Below are positions 1 to 64,000 of a stretch of 64,000 nucleotides of DNA, one piece after another. The first letter of the stretch is position 1. The number at the start of each line of letters is the position of its first letter. This DNA comes from Diplonema japonicum. Lineage: Eukaryota; Protista; Euglenozoa: Diplonemea. The position numbers and the translations under genes were made by a program. The notes beneath the pieces were generated by a model. That model was not told the origin of the DNA. It worked only from the letters and a program-made list of their open reading frames with translations, and did no database searches. Location of the stretch: positions 124,001-188,000 of the forward strand of contig OZ025676.1 of assembly GCA_964019335.1 (NCBI GenBank), in the 5' to 3' direction.

Positions 1-628
1 GCACGTACTCATCAACATAGTCCCTCTCATCGACCATGGGCCACCCCCCGTATGTCGACATGTCCTGCAGGTACTGGATCCCGGACTCTGCAAGCACGCC
101 GAATTTCTTCAATGCCTCTGACCACGACGCCACCCACACAGACAGCGTGAAGCCCTCTGCCACAAGGATGTCGTTCACAGTCTTCAAGAAGTCCGCGTAC
201 GCCTTGGCATCATGGTCCCTTGGGTGTTGCGGTTCGTAGTCGAAGTTGAACCCAGCAAAACCGTACTTCTTCCCAATCGCAACAAGCTGCTTCCCGTACC
301 CCGTGGGGTCCTTGTACATGGTGTGCATGGTCGTCCCGTTCACCATGTTCACGACCACCCCAACAATGGGCACACCGAGAGGCTTGTAGATGTTCAGCCA
401 TTCATGAACGGCGGTCTCGTTGTCCCAACCTGCAAGGGAGCCTGTTTCGAGCATGCCGGGTCCCCAAGCAAGTTGGAGCTGGCTGAAGACCTGCTTATTT
501 TGCTTGACGGCATCGGCGTTCCACTGGTTGACGGTGGCGTTGGACTCGATGGACACGTACCAGTTCACCGTTCGGTTCGTGCAGCTCACGAGGCCGACAA
601 GACACGACAGCAGGAGGGCGGTCTTCAT
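1..628 (-). CDS. Secreted GH18-like glycoside hydrolase, copy 1 (3' end runs off the window)
   Basis: Manual translation from ATG 628: MKTALLLSCLVGLVSCTNRTVNWY...KKYGFAGFNFDYEP...LQDMSTYGG. It has a signal peptide and a GH18-type GxNxDxE motif, and is paralogous to 1662-2516. It is absent from the ORF track because no stop lies in the window. Confidence 0.85.
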   Translation of the reverse strand, partial: MKTALLLSCLVGLVSCTNRTVNWYVSIESNATVNQWNADAVKQNKQVFSQLQLAWGPGMLETGSLAGWDNETAVHEWLNIYKPLGVPIVGVVVNMVNGTTMHTMYKDPTGYGKQLVAIGKKYGFAGFNFDYEPQHPRDHDAKAYADFLKTVNDILVAEGFTLSVWVASWSEALKKFGVLAESGIQYLQDMSTYGGWPMVDERDYVDEYV

Positions 629-1661
629 GGTGGCTGCATGAATTAGATATGAACCCATGAGAGGGGAGAAAAAAAAGCAGAAAGGAAGGTCACTGTTCAT
701 AAATAAAATATCACCGTTCCAGCAAAGAAGAGAAAGAGAAGACGTTCCTTTTTTTTTTCCCCTTTTTTTTGGCGAAGAGAAAAAAAGAAAAAAAAAAGTG
801 GCACAAAAGTAGCTTACAACATCACCGCAGCATATTTAGAACTTTTTTTTCTTGTCGACAAAAAAAAAGAAGAAACTCGATCTTTTAACATCAAGCCCCA
901 CGACACAAGTCGAACGGTCGGCTCCAAGTGTACCATAAAGGGGTGGGGGTATTTGTTGTCAAACACATTGGAGTCTTCCAACCTGCTACCTTGTTTTGAA
1001 AGGGTCTGTTTGTGCCTGGGTGACAGTTGCTTGTCGTAAAGTTTCAAAATCTCTCCGCCAAGCATCACCCTGGCACAGGCTTCCCTGAAATAACTCGCTT
1101 AAGGGGCATAGAAAAAAAAAAAGAAGAAGAAAAACACGCACTGTGTGAATAAATTCGATAAAGTTTCAGTGTGCAGGGGGAATGCTCACCGCTCAAGGAA
1201 AAAATTCACACGAAAAATAAAAATAGGGGGGGGGGCTCCACCTTTTTTTCTCTACTTTTTTTTTCCTCCTTTGATTGCCAGTTTCTCGCATCTTTTTTCC
1301 TCAACGGGAAAAACAAAGGAGAACCAGGCAGAGAAGCTTGACAAAAAAAAATCTCAAGTAAAAGAAGAGTAAACAAACTATTCTACCTGCACTGCCACTG
1401 AATAGTAGTTCTGACCCGCCATTACAAGAGGCTGCCAATTGATCATCTGCAAGGAGACAAATAGGGAGGAAGGATGGAATCGTTATGTCAGAAGGTTCCT
1501 TTCCTTTTTTTTTTTTTTAAAGAAAAAAAAGAAGAAGGGCTGAGAAAGACAAAGGGAAGCAAGAAGACATCCCTATTCTGCTAAAGTTAAAAGTACTACT
1601 TTTTTCGAAACAAATGGGGATTGCGTGGGTGGACTTTCCCCCCCCCCCCCCCCCTCATAAC

Positions 1662-2516
1662 TTAAATCTTCCCATTCATGAAGTCCTCAAGGATGGGCCA
1701 CCAGTAGGGAGCAGGCCAGTCGTTGACACCGTCCATGAGAAGCCTGAAGATGTCGATGTTTGTCACGCCAAGGGATGTCGCGTTGTGAATGAACGACTGT
1801 ACGTTACTAGGGTTCCAGTAGCTAGTCACATAAGGTCCAAGCCCCACGCCTGCCTGTGCGGTGCTCCCTGTCGCGTCTTTGATGGTTGTGACGTAGGTCT
1901 TCAAGATCTGAAGCATGGTGGGCATCGGCTGCCCACCGTACGTCTCCATGTCCTGCAGGTACTGGATCCCAGACCCTGCAAGCACGCCGTACTTGTTCAG
2001 AGCACCCGACCACGACGCCACCCACACAGACAGCGTGAAGCCCTCTGCCACAAGGATGTCGTTCACAGCCTTCAGGAAGCCCGCGTATGCCTCGGCATCT
2101 GTGTCGGTGGGCTTCTGTGGTTCGTAGTCGAAGTTGAACCCAGCAAAACCGTACTTCTTCCCAATCGTAACAAGCTGCTTCCCGTACCCCGTGGGGTCCT
2201 TGTACATGGTGTGCATGGTCGTCCCGTTCACCATGTTCACGACGACAGGGATGATGGGGATGTTCAGTGGTTTGTAGATGTCCAGCCACGTGTTGACGGC
2301 GGCCTCGTTGTCCCAGCCTGCAAGGGAGCCGTTCCCGGGCATGCCGGGTCCCCAAGCAAGTTGGAGCTGGCTGAAGAGGGGAAGGTGCTCCTTCACGGCA
2401 GCGGCGTTCACCTCGTTCTGAGTGGCGTTTGTCGCATCGATGGAAATGTACCAGTTGATGGTCCTGGAGCAACTCACAGCACCCACGAGGCACGACAGCA
2501 GGAGGGCGGTCTTCAT
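1662..2516 (-). CDS. Secreted GH18-like glycoside hydrolase (chitinase/chitobiase fold), copy 2
   Basis: 284-aa intronless ORF with an N-terminal signal peptide. YGFAGFNFDYEP matches the GH18 strand-4 catalytic motif with Asn at the first Asp position, as in chitobiase-type GH18. A later DMxTY motif is present. Confidence 0.85.
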   Translation of the reverse strand: MKTALLLSCLVGAVSCSRTINWYISIDATNATQNEVNAAAVKEHLPLFSQLQLAWGPGMPGNGSLAGWDNEAAVNTWLDIYKPLNIPIIPVVVNMVNGTTMHTMYKDPTGYGKQLVTIGKKYGFAGFNFDYEPQKPTDTDAEAYAGFLKAVNDILVAEGFTLSVWVASWSGALNKYGVLAGSGIQYLQDMETYGGQPMPTMLQILKTYVTTIKDATGSTAQAGVGLGPYVTSYWNPSNVQSFIHNATSLGVTNIDIFRLLMDGVNDWPAPYWWPILEDFMNGKI

Positions 2517-3194
2517 CTTCCTAGGGATGAATATTCAAACGATTTATAAAAAAAAAAAAAAAAAAATCTTCACTGCCTTATGCTTAGCTTATTGGAAGAA
2601 GAAAAGAAGAAGAAGAAGAAGAAAAAAAAACAACGTTTGGTCAAACGCATGCGCATGTCATCCGTCTCGAGAGAACGAGTCTCGAAGACCATAGACAGAA
2701 ATGAAGGGGAGAAGGAAGAAGAGGAAGATGGTGTTTTCGAGAGACGAATTGATTGTGACTACACACGATGGGGGGAAAAAGAAAAGAAAGAGAAAGAAAA
2801 AAAAAAAGATAGATTAGTACCACCTTTTCTTTTTCTCCTTCTTTTCAGATCAAATGCAATTCTGATCCTCGCGAATATGACATCCTTTGTGCCAAGTAAA
2901 AGAAAAGAGGGTTACCTTCATTTTACTAGGGAATAAGGGAGAAGGGAGAAGGGAGAAGGGAGGGAGCTTCTACCATTTTGTTTTTCCGAATGAAAAATAT
3001 TTGTCTGAGCCGAGAAAACCCAATTAAAAAAAAAGTCGTTCAATTGCTTTTTTTTTTTCTAATTTGCTGATCACAACGCTGCATGCGTGGAAAAATGGCA
3101 CAGGGGGAGGAGGGTATTCAGAAGAACAGCTAACGGTAAAAAAAAAAAGGATGATTGAAACAAAACATTAAAAAAAAAAGAAAATGAAGCAAAC

Positions 3195-4055
3195 TCAAAT
3201 CGTCCCGTTCATGAAGTCCTCAAGAATAGGCCACCAGAAGGGAGCAGGCCAATTGTGCTCCCCGTCCATGAGAAGCCTGAAGATATCGAGGTTGTTGACA
3301 CCCTTGCTGGCAGAGTAGGAAATGAACTCCCTCGTGTTGCTCGGCGTCCAGTAGTCAGTCTTATAAGGCCCCAATCCGACCCCAGCTTGCGTAGTGTTCC
3401 CCATCCCCTCTCTGATATCCTTCGTGAAAGCGTTAACCGTATCTTTCATTTGGTGCATCGGGCTTCCCCCATACGTGCTCATGTCCATGAGGTACTGCAC
3501 ACCAGTCTTACACAACATGCTGTATTTGTTAAGTGCCTGAGACCACGATGCCACCCAGACAGAGAGTGTGAAGCCTTCAGCGTGAAGAATAGGGATCACC
3601 GTGTCAAGAAATGATGCGTACTCCTGTGCATGGGTGTCTGTGGGGTACTCTGGTTCGTAGTCGAAGTTGAAGCCTTGGAATCCGTATTTCTTTCCAATGG
3701 AGACAAGCTTCTGAGCGAACTCAGTGGGTGCTTTATAGATCTCATGCATTATGGTGGCGTTGTCGATGTCTATTACGCAAGGTGTGATGGGGAGGCCGAA
3801 GGGTTTGAAGATGGACAACCATTGGTGCACTGCTGCCTCGTTGTCCCATCCTGTTAAGGTGCCGTTGTCGGGGACGCCTGGTCCCCACCACAGCAGGAGC
3901 TGTGTGAAAAGTTCCTTGTGTTCGGCCACGGCGTTCGCATTCGCGTGGCTCAGGGTGTCGTTGGAGTCCACGCCAATGTACCAGCTGATGGTCCTGTTGC
4001 TGTTCGCGCAGCTAACCGTGCTAGCTAAGCACGCGAGAACGATGGCCTTCATCAT
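3195..4055 (-). CDS. Secreted GH18-like glycoside hydrolase, copy 3
   Basis: True start is MMKAIVLACLAS at 4055; the upstream part of the tracked ORF is homopolymer noise. Contains YGFQGFNFDYEP and DMSTYGG, and its C-terminus WPAPFWWPILEDFMNG is shared with copy 2. Confidence 0.85.
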   Translation of the reverse strand: MMKAIVLACLASTVSCANSNRTISWYIGVDSNDTLSHANANAVAEHKELFTQLLLWWGPGVPDNGTLTGWDNEAAVHQWLSIFKPFGLPITPCVIDIDNATIMHEIYKAPTEFAQKLVSIGKKYGFQGFNFDYEPEYPTDTHAQEYASFLDTVIPILHAEGFTLSVWVASWSQALNKYSMLCKTGVQYLMDMSTYGGSPMHQMKDTVNAFTKDIREGMGNTTQAGVGLGPYKTDYWTPSNTREFISYSASKGVNNLDIFRLLMDGEHNWPAPFWWPILEDFMNGTI

Positions 4056-4370
4056 TTTTTTTTTTTTCCTTTTTTTTTTTGAGAAAACATACGTTGAGAA
4101 AAAAAAAAAAAAAAAAGAACAACGAAAACGAACAGTTATTACTAAGAGATGGAGTAGGGGAAAAAAAAAAAAAAAGAGCAGGAAAAAAAGGGGGATAAAA
4201 TAAAAAGATGGGTCGTTTTTTTTTCTTTTTTTTTCCCCTTTTTTTTCTCCCGCGAGGTTTATTTCTCTATCAAAAAAATTTTTAAAAAAACTCGCAGCGG
4301 AAAAAAAAAAAAAAAAAAAAAAAAAACAAAACAAAACAAAAAAATAATAATAAACATATTTACATCCCCG

Positions 4371-5042
4371 TTAGATATATGAAGGGGGTAGTGACATATT
4401 ACTGAATGTCCTCCATTGGGAAGATTTTGCAGGGCTGTTCCTCAGGGTAGAAGGGGAGACAGAAGTTGACCGGACCCTTGCGGCAGCTTTTTTCTGCGCA
4501 TTTTTCACCTTTGTGGAGGGGGTTTGAGACGCGGGAGGGTGGGCCTTCGGGCGAGTTACCGGAACTGATTGTTGGGGGGGCTTTTTCTGACCAAAGTAAA
4601 ATTTCTGAGCATCCGTCATTCGACCTCCCACACAAGAAAACTGTTTTGAAATTGCTCGCCGCTTGTTAAGATCCTCTGCACGCTTATTGCGGGCCTGTAT
4701 CAGTTCCTCATGCGCATCTCGAGAAACAGAACGGTTAAAGGACACTGTGGACTCTCTTGACAATGTTGTTCCTGCTCGTTTTGCTGTGTTGCTCTCGCGC
4801 CTCCACACACCCCGAGACAAGTCGTATTCAGTTCGTTTTCTCGGGCTGCTTAGAACCTCATATGATAACGTCAGCTTCTTGAACTCCTCTGCCGCACCTT
4901 CTTTTTGATTTTTATCAGGGTGGCACTCCCTAGCTAGACGCCTGTAAGCTGACTTTATCTCCGCAACATTTGCTGACTCAGGAATCTTCAATGCCGAATA
5001 GTGATCTGGTTTCTCTATTGGGTTTCGTCTTGGAACCACCAT
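4371..5042 (-). CDS. J-domain (DnaJ/Hsp40 type III) protein
   Basis: From ATG 5042: DHYSALKI...EIKSAYRRLARECHPDKN...FKKLTLSYEVLSSPRKRTEYD, a complete J domain with HPD, followed by a disordered basic tail. Confidence 0.9.
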   Translation of the reverse strand: MVVPRRNPIEKPDHYSALKIPESANVAEIKSAYRRLARECHPDKNQKEGAAEEFKKLTLSYEVLSSPRKRTEYDLSRGVWRRESNTAKRAGTTLSRESTVSFNRSVSRDAHEELIQARNKRAEDLNKRRAISKQFSCVGGRMTDAQKFYFGQKKPPQQSVPVTRPKAHPPASQTPSTKVKNAQKKAAARVRSTSVSPSTLRNSPAKSSQWRTFSNMSLPPSYI

Positions 5043-6832
5043 TCCCTTTTTTTTTTTTTTTAAATTTTTTTTTTTTAAATTTTCTTTTTCCCCTCCCCAC
5101 ACACAGACACCCCTTCGTCTCCTTTTTTTTCAAAAAAAAAAAGAATTTTTTTTAATTGGTGGTGGGCAAATAAATGGAGTAAAAAAAAAAAGAAAATATA
5201 TAAGAAAAAAAAAAAAAAAAAAAGACAGTGTTAATAAAGGAGGGGCGATGAGGAAGGAGTTGGGGGGAGGGGGGAATGGGAAATGGGAATTGAAACAGAT
5301 AGCAAAAAGAGAACCGGGGAGAGGGGGTATTCTTTTCTTTTTTTTTTGGGGTGGGCAAAATATTTAAAAAAAAGAGTTTTTTTTCGGGGGGTTTGTTCAC
5401 TAGAGATTTCTTTTTATTCATCCTCCTTATTCCCCTCCCTGAAGAAGAAAAAACGAAAAAAAGAAAAAAAAAAAAGAAAAAAAACAGGAGAGAGAGGGGG
5501 GGAAAAAAAGTGCTACTCTTTGCATACCTGCATTTCAAGAAGGATGAACAAAAAAAAAGGGAAGATCAGAGGAGTAAAAGCAAATTGCTTTTCTTTTCGC
5601 TGTGCCCCAACCTTCTTCTTCTTCTTCTTCTTCTTCTTCCCTTCATGTTTGTTGTTGTAAGTTTCTTTTCTATTTTTCTTTCGCTTTTTTTTTTTTTTTT
5701 TTTTTTTTTTGGAAAACTTCTGCTGCAACTAATAAAGCAAAAACTATTTTTTTTTTTTCTCTTTTTCTTTTCTTTTTTTTTCCCCACCAGAAAAAAAAAA
5801 AGAATTTCTTCCTTCCTTTTTTTTTAAAAATTTTTTTTGAGTTCATGTAATACTTTCGCCCATCGGGCATGAAAATTATTATAAGAAAAAAAAAAAGAAT
5901 CTGGTTTACTGCCCTTCCCTGCTTCGGATGCACAAGGAAAAAGAGTGACATCATGTGCCCACTAAAAAAAAGGGTAAAAATACTGCCTGTCAGCATTCGG
6001 GAGGGGAGAGAGAGGGTCCTCTGTTTGTTTACTAAGCTAAAGGGGGGGGGGGGGGTGAATAGATAAAAAAGAATTTCGTTCTGCTACTGCTGATCGAATA
6101 TAGGGGGCGGGGGGGGGGGGGGGGGGGGGACATATGAAAAACGAAAACCGAAAAAAAAGAGAAAAAAAAAGGGGGGAGACGAAAGACATAACTGGACTTT
6201 TTTTTTTCCCCCCCTCCCTTTTTCTTTTTCTTGCGTTGCCTTCCTCTTATTATATAATTGTTGCTCCATCTGGCATCGCAGGGGCATCCTTAACAAATAT
6301 TGGGATAATCAGAGGGGTAAAAATCGGCTTGATTTCGATGCATAATATGAGCACTCAAGATACAGACCATCCTTGAGATAGCCCTATAGGGCTGTTTTCT
6401 ACTCAGATACACACAGAACCTCCTGAAAGACGGGAGACTGAGTAATATGTTGTCCTACCCCTCCTCCTATTCTTTCTCTTGGTGGCAGGCTTAATAAAAA
6501 GTGACTGTCGCAAACAAAATAAATTTAAAAAAAAAAAAAAAAAAAAAGGGAGGTGAGAAGAAAAAGAAGTTACTGCTGTAGGAACGTTCTCCCCCCTCCC
6601 CCTATTGTAGAGAGAACGAAAAGATCCATCACCCCGCCCCCCCAGCGCCTCGCACCGATTTCTTTTTTTTTTTCTTTCTCTACAAAAAAAAAAAGGAATG
6701 AGATTTCTTTTTTTTTTTTCTGTGGTACAAAATGGGCCAACTAATTATCCCTCTGAGCACAGCTGGTTGATTTTTTGAGTTCTAAAGTCTCAAACTCTTT
6801 TTTTTTTAAAACCATCCTGCCCTCCTGGGGGA

Positions 6833-6864
<32 letters not shown>

Positions 6865-7151
6865 AAAAAAAAAAACTTTCACCACCATGATAGAAGTGTT
6901 CAAACAACCAACCAAGTTTCTTATTTTTATTTTTTTTAATTATTTCTACCATGCAACGAAAAAAAAAAACCCCCCCAAAAAATGTTTTTTTTTTTGACCA
7001 AACTTTTTTTCCCGAAAAAACGAGAGAACAAAAAAAAAAAAAAAAAGAAAAAAAAGCGTCAAAAAAAAAAAAAATGCTACGACTGAAATAAGAGAAAAAA
7101 AAAGAGGTACGGAGAGAAAACGAAACTAAGGGGGGAATGGGGCGGAGTATA

Positions 7152-7178
<27 letters not shown>

Positions 7179-7182
<4 letters not shown>

Positions 7183-8694
7183 TGAAGATACTCACCCTCT
7201 GTGGCTTCTGTGGATTGTCCGCCTTCGGAAGGCCGACCGGTGAAATAAGGAGGCGGGGGTTGTGAGTTGCTATGTCGAGAAGAAGGAGAGAAGGAAGCAG
7301 TAGAAAGTTCAGTAGCGTCCATCGTGGACTCCCAACCAGGCCCCGGGACAAAATCTACAGGAGGTGTCCTTGCAACAGGGAGGGGTTGTTGGTGCTGCTG
7401 AGAGGCATGGTACCGCCTTGCTGCAGCAAGAGCAGGACCCCGTTCACTATTCCCACCTAAACTTGATTCCCCGCCAGCGTACCTATCCAGCGATGGGTCA
7501 CTAATGCCCCGCCCAGCCGACAGCGCAGGAGTACCCTTCACGCTCCCAACTCGCTTTTCTTTTTTCATCAGTAAATCAATTGGGTTTTTATCGATAACAT
7601 TCTCCCTGTCATGCGGTGTGTGAAGTGGCTGCGGTCCCATGTCGTCCATCTGAACCCCCACCCCTCCTACATCTTCAACAGCAATAACACCGGCTTTTCT
7701 CCTCTTTTGTTTTTTCACACGGCCCTCATACACCTTCAGCCCAACTACAAAACAAACACATATCCAGCAAGCGCACATGCTTGATATCAACACAACAGCG
7801 TACCAAGGCATGTCAGCATCATCGTCACCGTCACCGTTATCTTTACTAGGGGATGTGTCGTGCTTGTTCGACGGCTGCGGTGTTGGGGGTAAAATAGTAT
7901 CGCCGATCATCCATTGAGATTTGTCAGATAATGCACCTGCAGTGAGCACGACATCGGGATGTGCTTCAAGAAGCGAGGCTTTTGACTTCAACGCGGACAT
8001 CCAGTACTGCTTCACGATGTTGTCGTCGCTGACAAATTCGAATACACCTTCCGAGGCGTATCCTTGCCACAACCATGCGGTCCCGGGTGTCGCGTTTAAA
8101 TACGTCCATTTATCTTCTACTAATCTCACGTTCAGTGCAGGGTTGCACTGGACTGGGACAGCTGCGTCAAATGTAACACCATCGCCTAGACGATTTACAA
8201 CGTCGCAAATCGCCACTCGTATCGCGGATTTACTGTAAAGGGGTGGGTACGGGAGGTTCGTGTGGATTTTGCTCGACACGGCGAAGCACGCCAACTTGTT
8301 CAGAATGGATGTTGATTCAGGAGACACGTCATGGAATGTAATTATAATGAGGTTCGACTCTGAACTAGTTAGTTTCAGGGTTCGGTCGAACACATTCCAT
8401 TCTATGTAGATTATGACGCCGGGGAGTCTGACCCATTCTTCAGAACCGGTTCCTGGTCTGTGTACGAGTATGCCCTCCTCTGTCATCCCGAATTTGAGAG
8501 ATTGTGCGTCTTTTCCGTCCCTCATGATTATGCCCCGTGTAGGGTCGCACGCCTCCGCGAGTTTCGTTCGGAGTTTAAACTTGGCTACATAATACGTCTT
8601 CCCAGGGATCCTATCCACCACTACTGGTTCTGACATGTCTGATGCACGGCCGTGCAAAGGCTGCAACAATGGTGTGCCCAATGGTGAATTCTGT

Positions 8695-8730
<36 letters not shown>

Positions 8731-8945
8731 CCCCGGATGTATTATGAGCTCGTCCGGGGAAAAAAAAATATCAAAAAAAAAAATCTTTTTTTTTTTTATA
8801 CCTGGTAGTTTACCTTGACGGAGTCTGTGGTGTTGAGCTCGAAAAGGTCCGATTCCCGTGCGTCTTGTATGACATCCACTGACCCGGCGGAGTGCACATT
8901 GCAAGGCAAGAGAAGCAGCCCCACACAGCAAAGGGCCCGCAGCAT
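7179..8945 (-). CDS. Type I single-pass membrane protein of unknown function (exons 8945-8802, 8690-7179)
   Basis: Exon 1 encodes signal peptide MLRALCCVGLLLLPCNVHSAG. A phase-0 GT-AG intron at 8801-8691 joins VNYQ|NSPLGTPLLQ in frame. TM helix WYAVVLISSMCACWICVCFVVGL is followed by basic RVKKQKRRK and a disordered cytosolic tail. The exact 3' end is uncertain. Confidence 0.8.
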
Positions 8946-9030
8946 GTATCCTTTTTTTTTTTTTAAATTTTTTACAGCAACAATATAAATAAAAAAATGC
9001 AAGGTTTTTTTTTCTTTTTTTTTTTCTTTT

Positions 9031-9855
9031 TCATTCCCCATCAGTTGGTTCGGTTGTTGTGTTGGGTTTGGTTTCCTCTTCCTCTTCACCCTCGCTTGCG
9101 ATGTGGTGTGTACTATCATTGTCCCGGTTAGCAAGGTTGCCAACAAAGCTTCCTTTTGCAGACGCCGATCCAAGCATTTCCTTGAACGAGGGCTTATGAG
9201 GGAGGGGGGCCTCAAGAACGGGATCCTTGGGGCCCTCTGAGAGGATCATCGCCCGCCGTTTTCGCTGTGCCTTCGCATTGCCGCCGTCGGAAGACGAGGC
9301 CATTGAGTCATTCAAAGCGTCATTGTACTCAAGCGAAACCATACACGAACACACCGAAAGAATCGCTCCGAAAACCGCAACGAAAATCTTCGCCCGGCTT
9401 TTGTTAACCCTATCCTGACATGAGACTGTATCGATACCACCATAGTCGGCGATGGCGGGGTGGCATTTGTTTTGGTCGCTCCGTTCGAAGGATATATTGA
9501 CGTAAAGGTACATCGTGAGAACAGAGAGCTGCCACATTTGAAAGATGAAATACAGTCTTGTGCAGAGCTCGCTTCGGTTTGTTGTTGCGAGCCACCCGAA
9601 GACGGAGCTCACAAAGCCTAGTACCGCAGCGAAAACGGTTTGGAACAGTTTTTCTCCATCACCCTTAGCGACGAAAGCCAAGGAGAGGACGATGATGGAT
9701 ATCAAGAAGTTCGACACCGCGGTAATCTTCACAAGGTTATCTAGCACAGTCACCCTTTCATCGTCATCAGCTTTACCGTGAACAATTTTGTCAAAGTAAG
9801 AAGGCCCTTCAATGTGCGCGTCGATGTCTGCGCGTTTTTGATTTTCCAAATTCAT
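9031..9855 (-). CDS. Four-transmembrane protein of unknown function
   Basis: Start MNLENQ at 9855. Four hydrophobic segments, with a Cys pair in the loop between TM3 and TM4, and a charged C-terminal tail. Confidence 0.75.
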   Translation of the reverse strand: MNLENQKRADIDAHIEGPSYFDKIVHGKADDDERVTVLDNLVKITAVSNFLISIIVLSLAFVAKGDGEKLFQTVFAAVLGFVSSVFGWLATTNRSELCTRLYFIFQMWQLSVLTMYLYVNISFERSDQNKCHPAIADYGGIDTVSCQDRVNKSRAKIFVAVFGAILSVCSCMVSLEYNDALNDSMASSSDGGNAKAQRKRRAMILSEGPKDPVLEAPLPHKPSFKEMLGSASAKGSFVGNLANRDNDSTHHIASEGEEEEETKPNTTTEPTDGE

Positions 9856-9940
9856 TTTTTTTTTTTTTTTTTTTCCCCGGTTACCGGGGCTGAGGGTAAA
9901 GGATGGAACAGGAGGGAGGAAGAAAAAAAAAAAGGATTTT

Positions 9941-10102
9941 GTCACTTGCACTGCGATTCCACAAAGCTAGCGTAATATCCAAACCAGATGTCCTTTAAAG
10001 CAGCAGCTTCCCCCGGTGGTATTTTTGCCCAGTAATTATCCCATTCAAGATCGCTCCCCGTGGCCGGCGGTGTCATTAGTTCAGTGTGCTGGCCACTCAT
10101 AT
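9941..10102 (+). repeat. Complex-sequence island ending in stem-loop + CTCATAT + T-run (possible relative of the A/B elements, opposite orientation)
   Basis: GTGGCCGGC (10060-68) pairs with GCTGGCCAC (10088-96), followed by TCATAT and a long T run. Single copy in this window. Confidence 0.35.
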
Positions 10103-10792
10103 TTTTTTTTTTTTTTTTTTTTTAAATTCTAACTGAGCGAAAAACTAAAAAAGAAGAGTTGGAAGAAAGGAAAAAAAAAAAGGGAAAAAAAACCGGTAAT
10201 AAAAAATCTGAGGGGGAAAAGGGGGATGTGCCGTAGAGGGAAAGTGGGGGGGAAAAAAAATGGGGAGCGGGGGGAAAAAAAAAAGATAGAGGGGGACGCA
10301 CAGGGGGGGGGGGGGGGGGGGGAAATTAAGTGGTAAAAAGTGTTAATGGGGGGCTTTTTTTTTTCTTTCTTCTTTTTTCTTCTTCTGCGTTCTGTTCTTT
10401 TTTTTTTAAATTTAAAAGCTCCCTCCCCTTTGAAACCCCATAAGAACCCAGAAGAAAGGAACGGTGTCTGGCGGGGTAGCCAGCTCTCTCGCTCTTGAAG
10501 CTCCTGTGAGCTTGCGCGCCAAAACCCAAAACAGGGCACCCAAAGCAGACTGCTTCGGTTGGTTGCTTGTGCCGGCCAATACAAAAAAATATTTAGGGGA
10601 CCGAAAAAAAAAAAGTAAATACCCTGGCACTAATGCTACAGATATGCAAAAACGAAAAAAATGGAAGAGGAGGGGGAAAAGATAAGAAGTCACTCCGCAA
10701 AAAAAAAAGGGGGGGAGGATCCCTTCATAAAAGGGAAAATGCCATTATTATTATTATTTTTTTTTTAATATTATCAAACGAACCGGAGAGGA

Positions 10793-10831
<39 letters not shown>

Positions 10832-12575
10832 AAGGCCTCGCTACTCTTTTTTTCCCTCTCCTTCATATTTGGTATTATTTTTCTTTTTTCCATAAAATGG
10901 GAGGGAGGGGGACAACGAAAAAAACACCTTGTTCAGGCCTCCTCTTTTTTTTTATTATTCCCCGCCCTCCCCCAAGTTTTGTTACCTTTTTTACGTGCGA
11001 TTTCTTAAAATCGAGCCCCCCCCCAAAAAAAAGAAAACACATCCACCTGAAAATAGTTGTCCCAAAAATCAAAAAAAAAAAAAAAATACGGTAGGGCAGC
11101 AGCTGGGTGGAGAAGAAAAATCAAAAAAAAAAAAATATATATATGGTTACAAAAGAACGAAAAGGCATTAAACAGGGCGCCATCAAAAGAAGAATGTCAC
11201 AACTAGAGGGCAACACCACCTTCCAAACAAAAGTGGATTTAAGAATCATATTGTCGGCACACTACGATGGCACAGTGTAAAAAATGCGGGGGGAAAAAAA
11301 AAAAAAGGAAGAGCGGTATGGGCAGGGCGCAAGGAAGCAGGGGGTCTCCCAAAAAAAAAAAGAAAACAATCAATTAAAACAGAATCACTTTTTTTTTCAC
11401 AGAGGGAGAAACAAAAGAAAAAGGAAGAAAGAGGGGGGGGGTTCTTTCTGGTATTCTTCTTTTTTTTCGCTTACCGATTTTTATGTTCTTAACCCCCCCC
11501 CCCCCCCTCTCTCTCCCGGTGTAATTTCTTATATATGATTTTCTTTTTTTTTTTCTTCTTCTTCTCTTTTTCTTCCCGAAAGCACGCTTGACAAGAACAA
11601 ATAAAAAGAGAAGCTGATAAGGGGAAAACAGTCCTAGATCCATACCCTCCTCTCATTCCACCCTTCTATGAAAAACCGACTCTTAACCTTTCCAGCCCAG
11701 CTCCATCCCTATCGGGGAAGTACTAGTTGCTGTAGATCTCACTGACCTTGTTGATGCGACTTCGGCAGTGTCGCAAGTCAGGAACAATGGGGAGGGGGGT
11801 GTGTGGTAATCTTTTTCAAAAAAAAAAATCCTGCCCCAAGTAAATATAAATCCTCCCCCTTTTTACTGTATATAAGTATTTTTTTTTTTTGGTTTTTTTT
11901 TTTTTTTTTTTTTTCCTTCTTCTTTCTTTTTCTCTCTTTGTGTTATGAGGAATTGTCAAGCGATGCAAAAAAAAAAGTGTTTTTTTTTTCTTCTTCTATT
12001 CCCTTTCCCCCTCCCATCCCATGTGTGTGTGTGACTAAACGTTTAAAAGCTTCCCTTACCTTTCTTTTCCCCCTTCATGCACCGGTTCTCTTGTTATTCT
12101 TCTTCTTTCTTTTTCATTGTTTTATTTTCAGGACCAGTTTGGATGAAGGCAAGCAAAAAAAGGGGGAAAGATACCCCGCCCCCTCTACCAAAATGTACAA
12201 ATACTTACCCCCCCCCCCCCCCCCCCCCCACCACCACCACCGAATTCAAAAAAAAAGCATCTTTTTTTTCCCCCTCTGGTATTCCTTTAAAAAAAGTGTA
12301 AAAAGAAAAGAAAAAGAGAGAATGAATACTTTACGTCCCCCCCCCCCCCCCCGCTTGCATAAGGGAGTCAATAGGCTCTACATTTGGCCACTACTTCCCC
12401 TTCCCCCAATTTACGTGCCATCAAACAGAATCAGATTAGGCACATTAATGATACATGTAAGCTCTCCCGTCCCCTTTTTGTCTCTCTTTCTCATGTGTGT
12501 ATAAGGGGAGAAGAAAAGAAGGGGTAAGAGGGGGGGGGGAACTTCCTTGTTTCTTTTTTTTTTTTTTTGCTTGGG

Positions 12576-12613
<38 letters not shown>

Positions 12614-12677
12614 GATAATTGTAAATGAAAGGGGGGGCAAAAAAATTTTTTTCTTCTTCTTCTTTTTTTTTTTTTTT

Positions 12678-13990
12678 TTAAAAATCATTCGCAATTTTAT
12701 CCAACGCTTCGTGAAGCTCATCTTGCGTCAGATCTTTCTTCTGCGGGTCGGCGTCCTTCTCTTTTAAACGCTGCGCAAGCCACGTTGCAATCTTCGCCAT
12801 GTCCTTGTAGTCCTCAGCATCATCACACGTGTTCTCTTGAATCCAAGGATGCAACAACAACTCAGTGGCTGAGGTACGACTGCTACCTTCCTTTTCCAAA
12901 CACATATTTATAAAGCTTTTGAACTCAGACGAAACCTTGAGCTCGTCCGGGAGGCATATCGGAGATGCGGAGGAGGAAAGATGCTGGACCAGCTTCCAAA
13001 ACTTCAAGCTGCTATCACCTGCCACATTCTCCCCCAGCACACTTTGGAAAGGATGCTGCCCAGTAATTAGCTCCACCAGTGAAATCCCCAACCCCCATAT
13101 ATCAACGCTGTAGTAGTAGGTTTCCCCCTTCAACCTTTCAGGGCTCATGTAGGTCACGGTTCCAACGAAGGATTTCGCGTCGCCTGCGGTGCTTTCTAAT
13201 TCTTGCGACACCCCGAAATCTGTGATTTTTATCATCCCGTCATTGCTGAAGAGCAGGTTTGACGGCTTCAGATCTCGGTGGACAAGGTGGCGCTTGTGAT
13301 GTAGGTACTGCAGTCCTTTGAGAACCATTTTGCTTACGGGTGCCAGGACGCTTTCCGGGACACCTCGACTGCTGATGTCCTCTGCTGTTGGGTTAAGCAT
13401 GTCGAGAAGCGAACCATCCATGAATTGCAGCGCGATGAATGCTGAACCGTCCTGGGGGGGATTTTTTTTTTAAAAAAAATTTTTTTTATACCTGAACGTA
13501 AGCGCCGTAGAATTCAATGACATGGGGGCTCATCTTCTCCTGTGATTTGTATAGGGTCGCGAGCTCGTTCCCGATCTCGTCGAGGTGGTGGTCCGTAAGC
13601 TTGATTTCCTTGACGGCCACTTCTTTCTTCGTCGGGAGATGGATGGCTTTCCTTACACTCCCGCTTGAACCCTGTCCGATATTTTCGAGGAATTCAAGGT
13701 CGCTTGGCTGTGGGGAGGAGGTGGGGATTATGGGAAACAAAAAAAAAAAAAAAAAAAATTAAATATACCGCGAGTGTTAAAATCGCCTTCCGGTTTGTTT
13801 TGGTGTCGATACCTGACGTGGTCACAACTGCGTTCTAAAAAAAAAAAAAAAAAAAAATGATGATGGAGAAAGAAAAAAAAAAAAAAAAAAATACCGGTGC
13901 GTGGAAAGAACCGCCGACTGACACGAAATTTTTCGTTTGTTTCATCGCCTCCTCGATCTCCGTTGATATCTTTAGTTGTTTCTTGCCCAT
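12678..13990 (-). CDS. MAP kinase kinase (STE7 family); exons 13990-13895, 13834-13769, 13707-13492, 13451-12678
   Basis: GQGSSG loop, VAVKEI, HRDLKPSN, DFG, SFVGTVTYMSPER and DIWGLG motifs. Three phase-0 GT-AG introns (13894-13835, 13768-13708, 13491-13452) restore a continuous kinase frame. Confidence 0.93.
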
Positions 13991-14291
13991 TTTTTTATTT
14001 ATTTTCGGTTTGGATTTCTTTTTTTTTCCTTCAAGATATTACCCCCCACCCTCCCTGTTTTTCTTTCTTTTTTTTAAAACGAAATTAGAGGGGGGGGGGG
14101 GGGGGGGAGTTGAAAGAAGAAAAATCCCCCTTCGACTTGATGTTCTTGTTCCTTTTTTTTTGTAGTTATCAAACCCCTTACCCCTTACCCCCTCCCATTT
14201 TTCTCTTTTCTCCCTTTTTTTTTTAGAACAGGTACGCGTCCGAGACCTGTAGTGGTGAATTTAAAAAAAAAAAAATTATTTTTCTCCCGGA

Positions 14292-14642
14292 TTAGTACCT
14301 GTTGAAGTTTCGTTGTTTTCTTTGCTTTTTTTGCTTGTTTTTCACTCTCGGCTTTTTGGCGGGCTTCAGTGGCGGCTCTCTTTTTTTTAAAAAAAAAAAT
14401 TTCTTTCCCACCCTCCTCTTAAAAAAATTCCTCACACCTTGACTGCCCGTTTACTAGGTTTCTGAGTAATTTCCATTTCAGAGATTTCTTTAGGCTTTTT
14501 CGCTTCCTCTTCTGCGTCCTTCAGCGCCTTCTCGTACAGCTCCTTCTGCACGCGAAGACGTTGCCGCTCCTGCTCCGCGGCCAGCGCCTCGCTTGTTTCA
14601 TTGTTCATGTTCGCACGGAAGGCGACCCAGCTCATCTGCGAG

Positions 14643-14674
<32 letters not shown>

Positions 14675-15884
14675 CCGTACCTGAGTCCCAGCGTCAGCGA
14701 ACCCATGCAACAGAGTGGAGCGTGACTGGTACTTCCTTTTGAAGTTTCTCATCTCCTCCTTCGCTTCTCGCTCCGCTTTTTTCTTCGCCGCCTTTTTCGC
14801 AATCTTCCTCTCGACATCGGTGAGCTGCGGCTTCTCCTCCTTCGGCTTGTCCTTGTTCCTCTCTGTTCTCTGCTTGAACTCCTCCCTGTACCTCGCGATC
14901 ATGCTGTTCACGTACAACTCCTCCTCAGGTGAGAACGGTGGGAAGGTGGTGTCGAGGAAGTCAGGGTTCGCCCGTGGCTTCAAAAGCCGCTCTGTGAACT
15001 CAGAAAGAGGCATCGTCCGCTCCTCACCATCATCATCACTGATGCAAACAGGAAGCGAGCACGTCAACGCACGAGACAGATCTGTCACAAGACGCGTCGG
15101 CGGTGTGACGTAACGGGAAAACAACGCTGCAAGGGCACGTACTTGGACACTTTTTTTTTTTTGTGAAAAAAAAAAAAAAAAACCCATACTTTTCATTTTT
15201 GAGCATTTCGGCGATTTTCGTTCGAGACACCCTCAGCAGGAACATCAGGTAAACCAGGCAGAACGCGTGGGAAATGACATCCTCACCGCCCATCGTGTCG
15301 ATCGAGTTAAGACACCCCATCCCTGCTGCACTCTCGACAATGTCCTTTACCTTTGTGATGGGGCCGTATGTGAAGTCGAACTTCTCCATCATCCCGATAC
15401 AGGCTCTGACTATGCTGTCAGGCATGTTGCACCTGTCCGGTTGGCAGTCTGGGTAGATGCTGATGCGGAGGATTGTGGATGAAACATATTCCAGTCTTTT
15501 GGCGATGAGGTTGGAGAGGAACCCTTCTGGGTCTTCCAGGCCCTCTAGGACGGATGTGATCTGCTGGCTGTGGCTCACTCCCATCCTTATTCTGCTTTGT
15601 GGTTTTTGACCCCCAGCCTTGCAATAAGTTGGTGTTATAATCGGTGTTGCTGCGTCGATCTCCCTCGTCTCTCTGTCCTTCGGCTGCGGTATCCTCGGCA
15701 CGCCTGTAGGAAGCTTTGGTGGTGCCTTTACCGCTTCCACCTGCATCGGCAATGTGAACACTTCGCCCACTCCATCCTGCACCACTTCCTTCTTCACGGG
15801 CTTCTCCTTCTTTTTCTTGTCCTTCCCCTTCAGGATATCCAAAGGGTTCGCTTTTTTCTTCGGTTTCGTTGGGATATGCTTCAT
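14292..15884 (-). CDS. PRP38-family (PRPF38B-like) pre-mRNA splicing factor; exons 15884-15190, 15149-14681, 14635-14438, 14379-14292
   Basis: The spliced product contains SHAFCLVYLMFLLRVSRTKIAEMLKNENVQVRALAALFSRYVTPP...TMPLSEFTERLL...FLDTTFP, matching the recalled PRP38B pattern (AFCLLYKLFTLKLT...YIRALGFMYIRYTQPP...FSTLFP). Introns at 15189-15150, 14680-14636 and 14437-14380 keep the frame. Confidence 0.75.
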
Positions 15885-15913
15885 TTTTCTTTCTTTTTAG
15901 TACTTCCCCGTCC

Positions 15914-15953
<40 letters not shown>

Positions 15954-15957
<4 letters not shown>

Positions 15958-16552
15958 TTCACTCTTCAGAAATTACTTCACGCACTGGGGGGGGCCGTTG
16001 CTTCACGCTAAATCTCATTATTTCACGGTGAAATAATGGCCTGTTTTCCGTGAAGTAATAGGGGGTTTCCGTTAAATAATATGCCTCGGTAGGCCAATTT
16101 TTGCCTCGGTTCGGTTCCAGTGGGGCTACTTTTTCTTCTCAGTTTGCTAATTTCCCCCCAGGTTCAGCTCAATTGGCCAACTTTTGCCTCGGCTCAGTTC
16201 CAAGTTGGACTACTTTTTCCTCCCAATTTGCCCACTTTTGGCTAGGCCTTGTTCCCAGTTTCTGGGGGTAACTCTTCTGCGGGTAAGGGTAACTTAGTCA
16301 GCTTACCCAAGCTCCCAAAAGACTTCAAAATACCGAAGCAGCAGAAAAAAAGGAGCCAGCGGCCGCGCCAGGTATGGGAAGGCCTGATTAGAGATGGTGA
16401 CAGTGGCAATGCCAGCGACAGCGGCAGCTCTTAGTCAACAAAAGGAGGGAAAACAACTTGTATTGTAACCTTTGTAACCCCTCTCTTGTTGTACCCCTTG
16501 TCACCCCGTTGTGCCCCTCGTGGTGAAGTAATTTCAGAGTGTCGTGAAATAA
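15954..16552. mobile_element. ~600-bp non-autonomous inverted-repeat (MITE-like) element
   Basis: Perfect 13-bp inverted repeat GAAATTACTTCAC (15969-81) / GTGAAGTAATTTC (16523-35), plus outer TTATTTCAC (15954-62) / GTGAAATAA (16544-52). Several subterminal TTAYTTCAC copies, an internal degenerate direct repeat (~16092-16160 vs ~16175-16241), and almost no homopolymer runs, unlike the flanks. No TSD defined. Confidence 0.6.
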
Positions 16553-16569
16553 AACCACTTACCTACCGC

Positions 16570-16616
16570 CAAGTAATGCTTTACCGACCTCGAGGTAACG
16601 GTAAAGTCATTACTTG
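16570..16616. other. Long near-perfect palindrome/hairpin
   Basis: CAAGTAATG-CTTTACCG-ACCTCGAGGT-AA-CGGTAAAG-T-CATTACTTG, giving about 20 paired positions with two small bulges. Confidence 0.8.
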
Positions 16617-16627
16617 TTGGCAGTAAA

Positions 16628-16667
<40 letters not shown>

Positions 16668-16848
16668 CCCCAAAGGATGTATGGTAAATGATCGAGGAAA
16701 GGAACAATGCAATAGGTATAATTATAGGTTTTCCATTTTTCCCTCCCCCGGAAAATCGACTCAAGACATTGGTTTAGATGTCAGGGGCAGATCACCCATT
16801 ATCTGCTTTCTGCAGAAGCGTTTAGCGGCCTGGGTTAAAACTCAAAAA

Positions 16849-16887
16849 ATATATGAGTTAAAGGAGGCCGGTGTTGGCGGCACCCTG
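16849..16887 (-). repeat. Family A element, minimal copy (stem-loop + TTAACTCATATAT terminus)
   Basis: Plus-strand ATATATGAGTTAAAGGAGGCCGGTGTTGGCGGCACCCTG, 1 mismatch to the first 39 nt of the copies at 46271 and 47936. Confidence 0.85.
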
Positions 16888-17037
16888 TGAAAAATAAATA
16901 ATAAAAAGGAGACAATCTGGAAGAAGAAGAAAAAACTGTTTTTATTTTTCAAAAAAAAAACATTTTTTTTGTGTGTAAATCACAATTAAAGAAAAAGATG
17001 CCGCCCTGAAAGGACGGGGGTAAATGAAAATAACGCA

Positions 17038-20000
17038 TCACGAGCAAATGTCATCAGTGAGCTGCGCTGGGAGTACCTGGTCAGCGGCCAGCAATGCGGC
17101 AGAGGCGTAATGGCGGTGGAAATCAAAAGCCACGTTGGGATACTGCGGGGGGGAGGGGTCTATTGTGAGGACATTGAGCGTGTGCCCAGTGAGGGTACCA
17201 AAAAGAGTGGACAAAGTGGGGTCAGCAAAGGGATGCCGTGTGATGAGCACAACCACCTTCTTTGCGGAAGCGGAAAAGTACCCAGGGAGAGCATTGAGGA
17301 TAGGAGCTGCCTCAGTGCAAGGGGGGTCCGGACAGTCATCAGTCACACTGCCCAACCCAGAATTACCCATTTGTTCTGTCAGCAGCAGCTCTGTTTCGAT
17401 ACTTGTGGTCCCCATGGCACGGTGCAGGGTGACCCCTGCGGTGCCTCCATACCCTGCGTACTGTGCTAGCCCCATTGAGACCAGTCCTTGTGAAAAATCG
17501 AACCTGTGTGTGAGGCCGACAGCGAACCCTATGAGGTCGGCCCACCCAGTCCCACCCCCTGTCCCATCAAGCACCACCATCACCTCCAACCCACCTGTCA
17601 CACCCCCACAGATGCATTGCGTCACGCTCACACTCACACTCGTTGTCCCCGACGCGTCCTCGTTCGCGACAATAGAGTAGTCGAACGTGTCGTTCCCACA
17701 GAATCCAGGCGGTGCTGTGTATCTTATATAAAACCTGGGCATGAAGAACCACTTTGTGCCGTTCCTCACCAACGGGCGGCACTCCAGAGTCGCCGCGTCC
17801 ATGTCGCACAGGCACATGGAGAGGTCGGGTGCCAAATCGGCGATGTCGCTGAGACAGCTAGTCGAGCATACAGCACATAGTTCGAAGATGCGGGGGACTG
17901 TCTCTATGTTGTTGAAGGCCGCGGCTTTGGTGGCGGTTGTGAGGCGCAGCACGTCGCCGTCGGCGTCGAGGTCGTTGTCCAGCACGTTGAGAAGCTTCGT
18001 TTCTGATGGCCGCACGCTGAAGTGGTCGGGCACAGCAACGGGGGGCACGTCCTTCGCTGTGATGTTTACCACCACATACGGGCTCACGTGGCATGCAGGC
18101 GCCACGCACCCCACAGGCCCGTCGACAACGTTGTATTTCAGTTGGTACATCGGCCCCTTAAACCCATCTGGCAGCGTCACGATGAGCTTCTTCCTTGTGT
18201 GGTCGATCTGCACGCTGGTGATGGAGTGCCGTCCGTTGGTGCTGCTTGTGTCCACCCATGTGTATGATGCTATGAACAGCTCGTCGTTGTTGGGATCGTG
18301 GTCGTTCTCCAGCAGCGTAGTCAGTTCTACTACACTTGCCCCCCCAACAGGGTGTCTCACTGTCACCTTGTCAGGTGAAGCAACAGGCAACAAGTTTGTT
18401 ATCTCAACAGTGACAAGCACTGTCTGCTCGACCCCTCCTACCCCTGCCGACACCACGAACTCCATCTGATCACTCCCCATCGCATTGTCCAGAAGATAGT
18501 ACGAAGCAGACAGCGTGCTTACCTGTGGTGGGTTCGCCCACACCACATGTCCCAATGCAACCCCTATGTGTCTGTACCTCAGCACCCGCCACTCCAATCC
18601 GGGGATGCACTTCAATGGAAGTACCTGAAGCGTTATAAAGATCTTATTCCTCGTCACCTCCTGCCATCTAGGGGGGAATGCTGCTACTTTTAGGCAATCG
18701 GAGCATGAAGCGCTTCCGGTTGTAGCAGTGAATTGATGTAGAGGGCAGGAGGCGCACCGCGTGCCGTTCCATGAATAGCTGTTCATGACGCACTCCGTGC
18801 AGTGGGTGCGCATGTGGTTGCTCTCGTGTCCTGGGGGGCAGCGATCGCACTCGATGACAGCGGTGCTCACATTACTATAATAACCAGGGCTGCAAAGTAT
18901 ACAATGGTCGGAGCCATCGCCGTATGACCCGGTGTTGCAGGCAATACGCTTCCCGTCCAGGCAACTGTACCCTAATGGGCATGTTAAGCACCTGCTTATG
19001 GACTCATCTTCATGTTCATAGGTCTTTGCAGGGCAGGGCGTGGAAGTACCACGGCCGTCGTAATTGCACAACCAGCCTTGTGGGCAATCTAAGCACTTAT
19101 ACGCTCCGCCTTGTGTGTACCCTCCACTGGGGCACATCTTGAGCACACCAGCATAGCAAGCATACCCAGGGGGGCACCTCTGGCAGGGTGTCGTGTAGCC
19201 TTCAAGACCCACACGGGTCCTGTTGAAGAAGAAGCCAAGAGAGCAGTTGCAAGCGAAGGCGGGGTCTATCTTGACGCCCACGTCATCGAAGAGGACGTAG
19301 CCCTCATAACCGCCTTCGACGAATAACTCGATGCCGATGCTGTGCAGGGGGCCGCCCCACGGTGGTTGGATCACTTCGTCGGCCATAACCCACACTCCTG
19401 CGCCAGGGCTGCCGTACACGGGCAGTGTAGTTGCCACAGTGTGTGTGGAGCTGCCGTTCGCCGCCTCTTCAGCCGTTCTATACAGATGCCAACGTGCACC
19501 GTACGTCACATTCAACACACCGCTCCCCGTCAGCTCGTAGTCAGTGATCACCATGTGATTCTGTCCCCACAGCCGCACATATATCGGGAGGTTGTTCTCT
19601 ATCCCAACAGGTATCGTGCGCACGAACCTGTCATACGTGGCATTGACTTCCAGTGAGCCGCTCTGCGTTGTTATCCCAGAAAGTGCCCCTCGCGGACCTG
19701 GGATAAAGCAAGGTGCTTGGCTTATCACGCCACAAACCCTCTGTGACGCTTTGATGCCGTCGTAACAGCACTTCGAGTGGAGAGCAGATGAGCAGGCGGC
19801 CGTTGTGCCGCAGCCAGGACCCCCCGACCCCACGGCGCACTCGCTAGCACAGCAGTAGTACGCTCCGCTGTTTGCCTCATAATTGGCTGTTGAGACGAAG
19901 CCGCCCGAAGCCGTACACAAATCGCTGTAGTACTGCGTAGGGTTGGTGTGGTCGACATCGGTGCGCACGCGGACACCAGGCACCTGTCCTGTGGTCACAC

Positions 20001-23000
20001 CCCAAAAGTCAGTAAACCCCACCGAAGCTGTCGGGCCAAATAGGTTGGGGTAGTCTTCTTTCCACATGTAATGGCTGAAGTGCCCATCGGACACCCACCC
20101 CTCCGAGTCATGCGAAGCAGGTACTCCGCTGAGCAGGTCGCAATACACAGGCTCGCTGCTCCCCTCAAACGCATACGCCTGTGTGGGGATCACCCCCAGC
20201 ACTGCGTTGGGGTACTTAGCAAGCGCCACTCTCTGCTCATTATTGATTACCCCCCCAGCCGTCATCGCTTTCAGTGCAGTGTCGATTCGCGAAGCGTCCA
20301 CATCAGCAGGAACAGGACTAGAGCTGCCTATTGGGCAGAAGAATCCAGAGGGGCATGTAATGCACGTTGACGACGAAGTAGCACCCACCACCAAGGAGTA
20401 GGTTCCTGGTGGGCACAGGAAGCACCTGTCCATCCCAATTTTCTCCACCACTGTTGAAGTGCAGGCACCGCTGAAATCGGGAAGACACGGCTGGCACAAG
20501 CCTGTTGTCCCTCGAAGACACGTTGTGCAGCCACCTGTCTGCACTGTGCAGGTGCCCTGGGGCAGAGGATACCCAGAACCTGGGTTATCCGCTGATCTGC
20601 AGATCGGGTCTATTTGTCGTAAGATTTGAAGATACTGCTTAGCAGACCACGTGCCAGCGGGGCATTGCTTGCAGTCACCAGCTGATGTCATCCCTTGCTT
20701 GCTACCGTATGTACCATCAGGGCACTGTCCTGTGCCTGCTCCAATACAGGCCTGTACAACCGCGGAATCGAAACAGGCTCGCGGGTCCCTGCCACCAGAT
20801 ACCATTTCAGTTTTCCCGGTATTCTCAGAGTACGACCCTTGAGCGCATGGTTCGCAGGACGAGATGCCCAGTGCATTATTTGGATAGGCCTGGACGGTGC
20901 CAGCAGGGCAGTCGACGCACGTTGTGGGCTCATGCACGGCATTGACAAATAAGCACCGTGAGTTCCAAACGCACAGACCTTGAGTCTCTGCTGACGAACA
21001 TGTGGTCGCATCGGTGTATGTAGCGCACGTCAGGGCATACTTGCCTGCAACACAGCCTGAACACATTCCTGCCGTGCACCTTCTTCCAATACTGCCGCCA
21101 CTCGGATTAGTGTCCACAGCTGAGGTCGCTACTGCGGTACAAGACCCCCCACCGGTCGCTCCTGAAGAAGCACTACCAGCGGGGCACAGCTTACACGTCA
21201 CGAGCCCTTCATGCAAGGGCTTGTAGTCAGCAGCATCCCACTCCGACGCAAGGGCTGTAGTGAACCCCCACCCAGTAGGGCACACCTCGCAGTCGTCTTG
21301 GCTGGAAGCTTTGTCTTTTGTGCTATATGTCCCGGCCATGCATGGCGTGCACCCGCCAGCAAACTCTGTATTAGTGGTGTCGCCTGCACCACCAGGACTC
21401 CAAGACCCTAATGGGCATGCTGTGCAAACTCGCGTCAGTTGTACAAGTTCGAAAGGCTCCCAGAAACCTTCCAATGTGGAATACCCTGTTGGGGTGGGGT
21501 TCATTGTCACTTTTAAAGTGCAGCCTTTCGCGCCGCGTGAAATCTTCTCAGGTGTGTATTCCCAGTGCGAAGCGGGGAGGATGCCGTAGATGTCCATCGT
21601 TGCCAGTCCCTTCACAACAGGTATCGTGGCTGCAGCATTCGTGATGTCTAATTTCGTCGACGCATCTTTCGCCCAGTAGAAGACAGGGTGTGTGTATAAC
21701 CCTCCTTCGCAGTTAATGACCACCGCCGTCATAGTCCCTGTGAGGTCGACGTCGCGGTTGCCGTAGCTGTCGCGCCCCTCAACAGTGATGGTGTGCTTGT
21801 TGCCGGAACCCATCCAGCGCATGGCATCCGTCGTTACAACCAACTCGACAGCAAGCACGCTTGTCGTCAAGGAGCACGCTGTGTAAATGTCAACATACGG
21901 CCACGGCACCACTGCAGGGTAGCTGTCTACTTCATGTTCAAACGTAACGAAGCTTCCGAACCCCTTTCCTGTGAGGACGTAGGTCAGGTTGCGCTCGATA
22001 TTAGTCTTGAGCTCTCCCACTTGAAAAGACAAGGTGAACGTGTAGTTCAAATCCAGCAGCGGCATGAACTTGAAGGTAGCTTGCCCGTTGACGAGGAGTG
22101 CAAGTGCGGAGTCGAACCTCGCTGCGGGAAGCATCGCTACTTCGTCTGGTGTCCCGGTGGTTGTCATGTTCACGTACACATCCTCAGCCCACGTCATGGT
22201 GGTGCCGTCAGAGGTTTTCAGGGTGACAACAGGCGTGTACTCCGTGCGCACACCTACTTTGCATGTGCTGCAAGTACCTAACACACAGCTGGCAACATCC
22301 CAAGACAGTTCCAGGTGGTGCGGATTCCTTATCCTGACGACAGGGGTCTGCAGCGGGGCAATAATCCTCTCGCCGCTTGACAGACTCGCAGGATCAGTGC
22401 TGCTGGGCACATGGTAAAAGAATAAACGGCAGCCATCCGAGTTTTCCCCGACCAGTCTCAGTGACACCGAACCTCTGCCGAGTACGAGGCGCATTACACC
22501 TCCGAGGCCCGTACCGTTCACTTCTTCAAGGTACACGGACGTTGCCACACACCCGGTGATGTTCGCACCGATGAGGTAGTCTGCGGTGTAGTCAAGGTTC
22601 CCGTCGGCATCCTCTGCACGCACACCCACAACAAACGTTTTGTTTGCCATCGTATACTCGGGCCACGGGTCCACTGTGGGGTCCACAAGGTGGTCGGCGA
22701 TGCCCAGTCGCGTGGCGACAGCACTTCTCGCCTCGATCATGACAGTGTCATTGTGCTCAACGTAGATGTTGGCGTACTCCTGTGAGGCCTCCACCCTCAG
22801 CAGTGCGTTGGAAGGGCTTGTCAGTCTGGCATAGAAGGTCTTCTGCCCTTCAGTGACCACATCATTCAGCACGTCCACGATGGGCTCCAACGTGGAGTTC
22901 CCTATGTAGGTGCCGTTGACGGGCATGGGTATGGTGTGTGTCACCCGGACCACAATGTGTGTGAGAGAGTCGGCCTTCACTACCAAACCGTCGGCATCAT

Positions 23001-25809
23001 GGACCTCCGCGTGCAGCTTAATGGGCTCACCGGAGTATGTGAGAATAGCATGGGATACATGGATGGCCTTAGGTTGCTGCACGTAAAAGGTGTTCGTGTC
23101 AATGAAAGGGTTAGTTCCCCCGGTGGCGGTGATGCGGAGGTGACACTGCAGCATAGTGCCGTCCCTCGTGCCGGTACCGACTATGCCATCATCGAAGACT
23201 GGACCTGACACCGCCACGCTGAAGGAGTACTTGCCATTGGAAAGGGGACCTTGCGCTATGTGCGCCGACGATGAGGCTGTGCCGCCATTGATCTTAGATG
23301 TCAGACCTGTGACACGGCTGCTCTGCACCACACCCTCCACAACGTGGTAGCAGTAAGGTGCGTCGACCATCAGGTAGTACTCCGCTGTTGTGTCGACGTT
23401 ACCTAGCACATCGCCGTAGGCAACTGCCACTGTGAGAGACTGTGTAGCGATGTTGTAAGCAGGTGGCTGCTGCGTCACCAACAAGTCCACGCCCACCACA
23501 CGCACCGTCAGCCTTGCTGCGAGAAGTGCCTCAGATCTGAACACTAACGTTGTCATCGGTGTGGCAGCGTCCAGCCGCACAGCCTGGTGCCACACCTGGT
23601 ATGCGTCCGTGGTCACTCTGCACTCGTTGCTTGACGAAGTACCTGCATAGTCAGTTGCAGCGCCCCCTGCAACACCTTCTGGCGTACTCGAACAGGCTCC
23701 TGGGTGGTTCGCATAGCAGTTATACTTCAAGTCACCTTGACCGCCCTGCTTCTCGACTGTAACGACCGTCGTGCTGCGCATCATGTAGTTGTTAGTCGCG
23801 CTCTGCAAGCGCAGCATGCCAGTGGGCGGGCTGGCGCCCTGGGTGCCAGTCTCGTAGGCGTGTATCCTGAAGTACACCACCTGCCCAGACCGCACTGTGA
23901 AGGTGGATGAGGGGCTCGGGCCGCATGAAGAACATATATTGGATTCGCAAGTTGCACACCGCTCGCCCAAACACCCTCCAGGACAGTCATTCTGACAGTT
24001 CGTAGTATCCCTGCCCCACTTTTCGATAACGAGGGCATATGGCCACAGCCTGCGAACGAAAGAACTGGACTGCGTTCCTGGCGGGCAAGTTGTACATTCT
24101 GTTGAACCTCCTTGGCTGTACGTGCCGTAAGGGCATACTTCGCAATTCCACAAAGAATTAGACCCTTTCATGGCCCCCATGGTGCCAGCAGGGCACAGTT
24201 CGCATGACCCCACGCCTGTGTTGTTGCTGTAGGTCCCATTGGGACACAGCTCACAAGAATCAAGACTTGCACCACCCCCTGCAGGCAGCTGCGTACCAGC
24301 TGGACAGGGAAGGCACCCAGAGACATCGGGGCTCCCACTGCCTTCCGTGTAATGCCCAGGACTACACTCTTTGCACGTTTTTTTATCCTCGTACACATAT
24401 CTCCCTGCAGAACATAGCACACAGTCATACGGCACCGAAGCATGGCCCGCCGGACAAGGGAAACACTGCCAATCCCCGTCGGGACTGAATCTGCCAGGCG
24501 GGCAGAGAGGCGGCACGAAGAACGAAGCAAATAACGGCGAACTGAAGAAGTTTCCATGAGAGCCTCCCACAGTACCTCCAAGGAGGAACGACTTGCCACT
24601 TGAGAAGACAGCTGCAGCACCATGCAGCTTCGACGGGGGGTGCGAGGTGAAGGGTGGGATGGTGATTCTGTTCAGCAGCACGTCGTACTCAATGAAGTCG
24701 CTATAGACACCTGAGGACCAGCCCCCTAGGCAGAGCATGCGGTGTGTCACTGCATAGCAGGCGTGCGAGGATCGAGTAGGAATGGGGAAAGCACCTACCA
24801 GCTGGTTGGTTGCAGCTTTGCGATAGCCGCCCGCAGCAGGTAAAACTAACTCCCATGTCATTGTTGTGAGGCTAAGTTTCCAGAAGGCGTTTGTCGGGCG
24901 TATCGAGGCACCATCGACAACGAGGCCTCCGTGCAGCAACATGATGTTTGCTTGCTGGTTCCATGCCTCGTATTGCCCGACTGTGGAGTTGGGAGATGTG
25001 AGGTTGGAGGGCAGCAGCACTGCGGAGTGAAAGGCGGACGCAGTAGGGCGCGTGCCCGACGCCTCTACGACCGACCACGTTAGGTTGTTCAGGTCAAGCA
25101 CCCACAGCTCGTCCCTCAGGCGACCTCCAGGACCGTAGCCACCGTAGATGTACGCGTTTCCATCATAGAAAACGGCCGAATGACCAGCAAGGGCAGGAGC
25201 ACCCCCTGAAGACGTCATTAGCTGAGTCCACGTGCCGTTCATGTACTGCCATAGGTCATCGAGAGGGTTCCCGTGCGTGCCGTAGCCTCCATGTACGAGC
25301 ATGCGGCAGTTCGTGCACTGGGAAGGGTCGGTGTAGGCTGTAGGTAGCGTGTTGTGCAGAGGTGCTCCCCACGCCACGTGGGACTGCCGCGGCTCCGGCA
25401 TGACGTCATCGAAGGTGTCATTGAAAGGCAGCCACCACACCGCGTGCCGCACGTGGTAGCAGTACACAGTGTTGCTCAGATGTGAAGACGTTTGGAGCCC
25501 TCCAGAAGCGCTCCGTCCCCCAAAAGCCACCAGCACCTTCTCACCATCTTGGTATTCTTCTATCTCAACTAAGGTATGCCTTGTAAGGCGCGGCGGCTGC
25601 TCCATAACATTCCGACACGGTACGTACTCCGGGACCCGCCCCTCGCATGACTCGTTCCAGCCGACGAATGCGCTGGTTCCAGGCCACCCCTCCCAGTCGA
25701 ACCGCACTTCCACCCCGCTGACATCTAACAAACTGGTTGGCACAGTCGACACACAAGACACATGTTCCGCAATGCCCACCACCAGCAGCAGCAGCGACAC
25801 CGCCTTCAT
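17038..25809 (-). CDS. Giant secreted multidomain protein (Kelch propeller, Cys-rich ephrin-receptor-like/GCC2-GCC3 repeats, Ig/cadherin-like repeats, C-terminal vWA-like domain)
   Basis: Intronless ~2920-aa ORF from MKAVSLLLLVVGIA (25809). Kelch GG motifs (LAGHSAVFYDGNAYIYGGYG...DELWVLD), many CxxCPxGTY repeats, Ca-binding Ig/cadherin-like motifs (PVAVPD...LNVLDNDLDADGD), and vWA-like EVMVVLDGTGG...MGLAQY...KKVVVLIT. No TM anchor. Confidence 0.88.
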   Translation of the reverse strand: MKAVSLLLLVVGIAEHVSCVSTVPTSLLDVSGVEVRFDWEGWPGTSAFVGWNESCEGRVPEYVPCRNVMEQPPRLTRHTLVEIEEYQDGEKVLVAFGGRSASGGLQTSSHLSNTVYCYHVRHAVWWLPFNDTFDDVMPEPRQSHVAWGAPLHNTLPTAYTDPSQCTNCRMLVHGGYGTHGNPLDDLWQYMNGTWTQLMTSSGGAPALAGHSAVFYDGNAYIYGGYGPGGRLRDELWVLDLNNLTWSVVEASGTRPTASAFHSAVLLPSNLTSPNSTVGQYEAWNQQANIMLLHGGLVVDGASIRPTNAFWKLSLTTMTWELVLPAAGGYRKAATNQLVGAFPIPTRSSHACYAVTHRMLCLGGWSSGVYSDFIEYDVLLNRITIPPFTSHPPSKLHGAAAVFSSGKSFLLGGTVGGSHGNFFSSPLFASFFVPPLCPPGRFSPDGDWQCFPCPAGHASVPYDCVLCSAGRYVYEDKKTCKECSPGHYTEGSGSPDVSGCLPCPAGTQLPAGGGASLDSCELCPNGTYSNNTGVGSCELCPAGTMGAMKGSNSLWNCEVCPYGTYSQGGSTECTTCPPGTQSSSFVRRLWPYALVIEKWGRDTTNCQNDCPGGCLGERCATCESNICSSCGPSPSSTFTVRSGQVVYFRIHAYETGTQGASPPTGMLRLQSATNNYMMRSTTVVTVEKQGGQGDLKYNCYANHPGACSSTPEGVAGGAATDYAGTSSSNECRVTTDAYQVWHQAVRLDAATPMTTLVFRSEALLAARLTVRVVGVDLLVTQQPPAYNIATQSLTVAVAYGDVLGNVDTTAEYYLMVDAPYCYHVVEGVVQSSRVTGLTSKINGGTASSSAHIAQGPLSNGKYSFSVAVSGPVFDDGIVGTGTRDGTMLQCHLRITATGGTNPFIDTNTFYVQQPKAIHVSHAILTYSGEPIKLHAEVHDADGLVVKADSLTHIVVRVTHTIPMPVNGTYIGNSTLEPIVDVLNDVVTEGQKTFYARLTSPSNALLRVEASQEYANIYVEHNDTVMIEARSAVATRLGIADHLVDPTVDPWPEYTMANKTFVVGVRAEDADGNLDYTADYLIGANITGCVATSVYLEEVNGTGLGGVMRLVLGRGSVSLRLVGENSDGCRLFFYHVPSSTDPASLSSGERIIAPLQTPVVRIRNPHHLELSWDVASCVLGTCSTCKVGVRTEYTPVVTLKTSDGTTMTWAEDVYVNMTTTGTPDEVAMLPAARFDSALALLVNGQATFKFMPLLDLNYTFTLSFQVGELKTNIERNLTYVLTGKGFGSFVTFEHEVDSYPAVVPWPYVDIYTACSLTTSVLAVELVVTTDAMRWMGSGNKHTITVEGRDSYGNRDVDLTGTMTAVVINCEGGLYTHPVFYWAKDASTKLDITNAAATIPVVKGLATMDIYGILPASHWEYTPEKISRGAKGCTLKVTMNPTPTGYSTLEGFWEPFELVQLTRVCTACPLGSWSPGGAGDTTNTEFAGGCTPCMAGTYSTKDKASSQDDCEVCPTGWGFTTALASEWDAADYKPLHEGLVTCKLCPAGSASSGATGGGSCTAVATSAVDTNPSGGSIGRRCTAGMCSGCVAGKYALTCATYTDATTCSSAETQGLCVWNSRCLFVNAVHEPTTCVDCPAGTVQAYPNNALGISSCEPCAQGSYSENTGKTEMVSGGRDPRACFDSAVVQACIGAGTGQCPDGTYGSKQGMTSAGDCKQCPAGTWSAKQYLQILRQIDPICRSADNPGSGYPLPQGTCTVQTGGCTTCLRGTTGLCQPCLPDFSGACTSTVVEKIGMDRCFLCPPGTYSLVVGATSSSTCITCPSGFFCPIGSSSPVPADVDASRIDTALKAMTAGGVINNEQRVALAKYPNAVLGVIPTQAYAFEGSSEPVYCDLLSGVPASHDSEGWVSDGHFSHYMWKEDYPNLFGPTASVGFTDFWGVTTGQVPGVRVRTDVDHTNPTQYYSDLCTASGGFVSTANYEANSGAYYCCASECAVGSGGPGCGTTAACSSALHSKCCYDGIKASQRVCGVISQAPCFIPGPRGALSGITTQSGSLEVNATYDRFVRTIPVGIENNLPIYVRLWGQNHMVITDYELTGSGVLNVTYGARWHLYRTAEEAANGSSTHTVATTLPVYGSPGAGVWVMADEVIQPPWGGPLHSIGIELFVEGGYEGYVLFDDVGVKIDPAFACNCSLGFFFNRTRVGLEGYTTPCQRCPPGYACYAGVLKMCPSGGYTQGGAYKCLDCPQGWLCNYDGRGTSTPCPAKTYEHEDESISRCLTCPLGYSCLDGKRIACNTGSYGDGSDHCILCSPGYYSNVSTAVIECDRCPPGHESNHMRTHCTECVMNSYSWNGTRCASCPLHQFTATTGSASCSDCLKVAAFPPRWQEVTRNKIFITLQVLPLKCIPGLEWRVLRYRHIGVALGHVVWANPPQVSTLSASYYLLDNAMGSDQMEFVVSAGVGGVEQTVLVTVEITNLLPVASPDKVTVRHPVGGASVVELTTLLENDHDPNNDELFIASYTWVDTSSTNGRHSITSVQIDHTRKKLIVTLPDGFKGPMYQLKYNVVDGPVGCVAPACHVSPYVVVNITAKDVPPVAVPDHFSVRPSETKLLNVLDNDLDADGDVLRLTTATKAAAFNNIETVPRIFELCAVCSTSCLSDIADLAPDLSMCLCDMDAATLECRPLVRNGTKWFFMPRFYIRYTAPPGFCGNDTFDYSIVANEDASGTTSVSVSVTQCICGGVTGGLEVMVVLDGTGGGTGWADLIGFAVGLTHRFDFSQGLVSMGLAQYAGYGGTAGVTLHRAMGTTSIETELLLTEQMGNSGLGSVTDDCPDPPCTEAAPILNALPGYFSASAKKVVVLITRHPFADPTLSTLFGTLTGHTLNVLTIDPSPPQYPNVAFDFHRHYASAALLAADQVLPAQLTDDICS

Positions 25810-25871
25810 TCTGTAGTGGGTGTTGAAGAAGAATACGATAATTGAAAATGAGAGATAACTTTTCACTTCAA

Positions 25872-26984
25872 CTAATTCTTACTGGGTTTTTCTCGTCCCT
25901 CGATGTAATCTTTGAACGGGGCCTTGATGCTGTCTTTCGGCAGGCAGACGTGGAGGACGAGGAACATCAGGGAGCACAGCATGAAAAGCTGTTTCGCTTC
26001 ACGGAGGCCGCGCTCGCTCTGTGTCAATGGGCGGTCGCCGGCGATGGCGCTGGCCTTGCGTTCAGCTCTTGCGTCCTTGCGGCGTTTGGCGGCACGGGTG
26101 CTTGTTTTGAACTCATACGCCATGCGGCGCATTGTTTCCCTCTCTTCCCTGAGGTGCGGGTTCAGCTTGAACAGAATCTCCTCTTCATCGTCATGGGCTA
26201 TCTCCTCGTCAGTTCGGTATGACTTTCGTTTCGATTTAACTGTGTGCACGGTCTCGGACTGGGTGCACTCTGCGGCAGTGCTGCTCTTAGTAGGCCCTCC
26301 TTCCTTGATGATCTTCTTGACAAGGTCGTAAGCTGTGTTAAGTTCCGCCATTTTCTTAACGTCACCCCCTGCAGCGTCAGGGTGGTATTTTCTCGCCAGT
26401 TTCTTATAGTTGTCGCCTGCATGCTTTGCCGAAGCGTGGGGTGGGAGCGCTAAGATTTTATACGGATCGGGGATTTTTGTAACAATCGTCTCGGTGTGCT
26501 CGGTTTCTTCATCGTCTTTTTTCTTTTGATCTTCTATTTTCCGATGGCCGCCGGTTACCTTGAAGCCGGAAACTTTCCGATGGCCGTCCTCCCAACGGGT
26601 GTGTTTCTCGCTGCGGGCCTCGCGAAATTTCCGCTGATCGTACTCTTTTTTAACAGAAGCTTCGGAGCCCTTCTGCGAGTGTCTGTATGTTTTCTCGCCT
26701 TTGGACATGGTTCGGTTTTTTGTGAACTGATACGCGGCGTATTCCGTGAAGTCCACAGCACCGTGGTCATCGACAAAGTCCTGCAACGTTAGGTTTTTCT
26801 TCCGCCGTTGAAACTCTTCTTCACTGAGCCCAGCGCCCATCTGCTTCGCTTCCCAGTCCGAAATGTGGTCTTTGAACACAGTTTCCTTCGAACTCCGTTC
26901 TTTTTTCAACCTTGCAGCCTGCTCCTTGCCACCTTCCTCTGTCACCCGCCTCAACTGGCTTCGCAGTGTTCTTGAGAAAGCCAT
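25872..26984 (-). CDS. J-domain protein with C-terminal membrane anchor, probably mitochondrial
   Basis: Start MAFSRTLRSQLRR resembles a mitochondrial presequence. Internal J domain DPYKILAL...YKKLARKYHPD...MAELNTAYDLV, and hydrophobic LFMLCSLMFLVLHVCL near the C-terminus. Confidence 0.85.
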   Translation of the reverse strand: MAFSRTLRSQLRRVTEEGGKEQAARLKKERSSKETVFKDHISDWEAKQMGAGLSEEEFQRRKKNLTLQDFVDDHGAVDFTEYAAYQFTKNRTMSKGEKTYRHSQKGSEASVKKEYDQRKFREARSEKHTRWEDGHRKVSGFKVTGGHRKIEDQKKKDDEETEHTETIVTKIPDPYKILALPPHASAKHAGDNYKKLARKYHPDAAGGDVKKMAELNTAYDLVKKIIKEGGPTKSSTAAECTQSETVHTVKSKRKSYRTDEEIAHDDEEEILFKLNPHLREERETMRRMAYEFKTSTRAAKRRKDARAERKASAIAGDRPLTQSERGLREAKQLFMLCSLMFLVLHVCLPKDSIKAPFKDYIEGREKPSKN

Positions 26985-27566
26985 TTTCTTCTCATTTGAG
27001 GGAAATTCCTGATTCAAAAAAAAAAATTTAAAAGAGGAATATAAAGAAGAAGAAAAAAAAACCCCCCCAATACGGCAGGAAAACTAACAGCTCCTTTTTC
27101 CTTTTTCTTTTCGTAATTCGGAATTATAAAAAAAAAGAAGTGAGGGGGGGTATAAAAAACAAAAAAGGGAGGGGGGGGAATGGAACAAGATCAGTCTTCC
27201 TTCTTTTTCTTTTTTTTTTGTTTTCCTCCCTCCTTTTTCCTATTCTTCTTCTCTCGCATTCTCCTTAAAAAGGGGGACCAGTAGATGACGCAGGGCGCAC
27301 GGTGGGATTCTTTTTACCTCCCTTCCTTTTGCCTTGTATCTCAACCCCCCTCCCCCCGGGTGAATTTTCATGACAGAAAAAAAAATAGGAGGGGGAGGGG
27401 AGAAAAATAAATAAAAAAGAAGCTTTCTCATTTCATTTCCTTTTTCCCCCACCCTTCTGACTTGACTGCTTTCTATCAATTAGTGAAATAGTCTTTCATG
27501 TCTGAAGGGGGGGGAAAGGGGAGAGGAGGGGGTAAAAAAAAGGGGGGGGGGGGCGAAATAATTTTT

Positions 27567-28769
27567 TCAGTAAACATCCTTGTGGAATCTGTGCGATTTC
27601 TCAAGATCCTTCAGGTGCGTGGCGGCTTGGTCTTGGGTCATTCCACCATACTTGCAAAACACTCCGATTAAGGCCTTCTCCACGCCTGGAGCCATTGCCT
27701 TGGCGTCACCGCAGATGAAGATTTGGGATTTCTTGTTGGCGATCCAGTCCCATATTTCCTTGCCCTGCTCTGTGATTCGGTCTTGCACGTACGTCTTTTT
27801 GGAATTTGGGTCTCTTGAGAAAGCAGTTGACATTTTGAGAAGACCTTTTTCCTTCAAAGCTTCCCACTCAGATTTGTAGAGATAGTCCGCTGGCTTCTGA
27901 TCCCCGAAAAAAACCCAGTTCTCAGCACCTGCTTTCATTCTCTTCGGGTCTTGCATGAATGCGCGGAATGGTGCGATTCCTGTACCAGGACCGATCATAA
28001 TCGCAGGGATGTTGGTCGTTGGTGGGCGGAATTTGGGAGCTTTTTGAATGAAGACAGGGGTCATTGCCGCGCCCAACGGAAGGTGGTGGAGGAAGTGCGT
28101 TGCCGTACCGTTTCTTTCAATACCGTGCGTGGTGTAGTCAACCTTTGCCACTGTGAGGTCAACAGTCTCCCCGGCCATCGCTTGACTGGAGGAGATACTG
28201 TAAAGCCTTGGCTGTAAAGGCTTCAACGCTTTGATGATATCCGCAGAAGGCACATCCTTCAGGTACTTCCCTGCAAAGTCGTACAGTTCCATGCTCTGAA
28301 GATGCTCGAGGTATTTTTTGCTATCCTTCTTCATCTCCTTCAACTCGCTGACCTTCGATAGCTTCGCCAAGGCTGGAGGGATATTGCGGATGTCCAAGTA
28401 CTGTGCCAGCAGCATTGCTGCTGGCATGTCAGCTCCTTTCTTTATTCTCTTATGGCCTACAGGGCTTGCCTTGTCGAGGTTTAATGCTTTTAGGGTCTTC
28501 TCTACCAAATCGGTGCCCTGAAGAGGCATCACGCCCAGAGAGTCTCCTGCCTCGTATTTCGTTCCTTTATTCAGCAAAAAAGTGTAGTGTGCAGTCGTCT
28601 TGTTGCTCCCCGCCTCGTTCAGTTTCCTCCTCGTCACCAACGGGGCAAGGAGCGGCTTTGTCCTGCTGGCCGCCGCGCCATCGTTCACGCTAACGTATTC
28701 ACTCGGCGTGTGGCTGTACGCGATGCCCTTCAGGAAGGCCTCCGATGCCGAGGCGGGGACTGCTGCCAT
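27567..28769 (-). CDS. FAD/NADPH oxidoreductase, CysJ (sulfite reductase flavoprotein)/CPR-like FNR module without flavodoxin domain
   Basis: YEAGDSLGV, LQPRLYSISSS, MIGPGTGIAPFRAF, FFGDQ...DYLY, TAFSRD...YVQDRI, ICGDAKAMA and terminal KDVY. 400 aa, with no FMN-binding domain. Confidence 0.88.
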   Translation of the reverse strand: MAAVPASASEAFLKGIAYSHTPSEYVSVNDGAAASRTKPLLAPLVTRRKLNEAGSNKTTAHYTFLLNKGTKYEAGDSLGVMPLQGTDLVEKTLKALNLDKASPVGHKRIKKGADMPAAMLLAQYLDIRNIPPALAKLSKVSELKEMKKDSKKYLEHLQSMELYDFAGKYLKDVPSADIIKALKPLQPRLYSISSSQAMAGETVDLTVAKVDYTTHGIERNGTATHFLHHLPLGAAMTPVFIQKAPKFRPPTTNIPAIMIGPGTGIAPFRAFMQDPKRMKAGAENWVFFGDQKPADYLYKSEWEALKEKGLLKMSTAFSRDPNSKKTYVQDRITEQGKEIWDWIANKKSQIFICGDAKAMAPGVEKALIGVFCKYGGMTQDQAATHLKDLEKSHRFHKDVY

Positions 28770-28948
28770 GTTGTGTTATGCTTTTTTTTTATATTCTTCT
28801 TAACAATAGGCCTGAGGGGTGTTTCGAGAGGGGGGGTGAAAAGACACAAATAATAAAACAAATAAAATTACAACCTTTAAAAAAAAACGGGTTTTTTATA
28901 CACACAGTTTAAACAATCTAGGCAAGGGCAGGGGGCGGGGGGACATTA

Positions 28949-31900
28949 CTATTGATGTGGCATCGCAAGATGCTTCGCGGCCCATGGTCTTTTGCTCAGC
29001 GTGGAAGGGGTGTGAAGGAGCTGCTCGGCGGTCTTGCGGGACAGCCGTTGGGTACTGGCCGTGGGGTTCGAGTGGGTGGTGTGCGATTGCCACTTGAAGA
29101 ACTCCTTTGCCTCTAAAGAGGAGCGCATGAAGGAGGAATCGGACATGCCGCTCAGGTTGGCGGGGGACGCGGTCTCGGGGATCACCTTTTCGGACTGTCG
29201 TTTGAGAATGGAACGCACAGCGGCCACCCTCTTTGCGTCGTCTGACTGCAGAATGGCAGCAAGCTTCTCATCGGTTTTGGGATATTTCTTGTTCTGATTT
29301 TCGATTCGCTTGGCTGCTGCTTCGTCATCCAACCGCTCCAGCTCTGTCTCTATCATCGAAAGCTCATTCTTGGCACGCTGTTCGCGCTCGCATTCGAACT
29401 GCAGCTTTTTGTCGCTCTCCGACCTTTGCTGCTGCAGCTGCACGATCTGCGCTTCCAGCATGCTCCTGATCTGCTGTTGTTCTTCTAGCTGCTCTGAGTA
29501 CTTTGCCGCCTCTTCCTTCCTGATGCCTGCTATGACATCGTCTCCCAGCGAGCTGCACACTTCCATCTGTGCATAGCGCTCCCTTTCCACTTTCACGTCC
29601 TTCAGCTGCGATCCCAACCTCTCGATTTCCTCACGCATGGACTCCTTCCGTATTCTCTCTGCAGCCAGCATCCTGTCCTTTTCAGCCTTCCACTCCAACA
29701 TTGCTACGTTCATCTCTTCCATTTCCTTTTCTTTTTCCCCTTCGCTGTCCAACTCTGTCTCCTCTGCCCTCTCGTGTTGAACTGCGGCTCTGCTTTCCAT
29801 GCTGTTCTTGAGGAGCAGTTCCAAGACCCTCACCTGCTTGCGCTGCTCATCCAGCATCTGATTCCCCATCTCCAGCTCTTTCAGCATTGTACATTTCTCA
29901 TCAATCCATTCGTCTTCCGCATGGGTATCGGGGACAGGCGGCTGCAGCTGTTGCAGGTGCTGCATCGCGATAGAGACCTGCTGCTGATTGGAGGCAGTCA
30001 CTATCCATGACCCGTCTTCATTGCGGGAGACAGCCGGAAATGGGAGCTCGGGCTCCTCGAGTGGCTCTGTTTGAATCTCAGCATGGCTGGGCGTTTGAGT
30101 GTGAGCCACTGCAATGGGGATCTCCTCTCTGTTCCTCGGCGATGACCTTGGAGATGTGGCTGACAACTGTGTGCCTCGCTTCTCTGGTGGCGTGACTGGA
30201 TCCTGTGGGCCTTGTGGCTGAGTTCCCTGCCTCGGTGAGACCAAGGCCGGTAAAGGTGGCGACGCAGGTCCAGCATGCCTTGTCGCTCCGTGTCCAGGAG
30301 GCATGATAGGTGTTCTAGTTCGTGCAGGACTGCAAGCCTCATCGGTCGCCCTCATCATCCTCTCGGGACTCATGGGTCTTAGCGGGGGCTGGTCCTTTAC
30401 CGACTCTGCAGAAGCCTTCTTGTACTGCTCGACTGTCGCTTCAATGGTAGCCCTTCTGCGCCTCCTGTTCGTTCTTGCCTTGTTATACATGCTCGTAGGG
30501 ATAGGGGGTGCCTCCTGCTGGGCAACTGTTGTACAGAATGGGTTGTCAACCTCCACACTTCTCAACAACTCCACCGTCTTTCGGGCAGCAGGAGGTACAC
30601 CTGAGGGGGTTTCGGGAACTGCCAAACTCAACACAGCAGCCAGTTGCTCCTCGAGTTGCTCCCTCGGTGGGGACGCGGGCCTTGGCGTTTTCCAAATAAA
30701 AGGTACCGTGTCCTCGTGCGGCATTCGCGTTAAAGGCAGAGGGCTCCCTCCGACTACCCATTCTGCAAGCCTCCCTGATTTCTTAGGTGTCGCCAGGTCA
30801 GGGTTCGCTATCACGCCGGGTATCCATTCTTCTGCAAGCCCAACATCAAGGGGCATCTCAGAGGTGTACATCGCATTTTCAAGTTCCTTTTCATGGGACA
30901 GGGGCTCAAGAAACGTTTCGGCTGCAGCTTCAGAATGCTGCCCTGGAAACTCTGAACTTACCATAGGAGCCGGAGGTGGCGGATGAACAGGCGCTTCTTC
31001 AGGCCCAAGTGTCAGTGGCACCCCAGGTGCTGCGGGTGCTGGAGGATGTCCAGGAGTCTCTTGTGCTTTTGGTGCAATGGGTGCTCCAGGTGGAACTCCA
31101 GAAACCACAGGTGCCTCTGGCGCACCAAGTGCAGGCGGTGTTGGGGAAGCCACAGGGTGTGCAGGAAGTCCCGCAGAAGGCGCAGCAGGTTCTTTCGGTG
31201 CCGCAGGGACAGGGGGTGCCGTTGTGGTAGAAGGAACAGCAGATGCAATCAGTCCCCCAGAGGGAGCTGGGTGTGCGCCTGGAGGCGCAGGAGCAGGTAA
31301 TTTCGGTGCCCCAGGGGGAGCGGGGGGAGCTGCAGGAGGAACTACTGCTTTCGGAGAAGCAGGGGGAGCTGCAGGTGCTTTCGGTGCAAAGGGGGCAGGG
31401 GGCGCCACAGAGGGAGCAGGAGCTGCAGAAGGCGCAAGTTCATCCGGTGCCCCTGTGAGAGCAAGAGGTGCTGCAGGAGGTGCTTTCGGTGCCGCAGGAG
31501 GAGCTGCAGGAGGTACCACTTTCGGAGCAGGGGGAGCTGCAGGAGGAACTACTGCTTTCGGAGCAGCAGGGGGAGCTGCAGGTGCTTTCGGTGCAAAGGG
31601 GGCAGGGGGTGCCGCTGGGGGCGCCACAGTGAGAGCAGGAGCTGCAGAAGGCGCAAGTTCATCCGGTGCCCCTGTGAGAGCAGGATGTGCTGCAGGAGGT
31701 GCTTTCGGTGCCGCAGGGGGAGCTACAGGAGGTGTCGCGTTTGGTGCTCCAGGGGGAGCTGCAGGAGGTGCCACCTTCGGAGCAGGGGGAGGGGATGCTT
31801 TCGGTGACGCAGGAGGCGGTATCGCAGGTGCCTTTGCTGCAGGAGTCACAGAGGGAGGCACTATAGAAGGAGCAGGGGGTGCCGCAGAAGGTGCCTTTGG

Positions 31901-32794
31901 TGCCCCAGGGGGAGGGGGCGCTGCAGGAAGTGTCACTATCGGTGCAGGGAGAGGGGGCGCCGCAGGAGGCATCACGGAAGGAGCAGAGGGCGGAGGTGCC
32001 CCAGGACCAGGAGGAGCTGCAGGTGCTTTCGGTGCCCCAGAAGGAACAGGGGGTGCTACAGAAGGAGGTGCTCCTGCCACACGTGCTATTGGCACTGCAG
32101 GGGGAGCAGGGGGTGTTGCTCTCGACACTCCAAGAACCTCAGGTGGAGCAGGAGGCGTCGGCAGTGCCCCGAGTGCAGTAGGTGGAGCAGGAGGTGCTGG
32201 CAGAGCACCGAGTGCAGTAGTTGATGGAGGAGAAGCCATTGGTGCTTTTGGTGCTGCAGGAGGGGGAGCTCCCTCAGCGGCTTCCGTCACAGGAGGAGGT
32301 GCTTGGGGCGGTGCAAGCACAGGAGGTGCGGGTGGTACCTTCGATGCGGGGGCTGGCGGCGGGGGTGGTGCTGCTGGCATCGTCGGAGGAGGTACGGCGA
32401 GCTTAGGTGGTGGACTAACAGGGGGCATGACAGCAGGCGGCGGCGGTGGCGGCATCTTTGTCGGGGGCGAGAGTGCAGGGTGCTGAGGCGCACTGACCTC
32501 CGGTGGCTGGAAGTAAAGAAATGCACCTTGGGTGATGGCCGCCTCGCTGCTCAGGTCTTCGTTCGCATCGAGAACTCTGCCGAGTTGCAAGTCACCACCC
32601 GCCCAATTGTTCGGGACCTTTCCAAGAACAGTCCAAACTTTGTAGCTGCTCACGTCATGTTCCAACCTCGCAACCAACTTGGGCATCATAGTTTGCAGGG
32701 TTGGTTTTACCGCAGGGATGGAACATATCAACTTATTTGTGGGAGCCCAATAGGCATCAGGCGCCTTCTCACCGATGAGACGCACGATCACCAT
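28949..32794 (-). CDS. Pro/Ala-rich protein with small globular (ubiquitin-like?) N-terminus and C-terminal coiled coil
   Basis: 1281-aa intronless ORF: ~95-aa globular start, ~520 aa of PAAPP/APKAP repeats, then an E/K/Q-rich heptad region. Confidence 0.8.
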   Translation of the reverse strand: MVIVRLIGEKAPDAYWAPTNKLICSIPAVKPTLQTMMPKLVARLEHDVSSYKVWTVLGKVPNNWAGGDLQLGRVLDANEDLSSEAAITQGAFLYFQPPEVSAPQHPALSPPTKMPPPPPPAVMPPVSPPPKLAVPPPTMPAAPPPPPAPASKVPPAPPVLAPPQAPPPVTEAAEGAPPPAAPKAPMASPPSTTALGALPAPPAPPTALGALPTPPAPPEVLGVSRATPPAPPAVPIARVAGAPPSVAPPVPSGAPKAPAAPPGPGAPPPSAPSVMPPAAPPLPAPIVTLPAAPPPPGAPKAPSAAPPAPSIVPPSVTPAAKAPAIPPPASPKASPPPAPKVAPPAAPPGAPNATPPVAPPAAPKAPPAAHPALTGAPDELAPSAAPALTVAPPAAPPAPFAPKAPAAPPAAPKAVVPPAAPPAPKVVPPAAPPAAPKAPPAAPLALTGAPDELAPSAAPAPSVAPPAPFAPKAPAAPPASPKAVVPPAAPPAPPGAPKLPAPAPPGAHPAPSGGLIASAVPSTTTAPPVPAAPKEPAAPSAGLPAHPVASPTPPALGAPEAPVVSGVPPGAPIAPKAQETPGHPPAPAAPGVPLTLGPEEAPVHPPPPAPMVSSEFPGQHSEAAAETFLEPLSHEKELENAMYTSEMPLDVGLAEEWIPGVIANPDLATPKKSGRLAEWVVGGSPLPLTRMPHEDTVPFIWKTPRPASPPREQLEEQLAAVLSLAVPETPSGVPPAARKTVELLRSVEVDNPFCTTVAQQEAPPIPTSMYNKARTNRRRRRATIEATVEQYKKASAESVKDQPPLRPMSPERMMRATDEACSPARTRTPIMPPGHGATRHAGPASPPLPALVSPRQGTQPQGPQDPVTPPEKRGTQLSATSPRSSPRNREEIPIAVAHTQTPSHAEIQTEPLEEPELPFPAVSRNEDGSWIVTASNQQQVSIAMQHLQQLQPPVPDTHAEDEWIDEKCTMLKELEMGNQMLDEQRKQVRVLELLLKNSMESRAAVQHERAEETELDSEGEKEKEMEEMNVAMLEWKAEKDRMLAAERIRKESMREEIERLGSQLKDVKVERERYAQMEVCSSLGDDVIAGIRKEEAAKYSEQLEEQQQIRSMLEAQIVQLQQQRSESDKKLQFECEREQRAKNELSMIETELERLDDEAAAKRIENQNKKYPKTDEKLAAILQSDDAKRVAAVRSILKRQSEKVIPETASPANLSGMSDSSFMRSSLEAKEFFKWQSHTTHSNPTASTQRLSRKTAEQLLHTPSTLSKRPWAAKHLAMPHQ
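31323..31733 (-). repeat. Intragenic tandem duplication (~200 bp unit) in the Pro-rich gene
   Basis: KAPPAAxxALTGAPDELAPSAAPA...PPAPFAPKAPAAPPAxPKAVVPPAAPPAP occurs twice with high nucleotide identity (~31323-31514 and ~31530-31733). Confidence 0.85.
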
Positions 32795-32927
32795 TGCAAC
32801 ATAGACGCCTGGTGGTGGTGTAATGGCAGTGGTAGGAAGAAAGAAATAGTAAAAAGGAGGAAGCCAGGCCGCTGTAGATGGGGAAAAAAAAAGGAAAAAA
32901 AGAAGAGTGAAAAGAAAAAAAGTATCG

Positions 32928-34946
32928 TCACATCGAGCTTCTTCGCACGCGTGGCTTGGCGATGCAGTACAAGATGATCAGACGTTTAATGCGCAGGAGG
33001 AGCTCGACGACTTCTTCACGGTGGGACGGCGTGAGGAAGTCGAAGGTGCCCATAATGGTGGATTTTGTGAAGTGCATGGAACGCTTGGGAGGGAAGTGTC
33101 TGATTGTGACTTTCTCTTCCGGTTTCTTTCCCCTGCGAATGGCTTCGAGATATGAAGAGGAGAACTCCGCGGCGTAGAATCTCATGTGGTACCCTCTGTA
33201 GGTCACGAGGAAAACGGTTTTCGGGTCGTCGCTCTTCGTGAACTTATGGCAATTCTGCGCAATGGCAAGAAGCTCGCCGGCGATTCGACCGTAATTCTCA
33301 GAGGCAGCGGTTGTACCTGCTTCGTTCGCGACGAAGTACACTGATTGCTTCTTGTCCGGTTTCAACGCAAAAACACCCATGTCTGAATCGCTTCGGATCT
33401 CCTTCTCATGCCTCCCTTCGCCGAACGTCACGGTCAGCCCCGCTTTGGACCGAAACCCAAGATGGACGCCTGACTTTTCATCCCACTTGGCAAAGCCCAA
33501 GACGTGGTGTAGCTCCGCTGCAAAATCCAATGTGTACGTTTCTATATTATTCTCGCATTTTGAGGATTCAGCACGCATAATATGGTAGAGTTTGTAGGCT
33601 AGATTGCGTTGGTTTTTCGGAAGCATATTGCTCTTTTCGATCAAATCGCGGTTGGTGAGCAGCTCGTGAGACAGCTTTCTGCTGATGAATTTATCGGGTG
33701 CCTCGTAAGGCTCGAGGGCGGCCATGGCTTCGGCTGACTCGGGGCTCACGGTGGGGTCGATGAGGTCTTCGATGGTCTGCACTGCGTGGTCGTCGAACGA
33801 TATCCCGAAGAACTTCAACTGGTTGGGCCCCCAGTTCGAGGTGTTGTTGATCTGCTCGTTGTTGTGGAAGTCCTTGGTGGCGTTCATGCGAAGCTTCATC
33901 TCGTCCCATTTCACGGTGAAGGTGGACCCGATCACAGCGATGGGCATCGCACTGAAAATTACACCGAATATCATGGCTGCACTGTTCACGATCTTCCCAA
34001 ACGCCGTTCTCGGTGTATAGTCACCGTATCCCACGGTGGTCATTGTCACAGTGCACCACCACAATGATTCTGGGATCGACACGAAAACAGATTCAGTGCG
34101 GTGGCCGTGCACGTCGTCTACGTAGAACCGTCCGTCTGAAGGGTCATAGGTTCCTTGTTCGCACAGGAAGATCAACGAGCTGAAAAAAATAATACCCAGG
34201 AACAGAAAGAAAAACGGCGGGAGCAGCGCTGGGATCGACATCTTAACGACGTCCAACAAGATCTCTGCACCGTCGTATTTCTTCCCCATCTTCAGAACAC
34301 GGAACACCCTCGCGAGCCTCACCACTCTGATGAACCTGAGGTTCACAGATGATTTCAACGCAAGCTCAACATAATATGGAACAATCGCCAGCAGATCGAC
34401 GATGCTGAAGGGTTCGATCACGTGCTTCAATGGGTTCGGTGATGTTACAAGAACCACCATGTACTCGCAGGTGAAGAACGCCACAAAAACAGTTTCGATG
34501 TAGAACCACATATCCTCACGATTTGCGTTGCCGTACTCGGGGTCGGCAGAGAGGGAAGGGAGCGTCTCAAGCATAAAGGTGATGGTGGAAGCGATGATTA
34601 GGAAGAAGAACCAAAAAGACACCGCCATTGCTGCTCGTGAGCTCGCCGGGTCTGTGAATAATATGTAGACGCGCTCTCTGAGGCTTCCTTGCACTATTGC
34701 GTGATTTTCCCCTTCATGGTCGTCAATTATCGTCGCGCCCAAGGCGTCGCCGATCTCCCCTTCGGTGTCCTCCACCTTTCCCCATGTCACTGCTTTCTTG
34801 GACCCTTTAGGGGCCCGTCTCACGTCGCCTTCTACGTCGCTTTCATCGTCGCTCTTCTCCATGTTCCCCTCCCAGTCGTACACACCACTGCGATGGCTCA
34901 TCACTTCATGGTGCTTCACAGCGGCGCCACCAAAAACCGCGGTCAT
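32928..34946 (-). CDS. Voltage-gated K+ channel (Kv/Shaker-like 6TM, no T1 domain) with C-terminal PD-(D/E)xK-like domain
   Basis: S1-S6 present, S4 LRFIRVVRLARVFRVLK, pore SIPESLWWCTVTMTTVGYGD, S6 AMPIAVI. A ~290-aa globular C-terminal domain follows. Start MTAVFGG at 34946. Confidence 0.92.
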   Translation of the reverse strand: MTAVFGGAAVKHHEVMSHRSGVYDWEGNMEKSDDESDVEGDVRRAPKGSKKAVTWGKVEDTEGEIGDALGATIIDDHEGENHAIVQGSLRERVYILFTDPASSRAAMAVSFWFFFLIIASTITFMLETLPSLSADPEYGNANREDMWFYIETVFVAFFTCEYMVVLVTSPNPLKHVIEPFSIVDLLAIVPYYVELALKSSVNLRFIRVVRLARVFRVLKMGKKYDGAEILLDVVKMSIPALLPPFFFLFLGIIFFSSLIFLCEQGTYDPSDGRFYVDDVHGHRTESVFVSIPESLWWCTVTMTTVGYGDYTPRTAFGKIVNSAAMIFGVIFSAMPIAVIGSTFTVKWDEMKLRMNATKDFHNNEQINNTSNWGPNQLKFFGISFDDHAVQTIEDLIDPTVSPESAEAMAALEPYEAPDKFISRKLSHELLTNRDLIEKSNMLPKNQRNLAYKLYHIMRAESSKCENNIETYTLDFAAELHHVLGFAKWDEKSGVHLGFRSKAGLTVTFGEGRHEKEIRSDSDMGVFALKPDKKQSVYFVANEAGTTAASENYGRIAGELLAIAQNCHKFTKSDDPKTVFLVTYRGYHMRFYAAEFSSSYLEAIRRGKKPEEKVTIRHFPPKRSMHFTKSTIMGTFDFLTPSHREEVVELLLRIKRLIILYCIAKPRVRRSSM

Positions 34947-35038
34947 TTTTCTTTTCTTTTTCCCGTCCCGTGTATTTCTTCCCCCTTTTTTTTTGTTCAA
35001 AAATCTGGAGAGAGAAAAGAAAAAAAAAAAAAAAATGA

Positions 35039-36404
35039 CTATGAAAGGGAGCTACCCGCAAGAGGCGCCCTACGCTTCGTCGTCTTTTGCAGCCATTCGA
35101 ACTCACCAGGTGTGAGGTTCTTCGTTGCGGTAGCCTCGAGTTTCGGCTGGGGGAAAGTTTTAATTTTTTTTTTTTTTTTTTTTTTCTTGTTGACGTACCA
35201 TCTCACGCGGCGTTGCGGGCTCCGGCTCCTGCATGCCTTCAATGGAAAGCGGGACATTGTCAATCCTCTCGCCGAGCAGCCTCTGAGCACCGTCTAGCGC
35301 TTCTTGTTTCTTCCTCGTCTCAAACAGGAGCTGCTTCTTCCGCCCCTCCAGGTACGTCTGCTCCCTTTCCACCAACATCAGTTTACGATATTGCGGCGTG
35401 AGGTATGCATCCATCAAGTACTGATGGCTCTTCACGGGGTGGTTGAATTCAGGTCGCGTCATCTTTAGGTATTTTTTTTTTTTTTTCTTTTACGTATTAT
35501 AATGCAAGATGTATACCGCAGGGTTGAGCTCCTCTCTGTGGCGCATCAGCGCGATTTCTGTGTGCTTCTTTCCGTACCCCAGAACGCCGTACTTCTCAAC
35601 GAAGCTCGTCTCCTCGAAATATTCCTTCTTGTCCTTCATCCGCTGCAGCAGCTCTCCTCGAAGCCAGTCGTTCAATGGCTGCCCCTTTGCCTCTCTTTCC
35701 ATAACGTCACGCACACGAACGGTGGGCAGTATCCCTGACACATCTCTGCCTACTGTACACCCGAGCACCATTACATGTGCTAGCTCGTCGACTGGCATAG
35801 GTGGGACGACCCATTTTGTGTGCGCGCAGTAATCAGCAATGGGCTGCATCACGTGTTCAAGAGGTGCTCCAAGGAGTTGAGTTGGGAACCAGATGGGTCC
35901 AAAGATGTGTCGCCATCCAAATACCCAGTTTGGTCTAAGAATAAGGTAGTTCTTAGGGAATAAGGATTGGATGATGGTCTCAGTTTTAAGCTTGCTGTTG
36001 TAGTACGAACGGAGGGGCTTCTGGAAGCGCGCGCTGTACTGCTGTGCTGAGATGTACCCGAACTTCGACAGGTTCCCGGCTTCCCGGTGGACGAGGTGGG
36101 CGAGGCCGATGTTCAGGTCGCCGTTGACCTCCTCCACGAAGTTGTTGTTCCCTACCCCGAACCGTCCTACGCATGATATGATGGCGTCTGCTTCCCGCAC
36201 CTTTGTCACAAAAGCGTTCTCGTCTCGTAGATCTGCTTGTATCCAGTCCACCTCGTCCGCCCACCTCTCCTTTAGATGCGAAGGCCGTCCGTCTTTGCTG
36301 ACGCTCGCGACCCTAAACCCGACCCGTATCGCCTCTTTGCATATGTTGCTACCAATGAACCCACTGCCCCCTGCCACAAGCATCGACCGCCCGCATCCCG
36401 CCAT
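35039..36404 (-). CDS. Atypical SDR / NAD(P)-binding epimerase family protein (Coq11/NDUFA9-like) with C-terminal extension; exons 36404-35517, 35462-35199, 35146-35039
   Basis: GGSGFIGSNICKEA, WADEVDWIQADL, YYNSK and LRP motifs. Phase-0 introns 35516-35463 (GTATAC...AAAG) and 35198-35147 (GTACGT...CCCAG) join three tracked ORFs in frame (~419 aa). Confidence 0.78.
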
Positions 36405-36532
36405 CCCACTCCCTCCTGGGATAATTTTTGGAGAAACGAATTATATACAAAAAAACTTTTTTTTTTGGTACAATAAAAAGAAGAAGAAAAAAACTACAAT
36501 TTTATTACATTTTTGTATAATGTCAACCAGGG

Positions 36533-37354
36533 TCAAGTGTGTCGCTGGGAGGAGATGAGGGAACGTAGGGTGTCTTGGAGGAGGCCGAGCTCGTCGGTGT
36601 TGGGACGGGATAGTTTCTGCAGCTGGATGTGGTGCAAGATGGAGTCGAGGAGGTGCTGCTCAGCGGAAGGATTTTGATCCGCCTGCTTCTGCACCGCGAG
36701 CCCCTGCTTCGAACGGATCAAATGCCGAAGATGATGCTCCACATCACAGCTGTCAAGCACAGCGGAAGAAGTTTCAGACGGAGACGGCTGACGTGTCGAT
36801 TTGAACTGCGCAGCATTGAACAGGGTCGACCGGGCATCCTGCAAGTCGGTGGAGACAGCATGATACTGCTCAGCCCCGTCAAGGATGGCGAGGCTCGCCC
36901 TCTCTAGTTCTTTTTCAAGATCGAAGATTTTGTTGTTTTTCTGTTGTATGACGGCTTCCAGAGAGGCTGTCATGGTGTTGGCCTCGTTGGCAGCCTCGCG
37001 TTTGGAGGAGAGTGCTGCCTTGTGTTTGGTTTTGGAGGTCGCAAGCTGCTTTTTGAGGTCTTTTATCTTGTCAGTTTTCCTGTTCAGCTCCTCGGTCAAA
37101 ATCTTGACCTTTGAGTCGAGCAGTTGGCTACCGTCGCCCAGCATTCTTTGCAGGCTTTCGTTCTTGCGCTCCAGTTTCTTCAGTTGCCCGTTTGCCATTA
37201 GTTTCCCGTAATACACCCTTACAAGGCCTTGCACCATTGTCCTGGACATCATATGTGAATAATTCGACCGTTTTGCGAGGCTTAAGGGGTCGCTCCAAGA
37301 GACCTTCTTGACGGGGTCTGGTCTTGCCTCGGGTGAGAGGGTTCTCCCGCTCAT
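36533..37354 (-). CDS. Coiled-coil protein of unknown function
   Basis: Start MSGRTLSP at 37354. Long heptad region (LKKLERKNESLQ...IFDLEKELE) with coding-like composition. Confidence 0.75.
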   Translation of the reverse strand: MSGRTLSPEARPDPVKKVSWSDPLSLAKRSNYSHMMSRTMVQGLVRVYYGKLMANGQLKKLERKNESLQRMLGDGSQLLDSKVKILTEELNRKTDKIKDLKKQLATSKTKHKAALSSKREAANEANTMTASLEAVIQQKNNKIFDLEKELERASLAILDGAEQYHAVSTDLQDARSTLFNAAQFKSTRQPSPSETSSAVLDSCDVEHHLRHLIRSKQGLAVQKQADQNPSAEQHLLDSILHHIQLQKLSRPNTDELGLLQDTLRSLISSQRHT

Positions 37355-37375
37355 TTTTGTTTTTTTTGGTTGATC

Positions 37376-37411
<36 letters not shown>

Positions 37412-38136
37412 AACTCCTTGAAATTTTTGAAAAAGAAAAAAAAAACAAAAAAAAGAGAGAGAGAGAGAGAGAAAAAAAGAAAAAGAAAAAAAAAACAAAA
37501 AAATGAAATAAAGGAGGGTAACCCCCCTCTATTTTATCTTACGTTTTTTAAGCACTCATAATGAGATTCTTTTTTAATTTTCTCATAAAAAAATTAAAAA
37601 AATAAAGGGATGGACGGAAAAAGTAGAGAGGGAATGAGTTGAGTGCTTATCCAATTCTTCATTTTTTGTTAACAGGACATATAGAGCAAAAGGAAGAAAA
37701 AAAAAAACTTAGAGGAGACCAAGGGCGCTGTTTTTGACGAGAAAAAATGTCGGAGACACTAGGAAATGGGGAATTTCTTCTTTTTTTTTTCATTCTCATT
37801 TGTTGAATCTTCAATCCCTCCTTTAAAAAAAGAAAGAACAGAGACGGAGAAACCATAATTCCTTTTCTTTTTCCTCCCGTTCTCGAGATATTTTTACCTT
37901 TTCATCATAAAAACAACAACAACAAAAATAAAAGGAGGGGGCATATATAAAAAAAAAAAAAAAGAAAACGGTTAAGTGATAAACAATCCAAACCTTTCTT
38001 GCTTCACCTTCCCTTTAAAAAAAAAAGGAATGGATTTGGTTCTTTTTTTTTTTTTTTTTTTTTTTTTTGCCCCCATCCTTGTTCTCCCCTTATAAATCTT
38101 TCCTTTTAATCATACAAAAAATGTCTTTTTTTTTTT

Positions 38137-39174
38137 TCACGCAAGGGAAAGACGGGTTCCTGGTTTGGGCAGCCCACCCAAGGTTTGACAATTCATCGCG
38201 CCAACCATATTTGCAGTTTTGGCAATTGTGTGAATGGTACGCTCGGGTGCGCCACACGACCAAGGATTTCCTAATAATGCCACCGACGCCAAAACACCAC
38301 CAAAGAATGCATCCCCCGCACCCGTTGTATCCGTAACCGCAGCAAGGCGTGGTGGGGCGAGGGAAATAGCATCCTGCCCAGCAACGGCGATGGAACACCC
38401 CGACGAGCCTTCAGTCAAAGCTACCATTTTCGCATTTGTGTATTCCATCAGCAAACCAGCAAGTTTCTTACCATCAAGACCCCCGACCTCCTCCACAGAA
38501 AGAGGGGAGAGAACGGAAAGAAGCTCCTCGGCAGCATGGCGCGCAGGTTTTAAAATATCCGCTTGACAGACGCATTTCAACAATTCATCCTTGTCTCCCA
38601 AACGAGCCTCGTGAATGGCTACTGAAGGGCTGACATCAACGTCGAGGGCTGTGGCTTGAACATTATTTTTCTTTGCGGAACTGAGGAGTTTTAAAACACC
38701 GTTCAGAGGAACTTGTGAAATTTCTGTTGAGAAAAGTTGTGTCTGCGCGAAAGGAGATGTTAGAGCATCCTTGTTGGACCACAGAGTAGATACTGATTTT
38801 TCCGTGATGGAGGAGGTGCCCCCAGGAGCCATCAAGATGGATCTTTCGCCATCGTCTTGCTTTATTACGTAGGACTCGGAGGTTACGTGTTCCGGGGATA
38901 TGTCGATGAAAGTGGTCGAGATGCCGAGGGTTTCCATTTCCTTTCGTACCAGGTTGCCAGAGGTGTCATTGCCTTGTCTCGCGAGAAGTGCGGTTTGAAG
39001 GCCGAAGGTGTTGGCCCATGCTAGGTGGTTCAGGGTGACACCGCCTACAACCTCCCCGTCGATGATCTTGGTAGAGCTGAAGTACCCCTTTTCCCCTGCT
39101 TTCGGGATCGCTCTGACGGAGAGAAATTTATCCACCACATTTGACCCGCACCCAATTAACCCGAATTTTCTCAT
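38137..39174 (-). CDS. PfkB family carbohydrate kinase
   Basis: N-terminal GSNVVD and GGVTLNHLA, GERSI, and the C-terminal signature DTTGAGDAFFGG. Confidence 0.93.
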   Translation of the reverse strand: MRKFGLIGCGSNVVDKFLSVRAIPKAGEKGYFSSTKIIDGEVVGGVTLNHLAWANTFGLQTALLARQGNDTSGNLVRKEMETLGISTTFIDISPEHVTSESYVIKQDDGERSILMAPGGTSSITEKSVSTLWSNKDALTSPFAQTQLFSTEISQVPLNGVLKLLSSAKKNNVQATALDVDVSPSVAIHEARLGDKDELLKCVCQADILKPARHAAEELLSVLSPLSVEEVGGLDGKKLAGLLMEYTNAKMVALTEGSSGCSIAVAGQDAISLAPPRLAAVTDTTGAGDAFFGGVLASVALLGNPWSCGAPERTIHTIAKTANMVGAMNCQTLGGLPKPGTRLSLA

Positions 39175-39232
39175 TTTTTTTTTTTTTTTTTTAAATCCCT
39201 TTTTTGTTTTTTTTTTTGTTTTTTTGAATTTG

Positions 39233-39273
<41 letters not shown>

Positions 39274-39507
39274 CGAAGGAAAGGTTTTGGTAGTTAAAAA
39301 AAGAGGGTAAGGAGGGCCACGGAATTTTTTTCCCCCCCCGTCTTATGTAAATAAGAGTTTTTATTTTTTTTTATTGTCTCTCTTTTTTTTGTTTGTTTGT
39401 TTTTTTTTTTTTGTTTCGCTTTTCCCCCTTTAAAGGGAAAAAAAAAATCGGAAAAGAAAGAAAAGGAAAAAAAAAAAATAAATAAATAAATCAAAAAAAA
39501 AAAATAT

Positions 39508-39586
39508 ATATATGAGTTAAAGGAAGTCTTTGTGAGACGCCCCCAAAAATATATGAGTTAAAGGAGGCCAGTGTTGGCGGCGCCCT
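39508..39586 (-). repeat. Tandem of a minimal family B copy (39508-39544) and a minimal family A copy (39549-39586)
   Basis: ATATATGAGTTAAAGGAAGTCTTTGTGAGACGCCCCC-AAAA-ATATATGAGTTAAAGGAGGCCAGTGTTGGCGGCGCCCT. The first unit is identical to 50644 onward; the second has 1 mismatch to 46271 onward. Confidence 0.9.
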
Positions 39587-39780
39587 TGAAAAAAAAAAAA
39601 AAAGTACAGGAAACAAGAAAGGAAGATGTGTAAGGGAAAGAGAGGGTAGTGCCTTAATGATCACTATGATAAGGGAGAGATAGATAAGGGTGTGTGCCCC
39701 CTCATCCTGGCATCCCAAAGTAAATGATGGTACACATATATAAAAAAAAAAAAAAAAAAAAAAAACGGGAAAATCTTCTT

Positions 39781-41265
39781 TCACCTGCCATTGAAAGTAA
39801 AATTATCGAACTCAGTTGTTCCAACTTTCTTGACATTGGCCATTGTATGTCTAGCGGGCTCAGACGTAAACTCATCATCAAAATTCAACTTTGCAGGGTC
39901 TGGGGTGAAGGGAACCTTTTTTTTTTTTTTTTTTCTATTTAATTTATTCGTATTGATCACACCGGGAGCTTCTTTTCCATCATGGCCTCCCAATCCATCC
40001 CTTCAAAGAACTTGTGTGCCTTGAATTTGTCAAGGTCTTGCAACCTTTTTTCAGGGTCCCTCTCTAAGAGGCTTCTACACATATCCATTGCAGCCTCTGA
40101 CATCGGTTCGTCAAACACCAACTCTTTTTGCTGAGGGATTTTTTTTTTTTTTTTTTTGCACACCAATATCAACCCGTACATCTCGTTCACATTTTCCGAG
40201 TAGAACGGCGGCAAGCCGCTTATCATCTCGTAAAGAAGAATACCCAACGACCACCTGTCAAAGATATTTCCTTTAGGCAGTGAGGACACTATACCAGTCG
40301 ACTGCCTTACCATGCCCACCACCAGTTAAAAACTCAGGTGCAAGGTACTCGGGTGTACCGCAGAATGTCTTAGCTGTTCGGATATTTTCTTTTTTTTTTT
40401 TCTCCCAAAAAAAAAAAAAAAAAATAAAGACACCATCCTGCCCTTGGATGTTGGGCTTTGCTAGACCGAAATCAGTGATGCAGCAGTTTCCTTCCTTGTC
40501 GAGAACACAGTTTTCCGGTTTGAGGTCTCTATAGATGATGTCCAAGGAGTGTATGTAACCAATAGCAAGGCCAATCTGTGCCGTGTAGTGACGTGCCCAT
40601 TCTTCGGGGAATTTTTCCTTCTGGGAGAGGTGGAAGAAGACCTCGCCACCGGAAAGGAAGTCAAGGATGAGGTACAGCTTATCCGATGTTTGAAACGCGA
40701 AATGCAACTTCACAATGTAAGGATGGTTGATCCGCCCCAGGATGTTCTTCTCCGCTTTGGTGTGCTCCACTAAGTTTTCACGCAAAATGACTTCCTTATT
40801 CATGGCTTTCATTGCGAAGATCTCGCCAGTGTCCTTTTTCTTGACTTGCATGACCTTCCCAAAGGAGCCTTTTCCAACCACGCAGAGCGGCTCGAAATCG
40901 TCCAATCCTACCTTTTTGTCGCCATCGTCGCTGTCATCGCCAGTGGTGTCCAGCCCCTTTTCGGATGACTCTTTGCTGTTCTCTATCGCGGTAACCCACT
41001 CGTTGAGTTCGGATTCTGAAGAGCAGAATAGAGTGTACGATTTTGGCAAGTGTGGACCGGACACTGATATTGACTTCTGCTTTGTGTCCTCCGCCACCAC
41101 CACGTCACTCCCTACAGGAATGCACCCCAGAGGTGCCTCGCCGTTCTCGGGGTTTTGTTTGTAATAATACAGCCTCTTGTTGCTCAGTTCGAACCACCTC
41201 TCCTGGTCCCTCTTGAGCATCCCACCGCCGCTTTTCTTCAACATCCCGCATTTTTCAGGCGCCAT
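39781..41265 (-). CDS. PH-domain AGC kinase (Akt/PKB-like); exons 41265-40434, 40373-40295, 40254-40164, 40130-39963, 39915-39781
   Basis: N-terminal PH domain, GKGSFGKV, FAMK, YRDLKPEN, DFG, TFCGTPEYLAPE, VDWWSLG and hydrophobic motif FDNFTF. Four GT-AG introns (40433-40374, 40294-40255, 40163-40131, 39962-39916) restore conserved motifs. Confidence 0.95.
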
Positions 41266-41431
41266 GCCCTCTTTTTTTTTTTTCTTTTTTTTTTTTCTCC
41301 TCTCTTTTTTTTTTTTTTTTCTTTCCCCCCCCTTTTTTTTTCGCCCCCCGGAATAGGGTGAGTGGAATAATAATAAAAAAAAAATAGAAAAAAAAAAGAA
41401 GAAAAAAAAAACTGGCCAAAATAAAAAGAGA

Positions 41432-41467
<36 letters not shown>

Positions 41468-41552
41468 GTGGACGTATATCGGTTATAGGGCCAAAAAACT
41501 TTTTTTTTTTTTTCCTGGAAAGAAAAAAAAAAAAAATAAAATAATAATAAAT

Positions 41553-43268
41553 TCATAGCTGTGTCAGTACTTTCCCGTCTTCACCGTGGAGCCTTGCTAA
41601 ATCCTCTGCCAAGGCCTCCTTGGATCGGGCGGAGGCCTCCATGGCTGTCTTGGAGGGGTCGGTGAAGTAAATGCCCAAAGACTGCAGGGTTTGAGAGGTG
41701 AGAGCGAAGTTCGCAGAGTGCGTCTCGGCGACCTCGAGAAGCGTTCTCTGCTTGTTCCTCAATGACTGTGTCTCGGTGGCGATGGGCACCCGTCCTTCTG
41801 AAACGGTCGTCTGCCTCTCAGCACGTTCGTTCCACACCACCTTGGCACCATAACGATCGGCGAGACCGTGAACGGTGGTGATGAACTCTTTGAAGGCCTC
41901 AAGGCTTTGCTTTGCCTCCGCAGTCTTCGTGTTGATCAAAGCTTGCTGCGCGTCAACATTCATAAAATGTTCAGTGGCGTTGTTGAAGAAGCCCTTTAAC
42001 ACCGATTGAGACTTTAACTGGAAATCGTTTTCCGCCTCAACACATCCACAAAGATCATCCCTAAGGAGGTCTATCTTCATCATCCATTCTTCATGTAGGG
42101 ATTTTCGGATGGACTCGTCTGCGGTCGCTTTGGCATGCAGGTCTACTAGTTCAACCCGTTCCTCGTTTAACAATGAGATTTGTTCCATCTTCTTGCACAC
42201 ATCGTCGAAGACTCGTTCTTGATGTGCGGAGTTTTCTCTCAGTAACGCTTGGAAACGGCTGCATTTTGTTTCGAATATTGCATTTGCCCTCTCGTCCTTC
42301 TTCTCGGCCGTGCTGCCGTAGTCATCGAGGGACATGATATCGGCTTGGACCTGTTTTTTTAATAGCTTCCATGAATCGCGTGTTTGATCCAAATCATCAC
42401 GCATTCTGTCCTTCCATTTCAAGCAGTTTGAATTGTGCTCCTCCACTTCACCCGCTGCTAGTGTGACGCACTGCATCCGTTGATGCGTTGTCCTAACCAT
42501 CTCCGTTAGGATCGGGATTAACAAAACGCTTGTTTCTTCGACTCCTTCGTTCTCGCCTGCGATCTCAGCGGCGACTCGCTTTGCTGAAAGAATCTTCGCG
42601 TTGCAGCTCAAATTGCGAATTTCGGTTTCAGTTGCCAGTAGCTCGCTTTTGAGGTAAGCAAGCGCGTCCTCACGGGTTAGTCTCCCGCCTTCCGAAAGGA
42701 GGCATATGACCTCATCGGTGAAGATTGGTTTGAGTTTTTCGTGTAAAATCTCTGATTCACACGACATTCTCGTTGATGATTTTTGTAAAACGGATAATTG
42801 TTCTATAAGGAACTCCTTGTCGAGTGTGGGTCTGTTTCGGGTTTTGTTTATAAATTCTGTTACGTTGGTGTGAATGCCTGCTTGTTGTGAGATGTTCTCG
42901 TAGGTGGCACTAGTGACAGGGGGACCTTTTACTCCTGATGCGAACTCTGCCATGTGTGAAGGGGTTTCCTTGTTTTTCGTGGAGATCTCTTGCTTCATGC
43001 GGAGCGTTCTCTCGAGGTTCTTTCTGTGTTGCTTCTTCAGGTCTTGCATGGAGTTTCTGAGAATTTCGTACAGCTCCGCGTTCACACCTTTTCTGTCCAC
43101 TTTGTAGTGCAGTACCTCCTTGCCCCCCACCACCGTTTCTTCATACGCCCCATAAACCGCATCCCCTTCAGGTTTTTTGATCCCAGGCTCTTCCCACGAC
43201 TTATCAGGGTATGGTTCCATTAGTGGAATGGCCTCCCTGCTGAATTTTCTGTGGAGCATTGCCGTCAT
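41553..43268 (-). CDS. Paraflagellar rod (PFR)-family coiled-coil protein, divergent
   Basis: ~570 aa. LKKQVQADIMSL...LRENSAHQERVFDDVCKKMEQISLLNEERVELV...ESIRK resembles the recalled PFR1/2 coiled-coil pattern (ENxxxQxxxW...LxxERxxxV...ExxRK). Confidence 0.6.
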   Translation of the reverse strand: MTAMLHRKFSREAIPLMEPYPDKSWEEPGIKKPEGDAVYGAYEETVVGGKEVLHYKVDRKGVNAELYEILRNSMQDLKKQHRKNLERTLRMKQEISTKNKETPSHMAEFASGVKGPPVTSATYENISQQAGIHTNVTEFINKTRNRPTLDKEFLIEQLSVLQKSSTRMSCESEILHEKLKPIFTDEVICLLSEGGRLTREDALAYLKSELLATETEIRNLSCNAKILSAKRVAAEIAGENEGVEETSVLLIPILTEMVRTTHQRMQCVTLAAGEVEEHNSNCLKWKDRMRDDLDQTRDSWKLLKKQVQADIMSLDDYGSTAEKKDERANAIFETKCSRFQALLRENSAHQERVFDDVCKKMEQISLLNEERVELVDLHAKATADESIRKSLHEEWMMKIDLLRDDLCGCVEAENDFQLKSQSVLKGFFNNATEHFMNVDAQQALINTKTAEAKQSLEAFKEFITTVHGLADRYGAKVVWNERAERQTTVSEGRVPIATETQSLRNKQRTLLEVAETHSANFALTSQTLQSLGIYFTDPSKTAMEASARSKEALAEDLARLHGEDGKVLTQL

Positions 43269-43349
43269 TTCCCCCCCCCCCCCTCCCCCCTTTTTGTTTT
43301 TTTTTTCCATCTAAAAAAAAAAACAAAAAAAAAAAACAAAAAAAAAAAA

Positions 43350-44753
43350 TCATCTCGAAACCTTTCCAGGAGACGAGCCTGTGAAGTTCACGAAATCGAA
43401 GCGCGACTTCACATTCGGCATTCTACGCTGGATCTCGTTCGCGTCGGGTTGCTGCCCGGCTGTCTCAAACACCTTTTCGAAACACCTGAGATACACCTCC
43501 GACTCGATCACACCATTGTTGGAAGCCGTGTCACGCAAGCTACGCGCAGCAGATACATTCCCAGTGTGTGAGTACACAGTCATCGCCATTGTGTACAACC
43601 GACGACAAGAAAGGTACTCATTTGAAATGGCTTGGTGGATCAACCCCTTCGTGTACTCATCAATACCAAGCATTCTAGGCGAAGTGGGTGCAAGCTTCGA
43701 TGCAAGCACAGCGTTTCCCTCCAACAAAATCCCCAATGTGATGTTATTGGGGGTGAGTTTGAGTTTCTCAAGAAGCTTAACATGTCTTTTGAGGCTCTCG
43801 ACTAAACCCAGCTTGCTGAACACAGACAGAAATGCGTGGATCAGTTCCAGCCCGGTATTAATGGGCCGTGGGGGCTTGTCACGGTGTCCTAGCCATTCCA
43901 TCCATGTCCCAGGTTTCAGTTTTGCGAATAGTTTTTCCGCTTCTTCGGGGTTGCCTTCTCGTGCCGCTGCTTTGAAAACGCTTTGAAATAAAGAAGCTCG
44001 TATTGAGAACCCCGATGTGTAGCATTCATTGAGGTAAATCTTCGCGGTGGCGACATCGGGGCAGGATGAGATCATCAAGCTCCATGCGTGTGGGCCTTTT
44101 TCGAAGCCTTGTTGTTCCATTGCCGCCCAGAGCTGTTTTGTTTTGGAGAAGTTGCCTCTTGTGGAGTAGTATCGAAGAACGGCGATCCATACCGAGTCGG
44201 TTTTGGGAATGTTATCCCGCTTGAGGTCTTCCAAAACCTGTTGAAGAGCTGTGTCGGAGGCCGAGAAGTCCCGCGCGCAAGCATTGATGAGGAATTTGTA
44301 GGTGTCTGGTGTTCTGTCGACTTTTTGGGTTGTCATGGTTTCAAGAATTGACAGGGACTGTCGAAGGTTTCCCCCCCATGAGAGGTATTTGAGGACCTCG
44401 TTGTAGGTCTGCGTTCCGAGGGTGCATCGCTTTGCCGCCATTGTCCCGAGGAGGCCGAAGAGTTGTCCGGTGGCAAGGCGTCCCAGGCTCATACTTTCTC
44501 TCCGTTTTGCCATTGTTTGAACGCGTGAGGCGCGTTCTGTTATGTACAAGGCGGTTCTTGTGTCGTTCCACATCAGGAGGTCCTCTATGCGGTTTGAAGG
44601 GGGGTTGAAGAAGTCTGCCTCTCGCCCCGTGGCTGCCTTGTTTGCTGGTTTTTTTTTTTCGCGTTGTGTTTCGCTTTGAGCTGGATTTCTTTTCCACTCT
44701 CCGACCCAGTTCATTCCTCTTGTCGTGCGTTGTGCGCCTCCTTTACGTATCAT
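43350..44753 (-). CDS. Pentatricopeptide repeat (PPR) protein, probably mitochondrial
   Basis: ~35-aa repeats starting TYNEVL, TYKFLINACAR, VWIAVLRYYSTRGN, AWSLMI and LFQSVFKAAAREGNPEEAEKLF. Basic N-terminus from ATG 44753. Confidence 0.85.
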   Translation of the reverse strand: MIRKGGAQRTTRGMNWVGEWKRNPAQSETQREKKKPANKAATGREADFFNPPSNRIEDLLMWNDTRTALYITERASRVQTMAKRRESMSLGRLATGQLFGLLGTMAAKRCTLGTQTYNEVLKYLSWGGNLRQSLSILETMTTQKVDRTPDTYKFLINACARDFSASDTALQQVLEDLKRDNIPKTDSVWIAVLRYYSTRGNFSKTKQLWAAMEQQGFEKGPHAWSLMISSCPDVATAKIYLNECYTSGFSIRASLFQSVFKAAAREGNPEEAEKLFAKLKPGTWMEWLGHRDKPPRPINTGLELIHAFLSVFSKLGLVESLKRHVKLLEKLKLTPNNITLGILLEGNAVLASKLAPTSPRMLGIDEYTKGLIHQAISNEYLSCRRLYTMAMTVYSHTGNVSAARSLRDTASNNGVIESEVYLRCFEKVFETAGQQPDANEIQRRMPNVKSRFDFVNFTGSSPGKVSR

Positions 44754-45290
44754 TTTTTTTTTTGTTGTGTCGTCACTGAAATTGAAAGAAATATTACAAT
44801 TGAAGAATTTAAAAATTATAGAGAAAAAAAGTGTTTTAAAAAAATGGACTTTGAAGAGGGGGGGGAGAGAGAGAGATGGGGAGAGGTAAATAAATAAGAG
44901 GAAGGTGAGAGGGAGAGAGGATGGAAAGAAAAGAAAACGAGAATGATGGTATAAAAGTAAAAAAAAGGGGGGGCACTGATGGAGGGGAAGTGTCGCGTAA
45001 GACACAATCCCCTACACTGCAGTGAAAGAGGGGGAAAAAATAAAATAAAATAAAAATAGAACGTTTGCGAGCGCACGCCGAGGAAGGGGGGGGGGGGGGG
45101 GCGGAAGAAAAAGATATCAATAAAATTCAGTGTGCAGGGGGAATGCTCACAAAAAAAAAAATTAAAAATAAAAAGGAGTGGGGGAGGAGGGAGAAGAAAA
45201 AAAGGGTTTTTTTTTGTCCCCTTCCAAAAAAAAAAAAAAAAAAAAAATTGCAAGAAACTTCAGGAAGAAGTAATTGCAAAAGGTGAAGGC

Positions 45291-45332
<42 letters not shown>

Positions 45333-45339
45333 ACAAATT

Positions 45340-45370
45340 AAGGGTACCTGCGGTATGTGGCAGGACGCCT
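45340..45370. repeat. Family C short repeat, diverged copy
   Basis: AAGGGTACCTGCGGTATGTGGCAGGACGCCT, similar to 50979-51019 and 54774-54814. Confidence 0.7.
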
Positions 45371-45738
45371 GAAAGTCGCTTTTTTTTGTTATATTGAACC
45401 CTAGTACTCAAGATAGTCATCAGAAAGGGCTTTAAAGGATAGTTCAATCCAGAGAATAAACCGCGGACTCTGGCGCTACCTCTTTACCCATGGTTTTATA
45501 TTTCCTTTCTCCTACACTCCTTTTTCTTTTCTCTTCTTAGAAAGACGCTCCTATTTACCGCTGTTTCTTCATCTTCCTCATTCGATGATTTTGCGGCAAA
45601 AATACAGAAGAAAAAAAATGTAGGAGAGTTGAAAAAAAAAGGAAGAAAAAAAAGAAGAAAAAAAAAAACAAGTAGCCTCGTATCCCCTTCTTGTTGTGGG
45701 TAAATAAAAAAAAAAAAAAGAAAATGGAATCAATAATA

Positions 45739-45783
<45 letters not shown>

Positions 45784-46270
45784 AAATAGTGGCTTATTGA
45801 CCAAAGCATAGGCTTTGCAAAACACCAGTCTAAAATAAACTGGCCGATTTCTTTTTTCTCCCCCCCCCTTAGACACCGCCCCTAGCACTCCTCTTAGTAC
45901 AGAGTATGTACTATCTCTACCTTCTTCTTTTATAGGTTTCACTCAGGCCGAGATACGGGCGTAGGCAGTAGAAACATGTCCCTTTTTTAAACACAATCAC
46001 AGTTAGTAGATAAGAAAGAAAGAAAAAAAAATAGAGGGGGAATCGGTTAAATGCAGAAAAGGAAAAGAAAAAAGAAAAAAAAAAAAAAAAAAGGAATGGT
46101 AACTTTTTTTCTTTCCATTCTCTTTTTTTTTTTTTCTTTCAAAAGGAATCGTGTCAGCTAGCACCTTGTTTTTGCTCCCTCTTTTTTTTTTCTTTTTTTT
46201 TCCCGTGCACTATGATGGCCAAGAAACGACTAGTTCCCTCTTTCCCCCCTTTTAAAAAAGGGTAAAAAAA

Positions 46271-46475
46271 ATATATGAGTTAAAGGAGGCCGGTGTTGGC
46301 GGCGCCCTGCACAAGAACTGTCTACTTGATTACAGGGGGCGCGCCGCGGCCGAGTTGTAGCTTCTTCTGCGTTCCGCGTCCCCTTAATGCGTGCTGTGTA
46401 CAGCTCAACCCCAGCCGGTGCGTCCCGGGTAACCAAGATTCTGCGCTCGTGCAGTTTGCTGCCTGTTCGTCACCC
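46271..46475 (-). mobile_element. Family A element, 205-bp copy
   Basis: GC-rich island flanked by plus-strand A runs. Identical to 47936-48143 apart from one net 3-nt indel. Confidence 0.85.
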
Positions 46476-47935
46476 AAAAAAAAAAATACTGGGACTGGCA
46501 TTAGTTTTTTTTTTTTTTTTTTTTTTTTTTTTCCGAAGCTAAAATTTAAAAGCCAGCTTCTCTGTCACGTTGGCGGGTACATAAGAAAAATTGCTGTATT
46601 TTGTTTAAGCAATCCTTCTGGTTTACCCCACCTTCGCCATTGATAACCCCTCACATACCCTCTTTTTCCTTAAGAAAAATGAAGGAACAAGAAAATCTAA
46701 CATAATAAATTGGGAGAAAAGTTTTCCGGGTCCAAAAAAAAAAAAAAACTTTTTCCCAAAAAAAAAAAAAAAAAAACTTTTGACAGCAGAAAAATCCTAC
46801 ACAATATGTGGTTTATGAAAAAAGAAAAGAAAAGAAAAAAAAGAAATAGCTAAGGGGCGAAGGGAGTATTGGAATAAAAAGGGAGAAAAAAAAAAAACTG
46901 CCCGTATAGAGACGGTCAGAACTAGGAAAAAAAAAACAACATATTGGTTATGCAGGATTTTTGATTGCTATCTTTTTTTTTTAATTTATTTTTTTTTATA
47001 TTTCTCTTTTCTTTTTTTTTTCCCCTTTCTCTCTTCATCCTTCAGAAAAAAAAAAGAAAAGAAAAACTCTCCTTTTCGTTCTTTGTATTTCTTTTTCTCT
47101 TTTTTTTTTCCCCCTTTTCCTTTCCTTTTGTTTTCCGTGAATCCCCCTTGCATATGTTGACCCTGCTGAATTGTAAGTCGGGCAATACAAAAAAGTTCAT
47201 TTTTTTAAAAAAAATAAAAAGAAGGGAGACTTGAGGATGGGGGAGGAATATTCTTTTTTTTTTCCCCCTCATTTTTTTTTTCCTTCTTTTTTTTCAAAAA
47301 AAATAGAACATTCCTACCTCCATCCCTTCCTCCCCTTCTCGGAAATAAAAAAAGAGGAGGAAAATAAGAATAAAGAAGAAAAAAAAAAGAAAATTTTGGA
47401 CGCATTCTAAATAGAAGCAAACTGCGCCTGGGTAAAAAAAAAAAAAAAAAAGAGAAAAAAAAAGTATGGTTTTCAAACTCCGTTCTCTTCTTAAAGGGTT
47501 TTGTGGACCCTCTACAGAGGCACTTTTTTTTTTTCTTTTACTTCTCCTTCCCTCTCCCTTCTTCCACAATTTAAGCTCTGTTTTAAATTTTATGTCAACA
47601 CAAAGATATGGCAAGGAAGAGAGGAGGGATGAGGAGAGACTGACCACAGGAAGCTGGATATCGAAACCACCACCCCCCTTACAGTGCCTGGCCCTTAGCA
47701 ACTAGAGACACATCCTAAAAACCACTCTCTTGAATGTGGCTTCTTTTTTCTTTTTTTCTCTACGCATCTACAGGTTTGTTTCGCACGAGCGACACTGCCG
47801 TGTGAATTAAAAAAAAAAAAAAAAAAAAACCAATGTTCACAAACTGAAAAAAGAGTGTTTGGCTTTGGTGCATGATGCTCCCATGGACCTCTTTTAACTA
47901 CAACGCAAAAATAAAAAAAAAAGAAAAAAAAATAA

Positions 47936-48226
47936 ATATATGAGTTAAAGGAGGCCGGTGTTGGCGGCGCCCTGCACAAGAACTGTCTACTTGATTACAG
48001 GGGGCGCGCCGCGGCCGAGTTGTAGCTTCTTCTGCGTTCCGCGTCGTGTCCTTAATGCGTGCTGTGTACAGCTCAACCCCAGCCGGTGCGTCCCGGGTAA
48101 CCAAGATTCTGCGCTCGTGCAGTTTGCTGCCTGTTCGTCACCCTGAGCATCTGCATTATGTTCTTCCACTCGGGCGCTACCGGTGATGACCGACGAGGAG
48201 GTCAACAGCGAACAACACATCTGATG
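47936..48226 (-). mobile_element. Family A element, longest copy (~290 bp)
   Basis: Same fixed terminus ATATATGAGTTAAAGGAGGCC. Extends ~80 bp beyond the 46271 copy. A minus-strand open frame ends at 47987. Confidence 0.85.
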
Positions 48227-49737
48227 TTTTTCTTATATTTTCATGTTATCCCCACCACCTAAAGTAATAATAAAAAAGGGGGATATTTGTTTTTATTGTT
48301 ATTAACAAACCGCAAAAACTTCTTGTTTTTTTTTTCCCTCTTTTTTTTTGCCCATAAAGTAAGGGGGGGGGGGGGGGGGGGCATCGGGGAATTGATTTAA
48401 GGTAAAGTTGTTGACAGGGAAAAAAGCATTTCAGGTCCACCTGGACGAAAAATGTTTCTTTCTTCCCTTGATTTTTTTTTTTCTCTGTTGATGATTCTCT
48501 CCTCCCCCCCTGGTCTGTCGGTATTTTTTTTCTTCTGATTTTTTCACTCATTTTTTTTTAAAATTAATTTGATCTCTAATTTAAAAAAATTTTGATGACT
48601 CTGGAAAAATAAAAAGAAAAATACTCCCCCAATTTTTTTTTTTTTTTTTTGTGAACCTTGATATTTCTTTTTTTTTTTTTTTTTAAACCGTTGTGCTAAA
48701 CAAAATAGGGGGCTTTGTCTACTGAAAAAAAATTTACTCATTTTCTACCTCACCTTTTGCGCACATTTTTTTTTTTTTTTGACCCATGTGTTACTTCTCC
48801 CTCCGTTTAAAGGAGTATGTGCCTGTTTGAAAAGTCATTCTCGCAGATAAAAAAAGGGGGGACGGGGTGGGGAAAGGAAGAAGGGGGTGCACTGCAAAGG
48901 GAAAATGTTGCGGTAAGAAAGAAAAACCCGCAAGTGAAGAAAGGCCTAAATATAAGAAGAAAAAAAATTAGCACTTTTTGGCCATTTCAGGACCTACAGC
49001 AACAACAACAAAAAAATAGCACTTTCCCTTTTGCAGAGATTTTCTTTTTTAAACTAGCCAAAAACAGGCAGAGCTTTCAATGCAAATAAAAAGTCCAAAA
49101 CGAAGAGGGGAATTAAAAAAGAAGAAAGAGAAAAAGAAAAGGGAAAATTGTATATTCTTCCCTTCTCAGCACTTCTTCTTCTTCTTTTCTTTTCTTCCTC
49201 TTCCTTTGTCCTCTTTATTCAATTATAAAAGGGAAAAAAAAGGGGGGGTAAAAGACTTCGAAAATAAATAGCATACACAAATAAAAGGAAATAATATATG
49301 AGAGGGGTCATTCCCCCCTCAAAAATCTCTCCTCTTTCTGACCCCTTCCTTTTCTTCTTCATCAATTCGAGAATAGAAGTGCATGCAATGAAGGGTCATA
49401 AAACAATTACATAGAACGGTTGCAGCAGCAAGAGGGGGAAGGGGAAAAAAAAAACAAAAAAAAGAAGAATGCCCATAGTTGATACTTGCATACCCAAGGC
49501 TTTTTTTAAAAGAGGAATCTTTGGCTTTTTTTCCCTCTTTTTTTGCAAGAAAAGAAGAAGAAAAAAAAGCCTTTTTTTTTTTTTTTTTTTTTTTTTGCAT
49601 GTCTCCAAAAACAAAGTCGTCGTTAATCAGGGCCAGAAAATTTCAGAAAAAAAAGAAGAAGAAGAAAAAAAAAAAAAGCAACACACACGCGCAAGAATGG
49701 AAAAATATATGAGCTCGTCCGGATTAAAAATGTCAAC

Positions 49738-49771
<34 letters not shown>

Positions 49772-50013
49772 CCGGCAGTTCGAAAATTTTTGTTTTGATT
49801 ATTTGAGCAAAAAAAGGCAGCATGCAATCGAAGGAAGATCACATATGTTGCCCATCCGCTGAGGTTTTACCTTTTCTTTTTTTTTTTTTTTTCCTGTACT
49901 CATAAAACTGAAAAATTAAAAAGGATTTTAGGGAAACTTAACAGGAGGTTTTTTAGCTATACCTAAGAGGGACTTATTTGTGGACATTTTTTTTTCCAAA
50001 CGAGCTACATATC

Positions 50014-50053
<40 letters not shown>

Positions 50054-50643
50054 TTTCTTCTTTTTTTTTTTTCTGTCGGGCAAATTTACCCTTGTTCACA
50101 AGAAATACAGTAATTGTACCTTCCCCATATGTAGGCCCTCTATAAGAGGGTATGTGTGTGAGAGTGTGTGTGTTTTCTTATTCCTTTTTTCTTTTTTTTT
50201 TTTTTTTTTTTCGCACAACAAAACTGATGCCCCAAACTGACCAGAGCAAGTCCAAGGTAGGCCTTCGAGTAATGCTGCCTTTTCTGCAACTTTCTCTTAT
50301 TTCCTATTTTTGGTTGTGGTTTTTGATGTGTGGCCAATTTCATCTGATTTAGTCAAAAAGCACAAAAAAATGGGGGGGGGGAAATGTCAAATCAAATTTC
50401 ATCAAAAAAATTGATTTTCCTTTTTTTTTTTTTTTTTTTTGTTAACTTCCCCCGCCCAAGGTTAATCCTTCTTATAAAAAAAAAAAAAAAACTTTTTTTT
50501 TTTTTAAAAGCCGGCTAACCCTTTTCAGTGCTGGGCTATCTTAGAAGGCAACAAAGTGAATTGGGGTTCCCCCCCCCTCCCTTGTTCCATTATTTCCAAA
50601 AAAAAAAAAAAAAAAAAAATGTGCATGCTAATGAGGAAAAAAA

Positions 50644-50886
50644 ATATATGAGTTAAAGGAAGTCTTTGTGAGACGCCCCCTTTCAGCAGGCTTGGCTATT
50701 ATCTACTAGCGTACTTCTCTTGCAGGTTCAGCGGCTTCTGACGCACCTCAGCCAACTCCCCTAGCTTCCCTCTGAGGGGTGCTAGCTCCATTGTCGAAAC
50801 TGCCGCGTTCCTGTTCCCTCCACACCAGCGCAGTGGCTGCCCGAGCCCATTTCAGCACCGGCTTCGTGTACTCCAGGATGTTGAAG
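50644..50886 (-). mobile_element. Family B element, ~240-bp copy
   Basis: Shares the 17-nt terminus ATATATGAGTTAAAGGA with family A but has a different body. Flanked by plus-strand A runs. Minus-strand frame NILEYTKPVLKWARAATALVWRE...GVG* ends at 50748. Confidence 0.75.
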
Positions 50887-50978
50887 AAAAAAAAAAAAAA
50901 AGAGAGTAAGACTGGCAAGAACAGGAGGGGAGGGCAGAACAGGAATAAAAAAAAGGAAAGGGGGGGAGGAAAAAAAAA

Positions 50979-51019
50979 AAGTCTTTGAAGGGAACCTGCA
51001 GTGTGTGACAGGATCACCT
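50979..51019. repeat. Family C short repeat
   Basis: AAGTCTTTGAAGGGAACCTGCAGTGTGTGACAGGATCACCT, 3 mismatches to 54774-54814. Confidence 0.8.
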
Positions 51020-53089
51020 CAAAAAAAAGCGGGCATCAGAAAAGAAAAACAAAAAAATATGGGGTAGGGAAAAAAACAAATGTAAGCTACGTCCCATAAG
51101 CCAAGCAAAGATGTCAACACCCAAAGGAGAATCATCTATTACTTTCAAGTCTTTTGTTTTTTTTCCCCCTCTGCCCTTCCTTTCTTGATTGCTCCCCTTC
51201 CCCTGCTTTTCTTTTTAATCATTGTGCTTGCACCATGTCACCATGCCCATTCTTGCCGTAAAAGAAAGAAAGAAAAACCAAACCAAAGCGAATCAGAGAG
51301 AAAAAGAAATAAACAAAAAGTAAGGGGGAAACAAAAAAAAAAAGGAGAATTAGGAGGGAAAGGATAACATTTTTTGTCAATATTATCTATAAAACAATTT
51401 TTTTCTCTTCCCTCCCCCCCCCCCCTTTTTTTTTCTTCAAAAAAGAGATCTTGTGTAGCTAAAATGATCATCCTGGGATAAAAGTCTAAACAAAAAAAAA
51501 AAGAAGGTAAAAGGCAAAAGCCGAATTAATTTCTTGCAACATGTTTTTTTTCTTTTTTTCCCCGTTCTTCTTCTCTCTCTTCTGCTTCTATTTCTTTTGG
51601 CTCTGTTGTTACTATTTCTTTTTGAGGAGGGGGTTTTTTTTTATCAGCACATTCATAAAAGGGGGGAACGGGATGATTGTAGGCACAGAGCACAAAAAAA
51701 AAGGCAGTAACAGGTGAGAGGGGAGGGAAAAAAAAAAAAAAAAGAAGAAGAAAAAAAAAACAACCTTTCTTCCAAGCCAGAGCCATTGTTGGTACGTGCC
51801 GGGTAAAACCTGGAGAAGTTTGTAAAACCCGAAACACATTGAAAGATTTGACTTGAAAAAAAAAAAAGAAATTCAGATTTTTAAACCAAAAAGATATTAT
51901 ATTACAAGAAGTAACGCTCTATTTTTCAAGAAAAAAAAAGAGCGGGGGGGGGGGGGGGGGGGGAGGTACTTTTATATAAACTGGATATAAAATATAAACG
52001 GGGAAATGTGGTTGGTGTGCGAGAGTAGCTACTTAGAACATCAGTTCCACGTTGCTGGACATCTTGGAATAAAAAAAAAAAGAACAAAGAAAAAAAAAAG
52101 AACAACAACAAAAAAAAAAAGAATATAGACAAGTACTCCAAGCTACACTTTTTTTTTTTTTTTTTTTTTTTTGGACGGGTGGAGGAGGGTATAAAACTTG
52201 CAGGGAATGGGTGGGGTTAACAGTTTTCTGCTGTTTAAAAAAAAAAAAAAAATGCCCTTTTTTTTTTTCGAAAAAGACCAAATTCGCATTGGAAACATCG
52301 AATATCACAATACCTTTTTTTTTTTTTTTTTTTAAAGCTGCCACAGACGATTAAACAAATCCACCAACTATGGGGGGGGGGGGAGCATACAATCTGAGTA
52401 TCTACCAAAGCAGGTAGTATTTCTTTTTTTCTTTTTTGGAGCCCAAAGGTGACCCCCACTCATCATGCATGAAAAGGGTTTAAAAAAAAAGAACCTGGCA
52501 GAAGTAGTACCATGTTGCATTAGCCAAAATGGGAGGGGCAGCGAACTTTAGGAGGTGCTGCTGTGATCTTTTGCGGGACATAATTTAAAAAAAAGAGAAA
52601 GCTGTTTCAGCCACATACTTTACAACCCCCTGCTTGGCATAAAAGCACGGAAACAGGGGTTTCAAAAACTCCTCCTGCCGATTCCCTCCCCCCCCCCCCC
52701 CCCCCCATTTTCGCAAGTCAAAGAACAAAAAGTTAAGATCACTATTACAAGGAGACCAAAGGAGAAAAGAGTTAAAAAAAAAGAAGGAGGGGTAAAACAT
52801 GCATACTTTATGAAAATAATAGAACGGGGAGAGGGAAAAAGAAAAAAAAAAAAAAAAAAAAACCAAGGTTATCGTTACAAGATTTCTTTTTCTCCCTCAT
52901 CGCCAAGAGTGTGGTGTTATTTGACAGCAAAGCACACCTTGGTTTGATTTTTAAAAATCTTTTTTTTTTCGCTTTTTTTCTGTTTTTTTTTTAAATTTGT
53001 GTGTGGGGGTGGTGGTAATTGTTGTTGGTTTTCCCATTTTTTTTTCACGAATAACCAAAGAAGAATATAAATAAAAAAAAGTAGATCTG

Positions 53090-53122
<33 letters not shown>

Positions 53123-54470
53123 TAATAGCAAGTTATTGCCAGAATCGGAATTTAACTCAAAGTCCAAAAGAAAGAAAAAAAAAAGTTAAATTACGGCTCA
53201 TCGCTGGCAAAGAAGTCGGTTTTCTAACACCCATTCCAGTTATTTCAGTCGCTCGTTGCTGCTCCCATGCGGAGTTCCAAAATTTTGATCAGTTTCGGGG
53301 GGGCAGGCACTTGGCTCATGGTTTACCTCCAAATAAATATTGGCAATATTAAAGCTGTTACCCGTGATATGAAAGAGGGCAGCCTACATAGTTTATGTGT
53401 CCTTTCAGATGCCGCGCCCCCAGATTTTTTTTTTTTTTTGGAGTACGTTTGTAAAATTATGAGGCTTCTCAAGCGAATAAAGGAAAATGACGAAAAAAAA
53501 GGGTGGGGGAAAAAAAAAATAGGAAAACAAAAATAGATAAAAAAAAAAACTCAAACCACAACCAAAACTTTTTTTGTGCCTATAGAAAATGACGAGGCGC
53601 TTCGCTCTTTCGGTGGGCAGGGAGGGGAGGGGGGAAAGAGAGGAAGCATTTCTTTTTTTTTAAATTTAAAGACTATTTTTTTTTTTTTTTTTTTTTTTTG
53701 GAACGAGAATAATAGGGTCTTCTTCTATTTCCTAGAGGCAGAAGGGGGTTTTTTTTTTCATCTTCTTACGGCCACCTTCCTCATCCCACAATTCATCACT
53801 GATTGAAAAAAAAAAGATTTTTGACAAAATAGTCTATTAGAACAGGGGGGATTGGGGACCACCTCACAGCAGATCAAGAATTCTTTTTTTTTTTTTTTTT
53901 CCCTTTTCTTTCTCTCTTTCTCATGTTGTTTTTTCTCACGGTAGTCCGTGACTTAGTTAGCTGTGATATAAATATTTTTTTTTTTTTTTGGGAGGGAAAA
54001 AAATAGACTAGGGGAATGTGGCGTATACTTTGCAGGTAAATGGAAAAAAAAAAAAAAAAAAAAAGGGGGCCAATAAAAAAAATAGGTATAAAAATATTTT
54101 ATTGCGCAAAATTGCAAAAAAAGCACGTCACGGCTCGGCTTGATGAAGAAGTCAAAAAGAAAGTGTTTTACCGTAAAACAAAAATGTTGAATTTTTTTTT
54201 AAATGTTTTATTTTTCTACTATATGGGGAGGGGTTGATACATTGCTTCATCCCCCATCCCTGCATTTGCTCAAAAAGAACAATTCTTAACGGAAAAAAAA
54301 AAAAGATTTTCTTTTTTTTAAAATCTATTCGCGATTGAATGTTTTACAGTTTTTTTTTTTATTATTTATGACCGGAAGCAAGTTCCAAATCATAAATCTT
54401 TAAAATGAGCTTCTCATCAGTCATATTCCACCAATAGAAAACAAAGAGAGGGTGGGGGAGGAAGGGGAGT

Positions 54471-54517
<47 letters not shown>

Positions 54518-54773
54518 TAGATTGGTCTTCGCACTCATTTCCGTTCTCTTCTGCCTTTTTTTTTTTCTATTCTTTTTTCTTCTTTCTTTTTTTTTTTTAA
54601 AGGTAAATTTCAAAAACGAAACAAGAAGAGGTAGAGGGACAAACCAAGATATGCCCTTTCTTTTTTTTCCTTCCCCCCCCCCCCCCTCTTTTCTTTTTCA
54701 GATTTAGCGTCTGGGCGATATCCTACTCCACCCCTATTTGAGACCACTACTCTTGTGCACCCTTCAGAAAAAG

Positions 54774-54814
54774 AAGTCTTTGAAGGGTACCTGCAGTATG
54801 TGACAGGATCGCCT
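54774..54814. repeat. Family C short repeat
   Basis: AAGTCTTTGAAGGGTACCTGCAGTATGTGACAGGATCGCCT. Confidence 0.8.
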
Positions 54815-55883
54815 AAAACGCGAAAAATCGGAGAGAGAATAGTCCCCGTTATTTCTTTTTTTTTTTTTTTTTGCCATCTTTTTTTTCTTTTCTCAAGCCC
54901 ACAAGAACTGTGGACAGCAAAAAAAAAAAAAAGAGAAAACTGACATACAAAAGAAGGGAAGGGAAGGATGGGGGAGGGGGTGGGGAGGGGGCGAACTTAC
55001 CAATAAATGAAGGAATGAATAACATATAAAATTGAAAATGGTTTTTTTTTTTTTTTTTTTTTTCTTCTGTTCTTTTTTCTTTCCCCCTCCCTTTTTGAAA
55101 TAGAAGTCAATAAAATAGACAAAAGGAACGGGGGGGAAAAAAAAAAGAAAAGAAAATGAACACAGAAGAAAAAATAGAGGGAAAAAAAAAAGAGAATGGG
55201 GGGGCTGGATGCAGAGGAAAAAAGTAAAATAAATAAAAAAGAAACAGCTTTCTTTTTTAGATTTCTTTTTTTTTCCCCCTGTTTTTTTAATAGCTTTTTA
55301 TTTATTTATTTATTTTTTTTTTTTCACAGCCTACCTTTGCCCAATTTTTTTTTTTTTTTCCCGTATTTTTTTTTTCTTTTCTTTTTTTTTCTTCCCCCCT
55401 TTTTTTCGAAAGTCTCGAAGAAGGCAAAAAAAGGGGGAAATAAACAACAAGAAAAGTTGAAGGGGGAAAATGGGAAAGTAGAAGAAAACAAAAAGGTCCT
55501 AGTTATAGGTTCCGCCCGCCGCTTTCTTTTGCATTTGTATTGGCATTTTTTTCCGGTTTGTTTTCTTTGTTTTTTCTTCAGTCAGAAAGGGCATAATTGA
55601 GGGTCCCTTGCCCACACCTTTTACTATTTCTCTTTCACATCCACCCTTCCTCCCATCTTCAAATATCTCTTCGAGAATAAAAAATCCCCCCCCCAAAAAA
55701 AAAACAACGGCTGTCATAAATGAATTTAGCAACCATTTTTTTCTTTACAAAGACAAAACTCCCTTCTTTTTTTTGTTTTCAAAGTTTTTCTTTTTTCTTT
55801 TCTTTTCTTTTTTTTTCCTTCTTTTTTTTCCTGCTTGTTCTCTTGCCCCCCACCCCATAGCAAAACCCTTTCAAAGAAATTTG

Positions 55884-55934
<51 letters not shown>

Positions 55935-57758
55935 TGAAAGCACCTAATGCGCAAAAAGCACATGAGGCCGCTCCATGAAAAGAGAAGGTGAAAAATAAAA
56001 AAGTACTCATGAAAGAGGTGAATAAAGTTATCTTTCAAAAAAACAAAAGAAATGAAATAAAAATGGGTGGGGAGGAGAACCAGAGACAAGGACTTTGTTG
56101 GGATATAAAGAGAAAAAAAAATATTCTTTCTTTTTCTTTTTTTTTGTGTGAAATAGTTTTTTTCTTCTTTTTTTTTTCTTTTTTTTTTTCTTCTCCCCAC
56201 CCGGGCACCCTTCTGCAGTAGCTAGCGAGACTAGCTTTGCTGGTTTTTTTTTTTTTTTTTTTTTTTTTCGTTTACATTTCTTTGCTTTTCGCTCTTACTT
56301 AGAGAGCAGTAGATTTGTTGGTAGAGAGGAGTTCAAAAAAAAAAAAAAAAAAAAGCTTGTTTTCGCTGGTTTCGTTTTTTTGCACCTTTGCCAAGCTTAC
56401 GGTTTGATATCAGGGGGTAAAAAAAAGGGAAGGAGAGAGACGGAACAGGGGGGTTGGTGGGGAAGAACAAAAAAAAAAATCATCTCAACCTAACTATTTT
56501 GTTACTGATTTCAAAAAAAAAAAAACCAAAATAGCATGTTTAGGGACGTAGACAAAAAGGGAGGGGGCATAGCGAGGACTTAGCGCATTTAGTTCCATTT
56601 TTTTTTCTCTTTTTTTTTTCCTGTTGCTTTTCTTTTCTTCTTCCCTCCTTTTTTCTTTTTTTTTTTTTTTTTTTTGCGGGAGTCTTGTACAAAAAAACAC
56701 CACACAAATAAATAATGAGAGAAGGAAAAAAAAAGGGATTGTTTTGTATTTCAGCGCTTCCCCCCCCCCCCCAACCCACTCTTTTTTTTTTTCTTTTCTT
56801 TTTTTCTTTTCTTCTTTTTTTTTTTTTCTGTTCCGCCTCCCAGCTTCTTTTTTCGTTGACTTTTTTTGGGTGGGGGGTAGAACCAAATAAAAATTTCTTT
56901 TTCAAAAAAGGAAACTGAAACGAAAGGGTGCAGGTACAAAGCAGGCGCTTCGTAAAGGGCGAGCGACTACTGTGAAAGTGAGTAAAAAAAAAAAAAAAAT
57001 AAGCATAAGCGGAACACAGTAGCCCGCAAGTATTTTGTACTCCTCAATTTTTGTCTTTTCCTCCCTACCACAAAAAAGCAAAATTGTTTTCCGCTTGTGC
57101 TTCATCGTTATTAAAAAACCCCGAGTAAAATGCTTTCTTTTTTTTTTCTTCTCTTTTTTCGTTTCTTTTTTTTTTTTTTTGTGCTTGCAGGAGGGGAATT
57201 ATTTGGTCATTAGGAGGTGGGGGCAATCTTTTTGTTGGACAAATGAAAAAAAAAAAAAAATAGCAAAAATAAAATAAAATAAAAGAGAATAGGAGAGAGA
57301 AAGATAAAAAAAAAAATAAAAAAAAAAAAAAAAAAAAGGCAATGTTTTAAAAAAAAATTCGGTGGCGAGGTGCTGGGAGGAAAGGGAAGGGGGGTTGGAC
57401 AAGGGGAAAAGAAACCAAGGGGGGAAGACATTTTTTTTTCTTCTTTTTTTTTTCTTTTTTTGCATTCAAACTATTTTTTTTTTTCTCCTTTTTTTTTTCA
57501 AGATAGAGTTTCTTTTAAAAAAAAAGCAAAAAAAAAAAAAAAAAAAAAAAGAGTATAAAAGGTATAAAAAATATCTTTTTTTTTTTCATTTTTTTTTTTC
57601 CCATTTTTTTTTGTTCCCCCTTTTTCAAAAACAAACCTTTAATTCATTTTTTTCTAAAAAAATTCCCAAACAAGTCCATTTCCCCCCCCCCCCCCCTTAT
57701 ACGCTCCGCACCCAAAAAACTTTTTTTTCTCGTTTTTTTTTTCTCTTCATTTCCACGC

Positions 57759-58437
57759 TCAGTCGTAAAACGAAAGCATCATACTCAAATCGTAGGAAGT
57801 GGCGAGATCGTCAACAGCCTCCTCGCTCAAAGTGGCCATGGACTCACAAAGTGAATCAGCTTCATCAGACCCCTCTTGAGACCTTGGTGTGGTGGTAGCC
57901 TGCACCTGAGAGTAAGCAGTATGCAAGCTGTTAGCTGACGGGCTCATTCCCAACCTGGGAGTAGCAATTGCAGTTTCAACAGGAGAATTCCTGGACTGCT
58001 CATTGCGCCAAACGTAGATATCAGATGTGCTACCTGGTCCTTCGGTGGGGTAGAAAACCTCATGCTCGTCGCACTGTGGCGAGTGCACGTAATACCCCTT
58101 GTAGTACATGGCGTCAATGCTGTTGACATGCCTGTCAGCGTCCTCCTCTGTGAGGAACTGCACGTAGGCGTGGACCATCCCGTTGTAACCCTTGTCGTTT
58201 CTCTTCTTTGTTTTGGGGTTCACCGCAATGAGGTCGATCCTGTCCATCGAGTACCGCAGGTCAGACATCTGCACGATCTCCCTTGCCTCGTCCAGGGTTA
58301 GTGTCTTCTTGTCCTTGATCGACAGAATCAGTACGCGCGAGCGGCGGATCTCCGGCTTAAAAGCAGCACGTCTTTTAATGGAGTACCTGTGCATAGCCTG
58401 GGGGTTCACATCACCAGTGAAGTACACACGGCTTTTG

Positions 58438-58481
<44 letters not shown>

Positions 58482-58745
58482 GTCATACAGGAATCTCTCG
58501 ATGACCTTGCAGCTTCCGCCCACTTTGGACTTGAAACCCTTCAGGCTTTCACCCCCGTTTAGGACCGCCACGTAGCAGTCGGTGGCAGGACCGAAGCATT
58601 TCTCGGGCTTCACCTTGGGGGCAACTTGTTGTTGAGGAAGAGCCACAGGATGGCCGTTGTTGTTGTTGCCATTCGCCTGCTGCTGTCGGCCCACAACCTG
58701 GGGCACCTGGAACTGGTTAGTAATCGGGCTCGACTGGTAGTGCAT
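57759..58745 (-). CDS. Divergent RRM-type RNA-binding protein; exons 58745-58489, 58440-57759
   Basis: Q/N-rich N-terminus. A phase-2 intron at 58488-58441 (GTATGA...A33-G) joins ERF-L-HKSRVYF. RNP1-like HAYVQFLTEEDADRHV, and a Ser-rich tail. Confidence 0.72.
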
Positions 58746-61419
58746 TTTTTTTTTTTTCTCTTTTTTGTTTTTTCGTTTTTCTTTTTGTGTACGTTGAGGT
58801 CTGATGGAAAATGTGTTTGAGATTCGCCGAAGAGGAACGAAGAGAAAAGAAAAAAGAACGAAATGGATGGGGGGGGGGGGGGGGGCAAAGAAAAGAAATA
58901 TACAAAATAGAAATACTGTAAAGTGGAAAATGTCGGATTGACAAATAACCGCCATATATGGTCCCCCCCTTTTTTACTTTTTCATTCCCACCTTTTATTC
59001 TCGAGTTTATTGCTGCACGTATCACACAGACAAGTAATAGCTGGGGAAATGAATATTCTGAAATCCTAGGGTTTCTTCGCAAGGGTTGAGCCAGGACTTC
59101 CAAATGGCCTTCAAGAAAAACTTCCCGGCCTGACAAATACACTTTACAGCAAATGAAAAAAAATTCCCCCTTCCCCCCCCTTTTTTTTTTAAACAACACC
59201 CCCCCCCCCCCCCCCCCCCTCCCAGGGAGAGAAAGAAAAGACTTTCTCCCCGTGACTAAGTGTTGCATGTGCTCGGGGAGCGGACCGAAGAAAAAAAAAA
59301 AAAAAAAAAAGAGGGTGGGAAGGAGGGAATAAAAATTTAAAGATAAAAAAGAGAGAAACCCGGAAAGAGAGTATCTAGACCAGCCTTTAGGGACTACAAG
59401 GCTATAAAGGGGCAGAGAATGGGGGGAGGGGGGAGAGAGAGAGAGAAAGAGAGAGAAAGAGGGAGGGAAGCAGAGTTTACGGTCCCCACGTTTAGCATAA
59501 AGGGAATTCCCAAGGGAAGCGCACGCTAGAAAAGGGGTGGGAGGAGATGGTGGAGAACAGGAACACACTTTTTTTTTTCTTTCGTTTTTTTTTTTTTTTT
59601 CCCTTCTTTTTTTTGCTTTTTTTTTTTCCCCCTTTGGGCAGGAGAAACGGGTGATCATGGGAGGGGACGGGGGGAGCAGGTAGGATATGTGCTTCCCATC
59701 TGACGATTGTCAGTGGGTTAAAGCCTTTTTTTTTTTCTTTTTTCTTTTTTTTTTTTTCTGTGCTGTGATAGGAGGAAAAGAATGTGAGTGGGGGAGGGAG
59801 GGAAACGGGAGAAAAAAATCTTTAAGATATTTCTTTTCCTTTATTCTCCATTTGATGCAGGCCACCGTTCCCATCCTTTTCTTTTTTTTAAAGTTTTTTT
59901 TTTTTTTTTTTTTTTTTTTAGTCCGGAAAGAAGAGTTTAAAAAAAAAAAGAAGGAAAAAAAATGCGTCGCGGACTCACGTTTGTTTGGTGTGTGTGTGTG
60001 TGTTTTTTTTTTTTTGTTTTTTTTTTTGTCTTGTTTTGTTTTGTTTCCTCTTCTTCTTTTTGTGGTAAAAAAATAAATAACAATGAAGAAAAAGAAAAAA
60101 AAAAAGAATAAGACAGAAGGGAAAAGAAAGAGGAAAAAAACTTCCATTTTCACCAACTGTCGTTGTTCTTCAGAGATAAAAAAAACAAAAAACAAAAAAA
60201 AAAAAAGAGAGAGAGAGACGGAGAAGAGACAAACAACAGAAGAAAAAAAAAGCGGGGTAAAACGAGTAAAAAAAAAGAAGATAAAGACGGCCACGTTCGG
60301 AGCATATTGTTAAAGGAGAGGGGAGGGGGGGATGGGGAATAAAATGGGGGGGGGGGGAAACTGTTGAAAAGGAAGTAAAATAAGTCCTTGTTTACGACTT
60401 CATAAAACGGGTAGAATCTCTTTATTACCAAGAAGAGAAGGAGGAAAACAAGAGCGGGAAACAACAATTTTGCTCCACTTTCTAATTTCCTTTTCCTTTC
60501 CTGTTGTATATATATTTTTTTTCTTTATTATTTTATTGTTTGGGAACTCACACTGGACGTATCAATAAAAAAGATGGCTATTTCTTTTGTTGTGCAAAGT
60601 CGGATTTTACCCCTAGAAGGCTAAAACCGAACAAAAGTTGCCTCTGCTCTCTTTTTAACAATAACAAATTTTACAATTACTGCTTTTTTTTTTTTTTTTT
60701 TTTTTTTTTCCATTTCACTATGATGAAATTATTGAACTTTTTTTACCCCCCCCTCCTTGTTGTTTTTTTTCTTAACTGTTTCTTTTTTTTTTGGGTTTGC
60801 TTCGTGTGGGAAAGATTTAATACAAAAAAAAAAAAAAATAGAGGGGGAAAAGAAAAAAAAAATAGGAAGCACAGAAAAATTAGAAAAATTGAAATAGATA
60901 ACAGAAATAATAAAAAAATGGTAAGGTAGGACTGGAAAAAAAAAGGGGGGGTTAAAAAAACTTTTTTCCCCCTTATTCTTTTAACTTGGCAACAGACCTA
61001 AAATTTTTCTTTCTTTATTTCTTTTTTTTTTCCCCTCTTTCTTAGTTCGGTCGCGTCTCCTTGTAGCTCTCTTTTCTTTTTTTCTTTCTTTTTTAAAGAG
61101 GACCCTACCCCCAAGAAAAAAAAAGGCAAAAAAGATTTTCGTAGGAGAACTTTCTTATGTTCTTATAAGCGGGGTTGCCTTTCTCCCACCAGCAAACCAC
61201 GTTACGCATGCCGGCACGAATCCCGAAACGACTAGGTACTGCATGCCACCTCTACTCTCCCCCCCTTTTTTTTTGTTCTTACAAAAAAAAAAAAAAAAAA
61301 ACTGAGAGTGTCTTGAGAAGAAATGGGTCTTTTTTTCTTTTTAAATTTTTTTTTCTTTCTTTTTTTTATTTTTTCTTCTACAATCACATTTTTTTTTTTT
61401 TTGACTTTTTTTTTTTAAA

Positions 61420-63216
61420 CCATTAAACCCACATGTCATATATATATGACATAAAAAAAAAGAAGAAATCTATAGGCCTTTTGGTCAAATTATGACCTTT
61501 CTTTCACTTTTCTGATGCCATTGCGCGATTTTTTCCACTTTGTTTGGCTAAATGCTGCCCTTTTTCAGCATTATTTTAAGAATTGGAGAGGTCGAAAATC
61601 CGGGAAAAAATGATTTGAGAATGAAGAATACTCGACTGGAGCAGAGGGCTGGTCGTGAGTGATGAAGAATGCTAAGAAATGTCAGAAAATGGTAGTTCCG
61701 AGTCTAGTAGTACTTAGGGGGAGGAAAGTGTGGAAGAATTGGAGGAAATGGGGTGGAAAGAGGCAGTGTAATCGAACCAGCAGACGACCCAACAGGGAAG
61801 AGCCCTCTCCAGCTTTTTTATTCGTTTTCTACACCATACACCCTCCGATGCCTGACAGCATTCACAAACAACCACCTGGAGCGCCGCAAAATCGACAAAA
61901 GAGTCACGGAAGCCGAAATCCGAGCGTTTCTGGGCCTATGGGTGTTAATGGACCTCACCATCCGTCCCAACTTCCGTGACTACTGGAAAACCGATCCTGA
62001 CTCCATTATGCATACTCAGGGGTTTGCGCGCGTCATGTCCGGAAACCGGTTTGAGCTGTTCTTTGGAAACATATATCTGTGCAAGGACCCATCCCGGGAC
62101 CCTGATCGAGATGAGATCAGCCCGGCATGACAAACTCTACAAGGCCCGCTGGCTGGTTGAAGCTGCGATGCAGCGTTGGGGAAAGGCCTCCCGGACTATC
62201 AAGGAACGGGGGCAGGTGATGAAAAGGGGAAGTTCCGTGTGTTCCAACGAAACAGGCCCGGCATGCACTTTTTTTTTGTGGCAGGGCGGAAAGCTTGTGC
62301 TTCTCCTGAGCGCACCCCCCTTTCAAGCCAAAGATGACCGCCACTCGTCAAAGATGGGTCGGCAAGGCAAAGAAAAAGTCCAGGGTCGCCTTTCCCATTC
62401 CAAGGTCGTTGAAACCTACACCTCCCTTATGGGGGGTGTAGATGGGAACGACGCTGCCACCCAACGCAACACAAAGTAGTCCGGGTGGCAGATGAAAATA
62501 TTAAGGTTCCTGCTTGACAAAAGCCTCTTCAACTGCTGGGTACTTGCGAAGAGCGTCAATTCCCCCATCAAGTTCAATGAACTGGAAGAATGCATCGCAC
62601 ACGGCCTCTGTAAATGCATGGGCAAAGAACCTGCACCATCGAGACCACAAGACTCGAAGGATGTAAGGTTTGACCGCATCAAAGAGCATTTTCCTGCAAA
62701 AATTAGCATAATAGGTGCGTAGTCCATCATTGCATGGGTCCCAGAAGGTCCTCTGGCTATGAATGTTCCACCTGTGGCAAGCGCCTCTATTCCACACCTT
62801 GCTTTTGGCTTTACCACCTGAACGAGGACATCACCGAGGATGATCTTCAGGAGCCCGAAACACCGACAAGTACCAGAAACTCACTGATAGACCCCCGGAC
62901 CCCCTCCACTGGCCAGAGAGGGGTGAAACGCAAGCTAAATGTGGGCTAGAATAGTGTTACAAGGGGTTTTTAGTGCATTTTATTATTATTTATTTTGCAC
63001 TTTTTTCTACTCTTCCCCCCCTTACCAAAAAGGTTTTGGGTCAAAAATCATAAGTTCAAAAGCCAGTTCAGGGGAACCCTGATACCTGAATGCCTCCAGA
63101 GGTCATTTCCCCATAAAAAGAACACTTTGTATGGTTAAATGCTGCCATTTTTTTGAATTTTTTGGAATCGCCTCAAAAATGGGCTTTTTTCGGTTTTTTG
63201 CCTGTGGGCTTAATGG
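61420..63216 (+). mobile_element. Degenerate, internally deleted piggyBac-superfamily DNA transposon
   Basis: 14-bp TIRs CCATTAAACCCACA (61420-33) / TGTGGGCTTAATGG (63203-16), 13/14 match. TTAA on the right (63217-20) and TTAAA on the left. Transposase remnants lie inside. Confidence 0.88.
61753..62949 (+). pseudogene. piggyBac transposase pseudogene
   Basis: Fragments in different frames: EIRAFLGLWVLM...RDYW...FARVMSGNRFEL; DKLYKARWL; YTSLMGGVDGND; WQMKILRFLLD...NCWVL; C-terminal Cys/His domain YECSTCGKRL...PCFWLYH. Stops and frameshifts are present and the central catalytic region is missing. Confidence 0.88.
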
Positions 63217-64000
63217 TTAAATAAAAATAATAATAATAAATAAGGGAGGGGGAGAGAAAAAGGGGGGGGAAATGAAAAATATTTAAAAAAAAAAAAAAAA
63301 ACTGGCAAATTGCATGAGGGGCCCGAGCCTCCTCAAAGCTGTACCCTGGCGAAACGAAAAACAATAATAAAAAAGAAGGGGGGGGGGGAGAAATAGAGAG
63401 GGAGAAGAGATGGGTGGTGTAGTAATTATAATTGTAAAAGGTCCATTCTTTCTTTTTTCTTCCCGCCCTTTCTCTCAGATATTACTTTTTCCACCAAATC
63501 AATATTTCACTCTTAGCCCAGGAGACCTATAACGGCTTTGGCTTGAGCAAGAGATGACACGATAATCTGGAGGGTACCTATCGAAGTAAGAAGAGGCTGT
63601 GAGGGTGAAGCACACTTCTTCTTTTTTTTTTTAAATAAACTATTTGGGGACCGAAATAATGGTGGAAAAAATGGAAAAAAAAAAAGAAGACCCTTTTATC
63701 GAGATGACATAAAAAAAAAAAAACACAACCTTTCGCTACCAGTGTGAGCAAGAAAAAAGAAAAAGAAAAAAGAAAAGAGGAAGAAAAAAAAAGTCTTTGT
63801 AAACGAACGCCCCCTTCTGGGAGGCTTCCGACCTTTTTTTTTTTTTTTTTCGACACAACCCAGGCATACTGCCTCAGCCCAATTTGAAAAAAAAAAAAAA
63901 CTGTGTTTTGAGAAGAATGAGGAAAGCCTTGGTTTCCTGGTCACTCGTTTTTAAAAGGGGGGGGGACAAAATTAACTATTTTTTTATGGCCGAGATTGCT

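Follow-up and report, generated by a model that had tools for sequence, protein, structure and literature searches.

The regulation of K+ channels is defined by their cytosolic domains, and the known set of these is short: T1, cyclic-nucleotide-binding, RCK and ankyrin domains. In TRPM2 (NUDT9-H) and in BK and MthK (RCK), an enzyme-derived cytosolic domain follows the pore helix and binds a ligand, and the occupancy of RCK or NUDT9-H domains shifts the opening of such channels. Some lineages have retained the enzymatic activity of TRPM2, and others have lost it. Among the voltage-gated channels, the true Shaker family (Kv1-4) is defined by an N-terminal T1 domain, which is an assembly domain, and choanoflagellates have T1-less Shaker-like channels (PMC11287247). 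Nuclease folds have also been reused: the mitoribosomal proteins mL37 and mL65 are described as repurposed endonucleases (PMC8998825).

The locus analyzed here lies in a 64-kb window (the whole stretch of DNA under study, 64,000 nucleotides) and consists of a single stop-free, intronless ORF of 672 aa on the minus strand (32928-34946), in which a Kv core is followed by a tail of about 300 aa. The window contains only one copy of this fused gene. The diplonemid channel resembles both animal Kv1-4 and the T1-less choanoflagellate channels in having a voltage-sensor domain and a K+-selective pore, with an intact S4 and a GYGD filter. Unlike Kv1-4, it has no T1 domain, and it differs from both groups in carrying an additional 300-aa C-terminal restriction-endonuclease-fold (REase-fold) domain at a fixed distance from S6. 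As in TRPM2 and BK/MthK, an enzyme-derived cytosolic domain is placed past the pore helix, although the folds are unrelated and both the ligand and the gating role are here proposed ones. The main features are as follows.

32928..34946, minus strand: Shaker-like Kv channel plus PD-(D/E)xK-fold domain, intronless, 672 aa (ORF, Pfam)
34683..34946, minus strand: disordered N-terminus, aa 1-88, without a T1 domain (pLDDT<50 for 1-86)
34872-34880, minus strand: conserved [YF]-x-W motif in the N-terminus
34782-34796, minus strand: RVxF-type motif KAVTW, possible PP1 docking site
34272..34682, minus strand: voltage-sensor domain S1-S4 (Pfam, comparison with solved channels and fused copies)
34290-34340, minus strand: S4, LRFIRVVRLARVFRVLK
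33912..34271, minus strand: pore domain S5-P-S6
34020-34040, minus strand: filter TTVGYGD
33936-33947, minus strand: S6 hinge MPIA
33852..33911, minus strand: linker, predicted continuation of the S6 helix (H315-362; 353-366 of low confidence; full-length model)
32931..33851, minus strand: restriction-endonuclease-fold (PD-(D/E)xK) domain, aa 366-672 (AlphaFold, structure matches, stand-alone profile)
33273..33542, minus strand: active-site-equivalent residues (from their position on the predicted secondary structure, not from 3D distances)
33540-42, minus strand: E469
33387-89, minus strand: D520
33381-83, minus strand: D522
33315-23, minus strand: E542-A543-G544, with Gly at the Lys position
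33285-87, minus strand: R554
33273-75, minus strand: E558
34978..35007, minus strand: likely trans-splice acceptor(s), an AG ending at 34978 and an AG ending at 35005 after a pyrimidine tract (contig ends)

No description of a fusion between a Kv channel and a REase fold was found in the open-access main texts searched; nor did these yield any paper on a diplonemid K+ channel, and the words "channel" and "potassium" do not occur in the main text of the D. papillatum genome paper. If a conserved PD-(D/E)xK fold is indeed held at constant spacing from S6, it would add a new entry to the regulatory domains of K+ channels, and would be an independent case of a conflict-system enzyme domesticated for signalling. 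The channel also offers a handle on electrical signalling in diplonemids.

Architecture and transcripts of the fused ORF

The first-pass annotation, which was centered on the region 32928-33850 (the last 307 residues of the ORF), had proposed that a Kv core and a nuclease-like tail are encoded by one continuous intronless frame, and this proposal was borne out. The Pfam scan of the 672-aa ORF placed Ion_trans at residues 109-343 (E 2.3e-36), and all the motifs previously quoted are present within the ORF, both halves of which have a similar GC3 (0.66 vs 0.68). Chance read-through and an assembly chimera were ruled out by two facts: the tail is matched by 14 other proteins, 13 of which carry Ion_trans, and contigs from two studies span the entire ORF. 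In each of the runs X3, X4, X5, and X7, one contig (2122-2166 nt) covers the ORF without any base differences and carries 26 unaligned letters, masked as a repeat, beyond 34978, where an AG occurs. Co-translation of the two halves is therefore strongly implied rather than proven, since contigs are not single molecules.

At the neighbouring gene, contigs from runs X1 and X3 leave the genomic sequence at 32809, where an AG lies shortly before that gene, and continue with 23-24 non-genomic letters; these match the leader fragment quoted in PMC12153298, and X1 and X3 can thus be recognized as RNA runs. Together with a paraflagellar-rod-like protein encoded elsewhere in the window, these leader letters mark the DNA as euglenozoan. 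Position 32809 (minus strand) is accordingly the spliced-leader addition site, in both runs, of a proline/alanine-rich ORF of 1281 aa (28949-32794), which gave no Pfam match.

The channel half shows the features of a Shaker-like 6TM K+ channel, namely an S1-S6 core with the K+ filter TVGYG and an S4 with periodic Arg/Lys residues. Its closest solved relative is Kv2.1 (E 4e-38), followed by Kv1.3, Kv3.1, and Shaker. In the 20 fused proteins described below, the S4 stretch always contains 6-7 basic residues and the filter always reads VGYGD. No T1/BTB domain was detected by Pfam in the 672-aa ORF, where residues 1-86 are modelled as disordered; because it has no T1, the channel is, on the basis of its sequence, Shaker-like and not a true Shaker family member under the definition given in PMC11287247. 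The N-terminus is poorly conserved (identity 0.28 over 13 orthologs). An RVxF-type motif nevertheless occurs in 13 of the 15 short-family N-termini, whereas 2000 shuffles gave 0.87 on average and 5 at most, and by its pattern it is a candidate PP1 docking site.

The distance between the MPIA hinge and the first Trp of the domain is exactly 38 aa, without any indel, in all 15 short-family proteins, and 41-46 aa in the five long-family ones. In the full-length model (pTM 0.49), S6 forms one helix from 315 to 362, the residues 353-366 having a pLDDT <50, and a continuous helix is thus predicted to run from S6 to the domain. A helical link of fixed length is what a gate-pulling domain would need, and the fixed spacing suggests that the domain is mechanically coupled to the gate.

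Fold of the C-terminal tail

The sequence of the tail (residues 366-672) gave no Pfam match at E<=1, nothing in PHROGs, no PADLOC match at E<=0.1, and no match among the PDB sequences with either phmmer or a profile. The AlphaFold2 model obtained with a 28-sequence alignment has a pLDDT of 92.6 and a pTM of 0.92 and contains the two helices and mixed sheet of a restriction-endonuclease-like core, with the elements (in tail numbering) H103-117, E129-135, E158-163, E170-179, H187-205, and E212-219. When this model was submitted to Foldseek, 16 matches were obtained at E<=0.001, the matches listed being mitoribosomal large-subunit chains; chains 5 and s are taken here, from the chain naming, to be mL37 and mL65. 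In a structure search independent of Foldseek, four out of 48,161 chains scored at Z>=8, namely mL65 (Z 13.6, 221 aligned residues, rmsd 4.3), mL37 (Z 12.9), DrdV (Z 9.4, rmsd 3.0), and BpuSI (Z 8.9). Nearly all the next-ranked rows were restriction-like nucleases, such as HsdR, SgrAI, NucC, EcoRI, and Hjc. A second structure comparison agreed with these results, with Z values up to 14.2 and DrdV at 10.0 (rmsd 2.7, 137 aligned residues). The REase or PD-(D/E)xK fold that had been recognized from motifs alone was thus recovered from structure, and no channel-regulatory fold appeared among the matches listed for the tail model. A homodimer prediction for the tail, made without an alignment, had a score of 0.09, a value that speaks neither for nor against dimerization.

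The best structural matches are therefore mL37 and mL65 (about 220-235 residues, Z 12.7-14.2, rmsd 4-5 A), in which, as in the reading proposed here for the tail, a nuclease fold is reused without cutting. Their identity to the tail is only 8-12%, their chains gave no sequence match to it at E<=10 with phmmer or a profile, and similarity of fold is no proof of direct descent. They also differ from the tail, which is fused to a channel and retains most of the acidic active-site residues. The tail has the same helix-strand core order as DrdV, BpuSI, HsdR, NucC, and EcoRI and, as in restriction endonucleases, an Asp precedes the second core strand and a Glu is located on the third; unlike these enzymes, however, the tail is membrane-anchored, has no methylase or helicase partner, and lacks the canonical Lys here and in 11 of the 20 fused copies in all. 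The match with mL37 and mL65 is longer than that with bacterial restriction enzymes (about 220-235 vs 137-150 residues), which raises the idea that the two mitoribosomal proteins might come from the same eukaryotic REase-fold family as the tail.

Distribution and origin of the fusion

The 14 other proteins matching the tail (565-836 aa, 52-75% identity) were found in a search among proteins of 369-1176 aa, and 10 of them bear transcript-assembly names. The only one without Ion_trans, P0013, represents part of a full-length record of 991 aa. Where a source is named, these proteins come from Diplonema ambulator, D. papillatum, Rhynchopus euleeides, R. humris (as a cluster member), Sulcionema specki, Flectonema neradi, Lacrimia lanifica, Artemidia motanka, and Namystynia karyoxenos. 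When 1.84 billion representatives were searched exhaustively with HMMER, 19 matches were obtained, including five longer fused channels (1079-1538 aa) from D. ambulator, N. karyoxenos, one other source, and, in two cases, a source labelled "Hpha", which we take to be Hemistasia phaeocysticola. Together with the query, the 14 proteins of the first search and these five longer channels make up a fused set of 20, 15 belonging to a short family and five to a long one; every named member is from a diplonemid, and no named fused copy from outside the diplonemids was found in the exhaustive search. No relative of the tail was detected in metagenome contigs or in a word-indexed search of proteins of 168-538 aa.

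In D. papillatum, records covering one half only occur beside the 991-aa full-length one, P0013 being tail-only and P0019 (435 aa) channel-only; P0025 is also a tail-only record. Such half-length records tell against co-translation of the two halves, but we read P0013, P0019, and P0025 as probable gene-model fragments. The fragments P0029 and P0025 were left out of the counts and trees, and P0031 was discarded, its short match being judged spurious. The full-length D. papillatum copy, KAJ9470684.1, is annotated simply as "Shaker", so that the REase-fold domain is hidden from routine annotation.

In the tail tree, all 20 fused tails form one clade as against the stand-alone proteins (support 95/98), and the ENA fused copies nest among the named diplonemid copies. 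The same long and short subfamilies, with several pairs in common, are present in the channel tree. On the evidence of these matching channel and tail trees, the fused family is composed of two paralogous subfamilies, and the simplest reading is that one fusion occurred before the diplonemid radiation and was followed by duplication. Large insertions interrupt the REase-fold domain of the long paralogs P0020-P0024, in which repeated Trp-rich modules follow the first strand; P0024 also has a weak PDZ-like match near its C-terminus (aa 1002-1062, E 1.3e-4, below the Pfam cut-off).

The tail is matched weakly, with 27-39% identity (E 4e-7 to 7e-4), by seven uncharacterised stand-alone proteins (P0026-28, P0030, and P0032-34), 186-375 aa in length. 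A profile built from these seven proteins alone finds all 20 fused tails at 57-130 bits, as against <=0.9 bits for the reversed and shuffled decoys, the query's own score being inflated by the fact that the stand-alone proteins were found with it. A profile search with alignment A2 returned at least three known proteins among the 7995 candidates listed, the stand-alone family being under-sampled. In the ESM Atlas, the tail lies at 0.97 to eukaryotic clusters, mostly from Basidiomycota, and the nearest named families, which serve as leads only, are HSDR_N (0.81-0.82) and PDDEXK_12 (0.76). The first-pass annotation had likened the tail to a eukaryotic and viral REase-fold family. Its eukaryotic side is upheld by the Basidiomycota clusters and by the kinship to stand-alone proteins, of which six out of seven keep E-x-K; the viral side is not supported, as no relative was found in viral contigs (queries P0026 and P0002), and the single BFVD match at E<=0.001 had a TM of 0.19. 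The stand-alone proteins sit on long branches in the tail tree, which singles out none of them as the donor.

Conserved site residues and possible roles of the domain

The active site was assigned by placing residues on the predicted strands, following the canonical scheme of PMC3424549. In the query, it comprises E469, D522 at the start of core strand 2, and E542-x-G544 on strand 3; the second core helix carries R554 and E558. In the 20 fused copies, D520 and D522 are each Asp in 19 and Glu in one, so that position 522 is always acidic; position 558 is Glu in 19 and Gln in one, and R554 is conserved in 17, the others having Lys, Ser, or Gln. Position 542 is more variable (E9/Q10/D1), and the first-helix Glu is gone in all five long paralogs. 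The Lys expected two residues past the Glu is absent in the query (G544) and is kept in nine fused copies, the overall composition of this position being K9/L3/Y2/M2/S2/G1/N1; full E-x-K occurs in four copies, among them P0004 of R. euleeides, and Q-x-K in five. Taking Lys to be ancestral, it was lost about 6-7 separate times, as counted by eye on the tail tree. In the stand-alone proteins, by contrast, E-x-K is present in 6/7 and position 554, where the fused copies have Arg, is Gln in 6/7.

The mutated lysine and the pseudo-nuclease status previously proposed consequently hold only in part: the query has E542-A543-G544 and Lys is lost in 11/20 copies, but the change is not family-wide, and R554 could stand in for Lys. 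In PD-(D/E)xK enzymes, a shift of Lys and Glu onto the second core helix has been described (PMC3424549); R554 is located there, and residual catalysis may thus persist. To judge from its sequence, the query is not a canonical PD-(D/E)xK nuclease. Orthologs with and without the catalytic Lys would permit a direct test of whether catalysis matters.

Over 13 orthologs, the mean identity is 0.62 in the tail and 0.63 in the voltage-sensor domain. In a strain comparison based on at least 36 coding differences, those listed for the tail comprise 14 synonymous vs 6 non-synonymous changes on 203 vs 718 sites (ratio about 0.12). These patterns indicate that the tail is slow-evolving and under purifying selection, and that selection maintains the fold and an acidic, Arg-lined pocket rather than the Lys. 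The conserved acidic residues may serve structure alone.

The explanation that we tentatively prefer, although we hold it to be somewhat short of probable, is that this voltage-gated K+ channel uses a mostly non-cutting nuclease fold as a gating module, which would bind a metal or a phosphate-bearing ligand and act via the extended S6. A stand-alone eukaryotic REase-fold gene would have joined a T1-less Shaker-like channel once, before the Diplonemidae/Hemistasiidae split, and would then have been duplicated. The catalytic Lys would have been dispensable, while the acidic, Arg-lined pocket (D520, D522, E/Q542, R554, E558) would have been retained in order to bind either a divalent cation or some phosphate-bearing ligand, for instance a nucleotide or a short nucleic acid. 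The four occupied domains under the pore might pull on S6 and shift the voltage-dependent opening, and the N-terminal RVxF motif might add phosphatase control. The domain could alternatively have a purely structural role, as an assembly or scaffold module in place of T1, driving subfamily-specific tetramer assembly or trafficking, or docking partner proteins, without any small ligand. This seems rather unlikely, even though the channel has no T1, the assembly domain of the true Shakers, T1-less Shaker-like channels exist in choanoflagellates (PMC11287247), the closest folds, mL37 and mL65, form a structural pseudo-dimer (PMC8998825), and the long paralogs carry inserted modules, including the PDZ-like match in P0024. 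The near-invariant D520, D522, R554, and E558 at active-site positions exceed the needs of a scaffold, T1-less Kv channels function without such a domain (PMC11287247), and the fixed S6 spacing speaks for mechanical coupling.

Some or all of the fused copies may still be enzymes, since Lys is present in 9/20 and E-x-K in 4/20, and since R554 could replace Lys. The corresponding reading, an active metal-dependent phosphodiesterase or nuclease with a rearranged site (PD-E/QxX plus the Arg and Glu of the second core helix) in which catalysis or the binding of substrate would act on the gate, is favored by the five additional Q-x-K copies, the invariably acidic position 522, the Arg replacing in 17/20 copies the Gln of 6/7 stand-alone proteins, and the known migration of Lys and Glu to the second core helix (PMC3424549). 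We nevertheless regard it as distinctly improbable: the replacement of Lys by six different residues on about 6-7 occasions looks like relaxed selection, the first-helix Glu is missing in 5/5 long paralogs, and a plasma-membrane nuclease would have no obvious substrate. It is unlikely, though less so, that the gate responds jointly to voltage and to a nucleotide or nucleic-acid ligand held in a domesticated nuclease pocket, catalytic in some species and binding-only in others; if this were true, the channel family would offer a natural series in which a channel-enzyme passes from enzyme to sensor. The immune-sensor framing given initially is not supported, because the domain is slow-evolving and under purifying selection. 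An immune device that, like bacterial sensor-pore systems, would detect foreign nucleic acid and open the pore on infection is also at odds with the vertical evolution of the domain, the single copy in the window among housekeeping genes, the lack of any PADLOC match for the tail at E<=0.1, the ordinary K+-selective filter, and the intact voltage sensor, and it appears very improbable in spite of a fold typical of conflict systems (DrdV, BpuSI, and NucC being among the matches), the conserved basic residues K452, H455, R458, R499, R554, and R643, which could bind nucleic acid, and the common occurrence of REase domains in Crinkler-type effectors (PMC5289972). Unlike Crinkler/RHS-type REase effectors, the fused protein has no N-terminal header and no NTPase or kinase before the REase domain, its partner being a Kv core; judging by this architecture, it is not a Crinkler-type effector.

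Among the other ORFs of the window are several on the minus strand, including two similar tandem ORFs of 284 and 286 aa (1662-2516 and 3195-4055) with hydrophobic N-termini and a GFNFDYE motif, which we take to recall glycoside hydrolase family 18, although neither gave a Pfam match at E<=0.001. An intronless ORF of 2923 aa (17038-25809) with kelch repeats, Cys-rich ephrin-receptor-like repeats, and bacterial Ig/cadherin-like domains is likely to encode a large surface protein. A 400-aa protein (27567-28769) with stand-alone FAD_binding_1 and NAD_binding_1 domains resembles a sulfite reductase or P450 reductase without the flavodoxin domain. On the other side of the channel gene, a paraflagellar-rod-like protein (41553-43310, E 5e-10) and a PPR protein (43350-44753) provide a housekeeping context.
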